Shown in pieces: positions 1 through 64,000 of a DNA stretch of 64,000 nt; positions within the stretch are counted from its first letter, which is position 1, and every line of letters begins with the position of its first letter. The notes below the pieces were generated by a model. The model had not been told where the DNA came from and made no database searches. It was given only the letters and a program-made list of their open reading frames with translations. The position numbers and the translations under genes are program-made. The DNA is from Eubacteriales bacterium. GTDB taxonomy: Bacteria > Bacillota > Clostridia > Christensenellales > Aristaeellaceae. Location of the stretch: positions 669-64,668 of the forward strand of contig JAVBPC010000076.1 in assembly GCA_031549905.1 (NCBI GenBank). The letters run 5' to 3'.

Positions 1-8
1 AAACGCTA

Positions 9-989
9 GTGGTGGTTTTGTGTAACGTTATTTTTCTAGCTGTTTTTCGGATGGGCATTTCGGGTTACTTGCTATCGTTTATCATCGGCATATCACTTGC
101 CGTAATGATTCGGTTTTACGCTCTGCGGGCGTGGCGATATGTCAGTTTCGTGAGAACGGATAAGGAATTGCTTCATTCTATGGTTTCATACAGTGCCCCC
201 CTTGCTCCAAACGAGGTGAGTTGGTGGCTTAACAACTCTGCCAACAAGTATATCATCACATATTTTTGCAATGTGGGCATGCTGGGAATATACGCTGCGT
301 CCGCTAGGTTTCCGGCTATTTTGGCGGCGGTGCAAGGCATACTCTCGCAGGCGCTAACACTCTTTATCCTTGATGAGTACAAGGAAAGCAGCAAAAAAAG
401 TAATCAGTACGATGAAATCTATAAATACTATAATATCACAATGGTGTTTGCCTGCTCCCTGCTGATTTTCTTTACGCGCCCCATGACAAGGGTTATGCTT
501 AGTGCTGAGTTTCACGAAGCGTGGAAGTATGTTCCTTTTCTATTGATAAGCAGCCTCTTTGGTGCGATTTCGGGTTATTTGGGAACCTTTTATGTTGCCA
601 CAAAAAAGACAAAAGGTATGTTTTTAACGACATTGTATGGAGGAATTCTATCGATACTGTTAAACGTGCTGCTTATTCCCTTATGGGGAATTATGGGTGC
701 GGCTGTCAGTGCTATGCTTTCATATTTTCTGGTTTGGATAATCAGGCTGTATGACATTCAAAAGTATGTTGTGCTGCAAGTTGACTTGTGGCGAGATTTC
801 CGGGCCTATACCCTATTGCTGATTCAGGCGATTGTGTACCTGCTTACGGAAAACCTGTGGCAGTATGCCGTCTGCGCGGGATGCTTATGCGGCCTTCTAG
901 CCGTTTACCATAACGAGGTGCGCACAATCTGGGGGGCCGTTATGCGCGTTGCGCGAAGTTTCATTCGCGGGCGATCTAGAAGACAATAG
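9..989 (+). CDS. Polysaccharide biosynthesis/export membrane protein (MOP/Wzx-type flippase), C-terminal part; gene begins upstream of window
   Basis: Continuous ORF from the window edge. It is hydrophobic throughout with multiple predicted TM helices, typical of the C-terminal half of a Wzx/MurJ-family flippase. It sits directly upstream of sugar-nucleotide and TagF/TagD genes. Confidence 0.5.
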   Translation: MVVLCNVIFLAVFRMGISGYLLSFIIGISLAVMIRFYALRAWRYVSFVRTDKELLHSMVSYSAPLAPNEVSWWLNNSANKYIITYFCNVGMLGIYAASARFPAILAAVQGILSQALTLFILDEYKESSKKSNQYDEIYKYYNITMVFACSLLIFFTRPMTRVMLSAEFHEAWKYVPFLLISSLFGAISGYLGTFYVATKKTKGMFLTTLYGGILSILLNVLLIPLWGIMGAAVSAMLSYFLVWIIRLYDIQKYVVLQVDLWRDFRAYTLLLIQAIVYLLTENLWQYAVCAGCLCGLLAVYHNEVRTIWGAVMRVARSFIRGRSRRQ

Positions 990-1032
990 GGGTGGGTCTG
1001 GCATCAATAATTTTGTGCACGGGAGAAGTACA

Positions 1033-1298
1033 ATGCTTAGCGGAAAGTCTACTCTTATTACCGATGGAACTGGTTCCTTTGGCAACTGCCTTGTTGATTA
1101 TGTTTTTTCATTACGATCCAAAGAAGATCACCATTTATTGCGGAGCGAATACGAGCAGCTTCAAATGGAGAAGGGTCAAAAACAACAAGGACAAGCTGCG
1201 CTTTTTTTGGAGATGTGCAGGATGAAATGCGTTTGCGGTGAGTATCAAAGGATGTTGACTATATCGTGCCGCGGCGGCACCAAGGCATAAAGGAGAAA
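1033..1298 (+). pseudogene. CapD/FlaA1-like UDP-sugar 4,6-dehydratase N-terminal remnant, frameshifted and truncated
   Basis: RBS GGGAGAAG precedes ATG 1033. The N-terminus LITDGTGSFGNCLVDYV matches the Rossmann GxxGxxG start of CapD-like dehydratases. Homology continues in another frame (KLRFF / GDVQDEMRLR) across a T7 homopolymer at about 1204-1210. Only about 90 codons remain before tagF starts at 1304. Confidence 0.5.
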
Positions 1299-1303
1299 AG
1301 GCG

Positions 1304-2548
1304 ATGAACGTGCCAGAAACCGTCCATATTCTTGCAGAAATATTTTTTTCCTGCATTGCACCGATTAAGCGGAACCGTATTGTTATCACAAGCTTCAATG
1401 GGCACTATTCGGATAGCCCGAGGTATATTTCGCAGCGCCTGCATGAGCTGGATAATTCACTGGAATTGGTCTGGCTTGTTCAGCCAAAATATCGCGCTTC
1501 AGTACCTGACTATGTGACCGCAGAACCCTATGGCACTATCCGATGTGCATGGTACAGGGCCACCGCCAAAGCATCCATTGATAATGTTTATGGTTCGAGA
1601 TGTGGGTTTTTATTCGAAAGCGGGCCGGTAAGCAAATGCAGATATTACCTCTTTCGGTTGTTCAAAAGGAAAAACGGGCAGTTGCTCTTTTCAACATGGC
1701 ATGGAACGCCGCTAAAAAGAATTGGAAGAGATCAGATTGGACAGAAGATATCGGATTTTTACTGTTCGAATGGAACGATGATTTTGAACAATCAATATGC
1801 CGCGAATATTTTGCGTCATGTGACGTTTGGAAAGATGGAAATTACCCTTCTAGGTGCGCCGAGGAACGATGTGCTGTTTGCGGATGTGATGCATCGAAGC
1901 GAAATAAAACGGAAACTAGGGCTGCCGGTAGATAAAAGAATTGTGCTGTTTGCCCCAACTTTTCGAAATGACGGAAACAACATCGAAAATAAGAATGTTC
2001 TCAGGAGTGGTGTGGAACAGATGGAAGCAATGGATATTTCATTGCTGTTTCGCGCATTATCGGAAAAGTTTGGCGGCGAATGGGCTATTGTATGCAGATT
2101 CCACTATCATGTTGAAGCGCTTGTTGATTGGAAGAGGCTCCGGGAACGTTTTCCAAACCAAGTCATCAACGGAAATGAACACGATGAAATGGCTGAGTAT
2201 CTGGCAGGTGCGGATGTCCTGATAACGGATGCGAGTTCATGTATGTTTGACTACGCGATCACAAAAAAGCCCTGCTTTCTTTTCTTTCCGGATGTCGAAA
2301 ACTATCAGTCAACGGAGCGGGGATTCTATGTTGATTTAAATAGTTTGCCCTTTCCGCTGGCAAAACAGTTTCCGGATCTATTAGAAAACATTGCCCGATA
2401 TGATGAAACGGTCTACAAAAAAGGTGTTCAGTGCCTGATTGAGGAATTTGGTTTTGTTGATGATGCGGATTCATCTTCAACAATTGCTCAATACATTATT
2501 GAGCGAATGAAAAATACGCGTGATCAACCAATTGAAAAGGTGAATTGA
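1304..2548 (+). CDS. CDP-glycerol glycerophosphotransferase (TagB/TagF family)
   Basis: 414 aa. It carries the conserved TagF-family motif STWHGTPLKRIG and overall TagB/F-like layout. It is immediately followed by tagD with a 4-nt overlap. Confidence 0.8.
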   Translation: MNVPETVHILAEIFFSCIAPIKRNRIVITSFNGHYSDSPRYISQRLHELDNSLELVWLVQPKYRASVPDYVTAEPYGTIRCAWYRATAKASIDNVYGSRCGFLFESGPVSKCRYYLFRLFKRKNGQLLFSTWHGTPLKRIGRDQIGQKISDFYCSNGTMILNNQYAANILRHVTFGKMEITLLGAPRNDVLFADVMHRSEIKRKLGLPVDKRIVLFAPTFRNDGNNIENKNVLRSGVEQMEAMDISLLFRALSEKFGGEWAIVCRFHYHVEALVDWKRLRERFPNQVINGNEHDEMAEYLAGADVLITDASSCMFDYAITKKPCFLFFPDVENYQSTERGFYVDLNSLPFPLAKQFPDLLENIARYDETVYKKGVQCLIEEFGFVDDADSSSTIAQYIIERMKNTRDQPIEKVN

Positions 2549-2976
2549 TGATGACAGTCGGTTATACTGCGGGGGTGTTTGACTTGTTTCATATCGGCCA
2601 TCTGAACTTGCTGAAAAATGCAAAGGGCATGTGCGATAAGCTGGTGGTGGGCGTATCTACGGATGAGCTTGTTCAATACAAACACAAAGCACCCATTATA
2701 CCGTTTGCGGAGCGCGTGGAAATCATCCGCAGTATCAGGTATGTGGATGCCGTTGTTCCACAACGGGATATGGATAAAGTGGCCATGTGCAAAAAACTGC
2801 GCGCGAAGATTTTGTTTGTCGGCGATGACTGGTACGATAGCGAAAAATGGAAAGAATACGAAAAGGATTTAGGCGAGCACGAGATAAGTGTTGTGTATTT
2901 TCCGTACACGCAAGGAACGTCATCCACGCTTATAAATGATACCCTGATAAAAATGAGGAATTTTGAAAATGCATGA
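2545..2976 (+). CDS. tagD: Glycerol-3-phosphate cytidylyltransferase
   Basis: 143 aa. It has the N-terminal GxFDLFHxGH nucleotidyltransferase motif (YTAGVFDLFHIGHLNLL) and a TagD-like C-terminus (RYVDAVVPQ..., GDDW). Confidence 0.85.
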   Translation: MMMTVGYTAGVFDLFHIGHLNLLKNAKGMCDKLVVGVSTDELVQYKHKAPIIPFAERVEIIRSIRYVDAVVPQRDMDKVAMCKKLRAKILFVGDDWYDSEKWKEYEKDLGEHEISVVYFPYTQGTSSTLINDTLIKMRNFENA

Positions 2977-4318
2977 AATAGACTGTTTTGGTTTGCATTG
3001 CGCATACAAAGAGGAAAGTTCGGGCCTAAGGGCAAAAAACCTGTTTTCATTGGTTGCCGAAAATGGATTTGACGATTTTTCTGCGCATGGCATAGCGTCA
3101 TATTTTAGTTTCCGCCACCCCATTTTACAATATACAATGTTCAATGGAATCAGCAAATATGATGCGCAACCGGGCAGTCTGATTCCTTCGGAAGTTTGGA
3201 AACCCATTTTCAGCGATCATACCTTGGGAGAAAACCTATTTGAAAAAGCAATCATCGCCAAGGTAGAAGAGAAATTGTTGCGTGCAATTGAAAAGCTTGC
3301 CGGCAGCAAAAAACGCATAGGCGTTACGCTTAGCGGAGGCCTGGACAGTTCCCTCATTTTGAGCATGTTACGCTCTATGTATCCGGATGCGGAGATACTT
3401 ACATACAGCATCGGATTTTACGGTGATGATGAGTTTGAATATTCGAGAGACGCGGCAGCCCGATTTTCTACCCGGCACTGGGAAAAAGTGCTTACCGCGG
3501 AGGATTTCATTGGGAAAGATTCTATTATGAAGCCCCTGATCATGCGCAAGTGCGCACCCCTGCATCCAAATGAGATAGCGCTTGCGCTGGCCGAGCGGCA
3601 GGCCAAGAGAGACGCGTGTGATGTTGTTTTCTGCGGCGAAGGGGCAGATGACATATTCGGGGGGTATGGAAGAAACCTACGAATGTATTTACGATATCTT
3701 CCATCGCAAGATTACTGTGAATTTTTGCTTAGTCGCTACAGATATTTCAAACGAGATGATGTGGCCGGACTAATTCGGGATGAATATCTCCTTGATGATG
3801 CGCAACTTTTAAAAGGCATTTTTGAGGAGGCGGAATGCCCAGCTGACGCCCGAAATAGAATGCTCTATTTTATACAGAGAATCCATACGCGAGGCCTAAT
3901 CGAGAGAGGCATGAATGCACTAGGTTTTGCCGGCTGCGCGCCTGCTATCCCGTTTATCGAACCGGAAATGGTTGAATATGCGAACTCTTTGCCTTTTGAT
4001 TTGCATGTGAAATGGAAAGATGGCTTTAGTGATGCCCATTTCATGGGAATGGATCCCACAATTATCAGTGAAAAATACGACACGCCAAAGTATTTGCTGA
4101 AAAAAGTGGCGGAAGCATATTTGCCGCATCACATCATATATAGGCCCAAGCATGGCTTTCCCGTACCTTTTGAGCTTTGGATGCGTGACCTAAAGACGTT
4201 TGAGCTCAGCAATGCAATTTTTAAAACATCAGATATAAGCAGAATGACCGGATGGCAAAAATTTATGATAATAAACTTGGACTGCTTTATTAAGAGTTTT
4301 ATGCCATACCGGAAGTAG
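2963..4318 (+). CDS. Asparagine-synthetase-like (AsnB C-terminal synthetase domain, PP-loop ATP pyrophosphatase) amidotransferase; no N-terminal glutaminase domain
   Basis: PP-loop motif SGGLDSS (GVTLSGGLDSSLIL) with AsnB-like downstream blocks. It has no Cys2 Ntn glutaminase domain. The likely start is ATG 2969 (RBS TGAGGA); TTG 2963 is the ORF-track start. Confidence 0.65.
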   Translation: MKMHEIDCFGLHCAYKEESSGLRAKNLFSLVAENGFDDFSAHGIASYFSFRHPILQYTMFNGISKYDAQPGSLIPSEVWKPIFSDHTLGENLFEKAIIAKVEEKLLRAIEKLAGSKKRIGVTLSGGLDSSLILSMLRSMYPDAEILTYSIGFYGDDEFEYSRDAAARFSTRHWEKVLTAEDFIGKDSIMKPLIMRKCAPLHPNEIALALAERQAKRDACDVVFCGEGADDIFGGYGRNLRMYLRYLPSQDYCEFLLSRYRYFKRDDVAGLIRDEYLLDDAQLLKGIFEEAECPADARNRMLYFIQRIHTRGLIERGMNALGFAGCAPAIPFIEPEMVEYANSLPFDLHVKWKDGFSDAHFMGMDPTIISEKYDTPKYLLKKVAEAYLPHHIIYRPKHGFPVPFELWMRDLKTFELSNAIFKTSDISRMTGWQKFMIINLDCFIKSFMPYRK

Positions 4319-4355
4319 TCGCATGGTCAATCAGCGCTGAGAGGATGGATGAAAA

Positions 4356-5366
4356 ATGGGATACGCTGCCGTGGAAGACAGATACAGCAAGTTGCCGTAC
4401 AGACGCTGCGGAAAAAGCGGGCTGATGCTGCCGGCGATATCACTGGGGCTATGGCATAACTTTGGGGATATCACGCCCTTTGGCGTGCAGCAATCGCTGC
4501 TGCGCACGGCTTTTGATAACGGCATCACGCATTTTGATCTGGCAAACAACTATGGCCCGCCTTACGGCGAGGCGGAGCGCAACTTTGGCGTGCACATGCT
4601 GCGCGATTGGAAGCCCTACCGCGATGAGATGGTGATATCCACCAAAGCAGGTTACGACATGTGGAAGGGCCCCTACGGCGACCATGGCAGCCGGAAATAC
4701 CTAATCGCCAGCCTGAATCAGAGCCTCAAGCGCATGAACCTGGACTATGTGGATATCTTCTACCATCACCGGCCCGATCCTGAAACGCCAATCGAGGAAA
4801 CCATGGGCGCGCTTGCGCAGATACTCAGAAGTGGCAAGGCGCTGTATGTGGGCATCTCAAATTATCGCGCGGGGCAGGCCGAGCAGGCGATTCAGGCGCT
4901 GGGTGTTCTTGGAAGTCATTTGCTAATCCATCAGCCCAGCTATTCTCTGCTTAATCGCTGGATTGAGGAGCCGGCCGGGGATGCGGGCAGTCTGACGGAT
5001 GTGCTGCGCCGTGAGGGCGTGGGTTGCATTGCCTTTGCGCCACTGCAAAACGGGCTTTTGACTGGGCGCTATTTGGATGGTATCCCGGCCGATTCGCGCG
5101 CCGCGCATGATCCGCGCTACCTAAAGCCTGCATTGATCACCGAGGAGAAGCTCGGCATGGTGCGCAAGCTGAATGTGCTTGCCGGGCAACGTGGCCAAAA
5201 GCTTGCGCAAATGGCGCTGCAATGGGTGCTGCGCGATGAAGTGGTAACCTCGGCCTTGATCGGCGCAAGCAGGCCCGAGCAGATCATTGAGAATGTGGCG
5301 GCGCTCTCCGGTGCACCGTTTACCGCGGAAGAACTGGCGCGCATAGAGGAAGCGCTGCGGGGGTAG
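4356..5366 (+). CDS. gpr: Aldo-keto reductase, L-glyceraldehyde-3-phosphate reductase (YghZ/Gpr)-like
   Basis: 336 aa. There is strong block similarity to E. coli YghZ/Gpr (YRRCGKSGLMLPAISLGLWHNFG..., ITHFDLANNYGPP..., ISTKAGYDMW, GKALYVGISNY, LLIHQPSYSLLNRW, ALIGASRPEQ). RBS GAGAGGA. Confidence 0.75.
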   Translation: MGYAAVEDRYSKLPYRRCGKSGLMLPAISLGLWHNFGDITPFGVQQSLLRTAFDNGITHFDLANNYGPPYGEAERNFGVHMLRDWKPYRDEMVISTKAGYDMWKGPYGDHGSRKYLIASLNQSLKRMNLDYVDIFYHHRPDPETPIEETMGALAQILRSGKALYVGISNYRAGQAEQAIQALGVLGSHLLIHQPSYSLLNRWIEEPAGDAGSLTDVLRREGVGCIAFAPLQNGLLTGRYLDGIPADSRAAHDPRYLKPALITEEKLGMVRKLNVLAGQRGQKLAQMALQWVLRDEVVTSALIGASRPEQIIENVAALSGAPFTAEELARIEEALRG

Positions 5367-5682
5367 GGCGTCTGCTGAAAGCATAATACATGCCTTTGCG
5401 GATCTTTTGCGACATCCGCCCATACCAGAGACCCTGCAGTAAGGTGTGTTTTTCGCCGGGGTTTTGTCTGGAATGTTTGCAAGCCCAGGTGCTCAGCATA
5501 ATTTGGAAAAAATAAATGGCACCGTGCCTTTATCCCGTATTTTAAAGCCATGAATGCTTTGATATAATAACAATATATCGTACAAATCCCCACACCGGTC
5601 AGGCATCTCAAAAATGAACCGTTGACTTGTTACCCTCATTGAACACACAAACCACGGCAACACACGGAAGGAAAATCTTCAT

Positions 5683-8600
5683 ATGAAGCAGACGGTCATA
5701 GCAAGCATCCTTGCGGCGGCGCGGCAAACCCCCGGCAAAGCCGCTGTTGTGGCAGACGACCGCACCGTAACATACGCGGAGCTGTCAACGCAAACGCGCC
5801 GCGTGGCCTTCCAGCTGCAGGCGCAAGGCATTGGGCGGGGCGATATCGTCCCCATCTTTTTGGAAAGAGGCGTTGACGCCGTCGCCGCGATGCTGGGCGT
5901 TCTGTACGCCGGGGCGGCGTTTTGCAATGTGAGCACGGAATACCCGCCGGACCGTGTGGCGTTCATCTATCGGGATACGAATGCCAAGCTGCACATAGAC
6001 GCGGCATGGATGGCCGCGCTGGGCGAGCAGATGGCAGGCCAAGCGACCGCATCCGAAGCGGATGACACGGCGCTGGTCGTGTACACATCCGGCTCCACCG
6101 GCAACCCGAAGGGCGTGGCGTTATCGCACGCAACCATCTGCCAATCGGCACACAACATGATACTGGGGCGCACGGCGGAAGATATCTTCATGTCCATGGC
6201 GTCCTTTTCGTTTATTGCCGTGCTTGTGGATATCTTTTCGCCGCTGATGCTGGGCGCGACGGTGCATGTATTGAACGCGCAGCTGCGCACCGATGCGCGG
6301 CTGCTTGCCGATTATGTGAAGGAAAAGGGCATCACAACCGGGTTTGAGCCGCCGCAGTTTGCCGCCCGTTTTCTGGAGATTGCCGACGGCGCGCTGCGCG
6401 TGCTATTGGTCGGCAGCGAGCGCGTGCGCAACCTGTACAGCACCAGAACGCAGATCATCAATGTATACGGGGCCAGCGAAACCGCCGCCCTCGTGGCGTT
6501 TTTTTCGGTGGATAGGCCGTATGCCGATTCCACGCCCATCGGCTTTGCGCCCCCCGGCGTCACGCTGTACCTGCTGGATGATGACGGCAACAAGGTGCCG
6601 GCGGGGGAGACAGGCGAGATCTGCGTCGCGGGCCAGATTGCCTCCGGCTACCTGAACCTGCCGGAGCAGACTGCCGAGAAATTCATCCGGAACCCATACG
6701 CCACCAGCGAGCACGACGCCGTGCTGTACCGCACCGGCGACCTGGGGCGCTTTGGCGGGGACGGGGCGCTGATTTATGTTCAGCGCAAGGATTGGATGCT
6801 GAAAGTGAGCGGCTACCGCGTGGAGCCGGGCGAGATTGAGGCCGCTATCGTCAGCAGGTCAGACGTGAAACAGGCGGTTGTCAAGGGCTTTCAGAACGCA
6901 TCCGGCGAAACATCGCTGTACGCCGTATACACCGCCGATACCGCCATACCGCCGGATGCCGTGCTGGAGGCGATCCGCGGCTTCCTGCCGGACTACATGC
7001 TGCCATCCTACCTGGAGCAGATCCCCGCGATGCCGCTGAACATCAACGGCAAAATCGACCGCAAGAACATACTGCCCCCCGATTTCACGAAGCTGCAGCA
7101 GGCGTACGAGCCCCCGCAGGGCGACGCCGAAACCGCGCTGTGCGAAGCGTTTGCCAAGGTGCTGAAACTGCCGAAGATCGGCGCGATGGATGATTTCACC
7201 GCGCTTGGCGGGGACTCCATGGCGGCCGTCCGCCTGCAGGCTGCGCTGCCGCAGTACGCATTGGCGGCGGCGGATATCCTGTCGCTGCGCACCCCCCGAA
7301 AGCTTGCGGAGGTGCTGACGGCCCGCCGCCCGCTGACCAAAGCCGCGCCCATGGAAACCTATCCGCTGACGCATGCCGAAAAGCAGATGGCGGCGGAACA
7401 GAGCATGGACCCCGGATCGGTCCAGTACAACATCAACCTTGCGCAGACTCTGTCCGGGCAGCTTGATGTGGACCGCCTGACCGCTGCGATACAGGCGCTA
7501 ATCAACCGCCACGCCATCCTGCGGTCAGGCTATCGCATGGTGGGCGGCGAATACCGCCGGTTTGTGCGCGGGGACGCAAAAGTCATTCTGCCGCTTGAAA
7601 GCTGTGACGCCGAAAGCCTGCAAACCCGCATTGACGCGGCCAACAAGCCCTACGATCTGGAAAACGATCCGCTGTACCGCTTCACGCTGTACCGGCTTGC
7701 GCCTGACTTGCATGTGCTGCACATGGCGTTCCACCATATCATCATGGACGGGACCGCCGCGCCCGCGCTGCTTGCCGACCTGTGGGCGCTGTACGAAGGG
7801 AAAACGCCACCCGCGCCAGCCTTCGACTTTGCTGATTTTGCCGTGTGGCAGCAGGAAAACGGCGATGATGCGGCAGCGGAGGCATATTACGCTTCCCTCT
7901 TTGCGGGCGGGCTGCCGGAAAATGAGATGCCCACGCACCCGCTTCGCCCCGAAACGCTGCCCGTGGCCGATACGGACCTGTTTGCCGCGCTGCCTGCGCA
8001 CAGCCTGCAAAAGGCCGCCCGCAGGCTTGGCGTGACGGAATACGTGCTGATCACGGCGGCGCTGGGGCTGACGGTTGCCAAGTACTGCGGCAGCGAAGAT
8101 ATCATGCTGGGCACCGCGATGAACGGCCGCACGCAGCCTGAAACCGCCGACATGGTGGGCATGTTTGTCAGCACCGTGCCGCTCCGCTTCCGTTTTTCAG
8201 CGGAAAGCAGCGCGGCGGATGTGATCCGCGAAACCGCTGCCATGATCGCCCGCGCGCAGGCGCACCAGGGATACCCCTTCCCGCGCCTGGTGACGGAGTA
8301 TGCCCCAGACCGCAACCCCTCGCGCGGGCCACTGTTTGATGTGCTGCTCAACCATCTTAACAGTCTGCCGCGCTTTGAGCTGCCCGGGCTGAGCGTCTGC
8401 GACCGCCCCATCAAAAGGCAGGCGCTGGCGAATGATCTGGTCATGGAAACCACGCTGAACGGGGACGCGCTGGACATCAAGCTGAGCTATTCGCAAAGGC
8501 TGTACGATGACGGTATCGCGGCGGGCATCCTGGAGCAGTTCACCGCTATTTTACAAAGATTCGTGAAAGACGCAGAAATGCCGGTGCTGGATGCCGCCGA

Positions 8601-11600
8601 ACTGCCCGATGCCATGCGCAGGCGGATCATCGAAGACTTCCACGGCGAGCGCACCGATGAAAACCTGGGAAAAACGGTGGTTGACCTGTTCCGCGCCCAG
8701 GCGGAGCGCACGCCGGAAAATACCGCTGTGGTATCCGGCGAGGCAAGAATCACATACGCAAAACTTGATCGCATTACCGACAACATTGCCGCGCACCTTG
8801 CGCAGCAAGGCGTCTCGGCGGGGGAGTTTGTCGGGATTCTGGTGAACCGCTCCGAAAGGATGCCCATCTGTGCGCTCGGCGTGCTGAAAGCCCGCGCGGC
8901 GTATGTGCCGCTGGACCCCAGCTACCCGCCGGAGCGCCTGGAGTTCATGCTTGCCGATGCCGGCGTCTCCATTGTGCTGGTGGATGAAGGGCTGGAAAGC
9001 CTGATTCCCGGTTTCAATGGAAAATTACTTCTAACATCATCCATATCTACGCTCCCCGACGCCGTGCCCCCCGAAGCGCCGGGGCCGGATGGCACGTTCG
9101 TGCTGCTGTACACATCCGGCACCACGGGCCTGCCCAAGGGCGTGCGGCTGACGCACGCGAACCTGACGAATTTCTGCACCTGGTATCGGAACAAGCACGA
9201 AATCACAGAGCGGGACGGCTCCCTGGCGTACGCCAGCTTCGGCTTTGACGCCAACACGATGGATACCTACCCCGCGCTGATTTCGGGCGCAAGCGTGCAC
9301 ATCATTCCGGAAGAGATGCGCCTGGACCTGCCCGCGCTGGATGCCTACTGCGCCGCGAACCGCGTCACGGTCCTGTTCATGACAACACAGCTGGGCCGCC
9401 AGTTTGCGCAGATGAAGCGCAAAAGCCGCCCGCGCGCGCTAAGCATCGGCGGCGAGTCTCTTACCCCGCTATCTCCGCCGGATGACATCACATTCTACAA
9501 CGTGTACGGCCCCACGGAGTGCACGGTGCTGAGCACCTGGTACCGGATCGACAGGCTGTACGACCGCGTGCCGATTGGCTACCCGCTTTCCAACATGGCG
9601 ATCTATGTGCTGGATAAGCACGGCCGCCTCGCGCCCATCGGCGCGGCGGGCGAGCTTTGCATTGCCGGCCGCCAGGTCGCCGCCGGGTACCTGAACCGCC
9701 CGGAACTGACCGCCGAGAAGTTCACGAAGAACCCGTTTACCGATGAGGCGGACTACGCCCGCATCTACCACACAGGAGACGTGGTGCGCTACCTGCCCAG
9801 CGGTGCGATCGATTTTGTGGGCCGCCGCGATTTCCAGGTGAAGATCCGCGGTTTCCGTGTGGAGCTGACGGAAATAGAAGGCCGCATCCGAGAATATGCG
9901 GGCATCACGGACGCCGCCGTGGTCGCATTGGATGCGCCGGGCGGCGGCAAGTGCGCGGCCGCGTACATCGTTTCCGCCGCGCCCGTGGATGTTGCCGCGC
10001 TGCATGACTTCATCGAGGAAAAGCTGCCGCCGTACATGGTGCCTGCCGCCACGATGCAGATCGACCGGATTCCGCTGAACCCCAACGGCAAGATAGACAG
10101 GCGCAAGCTGCCCGCGCCGGTGTTCGGCGGCGGCGAGGCATCCGGCGCGGATATCAAGGCGCGCCCGCTCAACATCCTGGAAGAGAAGATCATGGCCGCC
10201 GTGCGCGATGTGCTGGGGCATGACCAGTTTGGCCCGGACAGCAACCTGCTCAGGGCTGGGCTTGCGTCGCTGTCGGCGATCAAGCTGATGGCGATGCTGG
10301 ATGAGGCGCTGGGCTGCGCGCCGTCTGTGCGCGATTTCATGCGCGAGCCCACGGTACTGGGCATCGAGAACCTGCTGCTGGAGCGCCTGCTGGCCGGAAA
10401 AGTGCCGGAGCAGACCGCGCCCGCTGTGCCCGCAACGCGCGAAAACTACCCGCTGTCGCACAACCAGATGGGCGTGTACCTGGACTGCATGAAAGCGCCC
10501 GATGCCATGAACTACAACATTCCGATATTCCTGGCGCTGCCCGGCGGCGTTGACGCGCGCCGCCTGCAAAGCGCGGTGCAGGCTGTGATTGACGTGCACC
10601 CCGCCCTTCGCGCGCGCCTTGTCAGGCACGGGGAAACCGCCCAGCAAACGCAGGGGAATGCCATAACGGTTATATTTGAGCAGATGACGGTGACGGAGTT
10701 TGCGGCGTACAAATCGGCCTTCATGCGCCCGTTCGATCTGTTCAAAGATTCGCTGTGCCGCGCGGCGGTGGTCGCTGCGCCGGATCAGGTGCACCTGCTG
10801 CTGGATTTCCATCACATCGTGTTTGACGGCGCGTCCGCCGACCTGTTCCTGCGCGCGGTCGGTGAAGCCTATGACGGAACCGCGCCGCAGGCCGAGCGCC
10901 TGAGCGCGTTCGACTGGGCGGCAGCGGACATTGAACAGGAAGGCACGCAGGCGTGGCAGGACGCGAAAGCGTACTTCGACGGCAAGCTGACCGACTTCGA
11001 ATCGGCATCGCAGCTGTCGCCGGATATGGGCTCGCAAAACAAAGAAGGGCTGCTGCAGGAGGCCGTGCGGACAGTGGACCGCGCCCAGGTGGAGGCGTTC
11101 TGCGCGAAGCACGGCGTCACCCCGGCGGGGCTGTTCGCGGCGGCGTCCGCGTATGCCGTCAGTCGCTGGGTAAACAGCCCCAAGGTGTATCTGGCCATGA
11201 TCAGCAGCGGCCGAGACGACCCGAGGCTGCGGAACACTGCGGGCATGTTCGTGCGCACGCTGCCGCTTGTCATCGGCAGGCAATCCGATCAGACGGTGCT
11301 GGAATACATTGAGTCCGCGCAGCGGGAGCTGACCGGCGCTATCGCCCACGAAAACTACCCGTTCACCCGCGTTGCCGCAGACTACGGCTATACGCCGCAC
11401 ATCATGTACGCCTGTGAGCTGGGCGTGCTGGAAGCATACCGCATCGGCGGCGAAACCGCCGTGATGTCGCCCCCCGGGCTGCAGAAGCCGAAATTCCCGC
11501 TGTCCATCCACATCGAAAACAGGGACGGCGGCATGGTGTTCGCCGTGCAGTATGACGACGGCAAGTACTCCGGGCAGATGATGGCGGCGTTTGCGGAAAC

Positions 11601-14600
11601 GCTTCAGCAGGCGCTGGAGAACATGATGGCGCGCCCGGATCGTCCGGCGTGCACCGTCTCGCTGATGTCAAAAGACCAGCGGGCGCTGATCGCAAAATTC
11701 AACGATACCTGCGATGTGCCGGAGGATACGCTCCACGGCATGTTTGAGGCGACGGCAGCCAAAAACCCCGACCGCGTCGCCCTGATCGCCTGCAATGAAA
11801 CGCTGACCTACGCCCAGCTGAACGCCGAAAGCAACAGGCTGGCGCACGGGTTGCTTGCGCGGGGGCTGCAGCCGGAGGATCGCGTAGCGCTGTTGCTGCG
11901 CCGCACCAGCCGCCCGCTGATCGCCATGCTTGCCGTGCTGAAAGCGGGCGGCGCGTACATCCCCCTTGACCCCGAATACCCGGAAGAGCGGGTGCGCTAC
12001 ATCGCAGAGGACAGCGCCGCGCGGTTCACCCTGACCGAAAACGAAGTGGATGCGTACCGCGAAGGCCAGCCCGCGCACAACCCTGGGCTTGCCGTGTCGC
12101 CCTGCCAGCTGGCGTACCTGATCTACACTTCCGGCTCCACCGGCAAGCCCAAGGGCGTCATGATCGAGCACAGGGGCATCGCAAACTATGTCAACGCCCA
12201 CCCGAAGAACATCCATGTGCACGCCTTGGCGACCGAAGCCAGCGTACTGCTGTCCACCACCACCATCGCGTTTGATATGTTCCTCAAGGAAAGCATGACC
12301 ATGCTGTGCAATGGCGGCACGCTGGTGTTTGCGGATGAGCAGTCCGCCCACGACCCCGTGCGCCTTGCCCAGATGTTTGCCGAAACCGGCGCGGACGCGT
12401 TCAACGCCACGCCTTCCGTCATGCTGGAATACACGTCTTACCCCCCGCTGCTGGATGCGATCCGCCGCTGCAAGGTCATCATGTGCGGCGCGGAAAAGTA
12501 CCCCGAAGCGCTGCTGAAACGCTTCAGCGGCTGCGGCGCGCAGCGGTTCAATACCTACGGCCCCACGGAGATTTCGGTTTCATCAAACGCGCAAAAGCTG
12601 GAAGAGGGCAAGCGCATCACGGTGGGCGCGCCGCTGCTGGGCGTGCGGGAGCAGGTGGTCGATACGGACGGCAACCCGCTGCCCCCGTTGGTGGTGGGCG
12701 AGCTGATCATCGGCGGGCGCGGCGTCGCCAGGGGCTACAACAACCTGCCCGAGCAGACCGCCGAGCGGTTCATCACCGTAGACGGCATTAGGTCGTACCG
12801 TACCGGCGATATGTCCCGCTGGACGCCGGGCGGCGAAATTGAAATTCTGGGCCGAAACGACGGACAGATCAAGCTGCGCGGCCTGCGCATCGAGATGGGC
12901 GAAATCGAAACCGCGCTTGCCGCTGTGGACGGCGTGAGAACCTGCGCGGTGGTGATTCGCAAACTGCAAGGCTCTGAGCACCTGTGCGCGTATTATATCG
13001 CGGATAGGCAAATCCCGGCGGGCGATGTGCGCGACGCGCTGAAACAGCGGCTTGCGCATTACATGGTGCCCACGGCGTACCTCCAGATAGCCGCCATGCC
13101 CAAGACCCCCAACGGCAAGAACGACCTGATGGCTCTGCCCGACCCGGAACTGCTGCGCAGCGGGCAGTATGTGGTCCCGCGCGGTGAAACGGAACAGAAG
13201 CTGTGCGCCATATTTGGCAAGGTGCTGAACCTGGATGCCGTGGGCGCGGAGGATAACTTCTTTGAGCTGGGCGGAAGCTCCCTGATGGTTACGCGCGTGG
13301 TGATCGAGGCGGAAAACGCGGGCCTTGCGGGTGCGGACGGCGCGAAGATTTCGTATGCGGATGTGTTCGCGCACCCGACCCCGCGCGATCTGGCCGCGCT
13401 GCTGAGCGGCGGCAGGCAGGAGCAGCCCGCCAAAGAAGAGGAAACCTACGACTACACCGCCATTCACGCCATGCTGGCCACGCAGGGCGGCATCCCCCCG
13501 CGGTTTGAAAAGCTATCCGGCACGGTGCTGCTGACCGGCGCCACGGGCTTCCTGGGCATCCACATGCTGCATGCGCTGGTGACCGGCGAGCACGCAGAAA
13601 CCGTGACAAAGGTATACTGCCTTGTCAGGAAAGGCCGGTTCCAGTCCGCGCAGCAAAGGCTGAAACACATGCTGTTCTATTATTTCGAGGACAGCTTTGA
13701 CAGTCTGTGGGATGACAAGCTTTTTGCCATCGACGGCGACATGACAAACGCGGAAACCATGGCGCGGATGCGCGAATACCCCGCGCAGACGGTGATCAAC
13801 TGCGCGGCGAACGTATCGCACTTTGCGCGCGACAGCGCCAGCTTTGATGTGAACGTGGCGGGCGTGCGGAACCTCATCGCGTACTGCCGCGATGTGAGGG
13901 CGCGGCTGATCCATGTATCCACCACCAGCGTCGGCGGGTTCTCCGTGGATGGCGTTCCGCCCAGGGATACAAAGCTGGATGAAACAATGCTGTTCTTCGG
14001 CCAGAACATGGAAAACCAGTATGTGCAAACCAAGTTCTTGGCCGAGCGTGAGATACTGGAAAGCTGCCTGGCGGGCCTTGACGCGAAGATCATGCGCGTG
14101 GGCAACCTGATGGCCAGGAACCGGGACGGTGAGTTCCAGATCAACACGAAGGGCAACAGCTTCCTGGGCAGGCTGCGCGCGTACGCCGCGGTTGGCTGCT
14201 TCCCGTACTCCGCCTATTCCATGCTGATGGAGCTTGCCCCCATCGACAGCACCGCAGAGGCGATCCTGAAGCTGTCCTGCACGCCGGCGCAGTGCCGCAT
14301 CTTCCACCCGTACAACAACCACTACCTGTTCATGGGCGATTTCATCAACCAGATGAATGAGGAAGGCGTGCCCATCCAGCTGGTGGAGGATGCGGAGTTT
14401 GATGCGGCGGTCTCCGTCGCGATGCAGGACCAGAGGCGCGCCGAAAGCCTGACCAGCATCATGGCGTACCGCAACATGGCCGGCGGAAAGGCTGCGGTTC
14501 CCATCGCCACCGTTTGCGAGCATACGGTGCAAACTCTGCTGCGTATGGGGTGGCACTGGCCGGAGACCGGCGTGGAATACCAGCGCAGCTTTGTGCGCTT

Positions 14601-14643
14601 CCTGGTGGGCATGGGCATAATCGGAGGTGACGACAATGTTTGA
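5683..14643 (+). CDS. Non-ribosomal peptide synthetase, three modules, A-T-C-A-T-C-A-T-R with C-terminal thioester reductase
   Basis: 2986 aa. Three adenylation cores are present (YTSGSTGNPKGV, YTSGTTGLPKGV, YTSGSTGKPKGV, each with YRTGD/YHTGD and GRxDxQxKxRG motifs). Three carrier domains follow (LGGDSMAA, AGLASLSAIKL, LGGSSLMV). Two condensation domains carry HHIIMDGTA and HHIVFDGAS. The C-terminus is a short-chain-dehydrogenase-type R domain (LLTGATGFLG ... YVQTKFLAE). RBS GGAAGGAAA sits 8 nt before ATG. Confidence 0.95.
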   Translation: MKQTVIASILAAARQTPGKAAVVADDRTVTYAELSTQTRRVAFQLQAQGIGRGDIVPIFLERGVDAVAAMLGVLYAGAAFCNVSTEYPPDRVAFIYRDTNAKLHIDAAWMAALGEQMAGQATASEADDTALVVYTSGSTGNPKGVALSHATICQSAHNMILGRTAEDIFMSMASFSFIAVLVDIFSPLMLGATVHVLNAQLRTDARLLADYVKEKGITTGFEPPQFAARFLEIADGALRVLLVGSERVRNLYSTRTQIINVYGASETAALVAFFSVDRPYADSTPIGFAPPGVTLYLLDDDGNKVPAGETGEICVAGQIASGYLNLPEQTAEKFIRNPYATSEHDAVLYRTGDLGRFGGDGALIYVQRKDWMLKVSGYRVEPGEIEAAIVSRSDVKQAVVKGFQNASGETSLYAVYTADTAIPPDAVLEAIRGFLPDYMLPSYLEQIPAMPLNINGKIDRKNILPPDFTKLQQAYEPPQGDAETALCEAFAKVLKLPKIGAMDDFTALGGDSMAAVRLQAALPQYALAAADILSLRTPRKLAEVLTARRPLTKAAPMETYPLTHAEKQMAAEQSMDPGSVQYNINLAQTLSGQLDVDRLTAAIQALINRHAILRSGYRMVGGEYRRFVRGDAKVILPLESCDAESLQTRIDAANKPYDLENDPLYRFTLYRLAPDLHVLHMAFHHIIMDGTAAPALLADLWALYEGKTPPAPAFDFADFAVWQQENGDDAAAEAYYASLFAGGLPENEMPTHPLRPETLPVADTDLFAALPAHSLQKAARRLGVTEYVLITAALGLTVAKYCGSEDIMLGTAMNGRTQPETADMVGMFVSTVPLRFRFSAESSAADVIRETAAMIARAQAHQGYPFPRLVTEYAPDRNPSRGPLFDVLLNHLNSLPRFELPGLSVCDRPIKRQALANDLVMETTLNGDALDIKLSYSQRLYDDGIAAGILEQFTAILQRFVKDAEMPVLDAAELPDAMRRRIIEDFHGERTDENLGKTVVDLFRAQAERTPENTAVVSGEARITYAKLDRITDNIAAHLAQQGVSAGEFVGILVNRSERMPICALGVLKARAAYVPLDPSYPPERLEFMLADAGVSIVLVDEGLESLIPGFNGKLLLTSSISTLPDAVPPEAPGPDGTFVLLYTSGTTGLPKGVRLTHANLTNFCTWYRNKHEITERDGSLAYASFGFDANTMDTYPALISGASVHIIPEEMRLDLPALDAYCAANRVTVLFMTTQLGRQFAQMKRKSRPRALSIGGESLTPLSPPDDITFYNVYGPTECTVLSTWYRIDRLYDRVPIGYPLSNMAIYVLDKHGRLAPIGAAGELCIAGRQVAAGYLNRPELTAEKFTKNPFTDEADYARIYHTGDVVRYLPSGAIDFVGRRDFQVKIRGFRVELTEIEGRIREYAGITDAAVVALDAPGGGKCAAAYIVSAAPVDVAALHDFIEEKLPPYMVPAATMQIDRIPLNPNGKIDRRKLPAPVFGGGEASGADIKARPLNILEEKIMAAVRDVLGHDQFGPDSNLLRAGLASLSAIKLMAMLDEALGCAPSVRDFMREPTVLGIENLLLERLLAGKVPEQTAPAVPATRENYPLSHNQMGVYLDCMKAPDAMNYNIPIFLALPGGVDARRLQSAVQAVIDVHPALRARLVRHGETAQQTQGNAITVIFEQMTVTEFAAYKSAFMRPFDLFKDSLCRAAVVAAPDQVHLLLDFHHIVFDGASADLFLRAVGEAYDGTAPQAERLSAFDWAAADIEQEGTQAWQDAKAYFDGKLTDFESASQLSPDMGSQNKEGLLQEAVRTVDRAQVEAFCAKHGVTPAGLFAAASAYAVSRWVNSPKVYLAMISSGRDDPRLRNTAGMFVRTLPLVIGRQSDQTVLEYIESAQRELTGAIAHENYPFTRVAADYGYTPHIMYACELGVLEAYRIGGETAVMSPPGLQKPKFPLSIHIENRDGGMVFAVQYDDGKYSGQMMAAFAETLQQALENMMARPDRPACTVSLMSKDQRALIAKFNDTCDVPEDTLHGMFEATAAKNPDRVALIACNETLTYAQLNAESNRLAHGLLARGLQPEDRVALLLRRTSRPLIAMLAVLKAGGAYIPLDPEYPEERVRYIAEDSAARFTLTENEVDAYREGQPAHNPGLAVSPCQLAYLIYTSGSTGKPKGVMIEHRGIANYVNAHPKNIHVHALATEASVLLSTTTIAFDMFLKESMTMLCNGGTLVFADEQSAHDPVRLAQMFAETGADAFNATPSVMLEYTSYPPLLDAIRRCKVIMCGAEKYPEALLKRFSGCGAQRFNTYGPTEISVSSNAQKLEEGKRITVGAPLLGVREQVVDTDGNPLPPLVVGELIIGGRGVARGYNNLPEQTAERFITVDGIRSYRTGDMSRWTPGGEIEILGRNDGQIKLRGLRIEMGEIETALAAVDGVRTCAVVIRKLQGSEHLCAYYIADRQIPAGDVRDALKQRLAHYMVPTAYLQIAAMPKTPNGKNDLMALPDPELLRSGQYVVPRGETEQKLCAIFGKVLNLDAVGAEDNFFELGGSSLMVTRVVIEAENAGLAGADGAKISYADVFAHPTPRDLAALLSGGRQEQPAKEEETYDYTAIHAMLATQGGIPPRFEKLSGTVLLTGATGFLGIHMLHALVTGEHAETVTKVYCLVRKGRFQSAQQRLKHMLFYYFEDSFDSLWDDKLFAIDGDMTNAETMARMREYPAQTVINCAANVSHFARDSASFDVNVAGVRNLIAYCRDVRARLIHVSTTSVGGFSVDGVPPRDTKLDETMLFFGQNMENQYVQTKFLAEREILESCLAGLDAKIMRVGNLMARNRDGEFQINTKGNSFLGRLRAYAAVGCFPYSAYSMLMELAPIDSTAEAILKLSCTPAQCRIFHPYNNHYLFMGDFINQMNEEGVPIQLVEDAEFDAAVSVAMQDQRRAESLTSIMAYRNMAGGKAAVPIATVCEHTVQTLLRMGWHWPETGVEYQRSFVRFLVGMGIIGGDDNV

Positions 14644-16390
14644 GCGGAGCGGCGCATTGCTGGAGCGCAAGTTCAGGAAATTCCTGCTGCCAACGATATT
14701 GACATCGATGGCCATTTCCCTGGCGACCGTGGTGGACAGCGTGATCGTGGGCAATTTGCTGGGCGAAAAGGCGCTGTCGGCAATCGGCCTTTCGGGGCCG
14801 GTGCTGTACAGCCTGAACACGATCTACCTGCTGTTCGCGGTGGGGGGCGTGACGCTGGCCTCCATCGCCAGGGGGGAGCGCGATACCGCGAAGGCGAACA
14901 GCATCTTTACGCTGTCCATCGGCGTGGGGCTTGCCGTGATGACGGTGTTCATATCCCTGCTGCTTATCTTCATGGGGCCGATATGCCACGCCTTGGCACA
15001 AAACAATGCAGAGCTGGAATCCATGACGCGCAGCTACCTGACGCCGATGGTGCTGGTAGGGCCGACAATGATGCTGATCATGGGCATGGCGCAGTTCATC
15101 CGCACGGATGGCAGCCCGAAGATCTCCGCCGCGATCGCGCTGGTGGCAAACATCGTCAACCTGATACTCGATTACATCCTGATCAGGTTCTTTGGCACCG
15201 GCATCGCGGGCGCGGCGTGGTCCACGGTCATCGGGTACCTGACTGGGATTCTGATGCTGATTCCCTACCTGCACTCAAAGAACCGCAACTTCCACTTCAT
15301 CAAGCCCGCGCCCCGTGCGGTGCGGCAGGTTGGGAACATCGCACGCACGGGCACGCCCAAGGCGCTGGTGCAGTGCCTGAGCTTCTTAAGAACGCTTGCG
15401 CTGAACACCATCATCCTCAGCACCATCGGCGCGCCGGGCGTTGCCGCGCTGACCATCTGCATCAACGCGCTGATGATGGCGAACATCTTTATCGGCGGCA
15501 CAAACGATACGCTGCTGCCCATCGTCGGCACGCTGTTTGGCGAAAAGGATTATGTGGGCATTCGCTATTCGATCAAGTCGGGCGCGAAGGTGCTGGTGGG
15601 CGCGTGCGCGGTGATGGTGGCGCTGTTCCTGGTGTTCCCGGAGGGTATTTGCCGCCTGTTCGGCATTGTGACACCGGAGGGCGTGTCTTCCGCGACCACG
15701 GCGCTGCGCCTGTACGCGCTGAGCCTGCCGGTGTACAGCGTGAACATCCTGCTGCAAAACTTCTACCAGACCACGGGGCGGCTTACCAACGCCAATGTGG
15801 TTGCGTGCTCCAACGGGTTTGTGTTTGTGGTGCTATTCGCGCTGATCCTGGCCCCGGCGAACGCAAGCCTCGTGTGGCTGTCGTTCCTGCTGTCGGAGGT
15901 GTGCACGTTCCTGGTGATCCTGGTGATGGGGCGGAGGGTGCGCAGGCGGGACGGTGTCACGGGCCTGCTGCTGCTAAAAGAGGATGCCCGCACCGGCGCT
16001 GAGCTTGACCTTTCCGTTCCGGGCACGGAAGCCGCCGCCGCGGCGCTGGCTGAGCAGTGCACTGATTTCTGCGCCGCGCAGTTTGGCGATGCCGCGCTTG
16101 CGGGCCGTGCGGGCGTTGCGGCAAAAGAGCTGGCAGGCAATATCGCCAAGTACGGCTATGCGCCGCAGACGGGCGTGATGGATGTGCTGGTTCGCCGCGA
16201 AAAGGATGCGCTGATCCTGCGGTTCCGCGATGACGGCGTGCCCTTTGACCCCACCGCGCAGCAAGAGAAAAATGGCGGCATTGGGCGGGTACGGGCAATA
16301 TCGGACGGCATGACGTACACCCGGCCCGTCGGGTTCAATTCCACGCTGGTTACGTTCCGGTTGGATCGTGCGCCGGAAATGCGGCAGTGA
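14627..16390 (+). CDS. MATE-family efflux transporter fused to a C-terminal GHKL/HATPase_c-like (anti-sigma-factor-kinase-like) domain
   Basis: About 440 aa of 12-TM MATE (NorM/DinF-like) sequence is followed by about 150 cytoplasmic residues with GHKL-like boxes (AKELAGNIAKYGY; RFRDDGVPFDP; GGIG). The start is probably ATG 14636 (RBS GGAGGTG), which overlaps the NRPS stop at 14641-14643. Confidence 0.7.
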   Translation: MTTMFERSGALLERKFRKFLLPTILTSMAISLATVVDSVIVGNLLGEKALSAIGLSGPVLYSLNTIYLLFAVGGVTLASIARGERDTAKANSIFTLSIGVGLAVMTVFISLLLIFMGPICHALAQNNAELESMTRSYLTPMVLVGPTMMLIMGMAQFIRTDGSPKISAAIALVANIVNLILDYILIRFFGTGIAGAAWSTVIGYLTGILMLIPYLHSKNRNFHFIKPAPRAVRQVGNIARTGTPKALVQCLSFLRTLALNTIILSTIGAPGVAALTICINALMMANIFIGGTNDTLLPIVGTLFGEKDYVGIRYSIKSGAKVLVGACAVMVALFLVFPEGICRLFGIVTPEGVSSATTALRLYALSLPVYSVNILLQNFYQTTGRLTNANVVACSNGFVFVVLFALILAPANASLVWLSFLLSEVCTFLVILVMGRRVRRRDGVTGLLLLKEDARTGAELDLSVPGTEAAAAALAEQCTDFCAAQFGDAALAGRAGVAAKELAGNIAKYGYAPQTGVMDVLVRREKDALILRFRDDGVPFDPTAQQEKNGGIGRVRAISDGMTYTRPVGFNSTLVTFRLDRAPEMRQ

Positions 16391-16989
16391 TCTACCTGTA
16401 TGAAAACCCTGGCGCGGCGCCGGAGGCGCTGATCCGCGAAACCCTGCCCCTGATGCCGCCCGAGCGTCGGAAAAAGGCGCTTCGCTACCGGTTTGCGGCG
16501 GACCGCAACATGTGCGTGATCGCGTACTGGCTGCTGATGCAGGGGCTTGAAAGGGAGTACGGCATCAAGAAGCCACCGACATTCCTGTACGGTGAAAACG
16601 GGAAACCGGCGCTGGCAGAACATCCAGGCATCCATTTTAACGTAAGCCACTGCAGGGCGGGCGTCGCCTGCGCGGTCTGCGATGATGAGGTTGGCATCGA
16701 TATTGAGGAGACTCAGCCGTTTGGCATTGCCGTGGCAAGGCGCGTGTTCACGCCGGGGGAGCTTGCCCTGCTTGCGCAAAGCGGAGAACCGGACAGCCTG
16801 TTTTGCCGCCTGTGGGCAAGGAAGGAAGCATACCTCAAGCGGCACGGCCTCGGCATTTCGGATGAGCTGAACAGGCTGGAGCTGCCCGATGACGGCTTTC
16901 ATTTCGCCGAACTGGCAAATGCGTGGGTGTGCTGGCACGGCCCCCCGGGTGCCTCAATGGAAGTACATAAAATGAAATACGCAAAATAA
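16387..16989 (+). CDS. 4'-phosphopantetheinyl transferase, Sfp type
   Basis: 200 aa. It carries Sfp-type motifs FNVSHCRAG, GIDIEE and WARKEAYLK. The GTG start overlaps the MATE stop (GTGA), indicating translational coupling. Confidence 0.85.
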   Translation: MIYLYENPGAAPEALIRETLPLMPPERRKKALRYRFAADRNMCVIAYWLLMQGLEREYGIKKPPTFLYGENGKPALAEHPGIHFNVSHCRAGVACAVCDDEVGIDIEETQPFGIAVARRVFTPGELALLAQSGEPDSLFCRLWARKEAYLKRHGLGISDELNRLELPDDGFHFAELANAWVCWHGPPGASMEVHKMKYAK

Positions 16990-16992
16990 ATT

Positions 16993-17055
16993 CCAGGTGA
17001 GCTTTGAAGGGATCATGATCCCTCGAAACCCACCTGGAACTTGTTTTGCCTAAGC
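16993..17055. terminator. Bidirectional rho-independent terminator between convergent PPTase and SBP genes
   Basis: TTCCAGGTG...CACCTGGAA long stem enclosing the nested palindrome GAGGGATCATGATCCCTC, followed by CTTGTTTTGCC. An A-rich stretch precedes it, giving a T-run on the other strand. Confidence 0.6.
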
Positions 17056-17070
17056 CTAACCCGTAAGGGC

Positions 17071-18753
17071 CTACTCCGCCAGCTCAATCAGATGGTATGT
17101 GCACGAAATCTGCGTGGGCGTGATGGAGTAATTCTGCACGCGGTTACCAACCGCCATCACGGTGGCGCGCCACACGGTGGGGATAGCGGGGGAGTTCTGG
17201 AAGAAGTACTCTTCAAACGCGTAGTACGCGGCGATGCGGGTATCCAGATCCCACGCTTCTTCGGAATCCAGCGCCAGCAGCAGTGCGTCCATTTCCTCTG
17301 TGGCAAAGCGGGTGAAGTTCGGAACCGCGTTCCGGCCCCACGCGCCCGTAAGGTTCGGCGCGGCTTCCAGCAGCCAGCCCGCTTCAAACATATCGACGCC
17401 GGCATCATCGGCAAACAGCATGTCGTAGTACGCGTTGATATCCATCATGCGGCCGCCGACCAGCTGCACATTCAGGCCGATATCCTGCCAGCACTGCATC
17501 TTGAACTGCACAACAACTTCATCATTGTTGTTGGGCACGCCCCAGTTGATGACCAGCGGGCTGCCATCCGGCATTTCGCGGAAGCCGTCGCCGTCCACAT
17601 CGATGTATCCGGCTTCGTCAAGCAGCGCGATCGCCTTATCAGGGTCATAGGCGTAGCCCGTGACTTCGGGGTTCTGGTACTGTGCGTAATCCGGCGGCAG
17701 CACGGTGGGGTTCATGCCGCGCAGGCCGCTATAGAAATCATCGCAGATGGAGCCGAAATCCACGGCGTAGCCGATGGCTTGGCGGAGAGCCAGGTCGCCC
17801 ATCTTGCTGCCTTCAAGATCCGTAACGTTTTCGCCGGTGTCGTAGTTGAAGGAGCCCAGGTGGAAGCCGGTATACTGGTACCAGCGGTCAGGCGCGATCA
17901 TGTAGGTGAAATTCGCCGGTTCCTGATGATCCGCGTACGCGCTCGCCGGGAACGTGGCGATATCATACAGGCCCTGCTCCATCGCGGAGGGCACCATATC
18001 CGGGTTTACAATCGTCAGAGTCACGCCGTCAAGTTTGGCGGCGCCCTGCCAGTAATCATCAAAGCGCACAAGTTCCACCGTTTCGCCCGGCACAACCTTG
18101 CTGATCTTAAAGGGGCCGTAGCCAATGCACTCAGAGCGGGAGCGCTCATCGGCAGCCATATCCTTCACGGCAACATCGCTAAGCTGATGCTTGGGCAGCG
18201 GGTACGTCCAGATCGCGCCTTCCAGGATGGAGGGCCGGAAATCGGTGAAGTGGAAGGTCAGGCTGTTCTTATCTTCGGACAGTTCAAGCCCGGAGATGGA
18301 ATCCGCCGCGCCGCCCATGTAATCGGTGAACCCTTCGATGTACATGATGGCTTCGGTCAGGAAATAGCCTTCATAGTCCGGGCTGCCCAGCACTTCGTAG
18401 GCAAACACCAGGTCTTCCATGGTGACCGGCTGGCCATCGTGCCATTTCACATCCGGTTTCATGGTCAGCGTCAAGGTCTTCGCTTCCTTGTCGTAGGTGT
18501 AGGTGGCCGCGCCGTCCTGGTCGTAGGCCAGGTTTTCATCCATGCTCAGCAGCGGTTCGGTCAGCCAGTACGCGATGGCCGCGTCGGTCAGATCGATGGT
18601 GTAAAGCATGTTCAGCAAGCCGGAAAAGGGCGATGCGCTGGTCAGCGCAACCTTTAGCGTGCCGCCTTCAGCCAGCGCGGAAACGCCGCAAGTCGCCATG
18701 CAAAGCGCGAGCATGCAGACGGCCAGGGTCATGGCAAGCAGTTTCTTTTTCAT
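17071..18753 (-). CDS. ABC transporter substrate-binding lipoprotein, family 5 (OppA/DppA/NikA-like)
   Basis: 560 aa. It has an N-terminal signal/lipoprotein sequence MKKKLLAMTLAVCMLALCMATCG and SBP_bac_5-like length and composition. It is the last gene of the opp-like operon. Confidence 0.8.
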   Translation of the reverse strand: MKKKLLAMTLAVCMLALCMATCGVSALAEGGTLKVALTSASPFSGLLNMLYTIDLTDAAIAYWLTEPLLSMDENLAYDQDGAATYTYDKEAKTLTLTMKPDVKWHDGQPVTMEDLVFAYEVLGSPDYEGYFLTEAIMYIEGFTDYMGGAADSISGLELSEDKNSLTFHFTDFRPSILEGAIWTYPLPKHQLSDVAVKDMAADERSRSECIGYGPFKISKVVPGETVELVRFDDYWQGAAKLDGVTLTIVNPDMVPSAMEQGLYDIATFPASAYADHQEPANFTYMIAPDRWYQYTGFHLGSFNYDTGENVTDLEGSKMGDLALRQAIGYAVDFGSICDDFYSGLRGMNPTVLPPDYAQYQNPEVTGYAYDPDKAIALLDEAGYIDVDGDGFREMPDGSPLVINWGVPNNNDEVVVQFKMQCWQDIGLNVQLVGGRMMDINAYYDMLFADDAGVDMFEAGWLLEAAPNLTGAWGRNAVPNFTRFATEEMDALLLALDSEEAWDLDTRIAAYYAFEEYFFQNSPAIPTVWRATVMAVGNRVQNYSITPTQISCTYHLIELAE

Positions 18754-18762
18754 GTGTGCCTC

Positions 18763-19599
18763 CTAATTTTTATTATTGTCATCGACCACGCGCTTGAGCG
18801 CCTGCCCGATGCAATGGATGGAGAGCATGACTGCCAGGATCAAAAGAGAAGCCGGCAGCCAAAGCCAGGGCCTGCCCTGCAGGTTTTCAGGAATTCTGGC
18901 GTAGCTTAGCAGCGTGCCAAGGCTTGGCGTTGCGAACGGAAGGCCAAACCCCAGGAAGGACAGCCCGGACTCGACCCCCACATTGCCCGCCAGGTTCAGC
19001 GTAAAATTCACAATGATGACCGGCAGGATGTGCGGGAAGATGTGCCGCAGCAGGATTGTTGGGGTTTTCGTGCCCATGACCTTGGCGGCCTGGATAAAGT
19101 CGGCGCTGCGCAGTTGCAGCGATTTTCCGCGGATGATACGCGCGTCGTACATCCAACCGATGGCGCTCATCACCAGGATCAGCGAACCGGTGCCATAGTT
19201 CGGCATCAGCGACACGATGACGATGACCAGCATCAATCGCGGCAGCATGGATACGAAATCCAGCGCGCGCATCATGAGCATGTCAACCCATCCGCCGCAG
19301 TATCCCGACAGCAGCCCGAACAGCGAACCAAACACGCCCGTCAGCACGGAGATGCCAAGCGCGATGAACAGGGAGTTTCGCGCGCCGATGATCAGCTGCC
19401 CCAGCATATCCCGCCCCGATGTATCGGTGCCCAGGATGTGCGCCGCGCTGGGCGGCTGCGACCGGGTTGTCAGGCTGACGCGCGTTTCTGTGGGGGTATT
19501 CACCAGCGTGCTGCCGATGATGACGCCCACAAACAGCACCGCCAGGAAAATAAGGCAGAACACGGCCATTTTTTGCTTCAAAAACCGCTTCCACATCAT
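18763..19599 (-). CDS. Oligopeptide/dipeptide ABC transporter permease (OppC/DppC-like)
   Basis: 278 aa, 6 TM. The N-terminal OppC-type periplasmic loop is present, as is the BPD_transp_1 EAA-like region. Confidence 0.8.
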   Translation of the reverse strand: MMWKRFLKQKMAVFCLIFLAVLFVGVIIGSTLVNTPTETRVSLTTRSQPPSAAHILGTDTSGRDMLGQLIIGARNSLFIALGISVLTGVFGSLFGLLSGYCGGWVDMLMMRALDFVSMLPRLMLVIVIVSLMPNYGTGSLILVMSAIGWMYDARIIRGKSLQLRSADFIQAAKVMGTKTPTILLRHIFPHILPVIIVNFTLNLAGNVGVESGLSFLGFGLPFATPSLGTLLSYARIPENLQGRPWLWLPASLLILAVMLSIHCIGQALKRVVDDNNKN

Positions 19600-20561
19600 C
19601 GCATCTTCACCCGGGGGTCCAGCCTGTGCATCAGCAGATCCGACAGCAGCGTGCCTGCCACGGCAATGGCGGCAAACACGATGATGAGAAAGTTGGCGAC
19701 CGGATAATCCCGCTTCAGCACGGAATCCAGAAAAAGCTTGCCCATGCCGGGGTAGGAAAAGACGCTCTCCACCAGCACCGTGCCGCTGAAAACCATCGCC
19801 ACCAGGCTGCCGGATACCGCCGCTACGGGCAGCGCGGAGTTGCGCAGGATGTGCGCGGTGAAGATTCGCCTTTCGGTCAGGCCCCTGCCGCGCAGCGCGG
19901 TCACAAATTCGCCGGATTTGTTATTGATGACCTCTGCGCGCAGCAGCTGGATCAGCATGGGAAGCGTCAGGATCGCGGCGGTAAACGCCGGCATGATGGC
20001 GTGGTACAGCCTGCTGAGGGCCTCCGCCGCCCAGCCTTTGCCGACGACATCCGCTGCAATGCTTCCGCCGGCGGGGAACCACTTCAGCGTGTAGGCGAAC
20101 ACGAAAATGGACAGCACGCCGAACACGGCCTGCGGCGTGGACATCATGACATAGCTTCCCGTGGAAACCAGCTTGTCCGGCCACCTGGCATCCCACCGGC
20201 CTGCGATCGCACCAAGGGGGATGGCAAGCCCGTAGCAAAACACCAGCGTAACGCACCCCAGAAACAGCGTGTTGACAAACTTTTCCCCGGCAAGGCGTGT
20301 AACGGGCAGCTTGTGCGAGTAGCTCACGCCGAAATCGCCGTGCGCGATGCCCTTCAGCCAGTCGGCATACCGCACATTCCAGGGCTGGTCAAGGCCCATC
20401 TTCTGGCGCATCTCCGCCATCTGCGCGCCGGTGATGTTAGGGCTGATGCGCCCTGTGAGCGCATCCCCCGGCATGAACTCGGACAGCACGAACACCAGGA
20501 AGCTAAGCAGCAGCAGCTGAATGGCGCACCATGCCAGCCGCCTGAGGATCAAACGCGTCAT
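19596..20561 (-). CDS. Oligopeptide/dipeptide ABC transporter permease (OppB/DppB-like)
   Basis: 321 aa. It has the OppB-like N-terminus (MTRLILRRLAWCAIQLLLLSFLVFVL...FMPGD) and overlaps its neighbours by 4 nt. Confidence 0.8.
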   Translation of the reverse strand: MTRLILRRLAWCAIQLLLLSFLVFVLSEFMPGDALTGRISPNITGAQMAEMRQKMGLDQPWNVRYADWLKGIAHGDFGVSYSHKLPVTRLAGEKFVNTLFLGCVTLVFCYGLAIPLGAIAGRWDARWPDKLVSTGSYVMMSTPQAVFGVLSIFVFAYTLKWFPAGGSIAADVVGKGWAAEALSRLYHAIMPAFTAAILTLPMLIQLLRAEVINNKSGEFVTALRGRGLTERRIFTAHILRNSALPVAAVSGSLVAMVFSGTVLVESVFSYPGMGKLFLDSVLKRDYPVANFLIIVFAAIAVAGTLLSDLLMHRLDPRVKMR

Positions 20562-21355
20562 GGGTCCATCCTTTCCGCAAGCGTATCCGGGTGCAGAGAC
20601 GGCGCGGCCGCGATCAACCGCTTCGTGTAAGGGTGCTGCGGGTTTTCAAAAATTCTTGCCCGGTCGCCGTTTTCAACGATTTTTCCCTGCTGCATGATGC
20701 AAAAGCGCCCGCACATGTTCTTCGCCACGCCCAGATCGTGCGTTACGAAGATGCATGCCATTTTCAGTTCGTTGCACAGCCCGCGCAACGTATCCAGCAC
20801 CTGCGCGCGCACGGTAGCATCCAGCGCGGTAACGGGCTCATCGGCCAGCAGCAGCGACGGCTTCAGCGCCAGCGCGCGCGCCAGCCCCACCCTTTGGCGC
20901 TGGCCGCCCGACAGCTCGGATGGGTAACGCGAAAGCAGGTCCGGCGTCAGTTCCGCCAGTTCCAGCAGCTCTGAAACGCGGCGGCGCGCATCCTGTGCGC
21001 TTACTTTTTCATGGTTGCGCAGCGGCTCCGCGACGATATCCAGCACCGTCAGTTTCGGGTTTAATGCCACGCTTTGGAACAGCATGGATACCTCGCGCCG
21101 GAACGCGGGGCTTCTTTTTTTGCGCGCTATGTTTTCACCATGGAACCGTATTTCCCCGCGCAGCGGCCTGAGAAGGCCCACAATCACGCTGAGCACCGTG
21201 CTTTTTCCGGAACCGGATTCGCCGATGATGCCCAGGGTTTCGCCCTGCGCCAGGTCAAAGCTGATACCCTTTACGGCCACAAGGTTCGCCCGGCTGCCAA
21301 GCCCCCGGGAGTAGGCCGCCGTCAGCCCCGTAACCTCCAGCAACGGAGTTTCCAA
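20558..21355 (-). CDS. ABC transporter ATP-binding protein (OppF/DppF-like)
   Basis: Walker A GESGSGKST, signature LSGGQRQRVGLARAL and Walker B LLLADEP. Confidence 0.85.
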   Translation of the reverse strand: METPLLEVTGLTAAYSRGLGSRANLVAVKGISFDLAQGETLGIIGESGSGKSTVLSVIVGLLRPLRGEIRFHGENIARKKRSPAFRREVSMLFQSVALNPKLTVLDIVAEPLRNHEKVSAQDARRRVSELLELAELTPDLLSRYPSELSGGQRQRVGLARALALKPSLLLADEPVTALDATVRAQVLDTLRGLCNELKMACIFVTHDLGVAKNMCGRFCIMQQGKIVENGDRARIFENPQHPYTKRLIAAAPSLHPDTLAERMDP

Positions 21356-21367
21356 CTGTCCATCCCC

Positions 21368-22138
21368 CTAACGGTAGGCTAAATCGGCCTGCAAAAGTTT
21401 TTGTGTAAACGGGTGCGTGGGGTGATTCAAAAGCCGCGATACCGGGCCGTATTCCACAATATGGCCGTTTTGCATCACGGCGACGGTATCCGCCAGGGCA
21501 GCAACCACGCCAAGGTCATGCGTGATGATGACCAGCGTCAGCTGTTTCGCCTGTTTCAGGCGGCCCAGCAGGGCAAGTATCTGCGCCTGCACCGTGACAT
21601 CCAGCGCGGAGGTCGGTTCATCGGCAATGAGCAGCTTGGGCCGGCAGCACAGCGCCAGCGCAAGCTGTGCGCGCTGCAGCATTCCGCCCGAAAGCTCATG
21701 CGGGAACAGCCTGGCTACGCGCGCCGCATCCAGCTCCACCGTTTCCAGCAGCTCCGCCACGCGCTTTTGCTTTTCGGCGCGCGTCAGCTTGAAATGCGTA
21801 TCCAGCACTTCGCATATTTGCGCGCCGATCCGGTACACGGGGTCGAACGCGTGATACGGGTTTTGGAACACCAGCCCCACATCGCGGCCCAAAGAACGGC
21901 GGCGTTCTTCTGCTGAGAGGGCAAACAAGTCTTGCCCCTCAAAAAACGCCGCGCCCTGCATGTTGACATGTGGCAGAAGGTGGAATAGCGACATCACCAG
22001 CGATGTTTTCCCGCTGCCCGATTCACCGACCAACGCAAGGGTTTCATAGGGACGCACCGTCAGCGACACACCGTCAACCGCCCTGAACGCCCCACCCTTG
22101 CCGGGGTATTCAACCACTACACTGCGTATTTCCAGCAA
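21368..22138 (-). CDS. ABC transporter ATP-binding protein (OppD/DppD-like)
   Basis: Walker A GESGSGKTS, signature LSGGMLQRAQLALAL and Walker B LLIADEPTSALD. TTG start with a GGGGGG RBS. Confidence 0.85.
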   Translation of the reverse strand: MLEIRSVVVEYPGKGGAFRAVDGVSLTVRPYETLALVGESGSGKTSLVMSLFHLLPHVNMQGAAFFEGQDLFALSAEERRRSLGRDVGLVFQNPYHAFDPVYRIGAQICEVLDTHFKLTRAEKQKRVAELLETVELDAARVARLFPHELSGGMLQRAQLALALCCRPKLLIADEPTSALDVTVQAQILALLGRLKQAKQLTLVIITHDLGVVAALADTVAVMQNGHIVEYGPVSRLLNHPTHPFTQKLLQADLAYR

Positions 22139-22165
22139 ACTGAACCCCCCGTGGTTATGAAACGC

Positions 22166-23824
22166 TTATTCCTCCGCAATGGAGCCCTCGCGCATGGTCA
22201 AAATTCTGTCCGCGATGTCGTAATACCGGTCATCGTGCGAAATCACGAACAGCGTGCGGCCCTCCGCCTTCAGCTCCGGCAGGATCTCGCGATAGTATAC
22301 CTCGCGGAAATGCGGGTCAAAGTCCGCGGCAACCTCATCCAGCAGCATGATCGGACGGTTTTCCAGTATCGCCGCCAGCAGCGCCATCCGCTTTTTCTGC
22401 CCGGAGGATAGGTCGATCGTCGGCAGTTCCTTGCCATCCTTCACCTTGCCTTCAAGGCCCAGCTTGCCGATCCACTTGTGCAGCTGCACGGGGTCAACAT
22501 CGCCGTAGCCGTAGAATCCGTCAAACAGGTGAAAATCGGTCATGACTAGGGAGAACAGCGCGCGGTAGTTGGCTTCGCCGATCTGTGAATGGGGCACGTC
22601 ATCCACGGTGATCTGCCCTTCGGATGGCATAACCAACCCGGCCAGAATGCGCATGAATGTGCTTTTTCCGCTGCCGTTTCCGCCGCGCATGATGACAAAC
22701 TCGCCCTTTTCAATGTGGAAGCTGTCAACTTTGAGTGAAAACGCCTTTTCCTCGCCGCGCCGCTTGGGGTATACATACTCGATCTTGCTGCCGGCAAGCC
22801 TGTTGAACTGGGGCGCGACGGGAAAATCCTTGTCGCTTTCGACTTCGGATTCCAGCACAGAGGCATCCAGCTGGCTTTCCAGATCGGTCAGCCTTTCGAT
22901 AATCCTGGCGGCCGCGGATGAAATCGGCCCGATCTGCACCAAAGTATACGCTGGCCAGATTACAACCAGGGTTACAGATATGATTTTGATCAGATCTTCC
23001 GTCGCGATTTCCGTAAGCATGGGCAGCGCGAACAGCGTCAGGCCCAGCGGCAGGAACAGCGTGGCCTGTTCCAACACGATGGAGCGCATCTGGTACAGCT
23101 CCGTGCCCAGCAGCCGGGTATTTTTGTTGTGACTGGCGGGGGAAATCTTCTCCAGGAACAGCGCTTCGGACTTTTGTCGGTTCATCTTCAGCTCGTTGAA
23201 GCCCTCGATGACATCCCTGAGCGATACGGTGAATTTGTCGGTCGCCGTTGCATCATCCGCCTTGCGCTGGCCGATGTTTTTATCCAACCCGCCCCGGATG
23301 CGGATGACCGCGAACAGCGTGAACGCAACGGCCATCGCGCCCGGAACCGATACGGTGCACATGTATATCCCCGAAATCAGCAGCACGATCATCGCGGACA
23401 TCGTGGGGATCAGGAACCTTGCCGCCATGATGGCGCCGTACTTGTCCCCGCCCACGGCCGCGTAGATCAGTTCGGGGTTCATATCGGTGAATGTGAGGTA
23501 ATCCACCCGGCGCAGCTTGTTCATCACGCGCAGCTCGATATCACCCAGGCCCTTGAGCATCGATGTGGAAACGATCTTGCCGCCCCACGCCTGCGTGTAG
23601 TAGTACGCCGCCAGCGACAGCGCGAACATCAGCATCGCGCGCAGTGACACGACGGAGTTTGCGGAATAATCCTCAAGCCCTACGGTCAGCGAATACATCA
23701 GCACGGACATGCAGATGCCGTTGAGCACCGTCGCCATGTTGATAGAACTCTTTTTGTCACCCGCGTTTGCGTACACAAACTGGGTGAAATCTTTATTGAT
23801 AATATTGAAGTTATTGAAATTCAT
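22166..23824 (-). CDS. Peptide-exporting ABC transporter, fused permease + ATPase (YojI/SyrD 'cyclic peptide transporter' type)
   Basis: 552 aa. An N-terminal 6-TM domain is followed by an NBD (GGNGSGKSTFMRILAGL; LSSGQKKRMALLAAIL; LLDEVAADFD). Size and layout match the YojI/SyrD/PvdE half-transporter exporters. Confidence 0.7.
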   Translation of the reverse strand: MNFNNFNIINKDFTQFVYANAGDKKSSINMATVLNGICMSVLMYSLTVGLEDYSANSVVSLRAMLMFALSLAAYYYTQAWGGKIVSTSMLKGLGDIELRVMNKLRRVDYLTFTDMNPELIYAAVGGDKYGAIMAARFLIPTMSAMIVLLISGIYMCTVSVPGAMAVAFTLFAVIRIRGGLDKNIGQRKADDATATDKFTVSLRDVIEGFNELKMNRQKSEALFLEKISPASHNKNTRLLGTELYQMRSIVLEQATLFLPLGLTLFALPMLTEIATEDLIKIISVTLVVIWPAYTLVQIGPISSAAARIIERLTDLESQLDASVLESEVESDKDFPVAPQFNRLAGSKIEYVYPKRRGEEKAFSLKVDSFHIEKGEFVIMRGGNGSGKSTFMRILAGLVMPSEGQITVDDVPHSQIGEANYRALFSLVMTDFHLFDGFYGYGDVDPVQLHKWIGKLGLEGKVKDGKELPTIDLSSGQKKRMALLAAILENRPIMLLDEVAADFDPHFREVYYREILPELKAEGRTLFVISHDDRYYDIADRILTMREGSIAEE

Positions 23825-24003
23825 GCGTTTTCTCTATCCGGGTCTTTGGCCTTGTCGGCGGATACCACGACAAGCAGAATGCCAATCAGCGGCGTGAGCA
23901 AAATGGAGGCAAAGAAATACCCCCAGTAGCCCATGCGCTTATTCCGCCCAAAGTATCCGATAAAAAACGCAAGGATGACATACGCAACCGGTATCGCTGG
24001 CAT
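23821..24003 (-). CDS. Small membrane protein (61 aa), two predicted TM helices
   Basis: A strong RBS GGGAGGG lies 10 nt before the internal ATG (MPAIPVAYVILAFFIGYFG...). The 131-aa ORF in the track has an unsupported N-terminal extension. It is wedged between the SPFH and exporter genes with 1-4 nt overlaps. Confidence 0.5.
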   Translation of the reverse strand: MPAIPVAYVILAFFIGYFGRNKRMGYWGYFFASILLTPLIGILLVVVSADKAKDPDRENA

Positions 24004-24004
24004 T

Positions 24005-25135
24005 TTACTCGTTCCCTCCCTTGTTTGTTGTCGGAACATTGTTGGTTTGCGGCAACATGGTATCCCCAATGCCCTCGCTCGCTTCCGGGAAGTTGGCCAG
24101 CAGCGCGGCGCCAACGGAATCCATTTCCGCCAAGGTTTCCTGCATACGCTCATAAATGGCCATGAATGTATTCTTGCGCACGGGCTCATGGTCTTTATCT
24201 TCAAAGTAGTCATCAAGCGAAAGCGTCGATTCGGGTATCGAATCGGATGTTGACCATGTATCCGTGTTCAGCATCAGCGGCAGGCCGTCCTTATCCCCGA
24301 TGATGACCAGCTTGGCGTTGCTCGACTGCGCCAGCTCCAGCGTAGCCTGGATGCCGATAAACCGCAGGTACGCTTCCGTCATGCCCTCATTGACAAGGGC
24401 CTGCGAGAACCGGACGGACTCCGAATCAACATAGTTGCGCTTGTACTTTTCCACGGCTTCCAGCACCCGGTAGCGTTCCGCCAGAACGTTTTGCTCGGCG
24501 ACGAACTTATCGGATATGGCGCTGGACATTGCTTCGGGCAGTTCCACGCTGCGCACCAGGATGACGGTAAACTGGAACGGCGCGTCGGACAGCGTTTCAT
24601 TCAGAAGCTGCATAACCTCTTCCTGAAGCAACAGGGGATTGCCGTCGTACAGGCGGCTTTGCTCATACTGGCCGATGATGCTGCGCACAACGGATGTGAC
24701 GGCCGGGTCGATGACGTTGTTGGCATAATCCCCGCCCAGCGTGGTATGCAGCTCACCGACGCGGTCCCTTTTGATGCGCCAGATGACGGTCATCTCCACA
24801 TTGACGGCCAAACCGCCCTTGGCAAGCGCGGTTACGCTGTAATCCCTGGACTGCGACCTTGCGTCATAAGGGATGATCGCATCCCATGGGAAAACGAACC
24901 GCACACCCTCGTTGCAGTATACATTTTGCAATGTACCGCCAAAGAAACGGCTGAAATATACCCCGACATAGCCCGCCTCAACGGTTGTGGTGAAAAATGG
25001 CCAACACACCACCACCGCCAGTGCCAGGACAAGTACGATCACGAATAACCGTGGCTTGTCGGCGAACAGTGCGGCAAACCGCTTTTTCAGGGATTTTCTT
25101 TTTTTGGTTTTTGGCTGCTCAGGTTCATTTGTCAT
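24005..25135 (-). CDS. SPFH/band-7 (stomatin/prohibitin/HflK-C family) membrane protein
   Basis: 376 aa. A basic N-terminus is followed by a single TM (LFVIVLVLALAVVVCW) and then an SPFH-domain start (VEAGYVGVYFSRFFGG...). The C-terminal half is coiled-coil-rich. RBS GGAGAG. Confidence 0.7.
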   Translation of the reverse strand: MTNEPEQPKTKKRKSLKKRFAALFADKPRLFVIVLVLALAVVVCWPFFTTTVEAGYVGVYFSRFFGGTLQNVYCNEGVRFVFPWDAIIPYDARSQSRDYSVTALAKGGLAVNVEMTVIWRIKRDRVGELHTTLGGDYANNVIDPAVTSVVRSIIGQYEQSRLYDGNPLLLQEEVMQLLNETLSDAPFQFTVILVRSVELPEAMSSAISDKFVAEQNVLAERYRVLEAVEKYKRNYVDSESVRFSQALVNEGMTEAYLRFIGIQATLELAQSSNAKLVIIGDKDGLPLMLNTDTWSTSDSIPESTLSLDDYFEDKDHEPVRKNTFMAIYERMQETLAEMDSVGAALLANFPEASEGIGDTMLPQTNNVPTTNKGGNE

Positions 25136-25704
25136 ACGGTTGCGCTCTCCGGCTGTGCGGTTTTCTTCCGCTTAAGCATTTTGCCAATCCATTCGCGGCT
25201 GTTCAGATACGCCGCCTTGAAGCTGGCTTTCATGGCGTCAATGTTTGCGTTGACAAAGTCGCCGCCGTTGTTAAAGTGAGCGGCGAACATCCTGCCCACC
25301 GCGTTGGTGGAAAGGCCGTTCAGCGCGGGCAATGTGGCGAACGCCATAGAGGTGCCGATGAGCGGAATGCCCATCACCAGCAGTTCCACGGTTCCCGTTG
25401 CCAGCACGGGCAGTGCGCCGCCGGCTGCCGCGGCGATGATTTTTTTGGCGATATCTTCTTTAAATTCTACGCCATACAGCTTGGAAAGGTTGCGCACCAT
25501 GTTCAGCTGAATGGCTGTCACGGATGCCAGGCTGACCAGCGGCATCAGCGTGACGCCAATGCCCATGGAAGCATAAACGCTGGAAGTGATAATCTTTTCC
25601 ACCTTGGCCGCATCAACAGCCACGGTGCGCGCGCCGGTGTCACCCGAAGCGGTTTCGGCCTGCGCCTGCACGGCTTCGGCATCGAATTCGGTGCTCATGT
25701 TCAT
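25132..25704 (-). CDS. Hypothetical membrane-associated protein (possibly DUF697/YcjF-like)
   Basis: The start was chosen at MNMSTEF (RBS AGGAGG), not the ORF-track M. It has Gly/Ala-rich amphipathic segments. It is the first gene of the long minus-strand operon and overlaps the SPFH gene by 4 nt. Confidence 0.4.
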   Translation of the reverse strand: MNMSTEFDAEAVQAQAETASGDTGARTVAVDAAKVEKIITSSVYASMGIGVTLMPLVSLASVTAIQLNMVRNLSKLYGVEFKEDIAKKIIAAAAGGALPVLATGTVELLVMGIPLIGTSMAFATLPALNGLSTNAVGRMFAAHFNNGGDFVNANIDAMKASFKAAYLNSREWIGKMLKRKKTAQPESATV

Positions 25705-25896
25705 CCTCCTGGATTCTTTTGACTTTATATATTCTAATCTGTTTCTCATTTTTCATCATATCATAATCTTGTCGAAAAAGGAAGTATTATGGGTTACTTT
25801 GCAAGAAATATTTATATAGATTTTGTCACCGGAAAAGCGGTACGATTTTCGCATCACCAACAATTTTGCTTGCCATATGGCTTGCTTTTCATGTTT

Positions 25897-25936
25897 TTGA
25901 AAAAGCAAAAAAGAACCCGCACAAACGCGCGGGTTC
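25897..25936 (-). terminator. Rho-independent terminator ending the radical-SAM/small-ORF cassette
   Basis: On the minus strand, GAACCCGC-gcgtttgt-GCGGGTTC is followed by TTTTTTGCTTTTTC, 9 nt after the small-ORF stop. Confidence 0.7.
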
Positions 25937-25944
25937 ATCGCATG

Positions 25945-26130
25945 CTATACCAATGCCAGTTCCCTTTGTATCAGCGCGCAAGCGATGTTCAGCGCCTTGA
26001 TTCTGCGCACCAGCAGCGTATGCTGCGGCGTGCCCTCTTTCAGCTTTGGCTGCACCTTTTCGCATTTGCGTATCGTCGATTCTATGGCCCGCAGCGCCTC
26101 TTCCAGCTCTTCCCGCGTGAACGCGTCCAT
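25945..26130 (-). CDS. Small hypothetical protein (61 aa, helical, acidic N-half / basic C-half)
   Basis: The ORF starts 13 nt after the radical SAM stop. It is followed directly by a strong terminator, so it is co-transcribed with the rSAM gene. I recognise no motif. Confidence 0.45.
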   Translation of the reverse strand: MDAFTREELEEALRAIESTIRKCEKVQPKLKEGTPQHTLLVRRIKALNIACALIQRELALV

Positions 26131-26142
26131 GCCTGCGCCTCC

Positions 26143-27267
26143 CTATAGTACCAATTCGCCCGGCCGATAGCCCTTGGGCAGTTCCTCTTCGCAGAGGAAT
26201 TTAAAACGCTCATCGCGCAGGATCGGCAGGAAGGCCTCGTACGGCATCCTTACAAATTCGCACGCGTAATTGCTGGCCCCAAACCACGCGCCCTCTTTGC
26301 CGCGCAGGTTCAGCCCCCTGGCAAACTTGGTATGGTTCGAGCAGTCGTGCACGGCCGCATCCCACCGCTCGTCATCGGCGGTCTTCATAAACCGCAGCGT
26401 CAGTTCGCGGCTCCAGATCGGAGAAATGTAACCCAGCCGCGCGATGTACATGTTTTCGCCGGCATAGTTACCGATGTTGTTGGCGTTCAGGTGCAGTTCG
26501 GCGCAGTTGATGAAATCCAGGCCCGTGGAAAGAATCGCCTCTTTTTTCTCAAAAAACGCGCTGAAAAGCTCCGGCGTCATGGGCGTTTCGATGCCGACGC
26601 GCGGAATATACTTTTTCGCGGTGCCGATGTTCGCGATGACCCGGTCCGCGCACCCGGAAGCCCCAAGGTTGAACCGCAGTTCATCCAGGCCGGCGGTGCC
26701 CAGCGCCTTCAAATTCTCTTCGGTGGCCAAGGTGCCGTTCGTGTACAGGTGCTGATGAATCCCCGCATCATGGAATTTCCGTATTACCGGATAGTATTTT
26801 TCGATTTCCATGAACGGTTCCAGGTAGACATACGAAATGCCGGTGGGCTTGTTTTGCGCGGAAAGCAGCAGGTCAATATCCCTTTCATAGAACTTTGTGC
26901 CGCCAATTTCCCACATGCCTTCGCCGACCGGGGGTATGGCGTCCAGTTCGCCGTAATTATAGCAAAACTTGCAGTTTAGGTTGCATTTGTTCGTTTTGCG
27001 CACCGCGCTAAGGCCCGTCCCAAGCAGGCAGGATTTGCATCCGCCCGGGAATTTGCTTTCATTGCCCACAAAATAGGTGCGGTTCTGCAGCGTTTTCAGG
27101 TTGCCAATCTCAGACATCAGCTTATCGTTTCTATCATCGATGGCCGCCTCAATCTGCGCGAAGGTGGCGTAAACGATTTCCTGCTGATGCGTCAGTATTT
27201 CTTCATCCTCCGGCAGGGATGCGAAGAACTCAAACCATATCAGCGCGTCTTTCTTTGAAATTTTCAC
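26143..27267 (-). CDS. Radical SAM domain protein of unknown function
   Basis: CX3CX2C cluster CNLNCKFCYN about 115 aa from the start. GTG start at 27267 with RBS AGGAGGG 9 nt upstream; the track's longer M-start lacks an RBS. No obvious SPASM Cys-rich C-terminus. Confidence 0.7.
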   Translation of the reverse strand: MKISKKDALIWFEFFASLPEDEEILTHQQEIVYATFAQIEAAIDDRNDKLMSEIGNLKTLQNRTYFVGNESKFPGGCKSCLLGTGLSAVRKTNKCNLNCKFCYNYGELDAIPPVGEGMWEIGGTKFYERDIDLLLSAQNKPTGISYVYLEPFMEIEKYYPVIRKFHDAGIHQHLYTNGTLATEENLKALGTAGLDELRFNLGASGCADRVIANIGTAKKYIPRVGIETPMTPELFSAFFEKKEAILSTGLDFINCAELHLNANNIGNYAGENMYIARLGYISPIWSRELTLRFMKTADDERWDAAVHDCSNHTKFARGLNLRGKEGAWFGASNYACEFVRMPYEAFLPILRDERFKFLCEEELPKGYRPGELVL

Positions 27268-27324
27268 GGCGGTATTCCCTCCTGAACGGCAAGTATGCGC
27301 GGCATGGCGCTTTTGGGTGCATCC

Positions 27325-27354
27325 CATCATAGCGTGCCAAAGGATGCTTGTCAA
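27325..27354 (-). promoter_or_regulatory. Sigma70-type promoter for the radical SAM cassette
   Basis: On the minus strand TTGACA-N17-TATGAT, about 50 nt upstream of the GTG start. Confidence 0.5.
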
Positions 27355-27372
27355 TTTTGATATATTCCGCGT

Positions 27373-28374
27373 TTATTCCCCAGCGGTATCGGGTGCATTT
27401 TGCATGATATCCAGCTGCCGCAATATTCTCTCCTTCACCTGCGCGACGAACGCCGGCGGCTCCAGCGCCCTGACCGTTGGGCCAAAGCCCAGCACGCGGA
27501 TCAGCAGCTCGGTTTCCTCCATTACATCGTAATAGATGCGGCAAAGGTATGTGTTGCTTGCCTCATCATATTCCGTTTCCTTCCGGTAGGCCGCGAACTC
27601 CAGCATGGCGCGCTCCAGCGCGTTGCGCTCGGGGTAGATGCGCAGCAGGAAGGATGGCTGGGTTTGCGGCTGTTCGAAGTACCGCAGCGCCTGCGCAATA
27701 TCCATCGCGGGCGGGTTGTCAGCAACCTGCACATGCGTAATGCGGGATAGGTTCAGTATGGCGCGCCGGTTCCGGGTTTTGAAACAGGCTGTGGCCAGCA
27801 AACGGAACTTGTCATCCTTCGCGGAATAGTTCAGCCGCCACGGTATGTATGCGCCGTGCGTAAAGCCGCCCTTTCCGCCCGCGTACTCGATGTACAGCGG
27901 CGTATGCACCTCTGTCGCGTCAAGGATGACGCGGAACCGCTCGCGATACCGCGCGTCGTCATAGGGGTCGCCATCCGAAGCGGCATCGTAGATATGGAAG
28001 TCATCCGGGGAATACAGCGGCGCAGTATCCAACGCGCCGTCCAGGGCCTGTATCTGCGGGTCTGTGAGGAAAAGGCGCATGCGCGGGTCGGCAAGCAGCG
28101 CCTTGAGCCATGCCTGTTCCAGCGTGCTCATCGGGCGCGCGGTATCGCCGCAGGCAAGCGCGGAGTAATAGCGCCCGCCGCGCGTCTGAAGCAGCGGCCA
28201 TTCCTCCGAAATCAGCTTTGGCAGCAGATGGAACGCGGTATCCGCAAAGCCGCTGCCCTCGATGATGGATTCGATTTCCGCGCGTGTCAGGCCGCCGCGG
28301 TGCGCCCCCGCAAGCACGCGCGCCAGCACCGTGTAATAGCAGCCGTAAATCTCGGAAAAAAGCTCCATCCTCAT
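27373..28374 (-). CDS. WYL-domain protein (putative ligand-sensing transcriptional regulator), second of a tandem pair
   Basis: WYL-like core YIPWRLNYS...KFRLLATAC...RNRRAILNLSRITHVQV (P..L.Y / YL.A.C / R.F.L.RI pattern). Start at MRMELF (RBS GGAGGA). It overlaps the upstream paralog by ATGA. Confidence 0.55.
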   Translation of the reverse strand: MRMELFSEIYGCYYTVLARVLAGAHRGGLTRAEIESIIEGSGFADTAFHLLPKLISEEWPLLQTRGGRYYSALACGDTARPMSTLEQAWLKALLADPRMRLFLTDPQIQALDGALDTAPLYSPDDFHIYDAASDGDPYDDARYRERFRVILDATEVHTPLYIEYAGGKGGFTHGAYIPWRLNYSAKDDKFRLLATACFKTRNRRAILNLSRITHVQVADNPPAMDIAQALRYFEQPQTQPSFLLRIYPERNALERAMLEFAAYRKETEYDEASNTYLCRIYYDVMEETELLIRVLGFGPTVRALEPPAFVAQVKERILRQLDIMQNAPDTAGE

Positions 28375-29585
28375 TCCTCCAGGTACATGGCCGCCATGCG
28401 CGCAATATCGTTGCGGAAGCGGTTCACGACCTCTTCGCTGCTGCTTTCCAGCGACAGGATACGCCCGCAAAATGTCTTGATCCAGGGGGACATCTCGCAT
28501 ACATCGTAGGCTACTTTGGTGTAGCGCACGGTCTGTGCGTCCAGCCGCTCCACCGCACCGCCCCGCCCCTCGCGGATCAGGCGGTCCTGCACATACTGTT
28601 CCGTGCGCTCATCGATGCGCAGCGTCATGCACAGCGTATCGCCAAACCTGGCCCGGCTGAAACTGACGCCCCAAAGCTTGTCATAGCACCCGGCAAGCTT
28701 TTGCCGCAGCGCGGGCGCATCCGGGTAGGGCTCCAGCAATTTCACCGAAAAAGCGTAATCCAGCCGATAGCACGCAAAGCGCCTGCGTGCCGGGTGATAC
28801 GCGCAAACATACCGGCGGCCCGTGGCGGCACTGACGAAAATGCGAAGGGGCACCACGCAGGTTGCACCGGCGTGCCAGGCGCGGATGCTGCGGTTTTCAA
28901 AGGATACCGCGCGGTTTTCGCGGATGGCTTCAAGCATCGTCAGCAGCACCCCGCTTTCCAGTGTGTGCACGATGTAATGGTGCTTGTAGCAAAAAAGACT
29001 GTTGCTCCGCCCGGCGTTATCCAGCAGAAAGCTGCCAATTTCACCGAAGGGCGCCGCACCCTGGAAGAAAGATACGGCATCCCAAAGCGAATCGGAATCC
29101 GGCGCCATGGGGGATAGTGAGTACACCAGCGCCCTGCCCTGCTTTTCGGCGCGCAGCAGCCCCATGCGGACATACTCACTTAACTTGTTGCGCACGGTTT
29201 GAATGTCGAAAACCCGCCCGCCGCGCGCGCAGACCGCGTCACACAGCGGCTCCACCGCCGACGCGCTCTCCCGCAGGCAGTCCAGCAGCAGGAAGTGCAG
29301 CAGCACATCGTTGTCGGTGAAGCTCTTGGATTTCCACGCGCTGTACAGCGGGTTTTCCGATAACTCGGAAGCATCCAACGATACAAAAACGCGCTTGCCG
29401 CCGCTGCCGTACGTCCAGCGCATGGCGCTGCCCAGGTAGCTTTCAATGCGCCGCCGTTCGTTGTCGTATGTGCGGGCGGATTTTTGCCGGAAGTCGGTGC
29501 GCGATTTGAAGCCGTAAACATAGAAATCCCGCATGTACTCGCGGATCTTCTCAAAGCTGCGGGTCAGTTCCGAAAAGGCAGCCAT
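28371..29585 (-). CDS. WYL-domain protein (putative regulator), first of a tandem pair
   Basis: 404 aa. WYL-like core VPLRIFVSAATGRRYVCAYHPARRRFACYRLDYAFSV. It is divergent from rtcB with a 143-bp shared intergenic region. Confidence 0.55.
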   Translation of the reverse strand: MAAFSELTRSFEKIREYMRDFYVYGFKSRTDFRQKSARTYDNERRRIESYLGSAMRWTYGSGGKRVFVSLDASELSENPLYSAWKSKSFTDNDVLLHFLLLDCLRESASAVEPLCDAVCARGGRVFDIQTVRNKLSEYVRMGLLRAEKQGRALVYSLSPMAPDSDSLWDAVSFFQGAAPFGEIGSFLLDNAGRSNSLFCYKHHYIVHTLESGVLLTMLEAIRENRAVSFENRSIRAWHAGATCVVPLRIFVSAATGRRYVCAYHPARRRFACYRLDYAFSVKLLEPYPDAPALRQKLAGCYDKLWGVSFSRARFGDTLCMTLRIDERTEQYVQDRLIREGRGGAVERLDAQTVRYTKVAYDVCEMSPWIKTFCGRILSLESSSEEVVNRFRNDIARMAAMYLEE

Positions 29586-29728
29586 GTGCGCATCACTCCC
29601 CCAGCAAAAGTGTATCGCAGATGCCCAATATTTTCAAGTTCGCAAACTTTTTTAGAAGATAAACGCACCTGCGGCTGGTAAGATGTGCCCATCGAAAGCA
29701 AAGCGCAACGGAAATGGAGGGCGATACC

Positions 29729-30961
29729 ATGATCATCATCGAAAAAGCAGACCGGCAGGTACCCATCAAGGCATGGATTGACAGCGAAAACAGCGTAGAG
29801 GAAAGCTGCCTGGAGCAGGCGTACCACTTGGCGTCACTGCCCTTCATTCACAAATGGGTGGCGCTGATGCCCGATACCCACACCGGCATGGGCATCCCGA
29901 TTGGCGGCGTTATTGCCACCGACGGGGCCATCATTCCAAACGCCGTGGGCATGGATATCGGCTGCGGCATGGGGTTTATCGGCACGGACCTGCCTGTCGA
30001 GGTTTTAAAGGAAACGCAAACCGGCAGCGGCAGCCTGGTACAGACCATCGTGGGCGATCTGCTGCGCAGCATCCCCGTGGGCTTTTCCCACCACAAGAAA
30101 AGCCAGCCCTGCGGGACGCTGGACCGGGCGCGCGAAGAGATGGAGAAGTACGAAGCAAACCCGGAGCTGGTGGAGCAGATCGAAGCCGGTTACCGTCAGG
30201 TCGGTACGCTGGGCGGCGGCAACCATTTCATCGAACTGCAGGAGGATGACGAGGGTCTGCTGGGCATCATGGTGCATTCCGGCTCCCGCAACTTCGGCAA
30301 GCGCATCTGCGATACGTTCCATTTGGCCGCGCGCGAGCTAGCCGCCAAAATGGACGGCGCGGCGCCCGATGACTGGCGGATGGCGCATTTGCCGCTGGAT
30401 AGCGCGGCGGGACAGCAGTACATCCACTGGATAAACCTTGCGCTTGACTTTGCCGCCGAAAACCGCGCGCGGATGATGGCCGTGGCGCAGGAAGTGCTGG
30501 AGCGCACCGTCGCCAAATACACCGCGGCAACGTTTGGCTACACGCGGCACATCAACTGCCACCACAACTACGCCGCGCTGGAGCGCCACTACGGCAAGGA
30601 TGTGTGGGTGCACCGCAAGGGCGCAACCCGCGCGCTGGCTGGAGAGGCGGCGGTAATCCCCGGCGCGATGGGCTCGTACAGCTATGTGGTGGAGGGGCTT
30701 GGCAACCCGGAAAGCTTTTGCTCGTCATCCCACGGCGCGGGCCGCCGCTACGGCCGGAAAGCCGCGCTGGCGAAGTTTTCTGCCGAGCAGGTGATGGTCG
30801 ATCTTAAGGCGCAGGGCGTCATCCTTGCCAAGCACAACAAGGCCGATGTGGCCGAGGAAAGCCGCTTCGCTTACAAAGATATTGATGAAGTAATGGGGCA
30901 GCAGCGCGACCTGGTGCGGCCGGTCAAGCGGCTGAAAACCATCGGCGTTGTGAAAGGGTAA
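29729..30961 (+). CDS. rtcB: RNA 3'-phosphate/2',3'-cyclic-phosphate-5'-OH ligase RtcB
   Basis: RtcB hallmark blocks are present: MPDTHTGMGIPIGGV, GCGMG, GGGNHFIELQ, HSGSRNFG, NCHHNY, HRKGATRA and SSSHGAGR. The start was chosen at ATG 29729 (RBS GGAGGG). Confidence 0.9.
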   Translation: MIIIEKADRQVPIKAWIDSENSVEESCLEQAYHLASLPFIHKWVALMPDTHTGMGIPIGGVIATDGAIIPNAVGMDIGCGMGFIGTDLPVEVLKETQTGSGSLVQTIVGDLLRSIPVGFSHHKKSQPCGTLDRAREEMEKYEANPELVEQIEAGYRQVGTLGGGNHFIELQEDDEGLLGIMVHSGSRNFGKRICDTFHLAARELAAKMDGAAPDDWRMAHLPLDSAAGQQYIHWINLALDFAAENRARMMAVAQEVLERTVAKYTAATFGYTRHINCHHNYAALERHYGKDVWVHRKGATRALAGEAAVIPGAMGSYSYVVEGLGNPESFCSSSHGAGRRYGRKAALAKFSAEQVMVDLKAQGVILAKHNKADVAEESRFAYKDIDEVMGQQRDLVRPVKRLKTIGVVKG

Positions 30962-31004
30962 TTTTTTGATGATAAGGGCGGTTTCGCCTTTATGATACCA
31001 CCTG

Positions 31005-31282
31005 TTCTCCTATCCGCAGGGCTCATGATGCCCTCGGGGTGCCCAAGGGTTCCGTACGGCATGCCGGAGAAACGGGTCTTGATCGCGGTAAAACCCGCGG
31101 CGAAAACTGTGTATATGAGGGTTCAATTCCCTCCCCCGAAAGGGGTAGCGTAATGGCACGCACACAGCCAAATGGTTAAGCTCAGAGGAGCCGGGGTTCG
31201 AATCCCCATCCAACCTGAAAAGGTTGACACACACCCCTGGCCGGCATCCGGCGCAACAAAGAGGGCATGCCCTTTTTGAAGC
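31005..31282 (+). ncRNA. Putative structured small RNA with tRNA-like D-arm and T-arm modules (candidate Y-RNA-like/YrlA-like tRNA mimic), own promoter and terminator
   Basis: Promoter-like TTGATG-N18-TATGAT lies at 30968-31000. Two T-arm-like hairpins carry T-loop consensus (GAGGG-TTCAATT-CCCTC at 31117-31133; CGGGG-TTCGAAT-CCCC at 31192-31207). There is a D-arm-like GTAGCGTAATGGCACGC at 31146-31162. Several short hairpins are followed by the intrinsic terminator GGGCATGCCC-TTTTTG at 31262-31282. No plausible ORF lies on this strand, and no complete cloverleaf (no matching acceptor stem) could be drawn. Confidence 0.35.
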
Positions 31283-31456
31283 GCAGCATCCGGCCTGCCG
31301 GGCGACGGGGATACCGCCCGCGCAAGCGCAGCCCATGGCCTTTCCGCCGCCAACTGGGGGCGGAAGGCAACCGGCTGCGGGAGGCGCGCGCTGAACCGAA
31401 GCCCCGCAGCCAGGATGCGGATGCCGGTCCCAAAGGGACAAAAAGGAGAGAAGAAA

Positions 31457-32545
31457 ATGAAGGCAATGATTCGGGAGAATGAGCGCGGGTTCCTGTTCCG
31501 CAAGGGCCTGTTTGTGAAGATGCTGGAGCCGGGCGAGCACCGGATTCTTAAAATGCGCGAGGAAACATGCGTGAAGGTGGCGGCGGATGGGCCGGTAGCG
31601 ATGCCGGGAGTGGAAATTGCGACCCTGCTTGGCGATGCGCAGTTTGCAAAGTGCTGCGCCCGCGCGCAGGTGGGGGATAACCAGCTGGCGCTGCACTACG
31701 TTGACGGCCGCCTGAAAGAGGCCCTTGGCGCGGGCGACTACCTGTTCTGGAACATCTTTCGTCAGCACACCTTTGAGCTGAAAGACCTGCGTCAGCCGCA
31801 GGTAACCGGGCTGACCGCCGCGCAGATGCGGGCGATCGCACCTTCCTTCTATGCAAAGCTGGAGGTGGAAAACGGCGCGTGCAGCCTGCTGTATTACGAC
31901 GGCGTGTTCCAGAAGCGGCTGCCCCCGGGCAACTATTATTTCTGGAATGGCGGCGTGAAGGTGCAGGCAACGGGTTATGATCTGCGCATGCAGGCGCTGG
32001 AGCTGACCGGGCAGGAAATACTGACCGCCGACAAGGTGATGCTGCGCGTCAACTTCGCGTGCACCTACCAGATCACCGACCCGGAGGCGCTTGCGGAGCA
32101 GGTTAAGGATCACAAGTCGCTGCTGCACACCACGGTGCAACTGGCCCTGCGCGAGCAGATCGGCCGGCTCAGGCTGGATGAACTGCTGGCGCAAAAGGAA
32201 GGCGTTGGCGTGGCCGTGTTGGCCAAATTGCGCGAAAAGGAGCAGGCGCTGTGCGCAGCGTTTGGCGGCGCGGGCATCAAGGATATCATCCTGCCGGGCG
32301 AGATTCGCGACATCATGAACACGGTGCTGATCGCCGAAAAGCGCGCGCAGGCCAACGTCATCGCCAGGCGCGAGGAGGCAGCATCCACCCGCGACCTGCT
32401 GAACACCGCAAAGCTGATGGATGAAAACGGAACGCTGTACAAGCTGAAGGAAATGGAGTGCCTGGAGAGGATTTGCGACAAGGTTGGCAACATTTCCGTG
32501 GGCGGCGGGGCGCTGCTGGGCCAGCTGAAAGGGTTGCTGGTATAA
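31457..32545 (+). CDS. SPFH/band-7 domain protein (second paralog in window)
   Basis: Start at MKAMIRENERGFLF (RBS AAAGGAGAG). SPFH-like core followed by a long coiled-coil C-terminus. It is preceded by a 175-nt leader with two 9-bp GC hairpins. Confidence 0.65.
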   Translation: MKAMIRENERGFLFRKGLFVKMLEPGEHRILKMREETCVKVAADGPVAMPGVEIATLLGDAQFAKCCARAQVGDNQLALHYVDGRLKEALGAGDYLFWNIFRQHTFELKDLRQPQVTGLTAAQMRAIAPSFYAKLEVENGACSLLYYDGVFQKRLPPGNYYFWNGGVKVQATGYDLRMQALELTGQEILTADKVMLRVNFACTYQITDPEALAEQVKDHKSLLHTTVQLALREQIGRLRLDELLAQKEGVGVAVLAKLREKEQALCAAFGGAGIKDIILPGEIRDIMNTVLIAEKRAQANVIARREEAASTRDLLNTAKLMDENGTLYKLKEMECLERICDKVGNISVGGGALLGQLKGLLV

Positions 32546-32561
32546 TCGGCGCCATACAACA

Positions 32562-32595
32562 CAAACGCCAGACGGGCATGCCGACTGGCGTTTGT
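32562..32595. terminator. Hairpin between convergent SPFH and LRR genes (possible bidirectional terminator)
   Basis: CAAACGCCAG-N14-CTGGCGTTTG 10-bp stem. Flanking T-runs are weak. Confidence 0.35.
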
Positions 32596-32600
32596 CATGC

Positions 32601-34622
32601 CTATTCGCGATAATCGCTTACGATCTTCACATCCGGCAGATTTACCTTGAGCAGCGCGATCTCTTCAAGGGTCAGCGCATCGTTTTCCGACAGATCAACC
32701 CATTCAAGCGCGGTCAGCGCGTACAGCGGCGACAGGTCGGAAACCAGGCAATCCCGGAGGCTGAGGGTTTGCAGGTTCACCATGCCGGCAAGCGGGGTTA
32801 GGTCACTCACCTGCGCGTGATCCAGATAGAGCGTATCCAGCAGCGTCAGCTTCGCAATCGGCGTGATATCGGAAAGATCGAAGTTGTAGGAGGCATCCAG
32901 GCATGTGAGCGCCGTAAGTCCCGCGATCGGCGAAAGGGCGTCAATTTCGCAGTTGCGGATATCAAGGTAGGTCAGCCCCGTCAGCGCGGAAAACGGCTCA
33001 AGGCTTTCAAGGCATATATCGGCCACTTCCAGGTAGCGCAGCGCGGGCATTTCAAGCAGCGGCGAGAAGTCCCGCAGCCCTATATTGTTTGATACGCCCA
33101 GCGATTTCAGGCGCGGAAGGCCGGCAAGCGGCGTCAGGTCTGTCACATAATTGAGCCACAGGTCCAGCGACTCCAAGGTTACAAGGCCGGAAAGCGGTGT
33201 AAGGTCCGTGATATCGTTGTCGCTCAGATCAAGCCATGTAAGCGCCGTAAGCCCAGCAAGCGGCTCAATTCCTTCATCGCCTAGCATGCAGTACGCCAGG
33301 TCCAGTTCGTCAACGTTCAGCGGGACCGCCATGGTTTCATCCCCGATCTGGATCGATACCGTTTCGCTATCGACAAAACCGCCGGGCGTGCCTTCCCATT
33401 TTGCGCTGCCATCCAATGGCACGGTGGTAAACTGCTGTTCCCCCGTCCACCAATCGGTGACCGAGTAAAACACCGCCGCGCCTTCCCCGACGCCGTAGGA
33501 GCCCAGATACTCCGCGGGGCCGGCATCCAGCCTGTACAGCGGCGTGCCGTCATACGCGTGCAGCACAAGCTCCGCGCGCTCAAGATCATGCGGTTCAAAG
33601 GAGGCGTCGTGATACCACACGGCCAGCCCGTAGGGCGTGGCGAAATACAGGTCGGAATCGATGGAAAGCGGCGCGTGTCCGCCCTTTTCGGCATCAAATC
33701 CGTATAGCGCGCCGAACAGGATGCGCGGCCAATCCATATCCGAAAAGGGCAGCGTAAACCCGTCATCCAGGTTTTGGTAGACGATGTGCGGCCCCTGTGA
33801 AACCAGCCCGCGCACGCCGCATTCGGTCAGCTTTTCAAGGCCGGTGCCATCCAGGTTTACGCGGTAAAGCCTGGGGTACGAAAGATCAAGCATTTCGTTC
33901 TCATCGTCGCTCACGCAGCTTACAAAGGGTACATCGGCATAGGTTTTGACATCGTTCAGGTTCGCGAAATAGATCGCGCCGTCGTGGTATACAAACTCCG
34001 TTGCGGCGACGCCTTCTATTTCCTGTACGTCGCCGCCATCCATTTCGCAGGTGTACAGCGTGCCGGTCGGCCCGGAAAACAGCAGGCGGCCGCTGTCCGC
34101 CATGCGCAGGATCGGCCCCGCGTACGGCGCACGGTCCGCTGAAACGCGCGGCTCATCCGGCACGCCCAGCCACATGGTTTCCATATAGTCTTCCCCAAAG
34201 AAGCGCACGCCGACGTCTTCCTCTTCTCCCCCAAAGCCCGCGCCGCTGATCAGGTACGCCCAGTCATCGCCATCGACAATCAGGTAATAGGGGGGCGTGT
34301 CCTCGTAATCTTCCCACTCATTATCCCATACCGCGTTGTCATACCAGGACCATCCGGTAGCGCATTCGACGATCATCCAGGGGTCAAGCGGAGATACGCA
34401 CACCGCGCCGCGCCCGGTAAGCGCCAGCGAAGCGCCCAAAATATACGAGCTGGGGATGCCCTCCCCTTCCAGCGGCTGCCCCTCGCCAAGCCCTTGCGGG
34501 GTTTGCAGCCTGGAAATGCGCGGATTCCCCGCGGCGGGCGTTGCTTCCTGCGCAAAACCCTGGCAGGTGGCCAGCAGCAAAAAGGCGGCCAGGGCAATGC
34601 AAGTCATCTTTCTCAAACGCAC
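32601..34622 (-). CDS. Secreted leucine-rich-repeat (internalin-like) protein with N-terminal DUF5050-like domain
   Basis: GTG start at 34622 (RBS AAGGAGG) gives the signal peptide MRLRKMTCIALAAFLLLATCQGFAQEA. The C-terminal about 250 aa are 22-residue LRRs (LxxLxxLDLSxNxITDLTPLAGL...). The N-terminal domain is paralogous to 37514-38692. Confidence 0.7.
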   Translation of the reverse strand: MRLRKMTCIALAAFLLLATCQGFAQEATPAAGNPRISRLQTPQGLGEGQPLEGEGIPSSYILGASLALTGRGAVCVSPLDPWMIVECATGWSWYDNAVWDNEWEDYEDTPPYYLIVDGDDWAYLISGAGFGGEEEDVGVRFFGEDYMETMWLGVPDEPRVSADRAPYAGPILRMADSGRLLFSGPTGTLYTCEMDGGDVQEIEGVAATEFVYHDGAIYFANLNDVKTYADVPFVSCVSDDENEMLDLSYPRLYRVNLDGTGLEKLTECGVRGLVSQGPHIVYQNLDDGFTLPFSDMDWPRILFGALYGFDAEKGGHAPLSIDSDLYFATPYGLAVWYHDASFEPHDLERAELVLHAYDGTPLYRLDAGPAEYLGSYGVGEGAAVFYSVTDWWTGEQQFTTVPLDGSAKWEGTPGGFVDSETVSIQIGDETMAVPLNVDELDLAYCMLGDEGIEPLAGLTALTWLDLSDNDITDLTPLSGLVTLESLDLWLNYVTDLTPLAGLPRLKSLGVSNNIGLRDFSPLLEMPALRYLEVADICLESLEPFSALTGLTYLDIRNCEIDALSPIAGLTALTCLDASYNFDLSDITPIAKLTLLDTLYLDHAQVSDLTPLAGMVNLQTLSLRDCLVSDLSPLYALTALEWVDLSENDALTLEEIALLKVNLPDVKIVSDYRE

Positions 34623-34635
34623 TTGTGATCCTCCT

Positions 34636-35583
34636 TTACAGACCTGGGTCAGGCAGCGCTCTTTGCAGGGCATCAAACCCGGTGATTTCATACAGCCCCA
34701 TCCAGGCATCCAGCAGCATGCCATCCTGGAATTCAAAGCCCGAGATGACCGTGCCATCCGCCAATGTAAAATAGTAGTTCAGGTAGTCGTCGGTATGGCC
34801 GTTTTTCACGTTTTCTTCCAGTACGGAGATATTGCAAAGCGCGTCAAACACTGCCTGAATCGTCGCGGGGTCCGTGCTGGTGACGGGTTCTCCGCTCCCT
34901 TCGCCGTCATGGCGCACGGATACGGAAACCGGAAAGTTTGTTTTGATGTTATCGACAAACCATGAAACCGTCAGGTCATCAAGGAACCAGAACAGCGGCA
35001 CGCCCCCTTCCACGACAGAAAAGGTATACACCGCGTTGTATGAATCGCCCAGGTTGATCACCCGCGTGCCGGGAATGATGGGGTCCTCAAACATGCGGGC
35101 GCGAATGTTTTTCAGGGAGAAATCCTCCACCGTGCCGTCGCTGCGCACCGCGTATTCGCCGATCAGCCCGGAGAACCCGGCGTACGGTACATCCCCGTAG
35201 TTCAGCGCGTCGTCTATCGCGGAAAAGGAGACCACGCACGCCACATCTTTGTAGTAATCCTGCCAGATTCGGCGCTGCACGGCCCCCGCGTTCTTGGGCT
35301 CATCGCCGATCAGGTACACGGTGGTCTGCACAATTTGCAGGTAGCAAATGCGCGACAGGGGGCCCGCGTCAGGGTCATCCGGCCCGCGCGAACAGGCATC
35401 CAGCAGGCTTTGCAGCGCAAGGTCGGCATACTGGGTGACCAGCGCCCGGGCCTGCGCATCGAGGGTGTCAATCGCCTCGCCGAACGCGCCCGGCAGCACA
35501 TGCCCGGATTCAGCCGCCCGCGCCGGGGCGCACAGGGCAAGCGCCAGCGCGCAAAGAACCAAAAGGGGACTCGATTTTCTCAT
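34636..35583 (-). CDS. Secreted hypothetical protein
   Basis: Start at MRKSSPLLVLCALALALCAPARA (RBS AGGAGG), a signal peptide with AXA site. No motif recognised. Confidence 0.5.
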   Translation of the reverse strand: MRKSSPLLVLCALALALCAPARAAESGHVLPGAFGEAIDTLDAQARALVTQYADLALQSLLDACSRGPDDPDAGPLSRICYLQIVQTTVYLIGDEPKNAGAVQRRIWQDYYKDVACVVSFSAIDDALNYGDVPYAGFSGLIGEYAVRSDGTVEDFSLKNIRARMFEDPIIPGTRVINLGDSYNAVYTFSVVEGGVPLFWFLDDLTVSWFVDNIKTNFPVSVSVRHDGEGSGEPVTSTDPATIQAVFDALCNISVLEENVKNGHTDDYLNYYFTLADGTVISGFEFQDGMLLDAWMGLYEITGFDALQRALPDPGL

Positions 35584-35612
35584 GTAACGCACCTCCTGTT
35601 TGCCATGAAGCA

Positions 35613-37478
35613 TCATGCCGAATATACATCCCAGCGAATTTGCGTGATCATGCCGCCGCGTATCTCGAAACTGACCCAGCACGCCTGCTGATAGCTGTTG
35701 GAAACGTTATAGTCCACGGTGACAAGCTCTCCGGCGATGAATGTTGCGCTGCCAAACCGCTGAAACGCGCCGTCGCTTTCTTGATACAGATAGATTTCGT
35801 CGTTTTGCACATCAAGTGCTTCCCCGGCGCGGTCGTTTTGGAATGCGGCCAGCAGCGTTTCCAGGGAATCGCCGACACGGATGCCGCGCGGCCCGGCGAG
35901 CGCATCGGTATCGATGCGGATTGTGATGCCGGAAAAGGTGTCCCCCGCCTTGGCAAGCGCCACATCGCCAAACGGGTAGGTTAGCGCGACGGTGTAATCG
36001 TCCTCATCCACGCGAATCGGCTGGCCAAAGTTTGCGGTGACGACCTCCAGGCCGGGAAAGCGGAAATCCTGTTCGCCCGCGTTATCGGTGGCAATCTGAA
36101 AGTGCGGAAAGTACTGGAAATCTGAAAGCGCAAGCGGCTGCGCGCTTTGCGTCGCTTCTCCGGCCGGCGCACCGGGGTCAAGCACCACGCCGACAAATAG
36201 CGGGATTCCCTCAGCCGCGATACAGAAGAAGAACGGCCGGTTCACGATGAATCGGATCGGCTCCTCTTCCTTCTGGCCCGGCGCGGCCATCGCTTCGCCA
36301 AACAGCTGCGTGAGCGCTGCGGCCTCGATGCCGGTTTTATCCACCGTGATGTGGGTATCCTGCCGCGCGGCGGTAAGGTACACCGGCCCATCCGCAAGGC
36401 CGGAAAAGTCGGCGGCCGCTGGCGAAAAGGCCGCCCGGACGCCAAGCGCGTACAATGCCGTTTCCAGACCAAACGCCGTATCAAAGGCGAACTGGGGGAA
36501 CTCCGCGTGCAGCTTCCGCAAATAGCCGGTACCGGGACTGATAAGCTCCTGCGCACCCCCTTGCCGTGTCAGCAGCGGCAGAAGGCCGGTATCCTCATCT
36601 GGCAGCACAATCGTCATGTCAAGGCCGCCTTCCAGCGGCAGGCGTGCCCATGCGTATCCATCCCCAAGGCCGTATGGCGCGGTAAGATCGGTGCGCAGGA
36701 AATCGGTTTCGATCTCACGCCCGCTTAAAAGGGTGAATGTGCGGCGTGCGGAAAAGACCGGCTTTAGCCACGGCGTTTTGAGGTACACCGTGTTAAAGAT
36801 CGCAAGCCGCTGATCTTCCTTTGTGGTGATCGGCGGGTTCAGCAGTCCGCGCGTTTTTTCCGCCACCCAGTGCGACATGTGGCCGGCGGTCGCCGCGTCG
36901 CCAAAGTCCGCGCGGTACAGCTCGCCGTACTGCGCCGCCGCGGTGTCAAGGAACGCCGCGTTGTAACTGTAGCCCGCGTGCAGCCACACGGCGTGGGCGA
37001 TGATCAGCGCGCAGTCCTGATCACCCAGGTGGATGTTGCGGTATAGCGCGCCAGCCATTCCCGCCGGGTTCGCACCGGCCGCCACCGCATCCGTCAGGCC
37101 AAGCGCGGCGTACAGTTCCGCCTGCGCCGCACCGCGTGTGCCGCCTGCCGCCAGCAGCAGCGCGTAGTACAGGCTAAGCGGCGAGTAGCACAGGTTCTTG
37201 CTGGGCGTGCCAAGCAGCGCCGCCGTAGATTCGCCTGTGAAGCGCATGATCCCGGCGAGCAGCTCGCCCGCGATCGGATTCTCCGCCTTTTGCGCGCGAA
37301 ACGCGATGTAATCGCCGGTTGAGGCGGCCACCGGCGCATCCGGCAGGAATACCGCTTCCGGCCCGGCGGCGAAGGCGCTGCTGACGCCGCAAAGCATCAG
37401 CGCCGGCAGCGCTGCGGAGGAAGCCAGCAGGCACACGGCCATCGCCAGCGGCAAAAGGCTTCTTTTCATGGTTTTCAT
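35613..37478 (-). CDS. Secreted serpin (serine protease inhibitor) with about 185-aa C-terminal extension domain
   Basis: Signal peptide MKTMKRSLLPLAMAVCLLASSAAL. Serpin signatures are NTVYLKTPWLKPF, the hinge/RCL HITVDKTGIEAAALTQ, and the C-terminal FIVNRPFFFCI. An additional non-serpin domain follows the serpin core. RBS GGAGG. Confidence 0.85.
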   Translation of the reverse strand: MKTMKRSLLPLAMAVCLLASSAALPALMLCGVSSAFAAGPEAVFLPDAPVAASTGDYIAFRAQKAENPIAGELLAGIMRFTGESTAALLGTPSKNLCYSPLSLYYALLLAAGGTRGAAQAELYAALGLTDAVAAGANPAGMAGALYRNIHLGDQDCALIIAHAVWLHAGYSYNAAFLDTAAAQYGELYRADFGDAATAGHMSHWVAEKTRGLLNPPITTKEDQRLAIFNTVYLKTPWLKPVFSARRTFTLLSGREIETDFLRTDLTAPYGLGDGYAWARLPLEGGLDMTIVLPDEDTGLLPLLTRQGGAQELISPGTGYLRKLHAEFPQFAFDTAFGLETALYALGVRAAFSPAAADFSGLADGPVYLTAARQDTHITVDKTGIEAAALTQLFGEAMAAPGQKEEEPIRFIVNRPFFFCIAAEGIPLFVGVVLDPGAPAGEATQSAQPLALSDFQYFPHFQIATDNAGEQDFRFPGLEVVTANFGQPIRVDEDDYTVALTYPFGDVALAKAGDTFSGITIRIDTDALAGPRGIRVGDSLETLLAAFQNDRAGEALDVQNDEIYLYQESDGAFQRFGSATFIAGELVTVDYNVSNSYQQACWVSFEIRGGMITQIRWDVYSA

Positions 37479-37513
37479 GCGGAAACCTCCATTCTTGCGG
37501 TCGGTGGCGGCTG

Positions 37514-38692
37514 TTACCAGTTCGTATCGCTGCCATCCAGCGGGATCGCGAAGAACTCGAACACACCTTCCTCGTAGTCGTGCGAAATCACCCAGATGCC
37601 GTCATTCGTCACAAAATACGGCAGTGCGTACCAGTACAGAGAACCCGCGTCCAGCCGGTACAGCGGCTTTCCATTTTGGTAGTCATGCAGCACCAGCGCA
37701 AAGCCCGGGCAGTTTTCCTCATCCGTGATTTCGGGCAGCCAGGCCGCCAGCCCATAAGGCGTGGGCATATACAGCGGGCTGTCAATCCCCAGCGTGCGGA
37801 GCGCGCCGGTCTGGGCATTGTAGCACCATACCGTGCCCAGCAGGTCTTCTTCTTCCGATCCGGGCAGCACGAACAGGTCATCCATGTTCTGGTACAGGAT
37901 GTACGGCCCCTTAGATACAAGCCCGCGCACGCCGCAATCGGTAAGCCTTTCCACATGCGTGCCATCCAGGCGCATGCGGTACAGGCGCGGGTACGCGGCG
38001 TCGATGGTTGCGTCGTCTTCCTCGATGTACACATCCAGGTACCGCGCCAGGTCGCTCAGGTTTGTAAAATAGATGTTTTGGTTGTGGTACACGAACTGTT
38101 CCGCGGGGATATCCGATACCCGGCGCGGTGCCGATCCGTCGGCGTTTACGATGGTAATGTGCCTTTCGCCGTCCAGCACCAGCAGCCGCCCGTCGCTAAG
38201 GCGAAGCAGGGGGCCGACGGCCGGTTCGCGGCCAAGCTCCCCCAGACCCAGCGGGATGCGGGTTGCCGCGCCGTCCGTACCTACCACCACCAGCTCGATC
38301 GCCTGCCCGTATTCGGGTCCGCCAACCATGTAGGCGACGCCGTATTGATCCGCGATAACGCCGGATACATACGTTTCCTCCAGATATTCGGCCTGGGTGC
38401 GCAGCGCGCCGTTTTCCTGAACCAGCACGCGCACCCCGTGGGTTGATCCCGAAACGGCGGCAAACGCCAGCGTATCCTCCCATATGACCAGATCGGCCCC
38501 GGCGGAATAATCGGCAGGCACGGCCTCGGGCAGCGAATGAAACCCGCTGGGGATGTCAATCCGCGTAAAAGCGACCAACCGCGGAGTGATGCCGTTCCCT
38601 TCCGCGCCCCCAAGCGCAGCAGGGGAGAGACAAAGCGCGGCCAGCAGCAGAACCAGCACTGTGCGGCAGAGGGTGTTTGCCGTTCGCTTCAT
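37514..38692 (-). CDS. Secreted DUF5050-like repeat protein (paralog of N-domain of LRR protein)
   Basis: Signal peptide MKRTANTLCRTVLVLLLAALCLSPAALG (RBS AAGGAGG). Block YPRLYRMRLDGTHVERLTDCGVRGLVSKGPYILYQNMDD is about 75% identical to the corresponding block in 32601-34622. Confidence 0.6.
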   Translation of the reverse strand: MKRTANTLCRTVLVLLLAALCLSPAALGGAEGNGITPRLVAFTRIDIPSGFHSLPEAVPADYSAGADLVIWEDTLAFAAVSGSTHGVRVLVQENGALRTQAEYLEETYVSGVIADQYGVAYMVGGPEYGQAIELVVVGTDGAATRIPLGLGELGREPAVGPLLRLSDGRLLVLDGERHITIVNADGSAPRRVSDIPAEQFVYHNQNIYFTNLSDLARYLDVYIEEDDATIDAAYPRLYRMRLDGTHVERLTDCGVRGLVSKGPYILYQNMDDLFVLPGSEEEDLLGTVWCYNAQTGALRTLGIDSPLYMPTPYGLAAWLPEITDEENCPGFALVLHDYQNGKPLYRLDAGSLYWYALPYFVTNDGIWVISHDYEEGVFEFFAIPLDGSDTNW

Positions 38693-38763
38693 ATGGGTTC
38701 CTCCTTTTCGTTTCGCGGCATGTTGTATATCGCCATCGTAGGGTGTTTTTGCCCGATTGCCTA

Positions 38764-38817
38764 GCTGCTAAAGTGCACAGGTCATTATGAAAAAGACCCT
38801 GTGAAAACACACAGGGT
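38764..38817 (-). repeat. 55-bp repeated intergenic element copy A (terminator hairpin plus conserved upstream box)
   Basis: TAAAGTGCACAGGT ... ACCCTGTG-aaaaca-CACAGGGT. On the minus strand the hairpin is followed by CTTTTTC. It is nearly identical to copy B at 42952-43006. Confidence 0.6.
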
Positions 38818-38863
38818 CGCCGTTTTGCGGAAAAATAATGCATCCGCCACCATGCGTAGCGGG

Positions 38864-39610
38864 CTATCCCCGTTCCGTGACGCCAATCCAGAAGCCATCG
38901 ATAAACTGCCCGGTCAGGCGATCATACGGAATCAGCAGTTCAAACGCGCCCGCCGCCACCGGCCCGATTTCACCCTCATTGTAGAACACCAATAGTCCCT
39001 GCTCTGTCAGCAACCCCTGTTCCAGCGGCCAGGCGGCCATGTATTCCGGGGCTTCATCAAAGAAGAAGTAATCCGACGATGCCATGGACTGAAGCAGCGC
39101 ACCCACCACGATTTTCTGGAACGCGGCCGGGTCTTTCACCAGCACCCCCAGCGAAACCGGAAGGCCGGTGGCAAGGTCGTAATGCTGCGCGGCCGTCTCA
39201 TCCCATGGGTGAGGGCCACCGGCATAGAACGAAAAGTCATACCGTACGGCGAGCAGCGCGCCGGTGTTCAGCACGATGTCGGCGTGGGCATCTACACCGT
39301 AATGCTCGATAGCGGCAAAGGCATCAGGCTGATACAGGTAATCTGAAAGCGCATAGTTGCACGCAACGTCAAAGCCGCCCTCCGCCTGGATGAAGGTGCG
39401 GATTCCCGCATTGACCGATTCGTGCGCTTCCTCATTCAGCCTGCCTATCTGCGGGAAATCCGCGCGCAGTTCCGCCAGCGTTACGCCATCCATGGTATAG
39501 GTTTGGTGCAATTCGCCGCGCCAAACCCCCGTTTCCGACGCAAGCGCGCCGGTGCCCACGCATACCGCGCACAGCATGCACAGCAGAATCGCCAACTCTC
39601 GCTTTTTCAT
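38864..39610 (-). CDS. Secreted DUF3298/DUF4163 (RsiV-like) domain protein
   Basis: Signal peptide MKKRELAILLCMLCAVCVG. YxGGxHP-like motif FSFYAGGPHPW. Confidence 0.5.
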   Translation of the reverse strand: MKKRELAILLCMLCAVCVGTGALASETGVWRGELHQTYTMDGVTLAELRADFPQIGRLNEEAHESVNAGIRTFIQAEGGFDVACNYALSDYLYQPDAFAAIEHYGVDAHADIVLNTGALLAVRYDFSFYAGGPHPWDETAAQHYDLATGLPVSLGVLVKDPAAFQKIVVGALLQSMASSDYFFFDEAPEYMAAWPLEQGLLTEQGLLVFYNEGEIGPVAAGAFELLIPYDRLTGQFIDGFWIGVTERG

Positions 39611-39625
39611 GCCGGTTTCCCCCTT

Positions 39626-40177
39626 TTAGCTGCCAATAGCATCCATAAGCTTTTGTAGCACATCCGCCGGGATATTGTCAACTATCATCTGATCGAAGCA
39701 TTCGCGGCAAACCGCGCCCGCATCGTTGTTGGCGGAGATCCCGATCACCATGCTCAGCGTGCCGTCCGCGGCGGTGTAAGCGTAGACCGTGTAGATGTTG
39801 GGCACGCCGGCCGCCATCACGCCGCAGGAGGCAATCAGGTAGAGGTTGCCGTCATCATCCGTGGCCTTGGCAAACAGCAGCATTTGAAGGTCTGTCAGCG
39901 TGCCGCCGCCCCAGTCCTCTACCCATGCCTGAATGACCTCGGCAGAGAAACCTTCAACCATCTCTTTCGTCACCGGATAATCGGTGGGCGCGACATAGAT
40001 GATGCCGCTTTCATCCGGCGCGGCGAACACAGCGTTGTCGGTATCTGCCTGCACCCAACCCTCCGGCAGGGTGATGTGTAGCCTGAGCGCCTCATCGGCA
40101 AAGGTCAGGGGTTCGGCGCCGGCCGCCATGGACAGGCACAGGATCATCAGCAGCAAGGCAATCAGCAGTTTACGCAT
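39626..40177 (-). CDS. Small secreted hypothetical protein
   Basis: Signal peptide MRKLLIALLLMILCLSMAAGA. RBS GAGGAGG. Confidence 0.5.
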   Translation of the reverse strand: MRKLLIALLLMILCLSMAAGAEPLTFADEALRLHITLPEGWVQADTDNAVFAAPDESGIIYVAPTDYPVTKEMVEGFSAEVIQAWVEDWGGGTLTDLQMLLFAKATDDDGNLYLIASCGVMAAGVPNIYTVYAYTAADGTLSMVIGISANNDAGAVCRECFDQMIVDNIPADVLQKLMDAIGS

Positions 40178-40201
40178 AGGGGTTCCTCCTCTTTAATGTT
40201 G

Positions 40202-42499
40202 CTAGCATCCGCCCTCAAGCATGTCCGCCCGCGCGCCTTCCGCATCGTAATACCCGTATGGAATCCATTCGTTCGCCGGGGGCATGTCAAAGAGCAGGCT
40301 TTGGATCGGGCTCCATACCGTCAGGCTTCGGCCCGGCTGAATCTCCACAAACGCATCCGGTGTGGCGGGAACTTCGCCAACCCGGGCGTACGCGCCGTAG
40401 ATATCGTTAAACGCCACCACATCATAGGTGGAAGAGCCTGGATAGGAAAGCAGCAGCACAAACTGATCCGTGGTACCCGTCATGCTGACGATGTTGCCCG
40501 GCAGCCACCAGGATGGGCCGCCCTCTGCCCACAGGCCGAATTCGCGCTCGCGCTCTACCCAGATGGTTCTGCCTATCGATGATACGCTCAGAAGCGGCTC
40601 ATCCGGCTGGTACAGCGGGGCGATCTTGCCATCCACCCGCTGCTGCACAAGGTTCTTGTAGAAGTTCACGATCAGCGGGCCGCTGTCCTCCATCAGGGCC
40701 ACGACATGGCCGGTGGTGCGCGCGATGCCCTTGTGCGCGCCATCCTTGCGAGACAGCGTGCGAATGGAAATTTCCTCGCCGATGATGGTGTAATACCAGA
40801 TGGCATCCATATCGGCGTAGAAAACTTCATCGTAGAGGCCAAGATCAAGCCGCGCGGGGCCATTGCCGGGCTTCCTAATCACCCAGCCGAACCTGCCCTG
40901 CGCGTCCTTTCCGTAATAGATGAACGAATCCCCGGCAGGGATAATCGCGGCGGGCAGCGTATCCGTCAGCGCGGTGCGCGCGCCGTCCGGCCCCTGGCTG
41001 ATCAGGCAGTAGCGCTGCGTCTCCTCGGAATACCCCCGGCTGATGATGAAGCCGCCGATCATGACGCAATCGGACCGGTTGCCGTACGCGGCGCAGGTGA
41101 AGAGAGAAACATCATCATCAAACAGCGCTGCGGGGCCGGTGGCGTGTTCCTTCGCCGCCTGATAATTCTCTATGTTTTCGATTTTGTACCCATAGGCTAT
41201 CGCCTGGTCATACGCGCCGAACGCCTCTTGGTATTCACCCTGGGCGAACTGCGCCTCGCCCCCCAGGAACCAAAGGTTTGCGCTTTCCGGGAAGATAGCA
41301 AGCCCCTTCAGGCAGGTGAACGCGGCTTCCACAGGTTCGCCAAGTTCAAGCTGCACGCCTGCCAGGTTCCAGTGCGCAAGGTCGGTCGTGGGGTTCAGGG
41401 TAATCGCCGTCTCCAGCACCACAATCGCATCCCCGGGCATCCCCATAAGGTTAAACACCGCGCCAAGATCGTTGTGATATTCCCAGTTCGTCGGGTCAAT
41501 GCTGATCGCGGTATCCAACGCGGCCCATGCGGCCTCGTACCGCCCAAGCCCGGCCAGCGCCTCCCCACAGCCGCCGTGATACGCGGCAATTTCCGGGTGC
41601 TCGAAAAGCGCCTCATCAAACAGGCTCGACGCCTCTTCGTACTGGCCGTCATCCATCAGGGCACGCCCGCGCGCTATGATGTCGGGATCGGGCCCGGCGG
41701 GCGCTGGAACGGGCGCGGCGGCAGGTTCAATCTGCGCGATCTGGATGTGGTAGGTATCCTCTGTCCAGTCCAGCAGAATCTGCAGCGTTTTGCCAGATTC
41801 TTTCGAAGCGGCGGTCAGCTCGCCGCTGCCCGGCTCCGTCATCAGGGCATCATACGCCGCGTCAAAGCCGTATTCCGTGCACAGCACATCGATGTAGGCC
41901 GACAGATCGTCGCGCACGGCAGCGCTTTTGTAGGTGTATTCCTGCGAACCCCAGGAGCTTGCGCCCGACATGATGCACTCGCGCTGGCCGACCACAGCGG
42001 GAATGGTGGGCAGCACATCCGCGCCCAGCGTGTAGGTTTCGATGCTGAGCGGGGTGCACCCGCCGCCGATATCGCCGTACGGCAGGGTATATTCCAGCTG
42101 TCCGTGCTCTTCGTGGTTGTACACTTCCACAGTGTAGCGCACATCGCTCCACTCGTTATCCACCCTGAAAGGAACTTCGAAGGGCATGTCTCCGCCGGCC
42201 GGAATCTCGGGGTATTCATCAAACATGGACCGCAGGTCATACAGTTCCGCATCGCCCTGATATGCCCGGATGATCAGCGGGTTGCCTGAAATCGTAAACT
42301 CTGAACCGTTGGTAAAGTCAAACGACAGCACTACCGTTTCCGTGCCGCCATACGCGGCGCCATCGAACCGCACGCCGGTCAGCGCGAAGCGGTAGTTGCC
42401 CAGCTCGCCGTTTACGCCGATGGGGGATTCCGTCAGCGCTGCGGCGCTCACAGTGAGCAGCAGCGCGGCTAAGCAAAGCCAGCAAAGGTGTTTCTTCAT
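40202..42499 (-). CDS. Secreted multidomain protein with TPR repeats and DUF5050-like C-terminal region
   Basis: Signal peptide MKKHLCWLCLAALLLTVSAAAL. A central run of TPR-like 34-mers spans roughly aa 290-460. The C-terminal third resembles the DUF5050-like module of the two paralogs above. Confidence 0.6.
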   Translation of the reverse strand: MKKHLCWLCLAALLLTVSAAALTESPIGVNGELGNYRFALTGVRFDGAAYGGTETVVLSFDFTNGSEFTISGNPLIIRAYQGDAELYDLRSMFDEYPEIPAGGDMPFEVPFRVDNEWSDVRYTVEVYNHEEHGQLEYTLPYGDIGGGCTPLSIETYTLGADVLPTIPAVVGQRECIMSGASSWGSQEYTYKSAAVRDDLSAYIDVLCTEYGFDAAYDALMTEPGSGELTAASKESGKTLQILLDWTEDTYHIQIAQIEPAAAPVPAPAGPDPDIIARGRALMDDGQYEEASSLFDEALFEHPEIAAYHGGCGEALAGLGRYEAAWAALDTAISIDPTNWEYHNDLGAVFNLMGMPGDAIVVLETAITLNPTTDLAHWNLAGVQLELGEPVEAAFTCLKGLAIFPESANLWFLGGEAQFAQGEYQEAFGAYDQAIAYGYKIENIENYQAAKEHATGPAALFDDDVSLFTCAAYGNRSDCVMIGGFIISRGYSEETQRYCLISQGPDGARTALTDTLPAAIIPAGDSFIYYGKDAQGRFGWVIRKPGNGPARLDLGLYDEVFYADMDAIWYYTIIGEEISIRTLSRKDGAHKGIARTTGHVVALMEDSGPLIVNFYKNLVQQRVDGKIAPLYQPDEPLLSVSSIGRTIWVEREREFGLWAEGGPSWWLPGNIVSMTGTTDQFVLLLSYPGSSTYDVVAFNDIYGAYARVGEVPATPDAFVEIQPGRSLTVWSPIQSLLFDMPPANEWIPYGYYDAEGARADMLEGGC

Positions 42500-42553
42500 G
42501 TATTTTCGCCGCCTTTTTCGTTTTCGTTGATTGTGGCTGCCTGTTTTGCCCGG

Positions 42554-42901
42554 CTATCTGACATCCCCGCCTTCATCCAAAGGGATAGCCCTTGCGCCAT
42601 CGGCCAGCGCGTAGCGCAGGATCAGCTGCGCGCGGTCGTGCACATCCAGTTTCTTGTACAGTGCCGTGCTGTGAAAGCTGATGGTCGTCAACTTTACGCC
42701 CAGGATTTCAGCGGCTTCGCGCATCTTTTTGCCCTGCACCAACAGATCGAAAACCTCTCTCTCCCGGGGCGTGAGGGTTTGCAGGCGTTCGCCGGCGGGC
42801 AGGGGTTTCTCTGCGCTTAGCGTGCTGCTTTCCGCCGCGTCCGCCGCACTCCTGTCCGGTTTGGAGAGCACCGCCTCCTTCAGTTTGGCAATCCATTTCA
42901 T
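42554..42901 (-). CDS. LuxR/GerE-family HTH transcriptional regulator (small, no receiver domain)
   Basis: C-terminal LTPREREVFDLLVQGKKMREAAEILGVKLTTISFHSTALYKKL matches the GerE/LuxR HTH. RBS GGGGGAA. Confidence 0.75.
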   Translation of the reverse strand: MKWIAKLKEAVLSKPDRSAADAAESSTLSAEKPLPAGERLQTLTPREREVFDLLVQGKKMREAAEILGVKLTTISFHSTALYKKLDVHDRAQLILRYALADGARAIPLDEGGDVR

Positions 42902-42951
42902 GGTTTTCCCCCGCTTTCACTGTCATGGTACGGGCTTTTGCGGTGCTTGCA

Positions 42952-43006
42952 TAGCTGGTAAAGTGCACAGGTATAGGCAAAATGACCCTGTGAAAACACA
43001 CAGGGT
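42952..43006 (-). repeat. 55-bp repeated intergenic element copy B
   Basis: Same box and ACCCTGTG-aaaaca-CACAGGGT hairpin as copy A. It lies downstream of the membrane LuxR gene and upstream of the small LuxR gene. Confidence 0.6.
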
Positions 43007-43042
43007 GGCATAAAACAACAACGCCAACGTTTTTCGCAGGCG

Positions 43043-44473
43043 TTATGTGGTAAGGGTGAAACGGTCGCTAAACTTGGCGAAAAGCTCAGTGCGGCTGCCC
43101 ACGCCCATTTTGCGGTACAGGCCGTGGCAGTGAAAGTTGACGGTGGATTGCGAAATGGATAGCTCCGCACCGATTTGGCGCATGGTTTTGCCGCAGAGAA
43201 GCAGCGCGCAAACCTCGCGCTCCCTGGGCGTGAGGTCGGGGTACTCAACCTGGCTTGCCTGTTCTACGGTTTCGCGCACCAGATCGATGTCAATCTGGCG
43301 GAATGCATCCGCCCATTCCATCGTGAACAGGTGGCGCTGCAATATCGGCGCTACAAGCACCGTAATCTGCAGGCAAATCGCCATCGCAGCCAGCGAAAGC
43401 ACCAGCGGGGTTTGCAGCAGCGCATCCAGATCAAACTGGAAAACCAGCACCGGAAGCAGCGTCAGCAGCGCCTCAAGGCCGCAAAACCACCGGAAGAACG
43501 CAATGTGCCGCGCTTTTTTGCCGATGCCCAGCACCATGTACATCGTGGCGGCCATGCCGAATGTTTCCCCGGCGGATATCAGTCCCTGGGCCATGGAATG
43601 CGCGGCGTATGTGCGCCCGAACGCGAAAAGCACCCCCACGGTGGTGGCCGCCAGGAACAGGTTCCACACATGCCAACTGCCGTGGCGCAGCCATATGTGC
43701 GCGGCCAGTATCAATGCGGCCCCCACAAGCGCCCCCACCCCGCATGCCATCAGGTTGGTCATCAGCGTATTGTAGGTAAGCCCCGCCAGCGTCGAGGTAA
43801 AGAATTCATACAGGGCCACCAGCACGAAAACCGTGTAGGTTCCGGCTTGCAGGCGCGGCGGGGATGCATCCCCATCCTCAGTGCCCCCCAGTCCCGCTTC
43901 CGCCAGCCCTTCCCCGCCGATATGGTACAGCACAAACACCAGCGCCAGCGCGAAAAGGGCGGCGTTGGCGTACACGATGTCATAATCGAGCGCATAGGAA
44001 CCCAGGCGCTGAAACACAGGCCTGAGCATCATGCTCAGGGCGTAATGCAGCGAATGCAGCAGCAGGCCGGCCAGCCTTTCCGCGTTGTTCAGCCGGTACA
44101 TCATCACATACACGGCAACCATGTAGCAGAAACCCAGCGCCGCATCAAAAATCAGGCAAAAGAAGATTTCGTAGGCCGGCGGCGCGAAGTACATCAGCCC
44201 TACGGCCGCAAGCGCAATGCATGCGCACAGCCGCGTCAGGTGCAGCGAAGGCTTGCGCAGCAAAAACGCGCCCAACATGGGCGCGCAAAATGCAAAGCTT
44301 TGAAGCGTGACGGAATCCAGGCCCATCCATTCAAAATCACGCGCGGCATACATCAGATCAAATGTGCACATCACCAACGGAAACAAAAGAAACAAAGCAA
44401 TATGATCCCTGCGGATATGCCGTGTGGATAGCGCCGGGCCGCCCAGCCGCTTTACAAACGCCTCGCGTAGCAT
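43043..44473 (-). CDS. Membrane-embedded LuxR-family one-component regulator (about 10 TM sensor domain + C-terminal GerE HTH)
   Basis: 476 aa. About 400 aa of polytopic membrane domain is followed by LTPREREVCALLLCGKTMRQIGAELSISQSTVNFHCHGLYRKMGV. Confidence 0.7.
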   Translation of the reverse strand: MLREAFVKRLGGPALSTRHIRRDHIALFLLFPLVMCTFDLMYAARDFEWMGLDSVTLQSFAFCAPMLGAFLLRKPSLHLTRLCACIALAAVGLMYFAPPAYEIFFCLIFDAALGFCYMVAVYVMMYRLNNAERLAGLLLHSLHYALSMMLRPVFQRLGSYALDYDIVYANAALFALALVFVLYHIGGEGLAEAGLGGTEDGDASPPRLQAGTYTVFVLVALYEFFTSTLAGLTYNTLMTNLMACGVGALVGAALILAAHIWLRHGSWHVWNLFLAATTVGVLFAFGRTYAAHSMAQGLISAGETFGMAATMYMVLGIGKKARHIAFFRWFCGLEALLTLLPVLVFQFDLDALLQTPLVLSLAAMAICLQITVLVAPILQRHLFTMEWADAFRQIDIDLVRETVEQASQVEYPDLTPREREVCALLLCGKTMRQIGAELSISQSTVNFHCHGLYRKMGVGSRTELFAKFSDRFTLTT

Positions 44474-44677
44474 GGATTAAACCCCTTTCTGCCGGTTTAT
44501 TCCCAGAGGCCTTTAAGTGGCACATATACGGAAGAAATGGGGGGCTCGGCCATGTAATAGCGCATTGTTATCATTTTGAAAGCGATCTGTCTGATATAAG
44601 AATAACACTTAGAATGCTTTTAGGCAAGAGGATCATCTGTACAACAGGCAACAAGCGCATGGAGTCGGTCCTTGCGA

Positions 44678-45391
44678 TCACGCACGGCCTTCCGCGCGCA
44701 TCAGCCAAAGGATGCCCTGCGCGATGCGCTCCGTGACATCGGTGAAATGCCCGCCGTCGTGCCATGCCAGTGCCGTTTCGGACATGCGGGGGTCATCCTG
44801 CAGCAGCGCGTGCGCCGCGCGCGTGGCGTCGCCAACGGCCGCCATCCTGGGGTTTCGCGCCTTTTCTTCTTTTGTGCCAAGGCTGAGGTATACGCGGCTA
44901 TCCAGCCTTTTCAGGGGATGGGCGCGCATGTAGTCCATCCACCCATCATACCAAAGCGATCCGGAACAGCTGGCGCACCCCTTGAATCCGCCGGTTTCAA
45001 GCATCAGCCAAAGGGCGCACAGGCCGCCCAGTGAGTACCCGATCAGATACGCCTCATCCGGCGCGGGGGAAAATTGCCGCTGTATCTCAGGCAGCCAATG
45101 GGAAAGCAGCCAGTCCTTCAGGATGCCCGCCTGTCCGGCAAACGGTTCGTTTTTGGCGCTCAGCGGCGGCGCGGGCCACGGCGTGTAATCCCGGTGCCAA
45201 TCCACCGGGCCGCTCCATGTCAATAGGAAAGGACGGCAGGTGCCCTTTTCGATTTCCGGTAGGATGATGCGCTCTATCGCGGGAATATCCTCCGCAACCG
45301 TATCGCTTGCCAGGCAAAATACGGCGGTCATGTCTGCCCCGCTGCCAAACGCATGCGTAAAGATTGATTTGCTGTCGGGCGCTGCGCTCAT
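44678..45391 (-). CDS. Alpha/beta-hydrolase esterase (esterase D/enterochelin-esterase-like fold)
   Basis: Nucleophile elbow GYSLGG, 237 aa. RBS AGGGAGAAG. Confidence 0.6.
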   Translation of the reverse strand: MSAAPDSKSIFTHAFGSGADMTAVFCLASDTVAEDIPAIERIILPEIEKGTCRPFLLTWSGPVDWHRDYTPWPAPPLSAKNEPFAGQAGILKDWLLSHWLPEIQRQFSPAPDEAYLIGYSLGGLCALWLMLETGGFKGCASCSGSLWYDGWMDYMRAHPLKRLDSRVYLSLGTKEEKARNPRMAAVGDATRAAHALLQDDPRMSETALAWHDGGHFTDVTERIAQGILWLMRAEGRA

Positions 45392-45523
45392 GCCGGCATC
45401 TTCTCCCTTGCAATTGCTTTGCCGCTATTGTACCACGCGAAGGCAATTCTGCGCATAACAATAAAGGGAAAGCAAGCGCTCTCCCTTTTCGATGTGGTGA
45501 AAACTATGCGAAACCCGTCCGCT

Positions 45524-47290
45524 TTACCCGATATCACAGGAAAACACATGCACCGTGTCGCCCTGCCATGCCGCGTCAAACCGGATGGAAACGCGCACCG
45601 TTTCATCCGGCAGCGGGATGAACACAAGCGCTTTGTGGTTTTCATCGCAGGTGACGGTGCATTCCGCGCCGCTTTGTGTCCAGGCTGTTACGGTAAACCG
45701 GCGTGCCAGCGCGGCGGGCATCTTCAGCGGTTCATCATCCTTCGCGATGTGTGTGCGCATGGCGAATGTCTGGTATTTGACATGCTTTGATATGCTTTCC
45801 CGAGAGAAATCCGGGTCCAGCGCAATGCGCAGCGACGCGCCCGTTACCGGCCTTGCAAGCGTCAATGCCAGCAAGTCCCCCGCGCGGAACGCCACGCTGT
45901 TCGTATCGCCCGCTGATGGCCGCTCCCGGCCGTTTTGCAGCACGGCGGCTTCGGCCTCCGGCAGGGAAAGCGTCGCGCCGCGCATGGCTTCGGGCATGGC
46001 GCGCGTTTTGCCGGGCAGAAAGCAGCCGTCATCCAGCAGCATCTGTTGCAACAGCGCTATATGTTCCTGACCCACCCCGCGCGGAGATTGCCCCTGCCGC
46101 ACCGCGATGGCCGCCGCCGTGCCTGCCGCCTGACCTACCACCGCACACGTCGCCATAACGCGCGTTGAGCTCATCGCCATGTGCGTGGCGCTGATGTTGC
46201 GCCCGGCGAACATCAGGTTGCCGATATTCCTGGAATACAGCGCCCGATAGGGGATGCGGTAAGGCACCTTGGGCGTGATGTGGTGCGAGGAATAGCCCGG
46301 GTAGCGGAAGCCTTCCGGCGCGTGGTTATCCATTGTCCAGCCGCCGAATGCTGCGACATCCGCCCACTCCGTGCCTTCTTCCAGGTCGCGCTGGTTCAGG
46401 ATGACATCGCCGATATAGCGGCGGCTTTCCCGCTTGCCGGGCAGGAAGCCTATCCATTCCAGTTCCCAGTTGTCTACCCCGTGGTCGCCGTGGTTCTTGA
46501 TGTGATCCCACACGCCAAACGCGGTTTTCAGCAGCTCTGTGCGGATGGATTCGGCGTCTGCGATGGTGTCCTCCTCGCCGCCCAGCTCAATCCACCAGAA
46601 GTTGACGCCCGTGCCCACGAAATCATGGTTCTTCATGTGCATGCTCTCATCGGTAGGGTAAACATGCGCCCACGGCGGCGGCGTGAATGCGCAGGGGCGG
46701 TCCCCTTCCCGCGCCTGTATCAGGCAGGTGTTGCCCATGGTCTTGCGGTCGGGCAATACTTCCGCGCCGTACTCGCCGTGTTCGCCGCGCCCCTCGCGGC
46801 CCACGCGGTATTCGGCCCCGGAAAGCGGCGCCAGGATGCTGTCGCCCGAGCAATCCAGGAACACCTTTGCCGATACGGTATGAAAGGTATAGCTGGTCAG
46901 CTGCCAGCCGGTGACGGAAGCAATCCGATCCCCATCCATCGCCAAATCCAGACAGGAGCAGTTCATCAGCACGGTAAGGTTCTTTTCCTGCGCCGCAATC
47001 TGAAACAGCACGCTATCCCATACGGAGGGGTTCATCGTGGGGTTTCGGTAGATGTTTTCCAGCTCAATCTCCTGCAGCAGCCCGGTTTCGCGGTTTTCTT
47101 TGCCGTGCGCGCCGCGAATCCACATCCTGACCTCGCTGGAGGCATTGCCGCCCAGCACGGGCCTATCCTGCATCACCATGACCTTTGCCCCGTGGCGCGC
47201 GGCGGAAACCGCGGCGATCAGCCCGGCCATGCCGCCGCCCACGACACACACATCGGTTTCATGCGATAGATGCCGCAAATTTTCGTTCAT
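45524..47290 (-). CDS. FAD-dependent oxidoreductase (pfam12831-like)
   Basis: N-terminal dinucleotide-binding motif DVCVVGGGMAGLIAAVSAARHGAKV, 588 aa. Paralogous to the two downstream FAD proteins. Confidence 0.7.
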   Translation of the reverse strand: MNENLRHLSHETDVCVVGGGMAGLIAAVSAARHGAKVMVMQDRPVLGGNASSEVRMWIRGAHGKENRETGLLQEIELENIYRNPTMNPSVWDSVLFQIAAQEKNLTVLMNCSCLDLAMDGDRIASVTGWQLTSYTFHTVSAKVFLDCSGDSILAPLSGAEYRVGREGRGEHGEYGAEVLPDRKTMGNTCLIQAREGDRPCAFTPPPWAHVYPTDESMHMKNHDFVGTGVNFWWIELGGEEDTIADAESIRTELLKTAFGVWDHIKNHGDHGVDNWELEWIGFLPGKRESRRYIGDVILNQRDLEEGTEWADVAAFGGWTMDNHAPEGFRYPGYSSHHITPKVPYRIPYRALYSRNIGNLMFAGRNISATHMAMSSTRVMATCAVVGQAAGTAAAIAVRQGQSPRGVGQEHIALLQQMLLDDGCFLPGKTRAMPEAMRGATLSLPEAEAAVLQNGRERPSAGDTNSVAFRAGDLLALTLARPVTGASLRIALDPDFSRESISKHVKYQTFAMRTHIAKDDEPLKMPAALARRFTVTAWTQSGAECTVTCDENHKALVFIPLPDETVRVSIRFDAAWQGDTVHVFSCDIG

Positions 47291-48915
47291 ATGCTTTCCT
47301 CCGCAAGCCGCCTCAGGCGCTTCATGACATCGTTGCCGCCCCGGCCAAAGTAGCCTGAAAGCAGCTTGTATTCCGCGTACAGCTTCGTATAGATGGCTGT
47401 GTGCGCTGCGACCGGCTCGTACGCGATGCCGCTCAGGCAGTGCATCGCCCGCGCCGCTTCAAACACGGTGGCGTGCCCGCCTTTTTCCGCACCGGCGGCG
47501 GTGGCGGCAAACATCGCGGAACCGATGGCCGGCGCCTGGTCCGAAAGGCTGACGCGAATCCGCTTGCCCAGCACATCCGCGTATATCTGCATCAGCAGCG
47601 GGTTTTTGCGCACAATGCCGCCGCACGCCAGGATTTCGCCTGGGTCGATCCCCTCGGTCTCGTGCGCCTCCAGGATGGCGCGGGTGCCGAACGCCAGAGA
47701 CTCCATCAGCGCGCGGTAGATGTCCTCCGGCCGGGTTTTCAGCGTTAGACCCACAATCATGCCGGAAAGCTCCGCATCCACCAAAGGGGATCGGTTGCCG
47801 TTGATCCAGTCCAGCGCCAGCAGGCCGCTTTCGCCGGGCCGCAAATGTGCCGCTCGCTCGGTCAGCAGATCATGAGAAACCCCGCAGCTGCCCGCATACC
47901 AGCCAAGCAGATCGCCCGCGCACGCCTGGCCGGATGCGTACGCGTAGTACCCCGGCAGGTCGCCGTCCTCGGTCAGGCTGCACACGCCTTTGACGCTGCG
48001 CCTTTCCGGGAACGACAGCAGCACGCCCAGCGATGTGCCGATCGTCACCAGCGTTTTGCCGGGCCCGGTGATGCCAAGGGCAGGCACGGCGGCGTGCGCA
48101 TCCAGCTGCGGCACGGCCACGGCGATGCCCCCGCAAAGGCCAAGCTTTTCCGCCATGGCCTCGCTAAGCCCCCCGCAGCTTGCGCCCAGCGGCAGCAGCG
48201 TGCCCTTTATTTTGTCCTCAATTACGTTTGCGAAATTCGGGTCCAGCGCCGACAGCAGCGCCTTGGATGGATACCCAATCCCCTTGCGCCAGAAGGCTTT
48301 CAGCCCGGCGGCAGCTTCGCTGCGCGTGAGGCTCCCGGTCATTTGCAATGTCAGCCAGTCGCACAGATCAATAAAAGCATCCGCCGCGCGGTATACTTCC
48401 GGATCTTCGCGCAGCGTTTCCAGCACCTTGGGCAGGAATGTTTCGCTGGATATCCGCCCGCCGTTTCGCGCCAGCAGATCGGGGTCCATTTCACGCGCGA
48501 CGGCAGTAAAATCGTCTGCTTCCCTGTGTGCGGCGTGGTGCTTCCACAGCTTAACCCACGCGTGCGGCCTGTCCGCGTACTGCGGCAGCAGGCACAGCGG
48601 CGTGCCGTTTGCATCCACAAGCACGATGGTGGTGGCGGTGCTGTCCACGCCGATGCCGATCACGTCGGTCTTGTCCACGCCGCTTCCGCGCAGCACGGCG
48701 GGCACGATTTCAAGCAGCGCATCCAGGTAATCCTGCGGGTGCTGCAATGCCCAGCCGGGCGGCAGTTCCATTCCGCAGGGCAGGCGCCCATCGATCACGC
48801 CGTGCGCGTACGCGTGCGACGCCTCCCGAAGCACCGCTCCGTCCCGCACGCGGCACAGCACCGCGCGCGCGGACAGCGTGCCGAAATCCACCCCGATCAC
48901 GCATTTGCAGGCCAT
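47287..48915 (-). CDS. FGGY-family carbohydrate kinase (ribulokinase-like)
   Basis: 542 aa. The N-terminal VIGVDFGTLSARAVL is an FGGY phosphate-1 motif. Length and blocks resemble AraB. Confidence 0.65.
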   Translation of the reverse strand: MACKCVIGVDFGTLSARAVLCRVRDGAVLREASHAYAHGVIDGRLPCGMELPPGWALQHPQDYLDALLEIVPAVLRGSGVDKTDVIGIGVDSTATTIVLVDANGTPLCLLPQYADRPHAWVKLWKHHAAHREADDFTAVAREMDPDLLARNGGRISSETFLPKVLETLREDPEVYRAADAFIDLCDWLTLQMTGSLTRSEAAAGLKAFWRKGIGYPSKALLSALDPNFANVIEDKIKGTLLPLGASCGGLSEAMAEKLGLCGGIAVAVPQLDAHAAVPALGITGPGKTLVTIGTSLGVLLSFPERRSVKGVCSLTEDGDLPGYYAYASGQACAGDLLGWYAGSCGVSHDLLTERAAHLRPGESGLLALDWINGNRSPLVDAELSGMIVGLTLKTRPEDIYRALMESLAFGTRAILEAHETEGIDPGEILACGGIVRKNPLLMQIYADVLGKRIRVSLSDQAPAIGSAMFAATAAGAEKGGHATVFEAARAMHCLSGIAYEPVAAHTAIYTKLYAEYKLLSGYFGRGGNDVMKRLRRLAEESI

Positions 48916-48920
48916 CTCGT

Positions 48921-49757
48921 TTACCCTTTCACGCCTGCCGTGGCAATACCTTCCACAAAATGCTTCTGCCCCGCCAGGAACAGAATGAACACGGGCACGA
49001 TCGCACTGGTCGCGGCGGCCATGGTCAGGTTGTGCAGCTTGGATTCATCCTGCATGTACCAGCGGATGGCCTGCGCCACGGTGTACTTGGCCGGCTTGGT
49101 TAGGAAGATCAGTGGCGACAGGTACTCATTCCACGAGCCGATGAACGCCAAAATGATCAGCGACACCATCGCCGCCTTGGTCAGCGGCAGCATGATCTGC
49201 GCGAAGATGCGCGGATGGCCCGCCCCGTCGATCTTTGCTGCCTCCATCAGGTCGTTTGGCAGGCTCATGAAGAACTGGCGCAGCATGAAGATCGCCGTCG
49301 CGCCGAACCACGCGGGCAGGATCACCGCCCACAGGCTGTTGTACAGCCCGATCGTTTTGAACAGCATAAACCGGGGGATGATCGTCACCTGCCCGGGGAC
49401 CATCATCGATGATAAGAACAGCAGGAAAATGAAGCCCTTGCCGGTAAAGTTGATCTTGGCGAACGCGTACGCGGCGATGGATGCCACCGCAAGGTCGCCG
49501 ATGATGCTGAAGAATACGATAAAAAAGGAGTTAAAGTACGCGCCGAGCATCGATACCTCGCCCGATACCCAGATGGTCTTGTAGTTCTGCCACTGCCAAA
49601 CCTGCGGCAGCCATTTGAACGGGCGCGAGAACACCTCCGGCGCGGTTTTCAAAGAGGATAGAATCATCCAGATCAGCGGCAGCACGAACAGCAGCGACAG
49701 GGCGGCCATCACCGCCGTTTTGATGAGAATGCCAAGCTTTCCTTGCCCTGGTTTCAT
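48921..49757 (-). CDS. Carbohydrate ABC transporter permease (MalG/UgpE-like)
   Basis: 278 aa, 6 TM, with a BPD_transp_1 EAA loop (LMEAAKIDGAG). Confidence 0.8.
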   Translation of the reverse strand: MKPGQGKLGILIKTAVMAALSLLFVLPLIWMILSSLKTAPEVFSRPFKWLPQVWQWQNYKTIWVSGEVSMLGAYFNSFFIVFFSIIGDLAVASIAAYAFAKINFTGKGFIFLLFLSSMMVPGQVTIIPRFMLFKTIGLYNSLWAVILPAWFGATAIFMLRQFFMSLPNDLMEAAKIDGAGHPRIFAQIMLPLTKAAMVSLIILAFIGSWNEYLSPLIFLTKPAKYTVAQAIRWYMQDESKLHNLTMAAATSAIVPVFILFLAGQKHFVEGIATAGVKG

Positions 49758-49775
49758 GGCGCGATGCCTCCCTTC

Positions 49776-50654
49776 TCAGTAATGGACCCACTTTTTCTGG
49801 CCCCAGAAGTTGAACAGCGTGATCACCAGGATGATCGCGAACAGCACCATCGATTCCGCCGCCGCATAGCCGAACTTGTACGCGGAGAACGCGTTCCCGT
49901 ATATCTCCACCACCATGGATGTGTTCGTGAACGCCGCCGACCCCAGCGTCATGATATTGATCGAGGCGAACAGCTTGAATGTGGCGATCAGGCGCACGAT
50001 GATCAGGTAAAATGTGGTGGGGGAGACCATCGGCACCGTTACCTTGATGAACCGCTTGAAGCTGCTGGCACCGTCGATCTCGGCGGCCTCATACAGGTCG
50101 CGGGGCACGTTTTGCAGCGCGGACATGTAGATGATCAGCTCATACCCGATTGCCGTCCAGATGACAAGCACGATGATGGGGATTTTGTTAAGCGAAAGGT
50201 TGGCAAACCATTGCGGCGGGTGCAGCACGCCCAGCATCTGCAGGAAAGCGTTGATGATGCCGTCATCGCGGAACATGAACTTGAACACGGCCGACAGCGC
50301 CACGGCGCTTGATATATACGGAATGAAAAACGCCATGCGCAGCGCGTTTCGAAAGTACACTTTTCCGTTGAGCACATAAGCCAGCCCCAGCGCCATCACA
50401 ATGGAGACGGGCACGGTGGCGATGGCATAAATAAACGTATTCTGCACCGCCTGCATGAACCGCTTATCGGCGGCAATATCGATGAAGTTTTTCAGGCCCA
50501 CCCACTTGAGCTTGCTCCATCCGCCCAGAAAGTTCCAGCTGGTGAACGAAAGGCCGATGGAGGCGAAAAAGGGGAATGCGATAAAGATCAGAAAGCACAG
50601 GAGGGCTGGCGTGATGAACGCGTACCCGATGAGGTTTTCTTTGCGTTTGTTCAT
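49776..50654 (-). CDS. Carbohydrate ABC transporter permease (MalF/UgpA-like)
   Basis: 292 aa, 6 TM, with an EAA loop (LYEAAEIDGAS). Confidence 0.8.
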   Translation of the reverse strand: MNKRKENLIGYAFITPALLCFLIFIAFPFFASIGLSFTSWNFLGGWSKLKWVGLKNFIDIAADKRFMQAVQNTFIYAIATVPVSIVMALGLAYVLNGKVYFRNALRMAFFIPYISSAVALSAVFKFMFRDDGIINAFLQMLGVLHPPQWFANLSLNKIPIIVLVIWTAIGYELIIYMSALQNVPRDLYEAAEIDGASSFKRFIKVTVPMVSPTTFYLIIVRLIATFKLFASINIMTLGSAAFTNTSMVVEIYGNAFSAYKFGYAAAESMVLFAIILVITLFNFWGQKKWVHY

Positions 50655-50732
50655 AATATGCCCTCTCTTTTTGTAGATAAAGGTGCGGGCGCGCCAGATG
50701 TTTTCCCCGCGCGCCCGCCGTGCCGGTTGCCG

Positions 50733-52100
50733 TTAGTAGCCCCGCTCCTGGATGATCGCCGCATCCGCGATTTCCTTCGCCGCCGCCATGGCATCTTCGG
50801 GGGTCATGGTGCCCTGGTGGGCGTACATCGTGTATTCCACCAGGGTGGAGTTGACGGTGGTGTACGCATCCAGAATGGTATCCACATAGGATGGGTTTTC
50901 ATAGTTGACGACCACATGCTTGAAGCTTTCCACATCGACCAGCGCCGCGGCCGCCTCTTCGCTGCCAAACACCAGGTCAACCAGGTTTTCAACATCCGTG
51001 CCCTTCCAGGAGGACTGATGGCCCGCGCAGATCAGGTAGCGGGAGCCGTAGGTGGAATACCACGCCAGCCAGTACCAGGCGGCCTCTTCATCCTGCGCGC
51101 CTTCGCAGATGCCCGCGTGTGAGAAGATCGATACGCCGGACATGTGGTTCGGCTCGCCCGCTTCTTCGCTAGGCCAGGGGGCAAACGCGGTGACCCAATC
51201 CCTGGGGTAGGTTTCCGTATCGCGGATGAAGCGCACCATGTTCGGGGAGATGGCAGAAGAAGCCTTGTGGCCCATGAAGATATCCTGGGTCTGCAGGTTA
51301 TCCGCGCGGTAGATGGTCAGCGGGAACCAGATTTTGTCGTCGATCTCGGCCTTCATTTCGCGCTTGAGGGCGTTCACGATCAAGGGATCGGTGAAGTTGG
51401 ACAATCCGTCTTCCCCGTAGTACTGATCCTTGCCGTACTTCTGGTACCATGTGTAGGTGAAGTAGTTCTGCGAGTGGTAGTCCGATCCGCCGAACACCCG
51501 CTGGTCGCCCTCGCCGTGCGTCATGGCCGCGCTGGCGGCAAGGTACTCATCCCATGTCCAGGCCTTCGGCACTTCGCCCAGGCCCGCCGCGTTCCATTCG
51601 TTCATGTTGATTGATACATAGTACGAAATGCCGCCGCAGGGGAAGGAATAGTAGGTGTCATCGTACTTGTACACATCGGAGCCCCAGTTATCAACGAAGT
51701 TGATGCCGTACTTTTCGATGTAGGGGGTCAGATCCTTGTACAGGCCGTTTTCCCAGCGTTTGTAGGTGGCGCCCAGGCCGAAGCTGGCCAGCACATCGAT
51801 CTCGCCCGCCATGATGGCGGTGTTGACGGACAGGTTGCCGTCGGAGTTGTTGTTGTACGTCGTCAGTTCCACCTTGACGTTGGGGTACGTCTGGTTGAAT
51901 TCGGCGATCATGTCGTCCATGCCCTGCGACCCCTTGAAGGGAATCCAGAACCGGACCGTACCCTTGATGGATGCCGGATCTTCGGCAACGATCCAGGAGG
52001 TGATGTCCGGCTCTTCCGCTGCTGCAAAGCCCAGCAGGGAAACTGTCATCATGGCGATCAAAAGGAACGCCAGACCCTTTTTGCCCAGGTTTCGTTTCAT
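50733..52100 (-). CDS. Extracellular solute-binding lipoprotein, family 1 (sugar ABC transporter)
   Basis: 455 aa. Lipoprotein-type signal MKRNLGKKGLAFLLIAMMTVSLLGFAAA. Aromatic-rich SBP_bac_1-like composition. Confidence 0.75.
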   Translation of the reverse strand: MKRNLGKKGLAFLLIAMMTVSLLGFAAAEEPDITSWIVAEDPASIKGTVRFWIPFKGSQGMDDMIAEFNQTYPNVKVELTTYNNNSDGNLSVNTAIMAGEIDVLASFGLGATYKRWENGLYKDLTPYIEKYGINFVDNWGSDVYKYDDTYYSFPCGGISYYVSINMNEWNAAGLGEVPKAWTWDEYLAASAAMTHGEGDQRVFGGSDYHSQNYFTYTWYQKYGKDQYYGEDGLSNFTDPLIVNALKREMKAEIDDKIWFPLTIYRADNLQTQDIFMGHKASSAISPNMVRFIRDTETYPRDWVTAFAPWPSEEAGEPNHMSGVSIFSHAGICEGAQDEEAAWYWLAWYSTYGSRYLICAGHQSSWKGTDVENLVDLVFGSEEAAAALVDVESFKHVVVNYENPSYVDTILDAYTTVNSTLVEYTMYAHQGTMTPEDAMAAAKEIADAAIIQERGY

Positions 52101-52120
52101 AGGTGTTGCTCCTTTTCTTT

Positions 52121-52279
52121 ACCGGTTCCAGGTAGGTTTTGCAGGAAAGCTCGCGAGAGATTTTTTCGTCCGGCAAGAAGCCGGAAGGAGGCGTAGCTGG
52201 AGGCTACGCTGACTGGAAGGCGCCGCCGCCGGGCGGGAAAAGATCCGCGAGCTTTCTGTAAAACCTATCTGGAACCGGT
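52121..52279 (+). repeat. About 160-bp element bounded by about 37-bp terminal inverted repeats (MITE-like or long RNA hairpin)
   Basis: Left arm ACCGGTTCCAGGTAGGTTTTGCAGGAAAGCTCGCG pairs with right arm CGCGAGCTTTCTGTAAAACCTATCTGGAACCGGT. The two internal mismatches are G.U-compatible on the + strand. The 85-bp core has its own small hairpin CGTAGC-TGGAG-GCTACG. Confidence 0.55.
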
Positions 52280-52320
52280 ATTATTTGCAAACGCGCGCCG
52301 GCGTTCACAGAACTGGGTGG

Positions 52321-53706
52321 TTATCCAAGATAGACTTTTTGCTTTTCAAGGTTGTTCCGCAATGACTCGGAGTCAATTTTCCGCACGATCTGCCCGCTTT
52401 GCACCGCCAGCGCCGCCGCCGTGCCCGCCGCCTGCCCCAGCCCCATGCACGGGGGCATCACGCGGATAGCGCCTGCGGCATCCGCCGTGGCCGATACGCA
52501 CCGGCCTGCCACCAGCAACTGCTCCACGCCGAGCGGCACCAGGCAGCGGTAGGGCACGCCGTACCATTTGCCGTGCTGCACGGTGATGTACTCGTTGCTC
52601 ATCGGGCCAAAGCGCCCGTGCACATCCACGGAGTTGGCCGCCAGCAGCACGCTGTCAAAGGGTACCGCGCCGCCAAGCACATCTTCCACCGTGAGGGTGT
52701 ACTCGCCCTTGATGTGCCGCGTTTCTCGAATGCCGATGGTGGACGCGGTGGATAGCAGCACCGCGTTTTCACAGCCGGGCACATACTTTTTCAGGAACGC
52801 GAAGATTTGCCGCACCTGCCGCCTGCCTTCCATTTCGGCGGCCGTCAGGCTTTTCGCGTCGGTGCCGTCGATCCCCATCACGCGGGAGGTGTTGATGCTC
52901 CATTCATCCTCCTTCACGCCGCGGAACATGCCGATGGATACCCTCTCCAGCGTCCAGTCGCCCCTTGTGCGGGCCTCCGCCACATGCCAGTGCATGGAAC
53001 GGTAATTGACGCCATCCTTGCGGTGGAACTTGTCAAGGTTTGCGCTGATATCCGCCTCGACCTTGGCGGAATCAACGTTGCCGATGCGAAAGAACATGGT
53101 GGCAGGCTGAATGCGCCCGGAGTCGGCATCCCCCAGCGCGCAGGGAACGCCCGCGCGGTAGGCCACATCGGCATCGCCCGTACAGTCGATGACAACGGAT
53201 GCGAGGGCGATTTCCAGGCCGCCCTTGGAGTGAATCACCGCGCCTGTAATGCGGCCCTCATCCATCATCGGATGCACAAACGCCGTGTGGTACAGCGTGT
53301 CCACGCTCGCCTCTATCAGCATTTCATCCATCAGCACCCGAAGCGCTTCCGCATCGAAGGGCGTGACATGCGCGTGCCCGACGGTAATGTAGGATGTGAA
53401 CGCCGAGCCGGCCGGAACCTTCGAAGGGTGAATGGCCGCCCCGCGCGCGGCAAGGCGATCCACCACTTCCTCAAACAGGCCGCGGATGATCATCTTTTCC
53501 CCATCCCTGTCATAGCTGGTCATGAAGGGGCCGACAAGCCCGGCGGTCGCCATGCCGCCGCAGAATCCGCCCTGCTCGATCAGCAGCGTTTTCGCGCCGC
53601 CCCTTCGCGCCGACACCGCCGCGCAGAACCCGGCGGGCCCGCCGCCCACGACAAGCACATCGGTCCGGTACGATACCGGGATGTCAAAGCACATGTGTTT
53701 ATGCAT
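52321..53706 (-). CDS. FAD-dependent oxidoreductase (pfam12831-like)
   Basis: DVLVVGGGPAGFCAAVSARRGGAKTLLIE dinucleotide-binding motif, 461 aa. Confidence 0.7.
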   Translation of the reverse strand: MHKHMCFDIPVSYRTDVLVVGGGPAGFCAAVSARRGGAKTLLIEQGGFCGGMATAGLVGPFMTSYDRDGEKMIIRGLFEEVVDRLAARGAAIHPSKVPAGSAFTSYITVGHAHVTPFDAEALRVLMDEMLIEASVDTLYHTAFVHPMMDEGRITGAVIHSKGGLEIALASVVIDCTGDADVAYRAGVPCALGDADSGRIQPATMFFRIGNVDSAKVEADISANLDKFHRKDGVNYRSMHWHVAEARTRGDWTLERVSIGMFRGVKEDEWSINTSRVMGIDGTDAKSLTAAEMEGRRQVRQIFAFLKKYVPGCENAVLLSTASTIGIRETRHIKGEYTLTVEDVLGGAVPFDSVLLAANSVDVHGRFGPMSNEYITVQHGKWYGVPYRCLVPLGVEQLLVAGRCVSATADAAGAIRVMPPCMGLGQAAGTAAALAVQSGQIVRKIDSESLRNNLEKQKVYLG

Positions 53707-54991
53707 CGGTAAGCTCCGCTCCCAGTTCTGTCAGCGCCTGCTGTACCCTTTGATACGCCAGCGCAGACGGAACCGTGTTTTCTTGCGCGCACAGCGCCGC
53801 GGCAACGCCGGCAGCCTGCCCGGTCGCCAGGCAGATGCCCATCACGCGGTAGGATGCGTGCGCCCGGTGCGTGCCGGAGATGCAGCGCCCGGCGGTGAGC
53901 AGCCCTTCCACGCCCGCCGGCACCAGTGCGCCGTAGGGAATATCGTACGGCTTTGCCGGCTGGGAACGGCCTTCCGCCTGCCCGCCGCCCGCGGGGTTGT
54001 GGATATCGATCAGGAACCACGCCCTGTGCACCACGGCATCTTCGCGGCGCGCGCCCCCTTCCACATCCGCGTCCGTTATGGCTACGTGCCCGTGTATCCG
54101 CCGCGTTTCGCGCACGCCCAGCGTGGCGGGGGTGGATTGCACCCGGCAGCGCTCATACCCTGGTACAGACTTGCGCAGAAACGCCGCGACGGCTTCGATC
54201 TGATCGCGCAGATCAAGCTCCGCGTGCAGCACGCCTTCCGCGGTTAGGGTGTCGTGGCCGTTGGCCTGCGTGGCGTTCACGTTGCGCTCACCCGGGTAAA
54301 AGGTGCGGTGCAGGCGCACGATCGCCACATTTGGGGGCAGCTCGCCGCGAAGGCAGGCTTCCTTGCATACCTCCGCATAGCGCCTGCCATCCGGCAGGGT
54401 AATGGGGTCGCTGCCGCCAAAGCAGGCAATGGCGCGGGTTTCATCCACGCCCGTCAGCAGAAATTCCAGCGTTGTGGGCTGGCACTTGCCATCCTGTTCG
54501 CGGCCTATGGAGAACGCCGCCCCTGCCCGCGCGGCAAGGAACCCGTCTCCGGAAGCGTCGATGGTGGTTTTTGCGTGGAAGGTTTCTATGCCCTGCTGCG
54601 TGCCCACCAGCACGCCCGTGACGCGGTCGCCTTCTTTGATGGCATCCAAAGCGGGCGTTTGCAGGTAAACGTGCGCGCCGCTGGTGTGCGCAAAGCGAAG
54701 CAGCCGTTGCTTTGCTTCTTCCGGGTCCACGGCAATTTCAGGGCCATTGCGGGTGACATGGACGGGGGCGCCCTCATGCCCGGCGGCAAGCAGCGCGATG
54801 ACCTCATCGTACATCGTGCCACGCGACACCGTGCCCAGAATGGGCTGCACATGCCCGGCGGTCAGCATCCCGCCCAGGATGCCGTACCTTTCCAGCAGTG
54901 CAGTCTTCGCGCCCATGCGCGCTGCCGATACAGCCGCCGCGATGCCGGACGGGCCGCCGCCTACGACCAACACATCAAATTGCGTGCTCAT
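53699..54991 (-). CDS. FAD-dependent oxidoreductase (pfam12831-like), start trimmed to MSTQFDVLVVGGG
   Basis: DVLVVGGGPSGIAAAVSAARMGAKTALLE motif. The upstream 60 codons of the track ORF overlap lacI and are Arg/Gly-rich, which is a GC-bias artefact. Confidence 0.65.
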   Translation of the reverse strand: MSTQFDVLVVGGGPSGIAAAVSAARMGAKTALLERYGILGGMLTAGHVQPILGTVSRGTMYDEVIALLAAGHEGAPVHVTRNGPEIAVDPEEAKQRLLRFAHTSGAHVYLQTPALDAIKEGDRVTGVLVGTQQGIETFHAKTTIDASGDGFLAARAGAAFSIGREQDGKCQPTTLEFLLTGVDETRAIACFGGSDPITLPDGRRYAEVCKEACLRGELPPNVAIVRLHRTFYPGERNVNATQANGHDTLTAEGVLHAELDLRDQIEAVAAFLRKSVPGYERCRVQSTPATLGVRETRRIHGHVAITDADVEGGARREDAVVHRAWFLIDIHNPAGGGQAEGRSQPAKPYDIPYGALVPAGVEGLLTAGRCISGTHRAHASYRVMGICLATGQAAGVAAALCAQENTVPSALAYQRVQQALTELGAELTDA

Positions 54992-56037
54992 GCCTTTGCC
55001 CCCGCGCCGCCGCGCACGCTGTCGCGCTCCACCAGGTATGAATCCACTGTCACCGATTCTATCTCCTTTTCGGGGTCCGCGATGCGCGCCAGCAGCAGGG
55101 ATACCGCCGCCTCGCCCATGCGCTCTTTCTGGATGTTCACGGCGGTCATCGCGGGGGATGCGTAGCCGCACAGCGAGTTGTCTTCATATGCGATCACAGA
55201 TACATCCTGCGGGATGCGCAGGCCCTGTTCCATCAGGAAGCGGATGGCGCCCATGGCGATCTGCGGGTTGGCGGTGGCGATGCCATCGAACCGCGCGCCG
55301 CGCTGCCACGCTTCGCGCATGGCGTGATAACCGCTTTCGCCGTTGTTGTGTTCGCTGTGGAGCATGTTGGCGCCATCATAGGGCAGCCCGCTTTCTGAGA
55401 GAGCCTGCTTCACGCCGTCCACGCGCAGGTGCGCCGAGCGGAACGATGCAGGGCAGTTCACGAAGCCGATATGCTCATGTCCCCGGTCTATCAGGTAGCG
55501 CATGCACAGGTACGCGCCCTGCGCGGGGTCGGATATGACGGAATCGCACGCCTCTTCCTGCGCGCCAACGGCTACAGTGACGAAGGGGATGCCCGTTTCT
55601 TTCAGCGTGCTGATGAACTTGTCTTCGCAAAAGCCGCCGACGATGAACGCGCCGTCAATCCGGCGGCCGCGGATCAGCTTTGGCATCGCGCCATCTTCTT
55701 CGGATGCGCAGAAATATTCAATGATGACGGAATAATCGCTGCCTGAAAGGGCATCGGTGATACCCCGGATGACGTTCAGCGAGTACAGACCCACGCCGTT
55801 GCCAAAGTCGTAGCTGCTGGAGCGCTTCTGGTCAGACAGCACGATGATGCCAAGGCTGCTCATCACCTTGCGGCTGAGGTTGCGGGCGTTGTTGTTGGGC
55901 ACATATTTGAGCTCGCGTATAACCTTCATGACCTTTTGGCGCGTTTCTTCCTTCACCAGTTCGCTGCCGTTGATGACCAGGGAAACGGTGCTGCGGGATA
56001 CCCCGGCATGTTTGGCGATTTCCCGAATGTTTGCCAC
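54988..56037 (-). CDS. LacI-family transcriptional regulator
   Basis: N-terminal HTH MANIREIAKHAGVSRSTVSLVINGS plus a periplasmic-binding-protein-like sugar-binding domain. GTG start with RBS AGGAG. Confidence 0.85.
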   Translation of the reverse strand: MANIREIAKHAGVSRSTVSLVINGSELVKEETRQKVMKVIRELKYVPNNNARNLSRKVMSSLGIIVLSDQKRSSSYDFGNGVGLYSLNVIRGITDALSGSDYSVIIEYFCASEEDGAMPKLIRGRRIDGAFIVGGFCEDKFISTLKETGIPFVTVAVGAQEEACDSVISDPAQGAYLCMRYLIDRGHEHIGFVNCPASFRSAHLRVDGVKQALSESGLPYDGANMLHSEHNNGESGYHAMREAWQRGARFDGIATANPQIAMGAIRFLMEQGLRIPQDVSVIAYEDNSLCGYASPAMTAVNIQKERMGEAAVSLLLARIADPEKEIESVTVDSYLVERDSVRGGAGAKA

Positions 56038-56067
56038 TTGGGATCATCTCCTGTTAAAAAACTTGGA

Positions 56068-56160
56068 CCGGTCTAAGTTCTGACAAAATAAAAAAGAGAT
56101 GGTATTCTGTTCAAAGTGTCTCAAAATTTATGGCGTCATTGTAATATGGACCAGTCCAAA
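56068..56160. promoter_or_regulatory. Candidate LacI-type operators in AT-rich lacI upstream region
   Basis: Two copies of GGACC(G/A)GTC(C/T) palindromic cores (TTGGACCGGTCTAA about 56075; TGGACCAGTCCAA about 56145) lie in the divergent region between the lacI start and the isomerase gene end. Confidence 0.3.
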
Positions 56161-56177
56161 AGTCAATAGGGGAGGTG

Positions 56178-57002
56178 TTATGTTTTTTTAAGCAGGATGT
56201 ACGCGGCCCGGATCAGGTAGTGGGCGTGCTCCATGCGGAGCGCCATGGGCAGCTTTGAGGCGGCGACTTCGTAGTTGAACACGCCGTCATAGCCGGTATC
56301 CCGCAGCGCGGCCATGATGGCGGGCCAGTCAACCGTGCCCAGGAACGGCAGGCTGTGGTCATCCTTGGTGCCGTAGTTATCGTGCAGGTGCAGCGCTTTC
56401 AGCCGCTTGCCAAGCGCGCGGATGTACGCCCCCTGATCAAACCCCGACAGGTTCGCGTGGCCCACATCGTAGCACGCCGCCGTTTCCAGCCGGTCCACAA
56501 TTTCGCAAAGCACGGCGCTGGGGGTGAAGTGCATGTTTTCCACGCACAACGTGACGCCCTTTTTCCGCGCCGCGTCCCTAAAGGGCAGCAGGTGCTTCAT
56601 CGTGCCCTCAACGGAGGTTGCGCCGGTTTCATCCCGGTAGGGGTGAATCACCGCGTATTTCGCGCCGATGTATTCCGTTGCATCGATGGAAAGGCGCATC
56701 AGCCGGTCGTATTCGACCAGGGTCCCTGCATCCGGCAGGTCATAGCGGTAAAACGGCAGGTGCGTGTGGGAGACGGTTAGGTTGTTGCGGCGGATGGCTT
56801 CCAGCAGCGCGTCCAGGTTCTTTTGCCAGTCGCCATCCAGGATCGGCTCATGGCGGTGCGGTTCCGTGTAGATGGTGGCGCAGAAGTTGACATCCACCGC
56901 GTCGAAGCCCGCATCGCGGAAAAAATCCATCGCTTCTGCCATGGGCACGCGCGGCTGGTCCGGTCTTGCGCTGTACAGCCCGGAGTTGGTTGAAATGAGC
57001 AT
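56178..57002 (-). CDS. Sugar-phosphate isomerase/epimerase (xylose-isomerase-like TIM barrel)
   Basis: Start at MLISTNSG (RBS AAAGGAGG). AP-endonuclease-2/TIM-barrel-like blocks are present (HLHDN, metal-binding E/D/H pattern). Confidence 0.65.
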   Translation of the reverse strand: MLISTNSGLYSARPDQPRVPMAEAMDFFRDAGFDAVDVNFCATIYTEPHRHEPILDGDWQKNLDALLEAIRRNNLTVSHTHLPFYRYDLPDAGTLVEYDRLMRLSIDATEYIGAKYAVIHPYRDETGATSVEGTMKHLLPFRDAARKKGVTLCVENMHFTPSAVLCEIVDRLETAACYDVGHANLSGFDQGAYIRALGKRLKALHLHDNYGTKDDHSLPFLGTVDWPAIMAALRDTGYDGVFNYEVAASKLPMALRMEHAHYLIRAAYILLKKT

Positions 57003-57129
57003 AGGGGTGCCTCCTTTCAGATTTTGCGTGCAGTATAGCAGGATCCGAAAAGGATGGCAACCGCGAAGTGCAACAAAAAAATGCCAAACGCCGGGCATCT
57101 TCCCATGCGTTTGGCGTGGTTTTGCCGAT

Positions 57130-59700
57130 TTACGGAATGATCAGCGCCTGCTTAGCCGCAACAAAGTTATCCACTAGGAAATAGGCCGTTACGGTGCCCT
57201 TGGGCGCATCCTGCTTATCCCAGCGCAGCGTGACGCTTTGCAGCAGCCCGCCTTCACCGGCCGCAACCTGGGTATCGCGCGTGTAATACAGCGCAAGCGG
57301 TTTGCCGTCATTCGCCGTCAGCAGGATGCTGTACACATGCGCATCCGCGGGCAGCGCGCTGCCGGTCAGCGTCACGGAAACGCTCTGCGCGCCGGTAGAA
57401 AACTTTGCTTCGCCCACGCCCTCCACGGGTACCGCGCTTCGGTACTGGCTGATGTTCATGCCGCCGTACGCGCTCATCATGCCGGTGGCAAAATCGCTCA
57501 TGCCCATCAGCTTCAGGCCAAGGCCGTAGTAGGCGATCTCATCGCAGTTCATCTGCGCGGTGACGGCGGCCTGGATGTCGCCCCCTGCAAGCCCGTCCGC
57601 GCGGGCGCTGATGCGGTAGCGCTTGAACGGCATATCCCATGAGCCGATGAAATTGATCTTGAAGCCGTCGTAGTTGTAGAAGGTGAGCAGACCGCCCGTG
57701 TTATCCAGCAGCAGCGGGTAGCGCGCCTGGATCGACGGGTCGTACACCGTTTGCCCGTCCTCCAGCTTGCCGCCGACCACCCACAGCACCGTTTGATCGC
57801 CCCACGCGCAGACCGCGCCCGCCAGGTAGTGCAGCGAATCAAACCCGATCTGGTTGTACGAAGGCAGCATGACGGGGTTGGGCACGGCAAGCCGCTTGAA
57901 CTCAAACACCGTCGCTTCGCCATCCTTTGGCAGCGTGACGGCATACGGCGCGCCGCTGCCCCGAACCGTGAAGGTTTCGGTCTTTTCCGCCGTGCCGGTT
58001 ACCTTGCCGCCCAGCGCCTTCAGGCCGAAGCGGATGAACCCTGTCTTGGCCTTCGCGCTGATGCTTATGGTGAAGTTTCCGTCCGGCCAGGCGGTCTTCG
58101 GGGTGATGGTCACGAACCTGCCGTTCGCGGCCACGGTGATGTCAATCTCGGCAGAGGGTTCGACCGTCACCCGCAAGGATTTCTTATCCAGCTGGGAGGG
58201 CAGCGTTTCGCCGTTTTCGCGGACGAACAGCTGGTATGCGATGGGCTGGTTGGCATCGATTTCGGCGGGGCTGTTCTCTGTCAGCGCGCCAAAGCCGGAC
58301 AGCGCGTACAGCAGCATGCCGTCATCCGGCAGCGTCTCGCCGCCAACGTGCGTGCGCGGGTCTTTCAGCCCTTCTTCGGACAGCGGGTACCCGTACGGCA
58401 TGAAGAAAATTTCGCCGCTTTCGCCCGCGATGTACACGCCGTCAAACCCCAGCGCGGGGGAGGCGTTCAGGTCGTTGCGCTCGCCGTCGATCAGCTGATA
58501 GCTCCATTTCAGCGTACCGTCTGCATTTAGGCAGAACAGCTTGCCTTCGCCGGAACCGAAATAAATGTTGTCAAGCCCATCGACCACGGGCGAGGAGCGA
58601 ATGGGCTCCAGCGTGTCAAACGTCCACAGGATGCGCCCGTCTTGCGGGTCCAGCGCGTACACGGTGCCGTCGGCCGCAGGCTGGATGATCGTGCCATCCG
58701 AAAGGGACGCGGCGCTGGCGTAGATGTGGTCGCCCAGCGCGGTTTTCCACAGCGTTTTGCCGTTTTGCTGTGACAGCGCGCGCAGGTACCCGTCAAAGCA
58801 GCCGACAATGACCGCGCCGTTTGCCTTGCTGCCGCTGAGCATGGGGCTTGATGATACGCTGCCCAGCCCGCCGCGCAGCCACTGCTGCTTCTGCCCGTCA
58901 ATGCTGTACGCGTACACATTTTGCAGCACCTGCGCGCAGGTGCCGAAGAACAGGCGGTCGGTTTCGGCGTTCACCGCCGGGCACGTCCACACCATCTCGT
59001 TGGCGAGGTATGCGGCGGTCTTTTCGCCGGTGGCGCGGTCCAGGCGGTAGACGAGATAGTTATCGTTCGGTGCCAGCAGTGAGCCATCCGGCAGTATGCC
59101 GATGTTCCCCTCAAACCAGCCCAGGTTGTATGTTTTGATGCCGTATTCCGCTTCCACTTCCTGCGGCGTCTGGCCCTGATACGTCCAAACGACCGACCCA
59201 TCGTCGCGGTTCACGGCGTACACCTTGCCGTCACCCGCGCCGAAATACAGCCGCCCGTCATCCGCCAGCAGCGCGCTGGAATCGATGATCTCGCCCGCTT
59301 CCAGCGTCCATTTGATCTGCCCATTAAGCCCGATGGCGTAGAACAGGTGGTCGCCGGAACCGATGTACACGGTGCCGTCGCCATCCACAACGGGCGATGA
59401 AAAGATGCCCTTGCCGGTCTGCACGCGCCAGGGGGTAAGGCCTTCCGTTTCGCGCGGGATCACGGGGCTGCGGCCGGTTTGCATCGCGTCGGCACGGAAC
59501 TTGGCCCACGGGCTTTGCCGGTCCAGCGGCAAAGTGTATTGGAACTCGCCGTCCGCGTACACGGTCAGGCCGTCGCGGCTCAGGTCGTGCGGCGTCAGCG
59601 GCACAAAATAGATGACGTACGCAGCGGCGGCAATGACCGCGAGCGCCAGCAGCGTGTACAGGAACCAGTGCTTCTTTTTGGCTTTGCGGGGGCGTGACAT
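57130..59700 (-). CDS. Membrane-anchored PQQ-like beta-propeller repeat protein with C-terminal Ig-like region
   Basis: An N-terminal basic stretch is followed by a TM (WFLYTLLALAVIAAAAYVIYF). Multiple PQQ/BamB-type repeats are present (GTVYIGSGDHLFYAIGLNGQIKW; DGRLYFGAGDGKVYAVNRDDGSVVW; etc.). 856 aa. Confidence 0.65.
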   Translation of the reverse strand: MSRPRKAKKKHWFLYTLLALAVIAAAAYVIYFVPLTPHDLSRDGLTVYADGEFQYTLPLDRQSPWAKFRADAMQTGRSPVIPRETEGLTPWRVQTGKGIFSSPVVDGDGTVYIGSGDHLFYAIGLNGQIKWTLEAGEIIDSSALLADDGRLYFGAGDGKVYAVNRDDGSVVWTYQGQTPQEVEAEYGIKTYNLGWFEGNIGILPDGSLLAPNDNYLVYRLDRATGEKTAAYLANEMVWTCPAVNAETDRLFFGTCAQVLQNVYAYSIDGQKQQWLRGGLGSVSSSPMLSGSKANGAVIVGCFDGYLRALSQQNGKTLWKTALGDHIYASAASLSDGTIIQPAADGTVYALDPQDGRILWTFDTLEPIRSSPVVDGLDNIYFGSGEGKLFCLNADGTLKWSYQLIDGERNDLNASPALGFDGVYIAGESGEIFFMPYGYPLSEEGLKDPRTHVGGETLPDDGMLLYALSGFGALTENSPAEIDANQPIAYQLFVRENGETLPSQLDKKSLRVTVEPSAEIDITVAANGRFVTITPKTAWPDGNFTISISAKAKTGFIRFGLKALGGKVTGTAEKTETFTVRGSGAPYAVTLPKDGEATVFEFKRLAVPNPVMLPSYNQIGFDSLHYLAGAVCAWGDQTVLWVVGGKLEDGQTVYDPSIQARYPLLLDNTGGLLTFYNYDGFKINFIGSWDMPFKRYRISARADGLAGGDIQAAVTAQMNCDEIAYYGLGLKLMGMSDFATGMMSAYGGMNISQYRSAVPVEGVGEAKFSTGAQSVSVTLTGSALPADAHVYSILLTANDGKPLALYYTRDTQVAAGEGGLLQSVTLRWDKQDAPKGTVTAYFLVDNFVAAKQALIIP

Positions 59701-59798
59701 GGCGGATACCTCACAAAAAATGGTAAATAATCTTCAGAAGATTATACCATTGCCGGTGCAAAAAGAAAACCCGCCCGGTGGCGGGCTTTGGCGCGATG

Positions 59799-61859
59799 TT
59801 ATTGCATTTCGACCAGAGCGCATTCCAGCGGCGCGAGGGGCAGCGCCAGTGTGACGGTTTGACCATCCGAAATGTGCACGGGTACGCCCTTCCAGCGGGC
59901 ATCCGTGTCGGTCAGCGCCTGCGCGGCAATGTTCTTTTGGAAGCATTTCGCGCTGTCGCCCGTCAACAGCAACTGCACTTCGGGCACGGGGTCGGCGCTG
60001 GCGTTGGCAAGGTACAAATACCGCTTCCCATGGGCGGCAAACGCGTACATTGCCAGGTTTTGGTGCCTGGTTGCCAGCATGGGCGCGGCATTTCCCGCCG
60101 CCCTGGCGATCTCCTTGCGCAGCAGCCACGCGCGCAGCCTAAGGAACATGCCGCCGGGGTAGCCATCCTCGCAGATGAAGGGCAGCACAAGCGCGCGCTC
60201 GTTATGCACGGCCATGCCCGCGCCCGCTAGCGTGCGGTCAAAGCGCATCAGGCGGCTCACGATGCGCGTGCCCGGCGCGTAATCGATCAGCACCGCGTCG
60301 CCCAGGAATGTTTGCGCGTTGGCGCGGGGCAGCAGGAAACCCTCTTCAGGCGTCGCGCTTTCTTCATAGCACACCGCGCCGGTTTCGGCCGCCACGCGCT
60401 TTGCGCCCGCAATGCCCGCCAGTTCGCCCAGCCCCAGCGCGTGCAGCGTCAGCGCGGCTTCACCATCCAAAATGACGTAATTGCGCGCGAACAGGCCGCG
60501 CACCTCTTCCGCCGTGAAGCCGCGAAATACCTGCCCGCTGGCGGCCACGATTTGGCCGGAAAGGGCGGCGATGGCAGCGGCGTCATCCCTGCGCACAAAC
60601 GCAAAGGGGATGCCCAGCGTGGAAAACACGCCGCCCCAGAACGTTTCGCGGGGGATGAGTGCGGACGGGTCCGCCACGCCGCCTGCCGTTTCCAGCGCGT
60701 AGGATGCCCTGGGCGACACCAGCACCCGCGCGCCCAGCCGTTCGCCCGCGAAGGCCCCCGACCGGTTCGCCGCCGTAAGAAACGGTTTCAGGCCCGCAAG
60801 GCTTGCCGCGTGGGCGTCCTCGGGCGGGATGCCGGAACCGCCGATCTCAAACAGGTCCATCGTGATGCCGCGAATGTTCAGCGCCAGCGCCAGCTTGATC
60901 TGGAAGCGCGTGAGCGCCAGCGACTTGGTGAACGCCGAAAACGGGAAGTTTTCCAGCTCAGGGTACACCGCGACGTTCGCGGGTCCTACCGCGCGGCAAG
61001 GCATCGATACGGTGTTAAACAGCCACAGGTATTCCTGCGGCGTGCGCTCCAGGTAGGCGGGCAGGTGGATGCGGTGCGGCACATCCGCGCCGTTTGAAAA
61101 TGCGCCGATCAGCGCGTCCCAGTCGCGGCCTTCCGCGCAGTGCACCGACGGATCGGATGACATCAGCCCCAGATGCGTGCCGGGCGAGACTTCATCCATC
61201 GCATGGCGAAGCTTGCGCGCAAAGCCGATCAGGCCGTCGCGGCAGGTATCCAGCCACACCGTGCGCCAGGGATGGGGCTTGCCCGGCGCGGTGATGGCCC
61301 GGACAAATTCCTCGCGGGTGAAGGTGGCACCTGCGCGGCGGCGGTATTCATCCATGTGCTTCTCACAGAAGCAACCGCCCCACTGAAGCGGGGCGTGGTT
61401 GTGGTAGCGGAAGTCATCTTCAATCCAGAAGGTATCGGGCGTAAGCGCGCCGAACCGCCGCACCAGATCCGCGTAATACGCCCGGAACGACGGGCACAGC
61501 GGGCAGGCGGAGATGGTGGATTCGCGTCCGTACGCATCCACCATGCGGGTAAAATTCTGATCAGGAAGCAGCGCGCGGCCCCGGTCGGCGTGGTACAGCG
61601 TCGTCCAGTGGTTGATGGAAAAGGTAGCGCCCGCCTCAGCTATCGCGGGCTTTGCCGCCTCAAGCATGGCAACAAACCGCCGCTGTCTCTCCGCGGTCAT
61701 GTGCCCCTGGCTAACCTCTTCGCCCTCGGTGAACACCGTCACGTCATCTATTTGGGCATCTGAAATAAACCGCTTTAGCGCGGGCAGGAAAGGTTCCGCC
61801 CCGGCCTCCACATCCATGGCAAACCGCAGGATGTATGCGAAATCCGCAGGCTGTTTCAT
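59799..61859 (-). CDS. Hypothetical protein, possibly a carbohydrate-active enzyme (family not recognised)
   Basis: 686 aa with no signal peptide. RBS GGAGGA. It overlaps the downstream esterase gene (ATGA). Its location within a carbohydrate locus is the only functional hint. Confidence 0.35.
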   Translation of the reverse strand: MKQPADFAYILRFAMDVEAGAEPFLPALKRFISDAQIDDVTVFTEGEEVSQGHMTAERQRRFVAMLEAAKPAIAEAGATFSINHWTTLYHADRGRALLPDQNFTRMVDAYGRESTISACPLCPSFRAYYADLVRRFGALTPDTFWIEDDFRYHNHAPLQWGGCFCEKHMDEYRRRAGATFTREEFVRAITAPGKPHPWRTVWLDTCRDGLIGFARKLRHAMDEVSPGTHLGLMSSDPSVHCAEGRDWDALIGAFSNGADVPHRIHLPAYLERTPQEYLWLFNTVSMPCRAVGPANVAVYPELENFPFSAFTKSLALTRFQIKLALALNIRGITMDLFEIGGSGIPPEDAHAASLAGLKPFLTAANRSGAFAGERLGARVLVSPRASYALETAGGVADPSALIPRETFWGGVFSTLGIPFAFVRRDDAAAIAALSGQIVAASGQVFRGFTAEEVRGLFARNYVILDGEAALTLHALGLGELAGIAGAKRVAAETGAVCYEESATPEEGFLLPRANAQTFLGDAVLIDYAPGTRIVSRLMRFDRTLAGAGMAVHNERALVLPFICEDGYPGGMFLRLRAWLLRKEIARAAGNAAPMLATRHQNLAMYAFAAHGKRYLYLANASADPVPEVQLLLTGDSAKCFQKNIAAQALTDTDARWKGVPVHISDGQTVTLALPLAPLECALVEMQ

Positions 61860-63217
61860 GCGTGATCCTCCTCTATCGGCAGGTCAAAAAAGCTCATCAT
61901 AGGAATTTCTGCTTCCGCGCTCACCGGCGGGCTGGCTGGGTTCATCTGCCACTGCGCGTGCAGCTTCGCGCCCGGGGCAAGGGCGCGGGGAAAGCGGATC
62001 AAAATCGCATTCCCCTGGCATGTGTACGATGACGCATCCACCATGCCGCCGCCGTCCTCGGCAGTGAAGGGGTTGCCTTCTCCCGAACCTGCCTGCATGG
62101 GCACGCAGGTCAGCAGATGCACAAGCGCGGCATCCTGCGCGTCACGCCGGGCGCGCACGGCAGGGCTCCATTGCGCGCTGCCTTCCGGCGCAAGCGCCAT
62201 CTCCGCAAGCCTTCCGCCCAGGCGCACGTTGCTTTCGCCATCCAGGTGCGCGGCGTCGAATATGGCAAGGTCCGTGCTGGCTGTCACCCGAACGCCGGGG
62301 ATGGTCAGCGCAGCCCGGCGCTGCGCCTCGCGCACCTTGCCCCAGGAGATGTCGTTTTCCGGGGTGGTTTCCATTGTACATCGGTTGATTTGCACGGTGT
62401 AGAACGGCAGCGCGGGCTGGCCCAGCGCATCCCGCAGGGCGTCCACATAGCGCCCGAACCGCATCAAATAGGTATCACCCTTTTTTTCAAAGGAATCGGC
62501 GCAGCCCTGGTACCACAGCGCACCGGCCACCTTGGGGCAGTGCCGGTGAATGACATCTACGGCCTGCTTAAACAGGCCCGCCTCTTCATCCGGGTCCCAC
62601 TGCCACAGGCCCGCGCCGCCCTTTGCCAGCGGCACCAACCCCACGGGCACGCCCAGCGCCGCCTGCATCCTTTTGCCGAATGCCAGGAACGCGCTGTGGC
62701 CGGGGTTGTTGTTTTCCATGCTGGGGGTCAGCACCGCACAAGTGGTTTCATGCAGCGGATGTGTGGCCAAGTCCCACACACCGCCGGGCTTCAGCGCATG
62801 CACGCCCAGCCGCGGCGGGTCGCTGACCGGCCCCTGATACCGTCCCGCCGCGTTGGACTGCCCGGTGATCAGATAAATATCGCCCACGCCGAAATGCTGC
62901 ACCATATCCCCGCGCGTGACGGACAGGCCGTTCGCGCCGTCGTAAACTAGCTTCGTTTCCAACCTGTACAGCCCGCCCTGCGGTATTTTCAGCGGCAGGT
63001 AGAAGTTCAGGCCGTCCACCACGCAGTCTGCCCAGGGGATGACATCGCTGTTATCATCCTCGCGCACAACGCGGCACTGCACGCGCATTGGGGTGCCGGT
63101 GTCAAGGCCGCTGACGAAAAACCAGCCCGTTACGCGCGCGCGGGCAAAGCCGTCCCGGTCCCTTTGCAATATTTGCCAATTGGATATTTCGCCCGTGATC
63201 ACAGCGCCCTGGCGCAT
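61856..63217 (-). CDS. SGNH-hydrolase, sialate O-acetylesterase (DUF303)-like carbohydrate esterase
   Basis: GQSNAAGR block (the catalytic Ser of the SGNH/DUF303 family) with downstream conserved Gly and Asn blocks. 453 aa. RBS AGGAGG. Confidence 0.6.
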   Translation of the reverse strand: MRQGAVITGEISNWQILQRDRDGFARARVTGWFFVSGLDTGTPMRVQCRVVREDDNSDVIPWADCVVDGLNFYLPLKIPQGGLYRLETKLVYDGANGLSVTRGDMVQHFGVGDIYLITGQSNAAGRYQGPVSDPPRLGVHALKPGGVWDLATHPLHETTCAVLTPSMENNNPGHSAFLAFGKRMQAALGVPVGLVPLAKGGAGLWQWDPDEEAGLFKQAVDVIHRHCPKVAGALWYQGCADSFEKKGDTYLMRFGRYVDALRDALGQPALPFYTVQINRCTMETTPENDISWGKVREAQRRAALTIPGVRVTASTDLAIFDAAHLDGESNVRLGGRLAEMALAPEGSAQWSPAVRARRDAQDAALVHLLTCVPMQAGSGEGNPFTAEDGGGMVDASSYTCQGNAILIRFPRALAPGAKLHAQWQMNPASPPVSAEAEIPMMSFFDLPIEEDHA

Positions 63218-63673
63218 GGGAACACCTCCTGTGGGGTTGCTGAAGGGGCCTCAGCCCCTTCACATTCAATCGTATCGACCGGCTCTGCTTGTATGCCCCA
63301 GCCGCACGCCCTTGGCGGCGGCTGGGCTTCGGGTGGCAAATCAAAGATTTGCTCACCCTCGGTCCGCCCTTCAGGCGGACGCTAGGTCGGGCGGGGAGTT
63401 TTCCGCAGGAAAACATTCCTTTCATGGCCGGAAGGCCATGTACCACCGCAGTGGTTTCTTCCTTTGCGGCGGAAAACCTCAGTTTACCGTCGCACGTCCT
63501 CCCGGTGTGTTTTCTTTGGCCCAATCTAGCAAGATAGGTCATTGTTCTGTTTCTATGCCAACAGTATAATAGATACGGGGATTCATTGGCCGAACTGTAA
63601 CACAATGCGGATAAATCCTCAAGGGAGATTCTTTGCTACTTGCATAGAAATATAGAACACAGGAGCTGTTGTA

Positions 63674-64000
63674 AATGAAAAGGGAAGGATTTCTTGCGAA
63701 ATCCTCTGATGGCGCGATATCTGCGAATTCGCGCCGTCGCTGGATGGTGCGCACGGATATTGAAGGGGCCAGCGGCGTGGTCAGCTATACCCAGGCGGAG
63801 GCCACCGGCCCGGAATATGCCGAAGGCCGCAAGTATTTCATGAGCGATTTGCTGGCGCTGCTGAAAGGCCTTGACGGCGAAGATGTCTATCTGTACGATG
63901 AGCACTTTTACGGGCGCGGGATTGACCTATCGCAATTGCCGCACGGCGTGAAGGCCATCTGCGGCAAGCCGCCGTACCGGCCCGATTGGGCGGGTGGGCT
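63674..64000 (+). CDS. D-aminopeptidase DppA-like (peptidase M55), 5' part; continues beyond window
   Basis: RBS AGGAG lies 10 nt before ATG. The M55-like N-terminal motif RTDIEGASGVV (compare ISxDxEGxxGV). The ORF is open to the window end. Confidence 0.45.

Follow-up and report, generated by a model that had tools for sequence, protein, structure and literature searches.

A trimodular, reductase-terminated peptide synthetase of an Aristaeellaceae bacterium with a predicted N-capped peptide aldehyde product

Which product is released by the large nonribosomal peptide synthetase (NRPS) encoded in contig JAVBPC010000076.1 of an Eubacteriales bacterium (Aristaeellaceae), and how is its chain started? 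The 64,000 nucleotides of this contig that were analysed are called the window below. The reading that best accounts for the whole locus, to which we give somewhat better than even chances on sequence evidence, is that a capped three-carrier assembly line would make an N-capped Leu-like-Glu aldehyde, an analogue of ruminopeptin.

The synthetase and its release domain

The NRPS gene occupies positions 5683..14643 of the forward strand, the coordinates already given by a first-pass annotation, and codes from an ATG start for a protein of 2986 residues. It is a real, intact peptide-making NRPS that ends in a reductase. Pfam matches far beyond chance (E-values 1e-218 to 2e-33) identify three AMP-binding, two Condensation, three PP-binding and one NAD_binding_4 (residues 2617–2861) domains; a thioesterase and an N-terminal condensation (C) domain, both sought in the protein by the same search, were not found. 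Profiles and motifs bear out the order A-T-C-A-T-C-A-T-R, without starter C or thioesterase, that had been proposed. The forward-strand domains are the adenylation domain A1 (5683..7092, residues 1–470) and carrier T1 (7114..7338); C1 (7354..8625), A2 (8710..10122) and T2 (10171..10377); C2 (10435..11712), A3 (11743..13152) and T3 (13195..13404); and the thioester reductase (R) domain (13522..14643). Adenylation core motif A3 reads TSGSTGNPKG, TSGTTGLPKG and TSGSTGKPKG in the three A domains, all of which have the A10 lysine. The C-domain motifs HHIIMDG (C1) and HHIVFDG (C2) are intact, as are the phosphopantetheine serines of T1 (GGDSM, residues 509–513), T2 (GLASL, 1526–1530) and T3 (GGSSL, 2530–2534). 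These A, T and C core motifs are kept across 21 aligned sequences with the exception of C1 in locus L015, which reads HHIIIDA.

The R domain carries the motifs GATGFLG (residue 2619), HVSTTSV and YVQTK (residue 2780), the last having been noted earlier as "Y-TK". Its best solved-structure match is the PCP-R structure of Mru_0351 from Methanobrevibacter ruminantium (6VTJ/6VTZ, E 6.5e-66), a four-module protein of 4187 residues from an archaeal host, and it is also related to the R domain of AusA (4F6C, E 1e-29). Its glycine motif, STxS segment and YxxxK can each be aligned with those of the solved R domains. The intact Rossmann motif and YxxxK-like element of the first-pass annotation are thus upheld; it had named catalytic residues missing on alignment as one point against its model, and these residues are present. 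The domain is therefore predicted to be catalytically competent, and the likely chemistry, as first proposed, is release by reduction, giving a small peptidyl aldehyde or else an alcohol. An alcohol would result if R of the same assembly line performed a four-electron reduction; the C-terminal alcohol could form a lactone with the side chain of Glu, and no reactive aldehyde would be formed. NRPS R domains of one fold yield either product, with no rule by which sequence would tell the two apart (PMC8024701), and module 3 plus R has the R-terminated synthetase MxcG among its top NCBIfam matches, though below cut-off. However, the closest characterised systems, AusA and the Ruminococcus bromii synthetase (R region 43–46% identical), are described as aldehyde producers, and the neighbouring aldo-keto reductase is of housekeeping type, without conservation across the family. 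Release as an alcohol is thus held to be unlikely, and the aldehyde is the product retained here.

Relatives and the start of the chain

The NRPS family is widespread in anaerobes. No characterised member was found in the searchable literature, a scope outside which lie the primary paper on ruminopeptin and Guo et al. 2017. Four loci (L013, L018, L029 and L030) code for C-A-T-C-A-T-R enzymes and have no A1-T1. These enzymes are 52–57% identical to residues 560–2980 of the window NRPS. Their A2 and A3 codes are the same, as are their accessory genes, and they nest at two places within the three-A-domain clade.

Locus L049 of R. bromii (GCA_003459405.1), which we take to be the published rup cluster, is arranged in the order RsbW-like gene, STAS gene, MATE gene with a HATPase_c_2 domain, and C-A-T-C-A-T-R synthetase. 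R. bromii makes ruminopeptin, a gut-bacterial protease inhibitor reported as an N-acyl-Leu-Glu-aldehyde. Residues 553–2980 of the window NRPS align end to end with the L049 ORFs (37%, 43% and 46% identity). Both systems have a colinear C-A-T-C-A-T-R core, an R domain with the same motifs and an adjacent MATE protein with a C-terminal HATPase_c_2 domain, the two MATE proteins being 32% identical over their full length. C1 of the window NRPS is orthologous to the starter C at the N terminus of the R. bromii enzyme and of the bimodular relatives. The R. bromii synthetase starts with this C domain, so that an acyl thioester supplied in trans is presumably the source of its cap, whereas the window NRPS has an additional fused A1-T1 loading didomain (residues 1–552). 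The systems also differ in the code of the middle A domain (DASFLGGVYK in R. bromii, DAMFSGVVLK in the window), in the STAS and stand-alone RsbW-like genes, neither of which is present in the window, and in host GC content (41% versus 60%).

The A1 code, IAVFLGVALK, has Ile in place of the amine-binding Asp235 and no acidic pocket residue, and A1 is predicted to load a non-amino hydrophobic acid. Ile or Val occupies position 235 in 20/20 full-length homologues, none of whose A1 codes has Asp or Glu. Among the best 120 database homologues of A1-T1, 82 are devoid of Asp235; all 82 are N-terminal, in the loading position, and none follows a C domain (0/82; Fisher p = 7e-10). A1 shares with A2 of the same enzyme 6/9 code residues outside position 235, and its pocket residues differ between species with K517 alone invariant. 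Keto-acid A domains are recognised by an aliphatic residue at 235, and the rest of their code is similar to that for the cognate amino acid (PMC10949194; PMC5238615). This is the case for CesA, CesB, PksJ, PyrG and AulA, which are branched-chain-amino-acid-like at the remaining positions (PMC5238615, PMC10949194). Their codes are of the VGMWNG.S.K type, whereas that of A1 is I/V-A/G-x-F-x-G-x-x-x-K, and their modules embed a ketoreductase (KR) domain, which was not found by Pfam in module 1, where A1 and T1 fill residues 1–552. A 2-oxo acid loaded by a module without KR would stay unreduced, and such a cap may persist as an alpha-ketoamide. We know of no precedent for an unreduced 2-oxo acid cap from a KR-less module.

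The absence of Asp235, the restriction of such domains to the loading position, the colinearity with R. bromii and the nested starter-C forms together make module 1 the probable loader of a non-amino cap, which would be a 2-oxo acid, a 2-hydroxy acid or a plain hydrophobic one. We regard it as very improbable that A1-T1 is instead vestigial or skipped, the enzyme then behaving as C-A-T-C-A-T-R and either receiving its cap through C1 from an acyl-CoA or acyl-ACP or making an uncapped dipeptide aldehyde or pyrazinone. Enzymes close to this one work with no A1-T1 (over their common region, L013 and the three-A-domain L001 are 75% identical) and the first A domain of AulA is non-functional (PMC5238615). 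Nonetheless, core motifs A3, A5, A7, A8 and A10 (including K517) of A1 and the T1 serine are kept among homologues that are only ~50% identical, and 19% of A1 columns show no variation in 20 sequences, pointing to purifying selection. The TGD motif (YRTGD) of A1 also retains its invariant Asp, unlike that of AulA-A1.

Operon and export

The synthetase gene is preceded by an intergenic region of 316 bp (5367–5682) with 44% GC, against 63% within the gene. It holds one good promoter-like site, TTTAAA-16 nt-TGnTATAAT with an extended -10 TG (5541..5568, forward strand), identified by consensus match only, and just before the gene's ATG at 5683 is a GGAAGG ribosome-binding site. The next gene codes on the same strand for a MATE efflux transporter of 584 residues (14636..16390) whose better start, ATG 14636, overlaps the NRPS stop codon. 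It is followed by a gene for an Sfp-type 4'-phosphopantetheinyl transferase (PPTase) of 200 residues (16387..16989, forward strand), whose start overlaps the MATE stop (GTGA). A strong hairpin (16981..17049; -41 kcal/mol, z -7.3) lies between the convergent genes for the PPTase and a peptide-binding protein and probably closes the operon as a bidirectional terminator. Note that the same hairpin gave a sub-threshold match to a miRNA model, read as chance. From this arrangement, NRPS, MATE and PPTase genes are assigned to one operon extending from about 5541 to 17050. The low GC content, the promoter-like site and the three-gene unit agree with the earlier proposal that an AT-rich island provides independent regulation.

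The MATE C-terminal ~145 residues (nucleotides ~15953–16387) form a conserved RsbW/SpoIIAB-like HATPase_c_2 domain. In most relatives there are additionally a STAS protein, a dCache-HAMP-PP2C phosphatase and an F390-synthetase-like protein, with a stand-alone RsbW-like protein in some cases. A tblastn search of the 64 kb with the family PP2C, STAS and F390-like proteins gave none of them, the HATPase domain fused to MATE being the only such element. A neighbourhood theme of MatE, serine phosphatase and anti-sigma-factor antagonist was reported in 2010 for M. ruminantium, whose Mru_0068 is C-A-T-C-A-T plus a release domain that is called a thioesterase in the main text and a thioester reductase domain in the legend of Fig. 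S8 (PMC2812497). A tentative proposal, with the odds rather against it, is that the RsbW/SpoIIAB-like domain is the output of a partner-switching circuit by which an environmental signal would gate aldehyde export post-translationally. To our knowledge, such gating of a MATE transporter would be a regulatory mode without prior description.

Substrate codes and predicted product

The reading of A-domain specificities suggested by the first-pass annotation gave, besides the A1 code, DAMFSGVVLK for A2 and DMKNMGTVSK for A3. Stachelhaus positions were set with a fragment that we take to be the GrsA reference and that reproduces DAWTIAAICK at canonical numbering; the GSE and YGASE motifs served to place A1 positions 299/301 and 330/331 manually. 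The A2 code is hydrophobic and Leu-like, and its DAMFSG part is kept in nearly all relatives. The A3 code has Lys239 and no Asp or Glu beyond Asp235, and it agrees with the terminal A code of R. bromii (DMKNLGTVSK) at 9/10 positions. It is invariant at 10/10 positions in 20 sequences, compared to 32% of all A3 columns. Six peptide patterns were used to retrieve the family loci; as one of them, DMFLKESM, spans A3 positions 235, 236 and 239, these three are ascertainment-biased. The 7 code positions outside the pattern are all invariant (chance ~3e-4), and terminal modules equally distant from A3 carry other codes. By this comparison the A3 code is under constraint. A3 is predicted to select Glu from its near-identity to the R. 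bromii terminal code and from Lys239, the assignment of Glu itself coming from the literature.

These codes bear on the free-amine, leupeptin-like tripeptide aldehyde first proposed, possibly cyclising to an imine, in which each of the modules loads an alpha-amino acid. The domain order without starter C would suit it, and in overall similarity A1 is closest to NRPS A domains of amino-acid type (LgrA, TycA) and not to aryl-acid ligases. A free amine is nevertheless very improbable given Ile235 and the non-acidic A1 code across the family, the occurrence of such domains in the loading position only among the best 120 A1-T1 homologues, and the orthology of C1 and the rest of the enzyme to starter-C C-A-T-C-A-T-R synthetases, that of R. 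bromii included. The comparison to leupeptin (acyl-Leu-Leu-argininal) holds for a short peptide aldehyde with a cap and protease-inhibiting activity but fails at P1, which is Arg in leupeptin; A3 has Lys239, no acidic residue for a guanidinium and a match to the Glu-position domain of R. bromii, not an Arg code. Leupeptin is moreover made in enterobacteria by discrete ligases and not by a modular NRPS. Cyclic imines and pyrazinones lose their support because both need an N-terminal amine.

Guo et al. 2017 reportedly described 47 NRPS-R clusters of gut Clostridia that yield dipeptide aldehydes and pyrazinones. The window enzyme resembles this family as a small NRPS ending in a thioester reductase, in anaerobic gut Bacillota, with predicted peptide-aldehyde chemistry and protease inhibition. 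It differs by its three A domains, by a P1 residue predicted to be acidic and not hydrophobic, and by A1 without Asp235, whereas pyrazinone formation needs a free N-terminal amine. This account of the gut family draws also on PMC12282076. AusA (aureusimine, or phevalin/tyrvalin; A-T-C-A-T-R) is the best NCBIfam match, at 1474 bits and below the 2500 cut-off, and its partner PPTase AusB is the best NCBIfam match for the window PPTase. AusA makes an aldehyde but is bimodular, and both its A domains load amino acids, giving a free-amine dipeptide aldehyde that cyclises to pyrazinone.

The capped assembly would then proceed as follows. The PPTase would prime T1–T3. A1, which has no amine-binding Asp, would adenylate a hydrophobic acid without alpha-amino group and load it onto T1, the leading candidates being branched-chain or aryl 2-oxo or 2-hydroxy acids, with a plain acid also possible. 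C1 would move this cap onto the amine of the Leu-like residue loaded by A2, and C2 would add the Glu predicted for A3. R, whose catalytic residues are present, would use NAD(P)H to free cap-(Leu-like)-Glu, to a predicted extent of reduction that leaves a C-terminal aldehyde, and the MATE pump would export it. The product would be an N-capped dipeptidyl glutamal that plausibly inhibits proteases cleaving after Glu and, if the cap loaded by A1 stays an alpha-ketoamide, would be a double-electrophile inhibitor.

Organization and distribution of the synthetase

The NRPS is encoded by ORF 5683..14643 (+) and has 2986 aa. A Pfam search assigned to it three AMP-binding domains (with AMP-binding_C), two Condensation, three PP-binding and one NAD_binding_4 domain (aa 2617-2861), and found neither a thioesterase nor an N-terminal C domain, which defines the order A-T-C-A-T-C-A-T-R. 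The first-pass annotation had described both this ORF and the order without starter C or TE. Adenylation core motif A3 is intact in its three copies (TSGSTGNPKG, TSGTTGLPKG and TSGSTGKPKG), A10 is present three times as NGK(I/N)D, the C domains feature HHIIMDG and HHIVFDG, the carrier serines of the T domains lie within GGDSM, GLASL and GGSSL, and the R domain has GATGFLG and YVQTK. When the protein is aligned with 20 full-length homologues, the core motifs are all kept, the lone exception being the first C domain (C1) of related locus L015, which reads HHIIIDA. The R domain matches a solved R-domain structure (E 6.5e-66), with the glycine motif, the STxS segment and YxxxK in register. The catalytic motifs, on which the first-pass annotation had made reductive release depend, are thus in place.

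When one genome per GTDB species was scanned, 47 related loci emerged. In 20 of them a full-length ORF of 2984-3113 aa is 45-59% identical to the window protein, with which it aligns end-to-end. Full-length or near-full-length homologues are found in MAGs labelled Clostridia, Christensenellaceae, Saccharofermentanales and Desulfovibrio, and also under the labels Oxalobacter, Chitinispirillales and Ca. Methanofilum (one MAG labelled archaeal); these last three labels may be binning errors. Where the records name a source, it is an animal or human gut, a termite gut or an anaerobic digester. Synthetase or terminal-module homologues occur in methanogen-labelled records, namely L016 (Ca. Methanofilum arcanum) and the database matches P0443, P0473, P0485, P0490 and P0492 (Methanobrevibacter). 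With labels taken as recorded, they agree with an earlier report of M. ruminantium NRPSs, whose genes were linked to MatE and anti-sigma-type regulators already in 2010 (PMC2812497) and whose products were still unknown in 2021 (PMC8024701). Minimal A-T-R proteins are also found (P0003, 967 aa; L038:10001-12922), with a family-like R domain and an A domain that resembles the first one of the window protein (Ile at position 235); they resemble enzymes of the carboxylic-acid-reductase type, or may have arisen from the three-A-domain synthetase by deletion. No description of the three-A-domain version was found in the searchable full text, which omits two key papers, and a full-text literature search with the A-domain codes and with 'tripeptide aldehyde' + 'NRPS' retrieved nothing.

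Predicted substrates of the first and last adenylation domains

The ten Stachelhaus positions were read against a GrsA fragment that gives DAWTIAAICK at canonical numbering; positions 299/301 and 330/331 of A1 were set by hand on its GSE and YGASE motifs. The codes are IAVFLGVALK for A1, DAMFSGVVLK for A2 and DMKNMGTVSK for A3. A1 carries Ile at the position of the amine-binding Asp235, where all 20 homologues have Ile or Val, and no acidic residue is found at any position of its code in these 20 sequences. Among the 120 best database homologues of the A1-T1 didomain, 82 domains are without Asp235, all of them at the protein N-terminus and none after a C domain, while Asp235-bearing domains are found in both positions (Fisher p = 7e-10). 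Restriction to the loading position is what would be expected of domains that activate an acid without an amine, which can do nothing but start a chain. The pocket residues point to a hydrophobic acid without an alpha-amino group as the A1 substrate. The free-amine tripeptide aldehyde of the first-pass annotation finds no support here, nor does its cyclic-imine option. The absence of Asp235 also separates the synthetase from the AusA/pyrazinone type.

Keto-acid A domains have an aliphatic residue in place of Asp235 and are otherwise similar in code to domains for the cognate amino acid (PMC10949194), and the codes for aliphatic and aromatic alpha-keto acids begin with Val (PMC5238615). A1 is like these keto-acid loaders at position 235 but is without their KR domain. 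Outside this position it shares 6 of 9 code residues with the hydrophobic A2 of the same protein. The A1 pocket differs among species, K517 being its sole invariant residue in the 20-homologue alignment, so the N-cap may vary by species. The best database match to A1-T1 has 51% identity, a value that says little on rarity because the matches listed are all shorter than ~975 aa, yet the clusters include proteins of up to 2003 aa. An F390-synthetase/PaaK-like gene of the relatives was considered as a stand-in for A1 and rejected, since it occurs both with and without A1-T1.

The remainder of the line has a counterpart without the loading didomain. Loci L013, L018, L029 and L030 code for orthologous C-A-T-C-A-T-R proteins with 52-57% identity to window residues 560-2980, whose first C domain has an intact HHxxxDG; A1-T1 is found nowhere in these four loci. 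Their A codes are those of the window (DAMFSG..K and DMKNMGTVSK) and accessory genes are also in common. A distance tree built on the shared region puts the four starter-C forms at two separate points within the three-A-domain clade, L013 having 75% identity to the three-A-domain L001. This double nesting implies that A1-T1 was repeatedly gained or lost with the remainder of the line unchanged.

A word-index search with A3-T3 led to P0410, a 149-member cluster that includes RGS78425.1 of Ruminococcus bromii, the producer of ruminopeptin. The R. bromii locus (L049), assumed here to be the rup cluster, has in order genes for an RsbW-like protein, a STAS protein, a MATE with HATPase_c_2 and the NRPS in three ORFs. 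Combined, these give C-A-T-C-A-T-R and are colinear with window residues 553-2980, to which they are 37-46% identical. The NRPS is called in L049:6141-13470 as overlapping or abutting ORFs of 1287, 923 and 250 aa; the split in GCA_003459405.1 could stem from frameshifts or faulty assembly, or the gene could really be split or decaying in this strain. Its A codes are DASFLGGVYK and DMKNLGTVSK, the second matching that of window A3 at 9 of 10 positions. The R. bromii system thus has the core, the exporter type and the P1 code in common with the window locus, and differs from it in its N-terminal starter C and its adjacent partner-switching genes. According to PMC12327764, the ruminopeptin structure was deduced from rup enzymes in vitro and chemical synthesis.

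By homology to the R. bromii terminal domain, A3 is predicted to select Glu, which would place Glu at P1; Lys239 is also the residue that tells Glu from Gln in SrfA-A1. The leupeptin-like reading given earlier is not retained, A3 not being an Arg domain. Across 20 sequences the A3 code does not vary at any of its 10 positions, whereas just 32% of A3 columns are invariant. The search pattern DMFLKESM overlaps the code; for the seven code positions outside it, the chance of invariance is about 3e-4. Equally distant terminal A-T-R modules have other codes, for example DAQSRGCVAK in Prevotella-labelled MAGs, which argues that conservation of the A3 code is not simply inheritance. Related A-T-R modules with DAQSRGCVAK, featuring Gln239 and Arg299, are very abundant among the database matches (P0395-P0470, e.g. 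the 254-member cluster P0461), which suggests a sister family with another conserved P1 residue.

The operon, its exporter and the flanking genes

The 316-bp region upstream of the NRPS gene has a GC content of 44% versus 63% within the gene and contains one strong promoter-like candidate (TTTAAA-16-TGnTATAAT, 5541-5568); no riboswitch or T-box leader was found there. For the MATE gene the most likely start is ATG 14636, preceded by GGAGG and overlapping the NRPS stop codon. The exact protein sequence predicted from this start is on record (Logan run SRR23967709) with the same PPTase next to it; exact-sequence look-ups gave no match for the NRPS, the aldo-keto reductase encoded upstream, a GTG-start MATE or the RtcB match. 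The identical RtcB is encoded on a 72-kb NCBI contig. The PPTase gene (16387-16989) overlaps the MATE stop codon with its start. A hairpin between convergent genes (16981-17049; -41 kcal/mol, z = -7.3) separates the operon from a peptide ABC transporter; its sub-threshold Rfam match to a microRNA model (26 bits versus a gathering score of 80) is read as chance.

The carboxyl-terminal ~145 aa of the MATE protein (window 15953-16387) match HATPase_c_2 and are RsbW/SpoIIAB-like. Beside the NRPS, this fusion is kept in 31 related loci as well as in R. bromii, with an N-box-like EEMxxN and RDxGxPFxP conserved in the family; the family alignment has no clear G2 box, which looks degenerate. Among 1.84 billion representatives, 394 relatives of the domain were found at E <= 1e-3, and about half of the best 150 of these are 575-605-aa proteins matched at ~430-590, with the same MATE fusion. 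Other neighbours are a PPTase (25 loci), an F390-synthetase/PaaK-like adenylating enzyme (21 loci), a dCache-HAMP-SpoIIE(PP2C) phosphatase (18 loci), sometimes with its own HATPase_c_2, and a STAS anti-anti-sigma protein (12 loci). Carriers of the PP2C, STAS or F390-like genes include L001 (L001:11661-16220), L003, L008, L010, L016, L018 and L029; none of the three is found in the whole 64-kb window. The fusion, together with the STAS and PP2C genes of the relatives, suggests that the pump may be under partner-switching control.

The aldo-keto reductase (4356-5366) was rejected as a tailoring enzyme because it is absent beside all family loci; it scores 447 bits to the L-glyceraldehyde-3-phosphate reductase family (cut-off 448). 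The convergent Opp/Dpp-type transporter (17071-23824, minus strand; two family-5 binding proteins, two permeases and two probable ATPases) was likewise rejected as a cluster part, since it is not conserved beside homologues and lies beyond the strong terminator hairpin. It is probably unrelated to the NRPS operon; peptide uptake beside a peptide-aldehyde cluster is nevertheless suggestive. Window 1-4318 is a low-GC block (44% versus ~60% for the remaining window) coding for a polysaccharide-synthesis protein, a CDP-glycerol glycerophosphotransferase, a cytidylyltransferase and an asparagine-synthase-like protein, and is possibly a teichoic-acid or polysaccharide island gained by horizontal transfer. 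Elsewhere, 32601-34757 (-) codes for a 718-aa protein with internalin-like leucine-rich repeats and 57130-59700 (-) for an 856-aa protein with PQQ/BamB-like beta-propeller repeats. The large ORFs 35613-37478, 40202-42499 and 59799-61859 have no NCBIfam match.

Predicted product and its significance

In the proposed pathway A1 would put a hydrophobic non-amino acid onto T1, C1 would transfer this cap to a Leu-like residue on T2, C2 would append Glu on T3, and the R domain would release cap-(Leu-like)-Glu reductively, most likely as an aldehyde rather than an alcohol, for the MATE pump to carry out. The evidence supports the general class first proposed, a reductively released peptide aldehyde of the protease-inhibitor type, with the aldehyde and the inhibition as its predicted elements.

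Few natural products of the microbiome have a defined activity directed at the host or at microbes; the peptide aldehydes of gut anaerobes, with their inhibition of proteases, belong to these few. A widespread relative of the ruminopeptin-type core carries a fused A-T loading didomain, which would set N-cap identity genetically, while starter-C forms rely on the available acyl thioesters. The invariant A3 code predicts one P1 residue, Glu, family-wide, which points to proteases that cut after Glu and gives synthesis or heterologous expression a concrete product to aim for. As a separate lead, the conserved MATE-RsbW-like fusion bears on the controlled export of such reactive metabolites.

What the first reader, a model, noticed from the sequence alone, without database searches (positions are those of the whole stretch)
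27373..31282. Tandem WYL-domain proteins divergent from rtcB: a WYL-governed RNA-repair module in place of the CARF regulator RtcR
In enterobacteria the RNA ligase RtcB is controlled by RtcR, a sigma54 activator with a CARF sensor domain. Here rtcB is divergently paired with two adjacent, overlapping WYL-domain proteins (YL.A.C and R.F.L.RI cores). WYL is the other nucleotide/nucleic-acid-sensing domain class predicted to regulate stress and defence modules. Their N-termini are not classic HTH_11, so the DNA-binding mode is unclear, and the pair may act as a PafBC-like heterodimer. This architecture is, to my knowledge, not characterised experimentally.
Basis: partly seen in the sequence, partly recalled or inferred. 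Interest (0 to 1): 0.7.

Follow-up and report, generated by a model that had tools for sequence, protein, structure and literature searches.

The report
Paired WYL regulators of RNA-repair operon
Two adjacent WYL-domain regulator genes sit back-to-back with an operon for an RNA ligase (RtcB), a tRNA-mimicking RNA and a Band-7 protein; this arrangement recurs across many Clostridia and probably switches RNA repair on after RNA damage, but nobody has tested it.

Summary
Both minus-strand genes encode full-length wHTH–WYL–WCX regulators: WYL-A (28371-29585, 404 aa) and WYL-B (27373-28368, 331 aa). Profile searches and predicted folds agree, and the best structural matches are DriD, PafB/PafC, BrxR and CapW. 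With the correct WYL-B start the genes are 2 nt apart, not overlapping. In 80 species-level loci the pair is always adjacent, and natural A::B fusion proteins exist, so a PafBC-like heterodimer is likely. A divergent rtcB lies next to the pair in about 53 of 76 informative loci. In most others the same position holds a Band-7 gene or a DUF2828–vWA gene, usually with the same tRNA-mimic RNA. A non-palindromic 22-bp box (29639-29660) always lies 18 nt upstream of a −10 element that faces rtcB. It is the likely operator. The regulated operon is rtcB, a ~0.5-kb structured RNA with a YrlA-type permuted tRNA mimic, and a Band-7 gene. This matches the RtcB/Band-7/"b7a-tRNA" system predicted by Burroughs and Aravind in 2016. 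A computational link between WYL regulators and RNA repair has been stated in print. I found no experiments. Activation versus repression, and the ligand, remain inferred.

The parts
28371..29585 (-). wylA: 404-aa regulator. Residues 1-90 are a family-specific basic N-terminal domain (nt 29316-29585). Residues 91-157 are a winged helix (29115-29315). Residues 213-286 are the WYL domain (28728-28949). Residues 316-401 are the WCX domain (28383-28640).
   Evidence: Pfam WYL 4.9e-6. PADLOC WYL 5e-11 over residues 207-398. AF2 model with pLDDT >80 from residue 100 onwards and low confidence for 1-90. Foldseek: DriD 1e-10, PafC/PafB 6e-10, BrxR, CapW. The N-terminal 90 residues are the most conserved part, with 49/90 positions >=90% conserved.
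27373..28368 (-). wylB: 331-aa regulator with winged helix, helical linker, WYL domain and WCX domain. It starts 2 nt after the wylA stop and has its own GGAGG ribosome-binding site at 28380-28376.
   Evidence: Sequence. A 100%-identical database protein is 331 aa. PADLOC WYL 1.2e-10. Homologues hit WYL in 33/77 and WCX in 39/77. AF2 pLDDT 90. Foldseek: PafC 7e-12, DriD, PafB, CapW, BrxR.
29639..29660 (+). Conserved non-palindromic 22-bp box TTCGCAAACTTTTTTAGAAGAT (family consensus TTCGCAAnyTTTTTTAwATGAT). It spans about -52 to -31 of the rtcB promoter and is the candidate WYL-A/B operator.
   Evidence: It is the only match in the 64-kb window, with 0 expected. It occurs upstream of wylA, facing away, in 70 of 80 related loci. 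It lies 18 nt from the -10 in 70 of 77 distinct sites. A second copy precedes a tRNA array plus RtcB paralogue in L042/L053, and tandem copies occur in 5 loci.
29676..29691 (+). rtcB promoter core: TG (29676-29677), -10 TAAGAT (29679-29684), predicted start A at 29691. There is no consensus -35; that position holds the 3' end of the box (AAGATA).
   Evidence: Position-specific conservation across 70 sites: T(-12) and A(-11) of the -10, T(-7), and A(+1) in 96%.
29609..29637 (-). Candidate wylAB promoter, TTGAAA-17-TACACT. Its -35 abuts the box.
   Evidence: Consensus scan only. The -35 plus box junction ATTTTCAAG|TTCGCA is conserved in the closest relatives L001-L004. In other lineages the box lies about 10 nt from the wylA start, so this arrangement is not universal.
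29729..30961 (+). rtcB, 3'-phosphate/5'-OH RNA ligase, 410 aa (the longest ORF starts at 29714).
   Evidence: Pfam RtcB 1.2e-107, full length. PDB RtcB of P. horikoshii and T. thermophilus, 1e-42. Motifs typical of RtcB ligases (DIGCG, GGGNHF, HSGSR, SSSHGAGR) are visible in the translation; their assignment to the active site is from memory. RBS.
30962..31456 (+). Structured non-coding RNA between rtcB and the Band-7 gene.
- 5' hairpin, 30974-30991.
- Three-way-junction domain, 31001-31076.
- Permuted (YrlA-type) tRNA mimic, 31107-31167: closing stem CTGTG/CACAG; T arm 31117-31133; GAAA-capped acceptor-like hairpin 31134-31145; D arm 31148-31161.
- Second T arm, 31193-31207, followed by capped hairpin 31210-31227.
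- Conserved 3' blocks: GGATACCG 31309-31316; CCCATGG plus hairpin 31332-31368; CCCCGCAG...ATGCGG 31402-31423.
   Evidence: All 37 rtcB-Band-7 spacers carry 1-4 GGTTCRANTCC T-arm motifs. For the tRNA mimic, 90% of cells are paired versus 64% in shuffles, 141 double-change cells versus 51, and slid controls give 40-47%. The covariance model hits once in the window (E 1e-16) and in 52 of 80 loci. Across the whole-spacer fold (5' domain plus tRNA-like arms), 33 of 55 predicted pairs show compensatory changes. ARAGORN and Rfam find nothing significant.
31457..32545 (+). SPFH/Band-7 domain protein, 362 aa (the longest ORF starts at 31415). Last gene of the operon.
   Evidence: Pfam Band_7 8e-22. It lies downstream of rtcB in 37 loci and directly next to wylA, without rtcB, in 9 more.

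Best explanation
WYL-A and WYL-B form a PafBC-like heterodimeric transcription factor. Each subunit has a winged helix, a WYL ligand-binding domain and a WCX domain. The heterodimer binds the asymmetric 22-bp box at about -52 to -31 of a promoter that has an extended -10 but no consensus -35. When its WYL domains bind a nucleic-acid damage signal, it activates transcription of the operon rtcB / tRNA-mimic RNA / Band-7. The most plausible signal is single-stranded RNA fragments such as cleaved tRNA with 2',3'-cyclic phosphate ends.

The operon products then repair cleaved RNA. RtcB seals the ends. The RNA and the Band-7 protein are presumed to act as cofactor and scaffold. The pair is thus the Clostridial functional counterpart of the CARF/sigma-54 activator RtcR.

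Shown here:
- domain architecture;
- obligate pairing and natural fusions;
- conserved linkage to interchangeable RNA-repair cassettes;
- a conserved box at fixed phase to the -10.

Inferred:
- that A/B bind the box;
- that the effect is activation;
- the nature of the ligand.
For: Domains: profiles; folds; best hits are DriD and PafBC, then BrxR and CapW.

Heterodimer:
- A and B are adjacent in 80/80 loci.
- The two families are too diverged to be redundant copies; hhalign aligns only the WYL region.
- Proteins of 728-855 aa carry A in the N-terminal half. In the three tested, B forms the C-terminal half. This parallels the naturally fused Arthrobacter PafBC, 6sj9.
- The operator is non-palindromic.

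Target:
- Divergent rtcB in 52 loci, plus one cut at a contig end.
- Where rtcB is absent, the slot holds Band-7 or DUF2828-vWA, in most cases with the same tRNA-mimic RNA.
- A second box precedes a tRNA array plus an RtcB paralogue in L042/L053.

Promoter geometry: the box is 18 nt from TAnnnT in 70/77 distinct sites. TG precedes the -10 in most sites, and the -35 position is occupied by the box.

No sigma-54 activator signature occurs in the window.

Published statement that CARF and WYL factors regulate RNA repair pathways and may sense RNAs with cyclic phosphates: PMC9503650.
Against: - No binding, expression or ligand data exist.
- The box overlaps the -35 position, and many sites have a TG-extended -10 that could fire without an activator. 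Repression by occlusion fits almost as well.
- The ligands established for the closest structural relatives are single-stranded DNA, per the PDB entry titles for DriD and CapW and, from memory, for PafBC. RNA is known only for WYL1.
- Only the 80 closest of at least 547 related loci were inspected.
- 5-6 informative loci have neither the box nor a repair gene next to the pair.
Confidence: 0.5

Rival explanations
1. Same heterodimer and same operator, but it is a BrxR/CapW-type repressor. It sits on the -35 region and keeps the repair operon off until ligand binding releases it.
For: The box covers the -35 position. Most sites have TG-extended -10 elements, which can work without a -35. In several lineages the box lies within about 10 nt of the wylA start codon, which fits autorepression. 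BrxR and CapW are significant full-length structural matches. WYL factors of defence systems are described as repressors (PMC11888443).
Against: The best structural matches are the activators DriD and PafBC. Their E-values are 3-5 orders of magnitude better than those of BrxR and CapW. The invariant 18-nt phasing to the -10, and the tandem boxes 41 nt apart in five loci, are more typical of activator-polymerase contacts. The operator is not an inverted repeat. From memory, known BrxR/CapW operators are inverted repeats.
Confidence: 0.3
2. The two proteins do not act as one factor. One is the DNA-binding regulator. The other is an RNA-binding accessory of the RtcB/RNA/Band-7 particle, comparable to WYL1, which binds single-stranded RNA and modulates Cas13d.
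For: WYL1 (6oaw) is among the structural matches. The two families are very diverged. WYL-A has an extra, highly conserved basic N-terminal domain of unknown role.
Against: Both retain complete winged-helix, WYL and WCX architecture. Natural A::B fusions and 80/80 adjacency argue for a single complex. The asymmetric operator suits two different DNA-binding domains.
Confidence: 0.1
3. The adjacency to rtcB is incidental, and the pair regulates something else, for example a defence system or the downstream radical SAM gene.
For: In this window a radical SAM gene follows wylB after 18 nt on the same strand. WYL factors are common next to defence systems.
Against: The radical SAM gene, DUF697 and the other SPFH gene are absent from all 80 related loci, whereas rtcB, Band-7, DUF2828 and the tRNA-mimic RNA recur. 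PADLOC finds no defence protein among the neighbours tested. Only 2 relatives occur in 2.9 million viral contigs.
Confidence: 0.03

Closest known systems
PafBC (actinobacterial DNA-damage response activator; PDB 9fnd, 7p5x, 6sj9)
   Same: Two paralogous wHTH-WYL-WCX proteins encoded in tandem, and naturally fused in some species. They are full-length structural matches: PafC is the best hit for WYL-B, at 7e-12. The operator is asymmetric and sits next to a -10 element in a promoter without a normal -35.
   Different: Sequence similarity is negligible (PDB profile hits at E 0.09-1.8; 15-16% identity in the structural alignments). WYL-A carries an extra 90-residue N-terminal domain. The pair occurs in Clostridia rather than Actinobacteria. 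It is not linked to pafA or the Pup-proteasome genes. The target is an RNA-repair operon, not DNA-repair genes. The box differs from the RecA-NDp motif (that last point is from memory).
DriD (Caulobacter WYL activator; PDB 8tp8, 9pfv)
   Same: Best structural match for WYL-A (1e-10). It is a ligand-dependent WYL activator, and structures exist of its complex with RNA polymerase at target promoters.
   Different: DriD is crystallised as a single protein species (the PDB titles name DriD only), and its ligand is single-stranded DNA. Here there are two distinct subunits and a likely RNA-damage context.
RtcR-RtcBA system of Proteobacteria
   Same: A ligand-sensing regulator encoded divergently from an rtcB operon. 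In Salmonella that operon also contains tRNA-mimic Y RNAs (rsr-yrlBA-rtcBA). The logic is induction of RNA repair by damaged RNA (PMC7790460).
   Different: RtcR is a CARF plus AAA+ sigma-54 activator. Here the regulator is a WYL pair at a sigma-70-type promoter. The operon has no RtcA and no Rsr; a Band-7 protein takes their place.
RtcB / Band-7 / b7a-tRNA system predicted by Burroughs and Aravind 2016 (as summarised in bioRxiv 10.1101/312249)
   Same: RtcB is encoded next to a Band-7 protein and a tRNA-like non-coding RNA. Exchange with Ro60/Y-RNA-type partners was noted there.
   Different: The primary paper could not be read here. In this family the RNA is not a plain tRNA look-alike. It is a ~0.5-kb conserved structured RNA whose core is a permuted, YrlA-type mimic. 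Neither ARAGORN nor the Rfam tRNA model calls it.
YrlA (bacterial Y RNA with a tRNA-like domain; PMC4201824)
   Same: The order is the same: variable region, T arm, closed acceptor-like stem-loop, D arm, all enclosed by a stem at the anticodon-stem position.
   Different: There is no Rsr/Ro60 gene and no GNCGAAN0-1G Ro-binding motif in the window RNA. No Rfam family reaches even E=10 apart from chance-level hits. The mimic is embedded in a much larger RNA.
BrxR / CapW (WYL repressors of BREX and CBASS)
   Same: Same three-domain architecture, and significant full-length fold matches (1e-5 to 1e-7).
   Different: From memory, they are homodimers that bind inverted repeats and regulate phage-defence operons. 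Here there is a heteromeric pair and an asymmetric box, and PADLOC found no defence protein among the four operon proteins tested.

Membership tests
WYL-domain transcription factors (wHTH-WYL-WCX class) | WYL domain detectable by profile | tested here: met
   WYL-A: Pfam 4.9e-6, above cut-off. Both: PADLOC WYL profile at 5e-11 and 1.2e-10. Homologues: 69/78 and 33/77.
WYL-domain transcription factors (wHTH-WYL-WCX class) | N-terminal winged-helix DNA-binding domain | tested here: met
   No Pfam HTH hit above threshold (a PaaX-like hit at 0.014 only). The AF2 models show helix-helix-helix-hairpin units at A 91-157 and B 1-71. Full-length Foldseek alignments to DriD, PafBC and BrxR cover these units. 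MecI and ArsR-type wHTH proteins also match WYL-A. This rests on predicted folds only.
WYL-domain transcription factors (wHTH-WYL-WCX class) | C-terminal WCX dimerisation domain | tested here: met
   WYL-B: Pfam WCX 1e-3, below cut-off, but 39/77 homologues hit. WYL-A: the PADLOC profile extends to residue 398 and the model has a confident a/b domain at 316-401.
WYL-domain transcription factors (wHTH-WYL-WCX class) | Sequence-specific operator binding, modulated by a nucleic-acid ligand | not testable with these tools
   There is only a candidate operator, the conserved 22-bp box.
PafBC proper | Two paralogous WYL proteins acting as a heterodimer (tandem genes or a fusion) | tested here: met
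   Adjacent in 80/80 loci. Natural fusions P0251, P0301 and P0368. Physical dimerisation was not tested.
PafBC proper | Orthology to PafB/PafC at sequence level | tested here: not met
   Profile searches of PDB sequences give PafB at E 0.089 and PafC at E 1.8. Structural alignments show 15-16% identity.
PafBC proper | Linkage to pafA / Pup-proteasome genes and control of DNA-repair genes | tested here: not met
   The neighbours are rtcB, Band-7, radical SAM and DUF697. The conserved partners are RNA-repair genes.
Rtc system (RtcR-RtcBA) | RtcB RNA ligase | tested here: met
   Pfam 1.2e-107. PDB RtcB 1e-42.
Rtc system (RtcR-RtcBA) | CARF / sigma-54 activator RtcR adjacent | tested here: not met
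   The divergent genes are WYL proteins. No GAFTGA or bEBP Walker signature occurs in any frame of the 64-kb window. The rest of the genome is unknown.
Rtc system (RtcR-RtcBA) | RtcA cyclase in the operon | tested here: not met
   The operon is rtcB, non-coding RNA and Band-7. No RtcA family hit was found among the eight ORFs scanned around the locus.
RtcB / Band-7 / b7a-tRNA system (Burroughs and Aravind 2016) | RtcB encoded next to a Band-7/SPFH protein | tested here: met
   Pfam Band_7 8e-22. Conserved in 37 loci.
RtcB / Band-7 / b7a-tRNA system (Burroughs and Aravind 2016) | Associated tRNA-like non-coding RNA | tested here: met
   T-arm motifs in 37/37 spacers. A covariation-supported T arm, acceptor-like hairpin and D arm. 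Whether this equals their b7a-tRNA could not be checked, because the paper is not held.
YrlA Y RNA | T arm, closed acceptor-like stem and D arm in that order, enclosed by a stem | tested here: met
   The topology is as described in PMC4201824.
YrlA Y RNA | Ro60/Rsr partner and Ro-binding module; match to the family model | tested here: not met
   No Rfam hit for any Y RNA family, even at E<=10. No Rsr gene in the locus. The GNCGAAN0-1G motif was not seen on inspection of the window RNA.

The most novel reading that the evidence does not exclude
The WYL-A/B pair is an RNA-sensing, sigma-70-dependent counterpart of RtcR. It has a new, highly conserved basic N-terminal domain. Its inducer is generated from the operon's own ~0.5-kb multi-tRNA-mimic RNA. 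In this reading that RNA acts as a sentinel decoy for tRNA-cleaving toxins. Its cleavage products would bind the WYL domains and switch on RtcB, while the intact RNA assembles with the Band-7 (or DUF2828-vWA) protein into a repair particle. This would define both a new signalling logic for WYL factors and a new large structured RNA class that is absent from Rfam.
Probability: 0.15. Interest if true: 0.8.

Novelty: new variant of a known kind. Interest (0 to 1): 0.55.

Why it matters
RtcB operons are widespread, but their control is understood only for the proteobacterial CARF/sigma-54 activator RtcR. This locus shows how a large group of gut and environmental Clostridia probably solves the same problem, using a heteromeric WYL factor. 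At least 547 related stretches were found in a collection of one genome per species.

The analysis supplies concrete, testable parts:
- two proteins;
- a 22-bp operator at a fixed position relative to the -10;
- a predicted transcription start;
- natural fusion proteins suitable for structural work.

It also offers a tractable case for asking whether WYL domains can sense damaged RNA rather than single-stranded DNA. Finally, it points to an uncatalogued ~0.5-kb structured RNA with tRNA-mimic modules that travels with Band-7 or DUF2828-vWA proteins.

Tried and rejected
- **Burroughs and Aravind 2016:** the paper is not in the held library. Its content is known here only through citing papers and memory.
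- **Literature searches:** WYL+RtcB, WYL+RNA ligase+RNA repair, PafBC+RtcB and DUF2828 gave no experimental study of this pair.
- **Sequence-only PDB searches with family profiles:** only marginal hits. Fold comparison was needed.
- **tRNA and Rfam searches:** ARAGORN finds no tRNA in 27000-33000. Rfam finds nothing credible, even on the 521-nt spacer alone.
- **Covarying hairpin across the -10 element:** I suspected one. A position-pair scan over 70 sites showed only the conserved T(-12) and A(+1), with no helix, so I dropped the idea.
- **Sigma-54 promoter reading of TGG...GC upstream of rtcB:** rejected by inspection, because the spacing is wrong and the GC is not conserved.
- **DUF2828-vWA as a Ro60/TROVE relative:** not confirmed by a sequence search of PDB or by NCBIfam. 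It stays a lead only.
- **Source organism:** not established. The exact protein was found only on a 3.7-kb Logan contig from run SRR23967709. The nearest genomes are uncultured Bacillota/Eubacteriales MAGs at 78-79% protein identity.

Full report
**1. What is at the coordinates**

The minus strand carries two consecutive ORFs and the plus strand carries rtcB.

WYL-A (28371-29585, 404 aa):
- It matches Pfam WYL above the gathering score (E 4.9e-6, residues 213-276).
- It matches a PADLOC WYL profile that spans WYL plus the C-terminal domain (5e-11).

WYL-B:
- Read from the longest ORF, it appears to overlap WYL-A by 130 nt.
- The family-conserved N-terminus MELFSEIYG corresponds to the ATG at 28368. 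A GGAGG lies 7 nt upstream of it, and it begins 2 nt after the WYL-A stop codon.
- The 100%-identical database protein is 331 aa.
- On its own it gets only a sub-threshold Pfam WCX hit (1e-3).
- The PADLOC WYL profile scores it at 1.2e-10.
- Of 77 homologues, 33 hit Pfam WYL and 39 hit WCX. For WYL-A, 69 of 78 hit WYL.

rtcB:
- It is a complete ligase gene (Pfam 1e-107; PDB RtcB 1e-42).
- It most likely starts at ATG 29729, behind a GGAGG.

**2. Architecture of the two proteins**

AlphaFold models built on 77-78 homologues give a confident WYL-B (pLDDT 90). It has a winged helix at 1-71, a helical linker, a WYL barrel at about 160-217 and a WCX-like domain at 241-326 (residues counted from the ATG at 28374, two residues upstream of the preferred start).

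WYL-A is confident from residue ~100 onwards. It has a winged helix at 91-157, WYL at 213-286 and WCX at 316-401. Residues 1-90 have low confidence.

Foldseek against the PDB returns only WYL regulators at significant E-values, aligned over their full lengths:

| Query | Hits |
|---|---|
| WYL-A | DriD 1e-10; PafC/PafB in the RNA-polymerase complex 6e-10; BrxR 1e-7; CapW; WYL1 |
| WYL-B | PafC 7e-12; DriD 6e-11; PafB; CapW; BrxR |

The two families are old paralogues. Profile-profile comparison aligns only the WYL region (E 2e-3).

The 90-residue N-terminal extension of WYL-A is the best-conserved part of the protein, with 49 of 90 positions conserved in at least 90% of homologues, and it is basic. 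An exhaustive HMMER search found it only at the N-terminus of WYL-A-type proteins. Its role is unknown.

**3. Do they work together?**

In 80 species-representative genome loci, every WYL-A homologue is followed on the same strand by a WYL-B homologue.

Among the 150 best representatives that carry the WYL-A N-terminal domain, seven are 728-855 aa long. The three I tested have WYL-A in the first half and a full-length WYL-B in the second half, at 34-42% identity to the window protein and with different linkers. These gene fusions parallel the naturally fused PafBC of Arthrobacter (6sj9). Together they are good indirect evidence for a heteromeric complex. Direct modelling was not possible.

**4. 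Is the link to rtcB conserved?**

Loci were inspected for what lies next to wylA:

| Neighbour of wylA | Loci |
|---|---|
| Full-length rtcB divergently adjacent (37 of these also have the Band-7 gene downstream) | 52 |
| rtcB cut by a contig end (L018) | 1 |
| Band-7 gene directly adjacent, without a complete rtcB | 9 |
| DUF2828 + DUF7788/vWA protein of about 490 aa | 8 |

- Two of the nine Band-7-only loci retain rtcB remnants.
- In four of the DUF2828 loci the gene is followed by an RtcB paralogue with 27% identity to the window RtcB. Three of those also carry a tRNA gene array.
- One rtcB locus (L078) has DUF2828 instead of Band-7 downstream of rtcB.
- One locus is rearranged (L049), three are too short to judge, and five or six have no repair gene nearby.
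- The radical SAM gene, DUF697 and the second SPFH gene that flank the pair in this window are not conserved anywhere else.
- The system is essentially chromosomal: only 2 relatives occur in 2.9 million viral contigs.

The pair is therefore tied to RNA-repair cassettes of exchangeable composition. That is a stronger functional signal than adjacency to one gene.

**5. Candidate operator and promoter**

The 143-nt intergenic region contains TTCGCAAACTTTTTTAGAAGAT at 29639-29660. It is the only match in the window, with none expected by chance.

- The same 22-bp box (consensus TTCGCAAnyTTTTTTAwATGAT, near 2 bits at about 18 positions) lies upstream of wylA, facing away, in 70 of 80 loci. This includes loci without rtcB.
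- In 70 of 77 distinct sites a TAnnnT hexamer starts exactly 18 nt downstream. It is usually preceded by TG. An A is found 7 nt after the hexamer in 96% of the 70 sites that carry it.
- In the window this gives TG at 29676-29677, a -10 at 29679-29684 and a predicted start at 29691. The box then spans about -52 to -31.
- The -35 position is filled by the 3' end of the box (ATGATn, 3 of 6 matches to TTGACA).
- The box is not an inverted repeat, which suits a heterodimer.
- Five loci carry two boxes 41 nt apart. L042 and L053 have a second box in front of the tRNA array plus RtcB paralogue.
- A candidate wylAB promoter (TTGAAA-17-TACACT, minus strand) abuts the box in this lineage. In other lineages the box lies about 10 nt from the wylA start, so any autoregulation is not uniform.

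This geometry fits a class-II-type or PafBC/DriD-type activator. It also fits a repressor that occludes the -35 region. I favour activation for three reasons: the phasing is strict, tandem boxes exist, and the closest structural relatives are activators. The data do not settle the question.

**6. The regulated operon contains a large structured RNA**

Between rtcB and the Band-7 gene lie 495 nt with no convincing ORF.

- All 37 equivalent spacers (332-1057 nt) contain one to four tRNA T-arm motifs, GGTTCRANTCC.
- The first motif belongs to a module with this order: closing-stem strand, variable region, T arm, short capped hairpin, UA, D arm, closing-stem strand. This is the permuted topology described for the tRNA-like domain of YrlA Y RNAs (PMC4201824).
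- On 28 sequences, 90% of cells pair versus 64% in shuffles. There are 141 double-change cells versus 51. Slid controls give 40-47%.
- A covariance model of the module hits once in the window (31103-31171, E 1e-16). It also hits in 52 of 80 loci, including Band-7-only and DUF2828 loci.
- The rest of the spacer is also conserved. It holds a 5' hairpin, a three-way-junction domain (31001-31076), a second T arm with a capped hairpin, and 3' blocks such as GGATACCG and CCCAUGG plus a hairpin. Over the whole-spacer fold, 33 of 55 predicted pairs carry compensatory changes.
- ARAGORN and Rfam 15 do not recognise it.

This is very probably the 'band 7-associated tRNA' that Burroughs and Aravind predicted in 2016. 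According to a later paper, that RNA had not been validated experimentally (bioRxiv 10.1101/312249). Here it is part of a much larger RNA.

**7. Comparison with what is known**

The pair works like PafBC or DriD but is not an orthologue of either. There is no sequence-level similarity beyond the WYL core, the lineage, neighbours and target differ, and WYL-A has an extra N-terminal domain.

The operon corresponds to the computationally predicted RtcB/Band-7/tRNA-like system, not to the RtcR-RtcBA system. It has no RtcA, and the window holds no sigma-54 activator signature.

Iyer, Burroughs and Aravind (PMC9503650) state that transcription factors with CARF and WYL domains may sense RNAs with cyclic phosphates and that some regulate RNA repair pathways. 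Elsewhere in that paper they cite the 2016 paper for WYL-domain TFs. The general idea is therefore published. I could not read the 2016 paper, so I cannot say how much of this specific architecture it shows. I found no experimental work.

**8. Verdict**

The finding is real, conserved and correctly interpreted in outline.

New here, relative to what I could verify in the literature:
- evidence for a heteromeric pair, including natural fusions;
- the family-specific N-terminal domain;
- the conserved asymmetric operator with fixed promoter phasing;
- exchange of RtcB, Band-7 and DUF2828 cassettes under the same regulator;
- the extended structure of the associated RNA.

I rate it a new variant of a known kind, of moderate-to-good interest. 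The ligand, and the direction of regulation, are the open questions.

Noticed in passing
window 30962-31456 (+): A ~0.5-kb conserved structured RNA lies between rtcB and the Band-7 gene. It has a YrlA-type permuted tRNA mimic (31107-31167), a second T arm (31193-31207), a three-way-junction 5' domain (31001-31076) and conserved 3' blocks (GGATACCG 31309-31316; CCCATGG plus hairpin 31332-31368). It is absent from Rfam 15 and is not called by ARAGORN.
   Followed up: partly
L035 5951-7432, L038, L042, L053, L056, L061, L065, L074, L078 (all minus strand in locus coordinates): In these species the slot next to the WYL pair holds a ~490-aa DUF2828 + DUF7788/vWA protein in place of (or, in L078, after) rtcB/Band-7. 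In at least five of them it comes with the same box and tRNA-mimic RNA. A Ro60/TROVE-like role is suspected from memory, but sequence searches did not confirm it.
   Followed up: partly
L042 4286-5713, L053 2784-4526, L056 2895-4454: A distant RtcB paralogue (27% identity to the window RtcB) is preceded by one to four ARAGORN-called tRNA genes (Phe alone in L042; Met, His, Phe in L053; plus Gln in L056). In L042 and L053 it also has its own copy of the 22-bp box plus -10. This suggests a small regulon.
   Followed up: partly
proteins P0251, P0289, P0301, P0307, P0355, P0368, P0385 (representative library): Proteins of 728-855 aa begin with the WYL-A N-terminal domain. The three tested are natural WYL-A::WYL-B fusions with different linkers.
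   Followed up: partly
L011 7694-7883, L026 7646-7828: Only short rtcB remnants (53-61 aa) remain next to wylA, while the tRNA-mimic RNA and the Band-7 gene are intact. The RNA/Band-7 pair therefore persists without the adjacent ligase.
   Followed up: no
window 26143-27354 (-): A radical SAM protein gene follows wylB after 18 nt on the same strand and may be co-transcribed here. It is absent from all 80 related loci, so it is probably unrelated to the module.
   Followed up: partly
window 24005-25749 (-): A second SPFH/Band-7 protein (24005-25135) overlaps by 4 nt with a DUF697 protein (25132-25749). Neither is conserved with the WYL/rtcB module.
   Followed up: no
window 1-5000: G+C is 0.45, against about 0.60 in the rest of the window, with a strongly positive GC skew. 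This may be foreign or mobile DNA.
   Followed up: no
window 32601-34757 (-): A 718-aa ORF whose C-terminal half reads as tandem leucine-rich repeats (LTxLxxLDLSxN...). It converges on the end of the Band-7 gene. Seen in the translation only.
   Followed up: no
window 25909-25992 (-): A weak Rfam 'Leu_leader' hit (21.7 bits, E 0.78) that is really a G+C-rich hairpin plus a U run. It is most likely an intrinsic terminator, located immediately 3' of the 61-aa ORF at 25945-26130 and overlapping its last codons.
   Followed up: no

Follow-up and report, generated by a model that had tools for sequence, protein, structure and literature searches.

The spacer between the RNA ligase gene rtcB and the gene that follows it raises the question of what kind of RNA it encodes and with which protein that RNA acts. 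In the window (the whole 64-kb stretch of DNA analysed here) and in related loci, a conserved structured non-coding RNA lies between rtcB and a Band-7/SPFH gene. A preliminary description had read the region as an independent small RNA beside rtcB and had offered, as alternatives, an Rsr-independent variant of YrlA or a new tRNA-like RNA class; its observation is partly confirmed and its interpretation partly supported. The feature is real, yet it is not a new class, a label that was too strong: as related by Wang et al. 2018 (bioRxiv 10.1101/312249), Burroughs and Aravind 2016 (PMC5062991, doi 10.1093/nar/gkw722) predicted a system in which Band-7 and a tRNA-like ncRNA beside RtcB are functional equivalents of Rsr and YrlA. 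In the form relayed there, SPFH proteins would serve RNA repair as cofactors together with a cognate RNA, as Ro60 does, and at the time of the 2018 preprint the RNA partner was a prediction still to be tested. YrlA-type RNAs sometimes adjoin Band-7 genes (Wang et al. 2018, bioRxiv 10.1101/312249), and our search for literature on RtcB, Band-7, and tRNA-like RNA found nothing past that preprint.

A circularly permuted tRNA-like core

The central domain of the RNA, Module 1 (31107 to 31167; all RNA features are on the forward strand), is a circularly permuted tRNA-like domain of the YrlA type, identified by covariation, by model R1, and by a local match to the Rfam YrlA model. Its closing stem CUGUG/CACAG (31107 to 31111 with 31163 to 31167) covaries in alignment A2, which comprises 31 sequences aligned with MAFFT, and encloses a variable loop (31112 to 31116), a T-arm GAGGG-UUCAAUU-CCCUC (31117 to 31133), a closed acceptor-like hairpin in which CCCC (31134 to 31137) and GGGG (31142 to 31145) are capped by GAAA and followed by UA, and a D-arm GCG-UAAUGGCA-CGC (31148 to 31161). 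This order, with the acceptor-like hairpin placed between the T-arm and the D-arm, is the topology of YrlA, whose T-AS-D architecture was defined by Chen et al. 2014. It had been stated that no complete cloverleaf or acceptor pairing could be drawn; this is incorrect, as the acceptor-like hairpin (31134 to 31145) and the closing stem together give a permuted cloverleaf. Module 1 corresponds to a tRNA whose anticodon loop is open and whose acceptor end is closed, so that it has the tRNA elbow fold without a CCA end and without an anticodon.

The T-loop and D-arm-like sequences named in the preliminary description are present, with the two T-loop sequences at 31120 to 31130 (GGTTCAATTCC) and 31195 to 31205 (GGTTCGAATCC) and the D-arm-like GTAGCGTAATGGCACGC at 31145 to 31161. 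The 11-mer GGTTCRAWTCC has three copies in the window, where shuffled sequence would lead one to expect 0.09, and the strict 5-bp T-arm pattern, searched on both strands of the 64-kb window, has a single match, at 31117. The T-arms and the D-arm are real and far above chance. In A2, 92.7% of the cells of Module 1 are paired, compared with 36 to 51% when the partners are slid, and changes on both sides are found in 16 of its 19 pairs. The Levitt-type 15:48 pair (U31116:A31153 in the window, columns 12 and 54 of A2) is CG in 22 sequences, UA in 7, GU in 1, and UG in 1, and is thus 100% paired, while the columns of the D-loop GG and the T-loop UUC are invariant. Model R1 scores 62.1 bits on Module 1 of the window. 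A minimum free energy fold that closes Modules 1 and 2 together by CUGUG/CACAC (from 31229) was rejected; the second downstream complement that it needs occurs in 6 of 31 relatives against 5.3 expected, that is, at the level of chance.

The partner gene and its neighborhood

As described previously, rtcB (RNA 3'-phosphate ligase; 29714 to 30961, forward strand; Pfam RtcB, E = 1.2e-107) lies immediately upstream of the RNA. The gene on the other side had been missed, as had the additional RNA domains: it encodes a stomatin-like Band-7/SPFH protein (31457 to 32545, forward strand; Pfam Band_7, E = 8e-22) that resembles stomatins in the PDB, for example, 3bk6 at 7e-14. PDB entries of stomatin and QmcA contain 16 to 26 chains each. 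No N-terminal membrane anchor is evident when the Band-7 sequence is inspected by eye, and the single-sequence AlphaFold2 model of the protein (pLDDT of 35) is unusable. Upstream of rtcB, a divergently transcribed gene pair occupies 27373 to 29585 of the reverse strand, consisting of a WYL-domain protein (28371 to 29585; Pfam WYL, 4.9e-06) and a 375-amino-acid protein with a weak WCX match (27373 to 28500; 1.1e-03). Our comparison set consists of 80 related rtcB loci; most of them keep both the WYL and the WCX-like gene in front of rtcB, and the pair probably regulates the cassette.

A Band-7 homologue stands downstream of the RNA in 40 of these 80 loci, and all 40 contain the T-AS-D module. 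Among the 40 loci that lack Band-7, the module is found in 7, each with another partner gene (a Ro-like DUF2828-vWA protein in 5, a RING-domain protein in 2); the co-occurrence of module and Band-7 has a Fisher p of ~1e-15, a generous value given that the loci are related. Judged by this co-occurrence, the partner of the window RNA is the downstream Band-7/SPFH gene, and conservation next to rtcB, which had been in question, extends to 40 related rtcB-Band-7 loci. The reported lack of a Ro/Rsr (TROVE) gene was borne out over the window: the Pfam scan detected no TROVE or DUF2828 domain in any open reading frame of at least 280 amino acids, and a Ro-like protein used as a tblastn query had no match. 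Searched against phages by tblastn, the window Band-7 protein likewise had no match, with no detectable homologue beside phage tRNA-like RNAs, and BLASTP showed no similarity between it and the band-7-like protein of mycobacteriophage Snenia.

Domains flanking the core

The 5' side of the RNA is formed by a three-way-junction domain (31000 to 31077), which was delineated by RNAalifold, P1 complementarity, and model R2. It is composed of P1 (31000 to 31010 with 31066 to 31077), P2 (31014 to 31037), and P3 (31039 to 31043 with 31058 to 31062) plus an inner hairpin, and its conserved junction nucleotides are GCGGUGCC and GGYAU-NCC. P2 and P3 are predicted by RNAalifold, with compensatory changes in 14 of 17 pairs in a MAFFT alignment of 30 sequences, and the complementarity of P1 averages 7.35 bp against 5.06 ± 0.34 bp in shuffles. 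Model R2 scores 56.3 bits on the window and matches 38 of the 40 Band-7 loci, with no match in the Ro-like loci, the RING loci, or the phage locus described below; outside Band-7 loci the junction is represented by one truncated remnant (p ~6e-19 for Band-7 specificity). Between the junction and Module 1, folding of the window sequence and sequence comparison place a linker hairpin, CGCGG-UAAAAC-CCGCG (31084 to 31099); many relatives have a hairpin of variable sequence at this position.

Module 1 is followed by a "half tRNA", Module 2 (31170 to 31207), recognized by covariation and by its presence in relatives. It has a D-loop-like AAAUGGUUAA without a stem (31170 to 31179), a hairpin GCUC-AGAG-GAGC (31180 to 31191), and a second T-arm of 4 bp, GGGG-UUCGAAU-CCCC (31193 to 31207). 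An A(A/G)UGGYA motif with a covarying hairpin of 3 to 5 bp is found in 18 relatives; in the second T-arm stem, the share of paired cells is 88.9%, compensatory changes are seen in pairs 2 and 3, and a fifth pair is not conserved. The window sequence folds into one more hairpin after this T-arm, CAACC-UGAAAA-GGUUG (31211 to 31226), which covaries with its counterpart in the closest relative, L001 (ACCC-UGUUUA-GGGU), and is not conserved in Lachnospiraceae.

The last domain is a long irregular hairpin at the 3' side (31283 to 31425), supported by a fold z-score of -4.67 and by RNAalifold, which predicts two long-range helices with 14 of 15 pairs compensatory among 10 sequences. It contains the near-invariant GGAUACCG (31309 to 31316), an exact 8-mer in 29 relatives, and reaches up to the ribosome-binding site of the Band-7 gene, ending ~30 nt before the start codon. 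A long-range pairing of GGAUACCG with the 5' GGUAU was considered and not adopted, because the window has GGCAU, which is compensated within P3 (G-C) and would mismatch AUACC.

Extent and ends of the RNA

The preliminary description had given the region as a non-coding stretch of ~270 nt. It is indeed non-coding, but the conserved structured sequence is longer, running from ~31000 to ~31425, with the Band-7 start at 31457. At its 5' side, the promoter and hairpin scans found an element (30974 to 30996) in which a hairpin, GGCG-GUUU-CGCC (30977 to 30988), precedes a -10-like TATGAT (30991 to 30996), a possible promoter and/or leaky rtcB terminator. The two hexamers of the sigma70-like promoter proposed earlier, TTGATG and TATGAT, are in place (30966 to 30971 and 30991 to 30996), but their spacer is 19 nt and not 18; the promoter scan itself reports ATGATA-16-TATGAT, with 9 of 12 matches. 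The -10-like hexamer is kept in ~18 of 30 relatives, and a hairpin with a TATAAT-like hexamer lies 1 to 13 nt 5' of the RNA, likewise in ~18 of 30. In other relatives, the RNA starts 16 to 18 nt past the stop codon of rtcB, too close for a promoter to fit in between. A promoter is thus plausible, not universal.

The intrinsic terminator that had been called clean is a weak terminator-like hairpin (31261 to 31279) with a marginal stem, GAGGG-CAUG-CCCUU, followed by just UUUG; it fails the terminator scan and is absent from L001, and no conserved equivalent was found in ~38 relatives. With its promoter not universal and its terminator not conserved, the picture of an independent small RNA bounded by both fails as a feature of the family. 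At about even confidence, we regard the region as the core of a multi-domain ncRNA or structured operon segment of ~270 to 430 nt within a WYL-regulated rtcB-RNA-Band-7 RNA-repair cassette of Clostridia.

Relationship to YrlA

Module 1 and YrlA (Rfam RF02553; Chen et al. 2014, Wang et al. 2018) share an identical permuted order enclosed by a stem, as well as the tertiary signature of tRNA (15:48 covariation, D-loop GG, and UUCRA T-loop), and the window RNA, too, belongs to an rtcB repair locus. Among the Rfam families, YrlA matches the window module best, though below threshold (17.4 bits, E = 0.19, model positions 23 to 86; gathering score of 69), and this match is seen only when 151 nt are searched, with laxer filters, and not in searches of 561 nt in E-value mode or of the whole window. 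Conversely, R1 matches a mycobacteriophage RNA just downstream of a Ro-like gene with 61.7 bits (E = 9e-20), a site at which the Rfam YrlA model gives 39.3 bits, below its gathering score of 69. The T-AS-D topology, the covariation, and the R1 match to this phage YrlA uphold the earlier reading of an Rsr-independent, YrlA-like tRNA mimic tied to rtcB.

The two RNAs differ in the parts that surround this module. YrlA has a long stem of its 5' and 3' ends with a GNCGAAN0-1G motif, its presumed Rsr-binding module, whereas the window RNA lacks such a stem and has the three-way junction on its 5' side instead; GGCGAAAA (31099 to 31106), which was considered as a GNCGAA motif of the family, is an inexact match, is not conserved in relatives, and was discarded. 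An Rsr/Ro60 (TROVE) gene accompanies YrlA on the same strand at a distance of up to ~4 kb, and none was found among the window reading frames of at least 280 amino acids. YrlA binds Rsr and is modified in vivo by TruB and DusA. Unlike YrlA, the window RNA includes another T-arm unit as well as a 3' domain, and its acceptor-like stem is just 4 bp long.

Matches of R1 in Ro-like loci were at one point counted as shared YrlA modules. At L042, one of the comparison loci, tandem tRNA-like units are in normal order, and a neighboring T-arm and D-arm can imitate T-AS-D; after inspection of this locus the matches were down-weighted, since in some of the weaker ones the T-arm and the D-arm probably come from two neighboring units in normal order. 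Most of the case for a shared module is consequently made by the phage YrlA and by the RNAs of loci L011 and L013, in which the module lies downstream of the partner gene and has its own long terminal stem and U-run.

Comparison with tRNA and other tRNA-like RNAs

ARAGORN finds neither a tRNA nor a tmRNA, in agreement with the earlier statement that the RNA is not an ordinary example of either. No Rfam family reached its gathering threshold in the whole window, the YrlA, tmRNA, and tRNA models proposed as a check all remaining below theirs; the tRNA model gives 13.9 bits on the region against a gathering score of 29. A tRNA forms its acceptor from free 5' and 3' ends and has an anticodon arm, whereas the acceptor-like helix here is a local hairpin closed by GAAA. 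The tmRNA and mascRNA models match T-arms only (8 to 14.5 bits), and the tmRNA hits cover just the two T-arms of the window RNA at 11.4 and 8.1 bits. What the window RNA has in common with mascRNA and the tRNA-like domain of tmRNA is a T-arm and the elbow of D-loop and T-loop; the D-loop of the tmRNA domain lacks a D-stem, as in Module 2. The window RNA differs from tmRNA, which joins a tRNA-like domain to a tag-peptide reading frame and pseudoknots, in having neither an aminoacylatable acceptor end nor a tag reading frame, in line with the negative ARAGORN result.

The genomic setting by which band-7-associated tRNAs (b7a-tRNAs) are defined, as outlined in Wang et al. 2018, is a predicted ncRNA next to RtcB and a Band-7-domain protein; the window and 40 related loci fit it, with the order rtcB, RNA, and Band_7. 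By the description of b7a-tRNAs given there, they strongly resemble authentic tRNA, whereas the window RNA is permuted, lacks an anticodon arm, and has its acceptor closed. In mycobacteriophage Snenia, a tRNA-Tyr(GTA) gene directly follows the band-7-like gene and may represent the authentic-looking type of b7a-tRNA.

The Ro60-Y RNA particles (metazoan Y RNAs, Deinococcus Yrn1) follow a similar modular logic, in which one module serves a ring-shaped scaffold protein and the other an effector, and there, too, the RNA is encoded beside the scaffold gene and linked to RNA repair or decay. In Y RNAs a bulged terminal helix binds the protein, and in the window RNA the three-way junction is the presumed protein-binding module. 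The restriction of this junction to Band-7 loci, with the tRNA-like module occurring in other loci as well, parallels the split of Y RNAs into a protein-binding and an effector module. The scaffold of the window system would be an SPFH/Band-7 protein and not a TROVE ring.

Proposed function and alternative explanations

We propose that the RNA probably serves as an adaptor of the Band-7 scaffold for RtcB repair. By co-occurrence and by analogy with Ro60-Y RNA, the Band-7-specific three-way junction would be the handle that binds a soluble ring-forming SPFH/Band-7 protein, possibly together with the 3' GGAUACCG domain, and the tRNA-like elbows would bring in RtcB, factors that handle tRNA, or damaged substrates that resemble tRNA. 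On the same analogy, the resulting particle may aid RtcB-dependent repair, either as its scaffold or as a cofactor. Its RNA would probably be processed from a longer transcript, either that of the rtcB operon or one started at a weak internal promoter, instead of being made as a cleanly terminated, stand-alone small RNA.

The evidence on the ends of the RNA also bears on a rather unlikely alternative, in which no free RNA exists and the 495-nt rtcB-Band-7 spacer is a structured 5' UTR governing whether transcription reads through into Band-7, how stable the mRNA is, or how well it is translated, with the tRNA-like units as sensors or docking sites for a tRNA-binding factor. The RNA is always upstream of the Band-7 gene and on the same strand; where it starts 16 to 18 nt after the rtcB stop codon, as in several relatives, it must be co-transcribed, and a cis-acting leader fits equally well with a conserved structure that continues to the ribosome-binding site of the Band-7 gene, ~30 nt short of the start codon, with no conserved intrinsic terminator in between. 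However, we found no conserved expression platform (a terminator/antiterminator or a helix sequestering the ribosome-binding site), the module of L011 and L013 is 3' of the partner gene and so occupies no leader position, and in Salmonella and Mycobacterium, operon transcripts are processed into stable YrlA-type RNAs that have this module and act in trans (Chen 2014). The shape of Module 1 invites another explanation, one that we hold to be improbable: a decoy or damage sensor that acts as a competitive inhibitor or sacrificial target of tRNA-directed ribotoxins (anticodon nucleases, tRNA-modifying toxins), or as a substrate supplied by the locus itself that, when cut and ligated again, reports damage to the WYL regulators, with Band-7 merely a neighboring effector. 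YrlA may competitively inhibit an anticodon nuclease (Hughes et al. 2020), and WYL domains are, according to a reference cited there, ligand-binding regulators of defence systems. Module 1 is tRNA-shaped without an anticodon loop or a CCA end, and in Lachnospiraceae the hairpin before the second T-arm has anticodon-like 7-nt loops (CUGUAAA, CUGUUAA, UUUUUAA); yet the anticodon-like triplets are not conserved among relatives, the loop is 4 to 5 nt long in the window and its closest relative and is not anticodon-like, and a decoy leaves the Band-7-specific junction and the strict co-occurrence with Band-7 unexplained.

That the region is a functionless remnant, left by decayed or tandem tRNA genes or by an attB integration, is very improbable. 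The Rfam tRNA matches, albeit weak at 13.9 bits, the genuine tRNA-Glu and tRNA-Cys genes that relative L034 has in this place, and the caveat of Chen 2014 that tandem tRNAs can imitate the T-AS-D order all speak for it. It is contradicted by the covariation: in 31 divergent sequences, compensatory changes preserve all helices of the permuted fold, the closed acceptor hairpin and the closing stem among them, which two decaying tRNAs would not maintain. In addition, the extra domains (three-way junction and 3' domain) are conserved, and co-occurrence with Band-7 is strict. Among the Pfam-scanned flanking genes, neither an integrase domain nor a mobile-element signature was found. The preliminary description had named a fragmented tRNA gene or attB remnant as the outcome that would overturn it, and had suggested a comparison of the regions downstream of rtcB; across 30 relatives this comparison supports the helices, and the covariation of the permuted fold speaks against such a remnant.

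A further reading, which we put forward tentatively and with some doubt, is that the RNA partner of Band-7 constitutes a distinct structured family absent from Rfam, made up of a YrlA-type module, the Band-7-specific junction as a handle, a second elbow lacking a D-stem, and the 3' GGAUACCG domain, and that sister loci pair the same kind of module with other scaffolds (Ro-like DUF2828-vWA or RING-domain protein). If so, a tRNA-mimic adaptor joined to a scaffold-specific handle would be a general plug-in design, and the RNA would be the first characterized RNA partner of an SPFH/stomatin-type protein. Here a YrlA-type tRNA mimic is found with a soluble-looking stomatin/SPFH protein as its candidate scaffold and not with Ro60, and since the RNA is missing from Rfam, genome annotation is blind to it. 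The Band-7-specific junction and the shared tRNA-like module are concrete elements that can be mutated, which makes the 2016 prediction testable. The compact rtcB-RNA-Band-7 cassette is common in gut and environmental Clostridia. Its culturable carriers include Hungatella hathewayi DSM 13479 (L039), Anaerocolumna xylanovorans DSM 12503 (L006), Clostridium sp. KNHs205, and Petralouisia muris (L026).

A permuted tRNA-like RNA lies between rtcB and a Band-7 gene

The RNA lies directly downstream of rtcB (29714-30961; Pfam 1e-107), as the preliminary description stated, and is followed by a Band-7/SPFH gene (true start 31457, end 32545) that the description left out. ARAGORN called no tRNA or tmRNA, and every Rfam family stayed below its gathering score across the window, in agreement with the earlier view that the RNA is not an ordinary tRNA or tmRNA. 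Both T-loop sequences were correctly placed (GGTTCAATTCC at 31120-31130, GGTTCGAATCC at 31195-31205); the 11-mer GGTTCRAWTCC has three copies in the window, where shuffled sequences predict 0.09, and a strict 5-bp T-arm occurs once across both strands of the 64 kb. A third exact GGTTCAATTCC, at 16332-16342 within a MatE-family ORF, does not fold into a T-arm and appears to be coincidental.

The complete cloverleaf and acceptor pairing previously reported as missing can be drawn as a full circularly permuted fold, and it is because of this permutation that no acceptor stem had been found. In this core (31107-31167), the 5' strand of the closing stem, CUGUG (31107-11), pairs with CACAG (31163-67), enclosing a 5-nt variable loop, the T-arm GAGGG-UUCAAUU-CCCUC (31117-33), a closed hairpin CCCC-GAAA-GGGG (31134-45), UA, the D-arm GCG-UAAUGGCA-CGC (31148-61), and a single A. 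The reference for this topology is YrlA, with its order of T-arm, closed acceptor-like stem-loop, and D-arm (Chen et al. 2014, PMC4201824; Wang et al. 2018, bioRxiv 10.1101/312249).

Searching the window's RtcB against one genome per species gave 80 loci (L001, L002, and so on), nearly all from Clostridia and mainly Lachnospiraceae, the few most distant being Enterococcus, Vagococcus, and Listeria; the closest RtcB match has 82% identity. T-arm motifs lie 120 to 440 nt 3' of rtcB in about half of them. ARAGORN called tRNAs downstream of rtcB in L034 only, where genuine tRNA-Glu(TTC) and tRNA-Cys(GCA) genes (6960-7244) directly follow rtcB at the position of the tRNA-like RNA of other loci, and no Band-7 gene is present. 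The covariation comparison of rtcB-downstream regions proposed in the preliminary description bore out the core helices: in a MAFFT alignment of 31 loci, not fitted to any structure, 92.7% of cells are paired (36 to 51% with slid partners), both-sided changes occur at 16 of 19 pairs, and the covariation score is 0.69 (slid controls, ≤0.16). The equivalent of tRNA position 48 also covaries with position 15 (C:G in 22, U:A in 7, unpaired in 0), the window carrying the U:A version. This covariation, including the 15:48 pair, establishes the core as a selected, tRNA-shaped RNA rather than a decayed tRNA gene.

The RNA is larger and modular

The window RNA is larger than the 30962-31282 span originally flagged, and it is modular. 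Upstream of the core is a three-way junction (31000-77), delineated by RNAalifold and a per-sequence search for stem P1; stems P2 and P3 were predicted by RNAalifold from 30 sequences aligned with MAFFT without structural fitting, with compensatory changes at 14 of 17 pairs, and P1, located sequence by sequence, averages 7.35 bp (5.06 ± 0.34 in shuffles). Downstream of the core, a second, reduced tRNA-like unit (31170-31207) comprises a D-loop-like A(A/G)UGGYA that is conserved, a short covarying hairpin, and another T-arm with covariation in its 4-bp stem; the hairpin after it (31211-26) is common to the window and its closest relative only. A 3' domain (31283-31425), past the flagged end, reaches to within about 30 nt of the Band-7 start codon; it has a fold z-score of -4.67 and two long-range helices with compensatory changes at 14 of 15 pairs, and an internal loop holds the near-invariant GGAUACCG (31309-16), an exact 8-mer in 29 relatives. 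The junction, the second T-arm unit, and the 3' domain are absent from Rfam 15.

Three relatives carry three or four consecutive T-arm/closed acceptor/D-arm units instead of one and a half (L002, 7443-7700; L003, 7563-7800; L007, 6636-6790). Many have short hairpins with anticodon-loop-like 7-nt loops (e.g., L050, 7483-7532; L055, 4034-4088; L054, 7530-7585; L022, 7487-7510; L039, 7448-7470), reading CUGUCAA, CUGUUAA, or CUGUAAA, which would give GUN "anticodons," and also UUUUUAA; the window RNA has no such loop.

Relation to YrlA and partner genes

A covariance model of the 31 aligned cores, R1, scores the window core at 62.1 bits. As a positive control, we used the sequence 3' of a "Ro-like RNA binding protein" gene in Mycobacteriophage Snenia, whose match to Rfam YrlA (39.3 bits, E = 6.5e-06; gathering score, 69) shows that this model is present in Rfam 15; R1 finds that site at 61.7 bits (E = 9e-20). 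YrlA is also the best Rfam match for 31085-31235, yet with only 17.4 bits (E = 0.19) and over model positions 23 to 86, a stretch that takes in the tRNA-like core but leaves out the terminal Rsr-binding stem. The proposed YrlA-type mimicry thus holds for core topology, and Rfam YrlA membership is rejected by the family's own criteria. Two relatives (L011, 9500-9650; L013) have an RNA of textbook YrlA-like form downstream of rtcB and a 724-aa protein partly matching the MXAN_6230/SCO0854 RING-domain family. Its 5' and 3' ends pair in a long stem, and it has a T-arm, an 8-bp closed acceptor hairpin, a D-arm, and a U-run; an NYN-LOTUS gene precedes rtcB, and the locus has no Ro or Band-7 gene.

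The gene context matches the RtcB/Band-7/b7a-tRNA system, b7a-tRNA being the band-7-associated tRNA predicted by Burroughs and Aravind (2016). In the passages of Wang et al. (2018, bioRxiv 10.1101/312249) on these RNAs, the prediction is without experimental validation, and b7a-tRNA occasionally lies beside Rsr and YrlA beside a Band-7 protein; by the description in those passages, b7a-tRNA is authentic-tRNA-shaped, whereas the window RNA has YrlA topology. In Snenia (L081, KT281794.1; 2214-3285 and 4456-6133), a band-7-like gene is directly followed by a canonical tRNA-Tyr(GTA), which may illustrate the authentic-tRNA form, and about 1.2 kb on a Ro-like gene is followed by the YrlA-type RNA, so both scaffold-RNA pairs occur within one phage. 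The window RNA is a real, conserved, tRNA-mimicking RNA of an already predicted kind, and so not the new class once suggested; it is best classed as a YrlA-type variant associated with Band-7.

Half of the 80 loci (40) have a Band-7 homologue 3' of rtcB by tblastn, and R1 matches the rtcB-Band-7 spacer in every one. Among the 40 loci without Band-7, R1 matches nothing but true tRNA genes in 33; the other 7 combine an R1 match with another partner gene, namely, a DUF2828 plus DUF7788/vWA protein of a family annotated "Ro-like" in mycobacteriophages (5 loci) or a 724-aa protein with a sub-cut-off match to the NCBIfam model for MXAN_6230/SCO0854 family RING domain-containing proteins (2 loci). 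R2, the covariance model of the three-way junction, scores 56.3 bits in the window and matches 38 of the 40 Band-7 loci, with no match in the Ro-like, RING, or phage loci; it also matches a truncated remnant (P3 plus the GGUAUACC junction) directly 3' of rtcB in L061 (7246-7300), where both the tRNA-like units and the Band-7 gene have been lost. The tRNA-like part is thus a module common to loci with different partners, and the junction is Band-7-specific. Fisher tests of co-occurrence gave p of ~1e-15 to 6e-19, values that overstate independence, as the loci are phylogenetically related. In L042 (4050-4460; similarly L033, L041, L049, and L058), tandem normal-order tRNA-like units precede the "Ro-like" DUF2828+DUF7788/vWA gene and rtcB; they have true acceptor stems, with 50- to 60-nt expansions replacing the anticodon arm, and one scores 49 bits with Rfam tRNA over 113 nt, while ARAGORN calls none. 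The R1 matches there probably bridge adjacent units, an artefact of tandem tRNAs that Chen et al. warned about (2014, PMC4201824), which qualifies the shared-module reading.

Transcription and possible function

The spacer between TTGATG and TATGAT is 19 nt, not 18 as first reported. About 18 of 30 relatives, the window's nearest among them, have a hairpin and then a TATAAT-like hexamer 1 to 13 nt upstream of P1. In at least five relatives, only 16 to 18 nt separate the rtcB stop codon from the RNA, which must therefore be co-transcribed with rtcB. The terminator described as clean is marginal, uncalled by a terminator scan, and missing from the closest relative, and no conserved terminator separates the tRNA-like units from Band-7 in ~38 loci. 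An independent, cleanly terminated small RNA is therefore not a family property; the RNA is more likely to be processed from an operon transcript, as in Salmonella rsr-yrlBA-rtcBA (Chen et al. 2014, PMC4201824), or to act as a leader.

In the proposed mechanism, drawn by analogy with Ro60-Y RNA particles, the stomatin-like SPFH protein would be held by the Band-7-specific junction, and perhaps also by the GGAUACCG domain, and the tRNA elbows would serve as docking sites for RtcB, tRNA-handling enzymes, or damaged substrates. Such a Band-7-RNA particle would aid RtcB repair under control of the WYL/WCX regulators. Alternatively, the RNA could be a cis-acting leader of the Band-7 gene, which we consider unlikely, or a tRNA decoy or damage sensor, to which we give slightly less credence still; descent from decayed tRNA genes, contradicted by the core covariation, is highly improbable. 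The window's Band-7 protein matches PDB stomatins at 7e-14 and is stomatin-like and apparently soluble. Divergent from rtcB and upstream of it, on the minus strand (27373-29585), are a WYL-domain protein and an adjoining 375-aa protein with a weak WCX match; the pair resembles PafB/PafC-like regulators and is kept in most of the 80 loci, whether the RNA is present or absent. Pfam scans of window ORFs of at least 280 aa detected no TROVE or DUF2828 domain, and a Ro-like protein as tblastn query found no match in the window, confirming the noted lack of a Ro/Rsr gene.

Some 6 kb from the RNA is a second, different Band_7/SPFH gene (24005-25135, minus strand) with a DUF697 gene beside it; neither R1 nor R2 has a match near the pair (24005-25749). 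Farther upstream is a 2,986-aa non-ribosomal peptide synthetase whose terminal domain is a reductase (5683-14643), and the opposite strand just past the Band-7 gene (32601-37478) encodes proteins with leucine-rich repeats (718 aa) and a serpin domain (621 aa).
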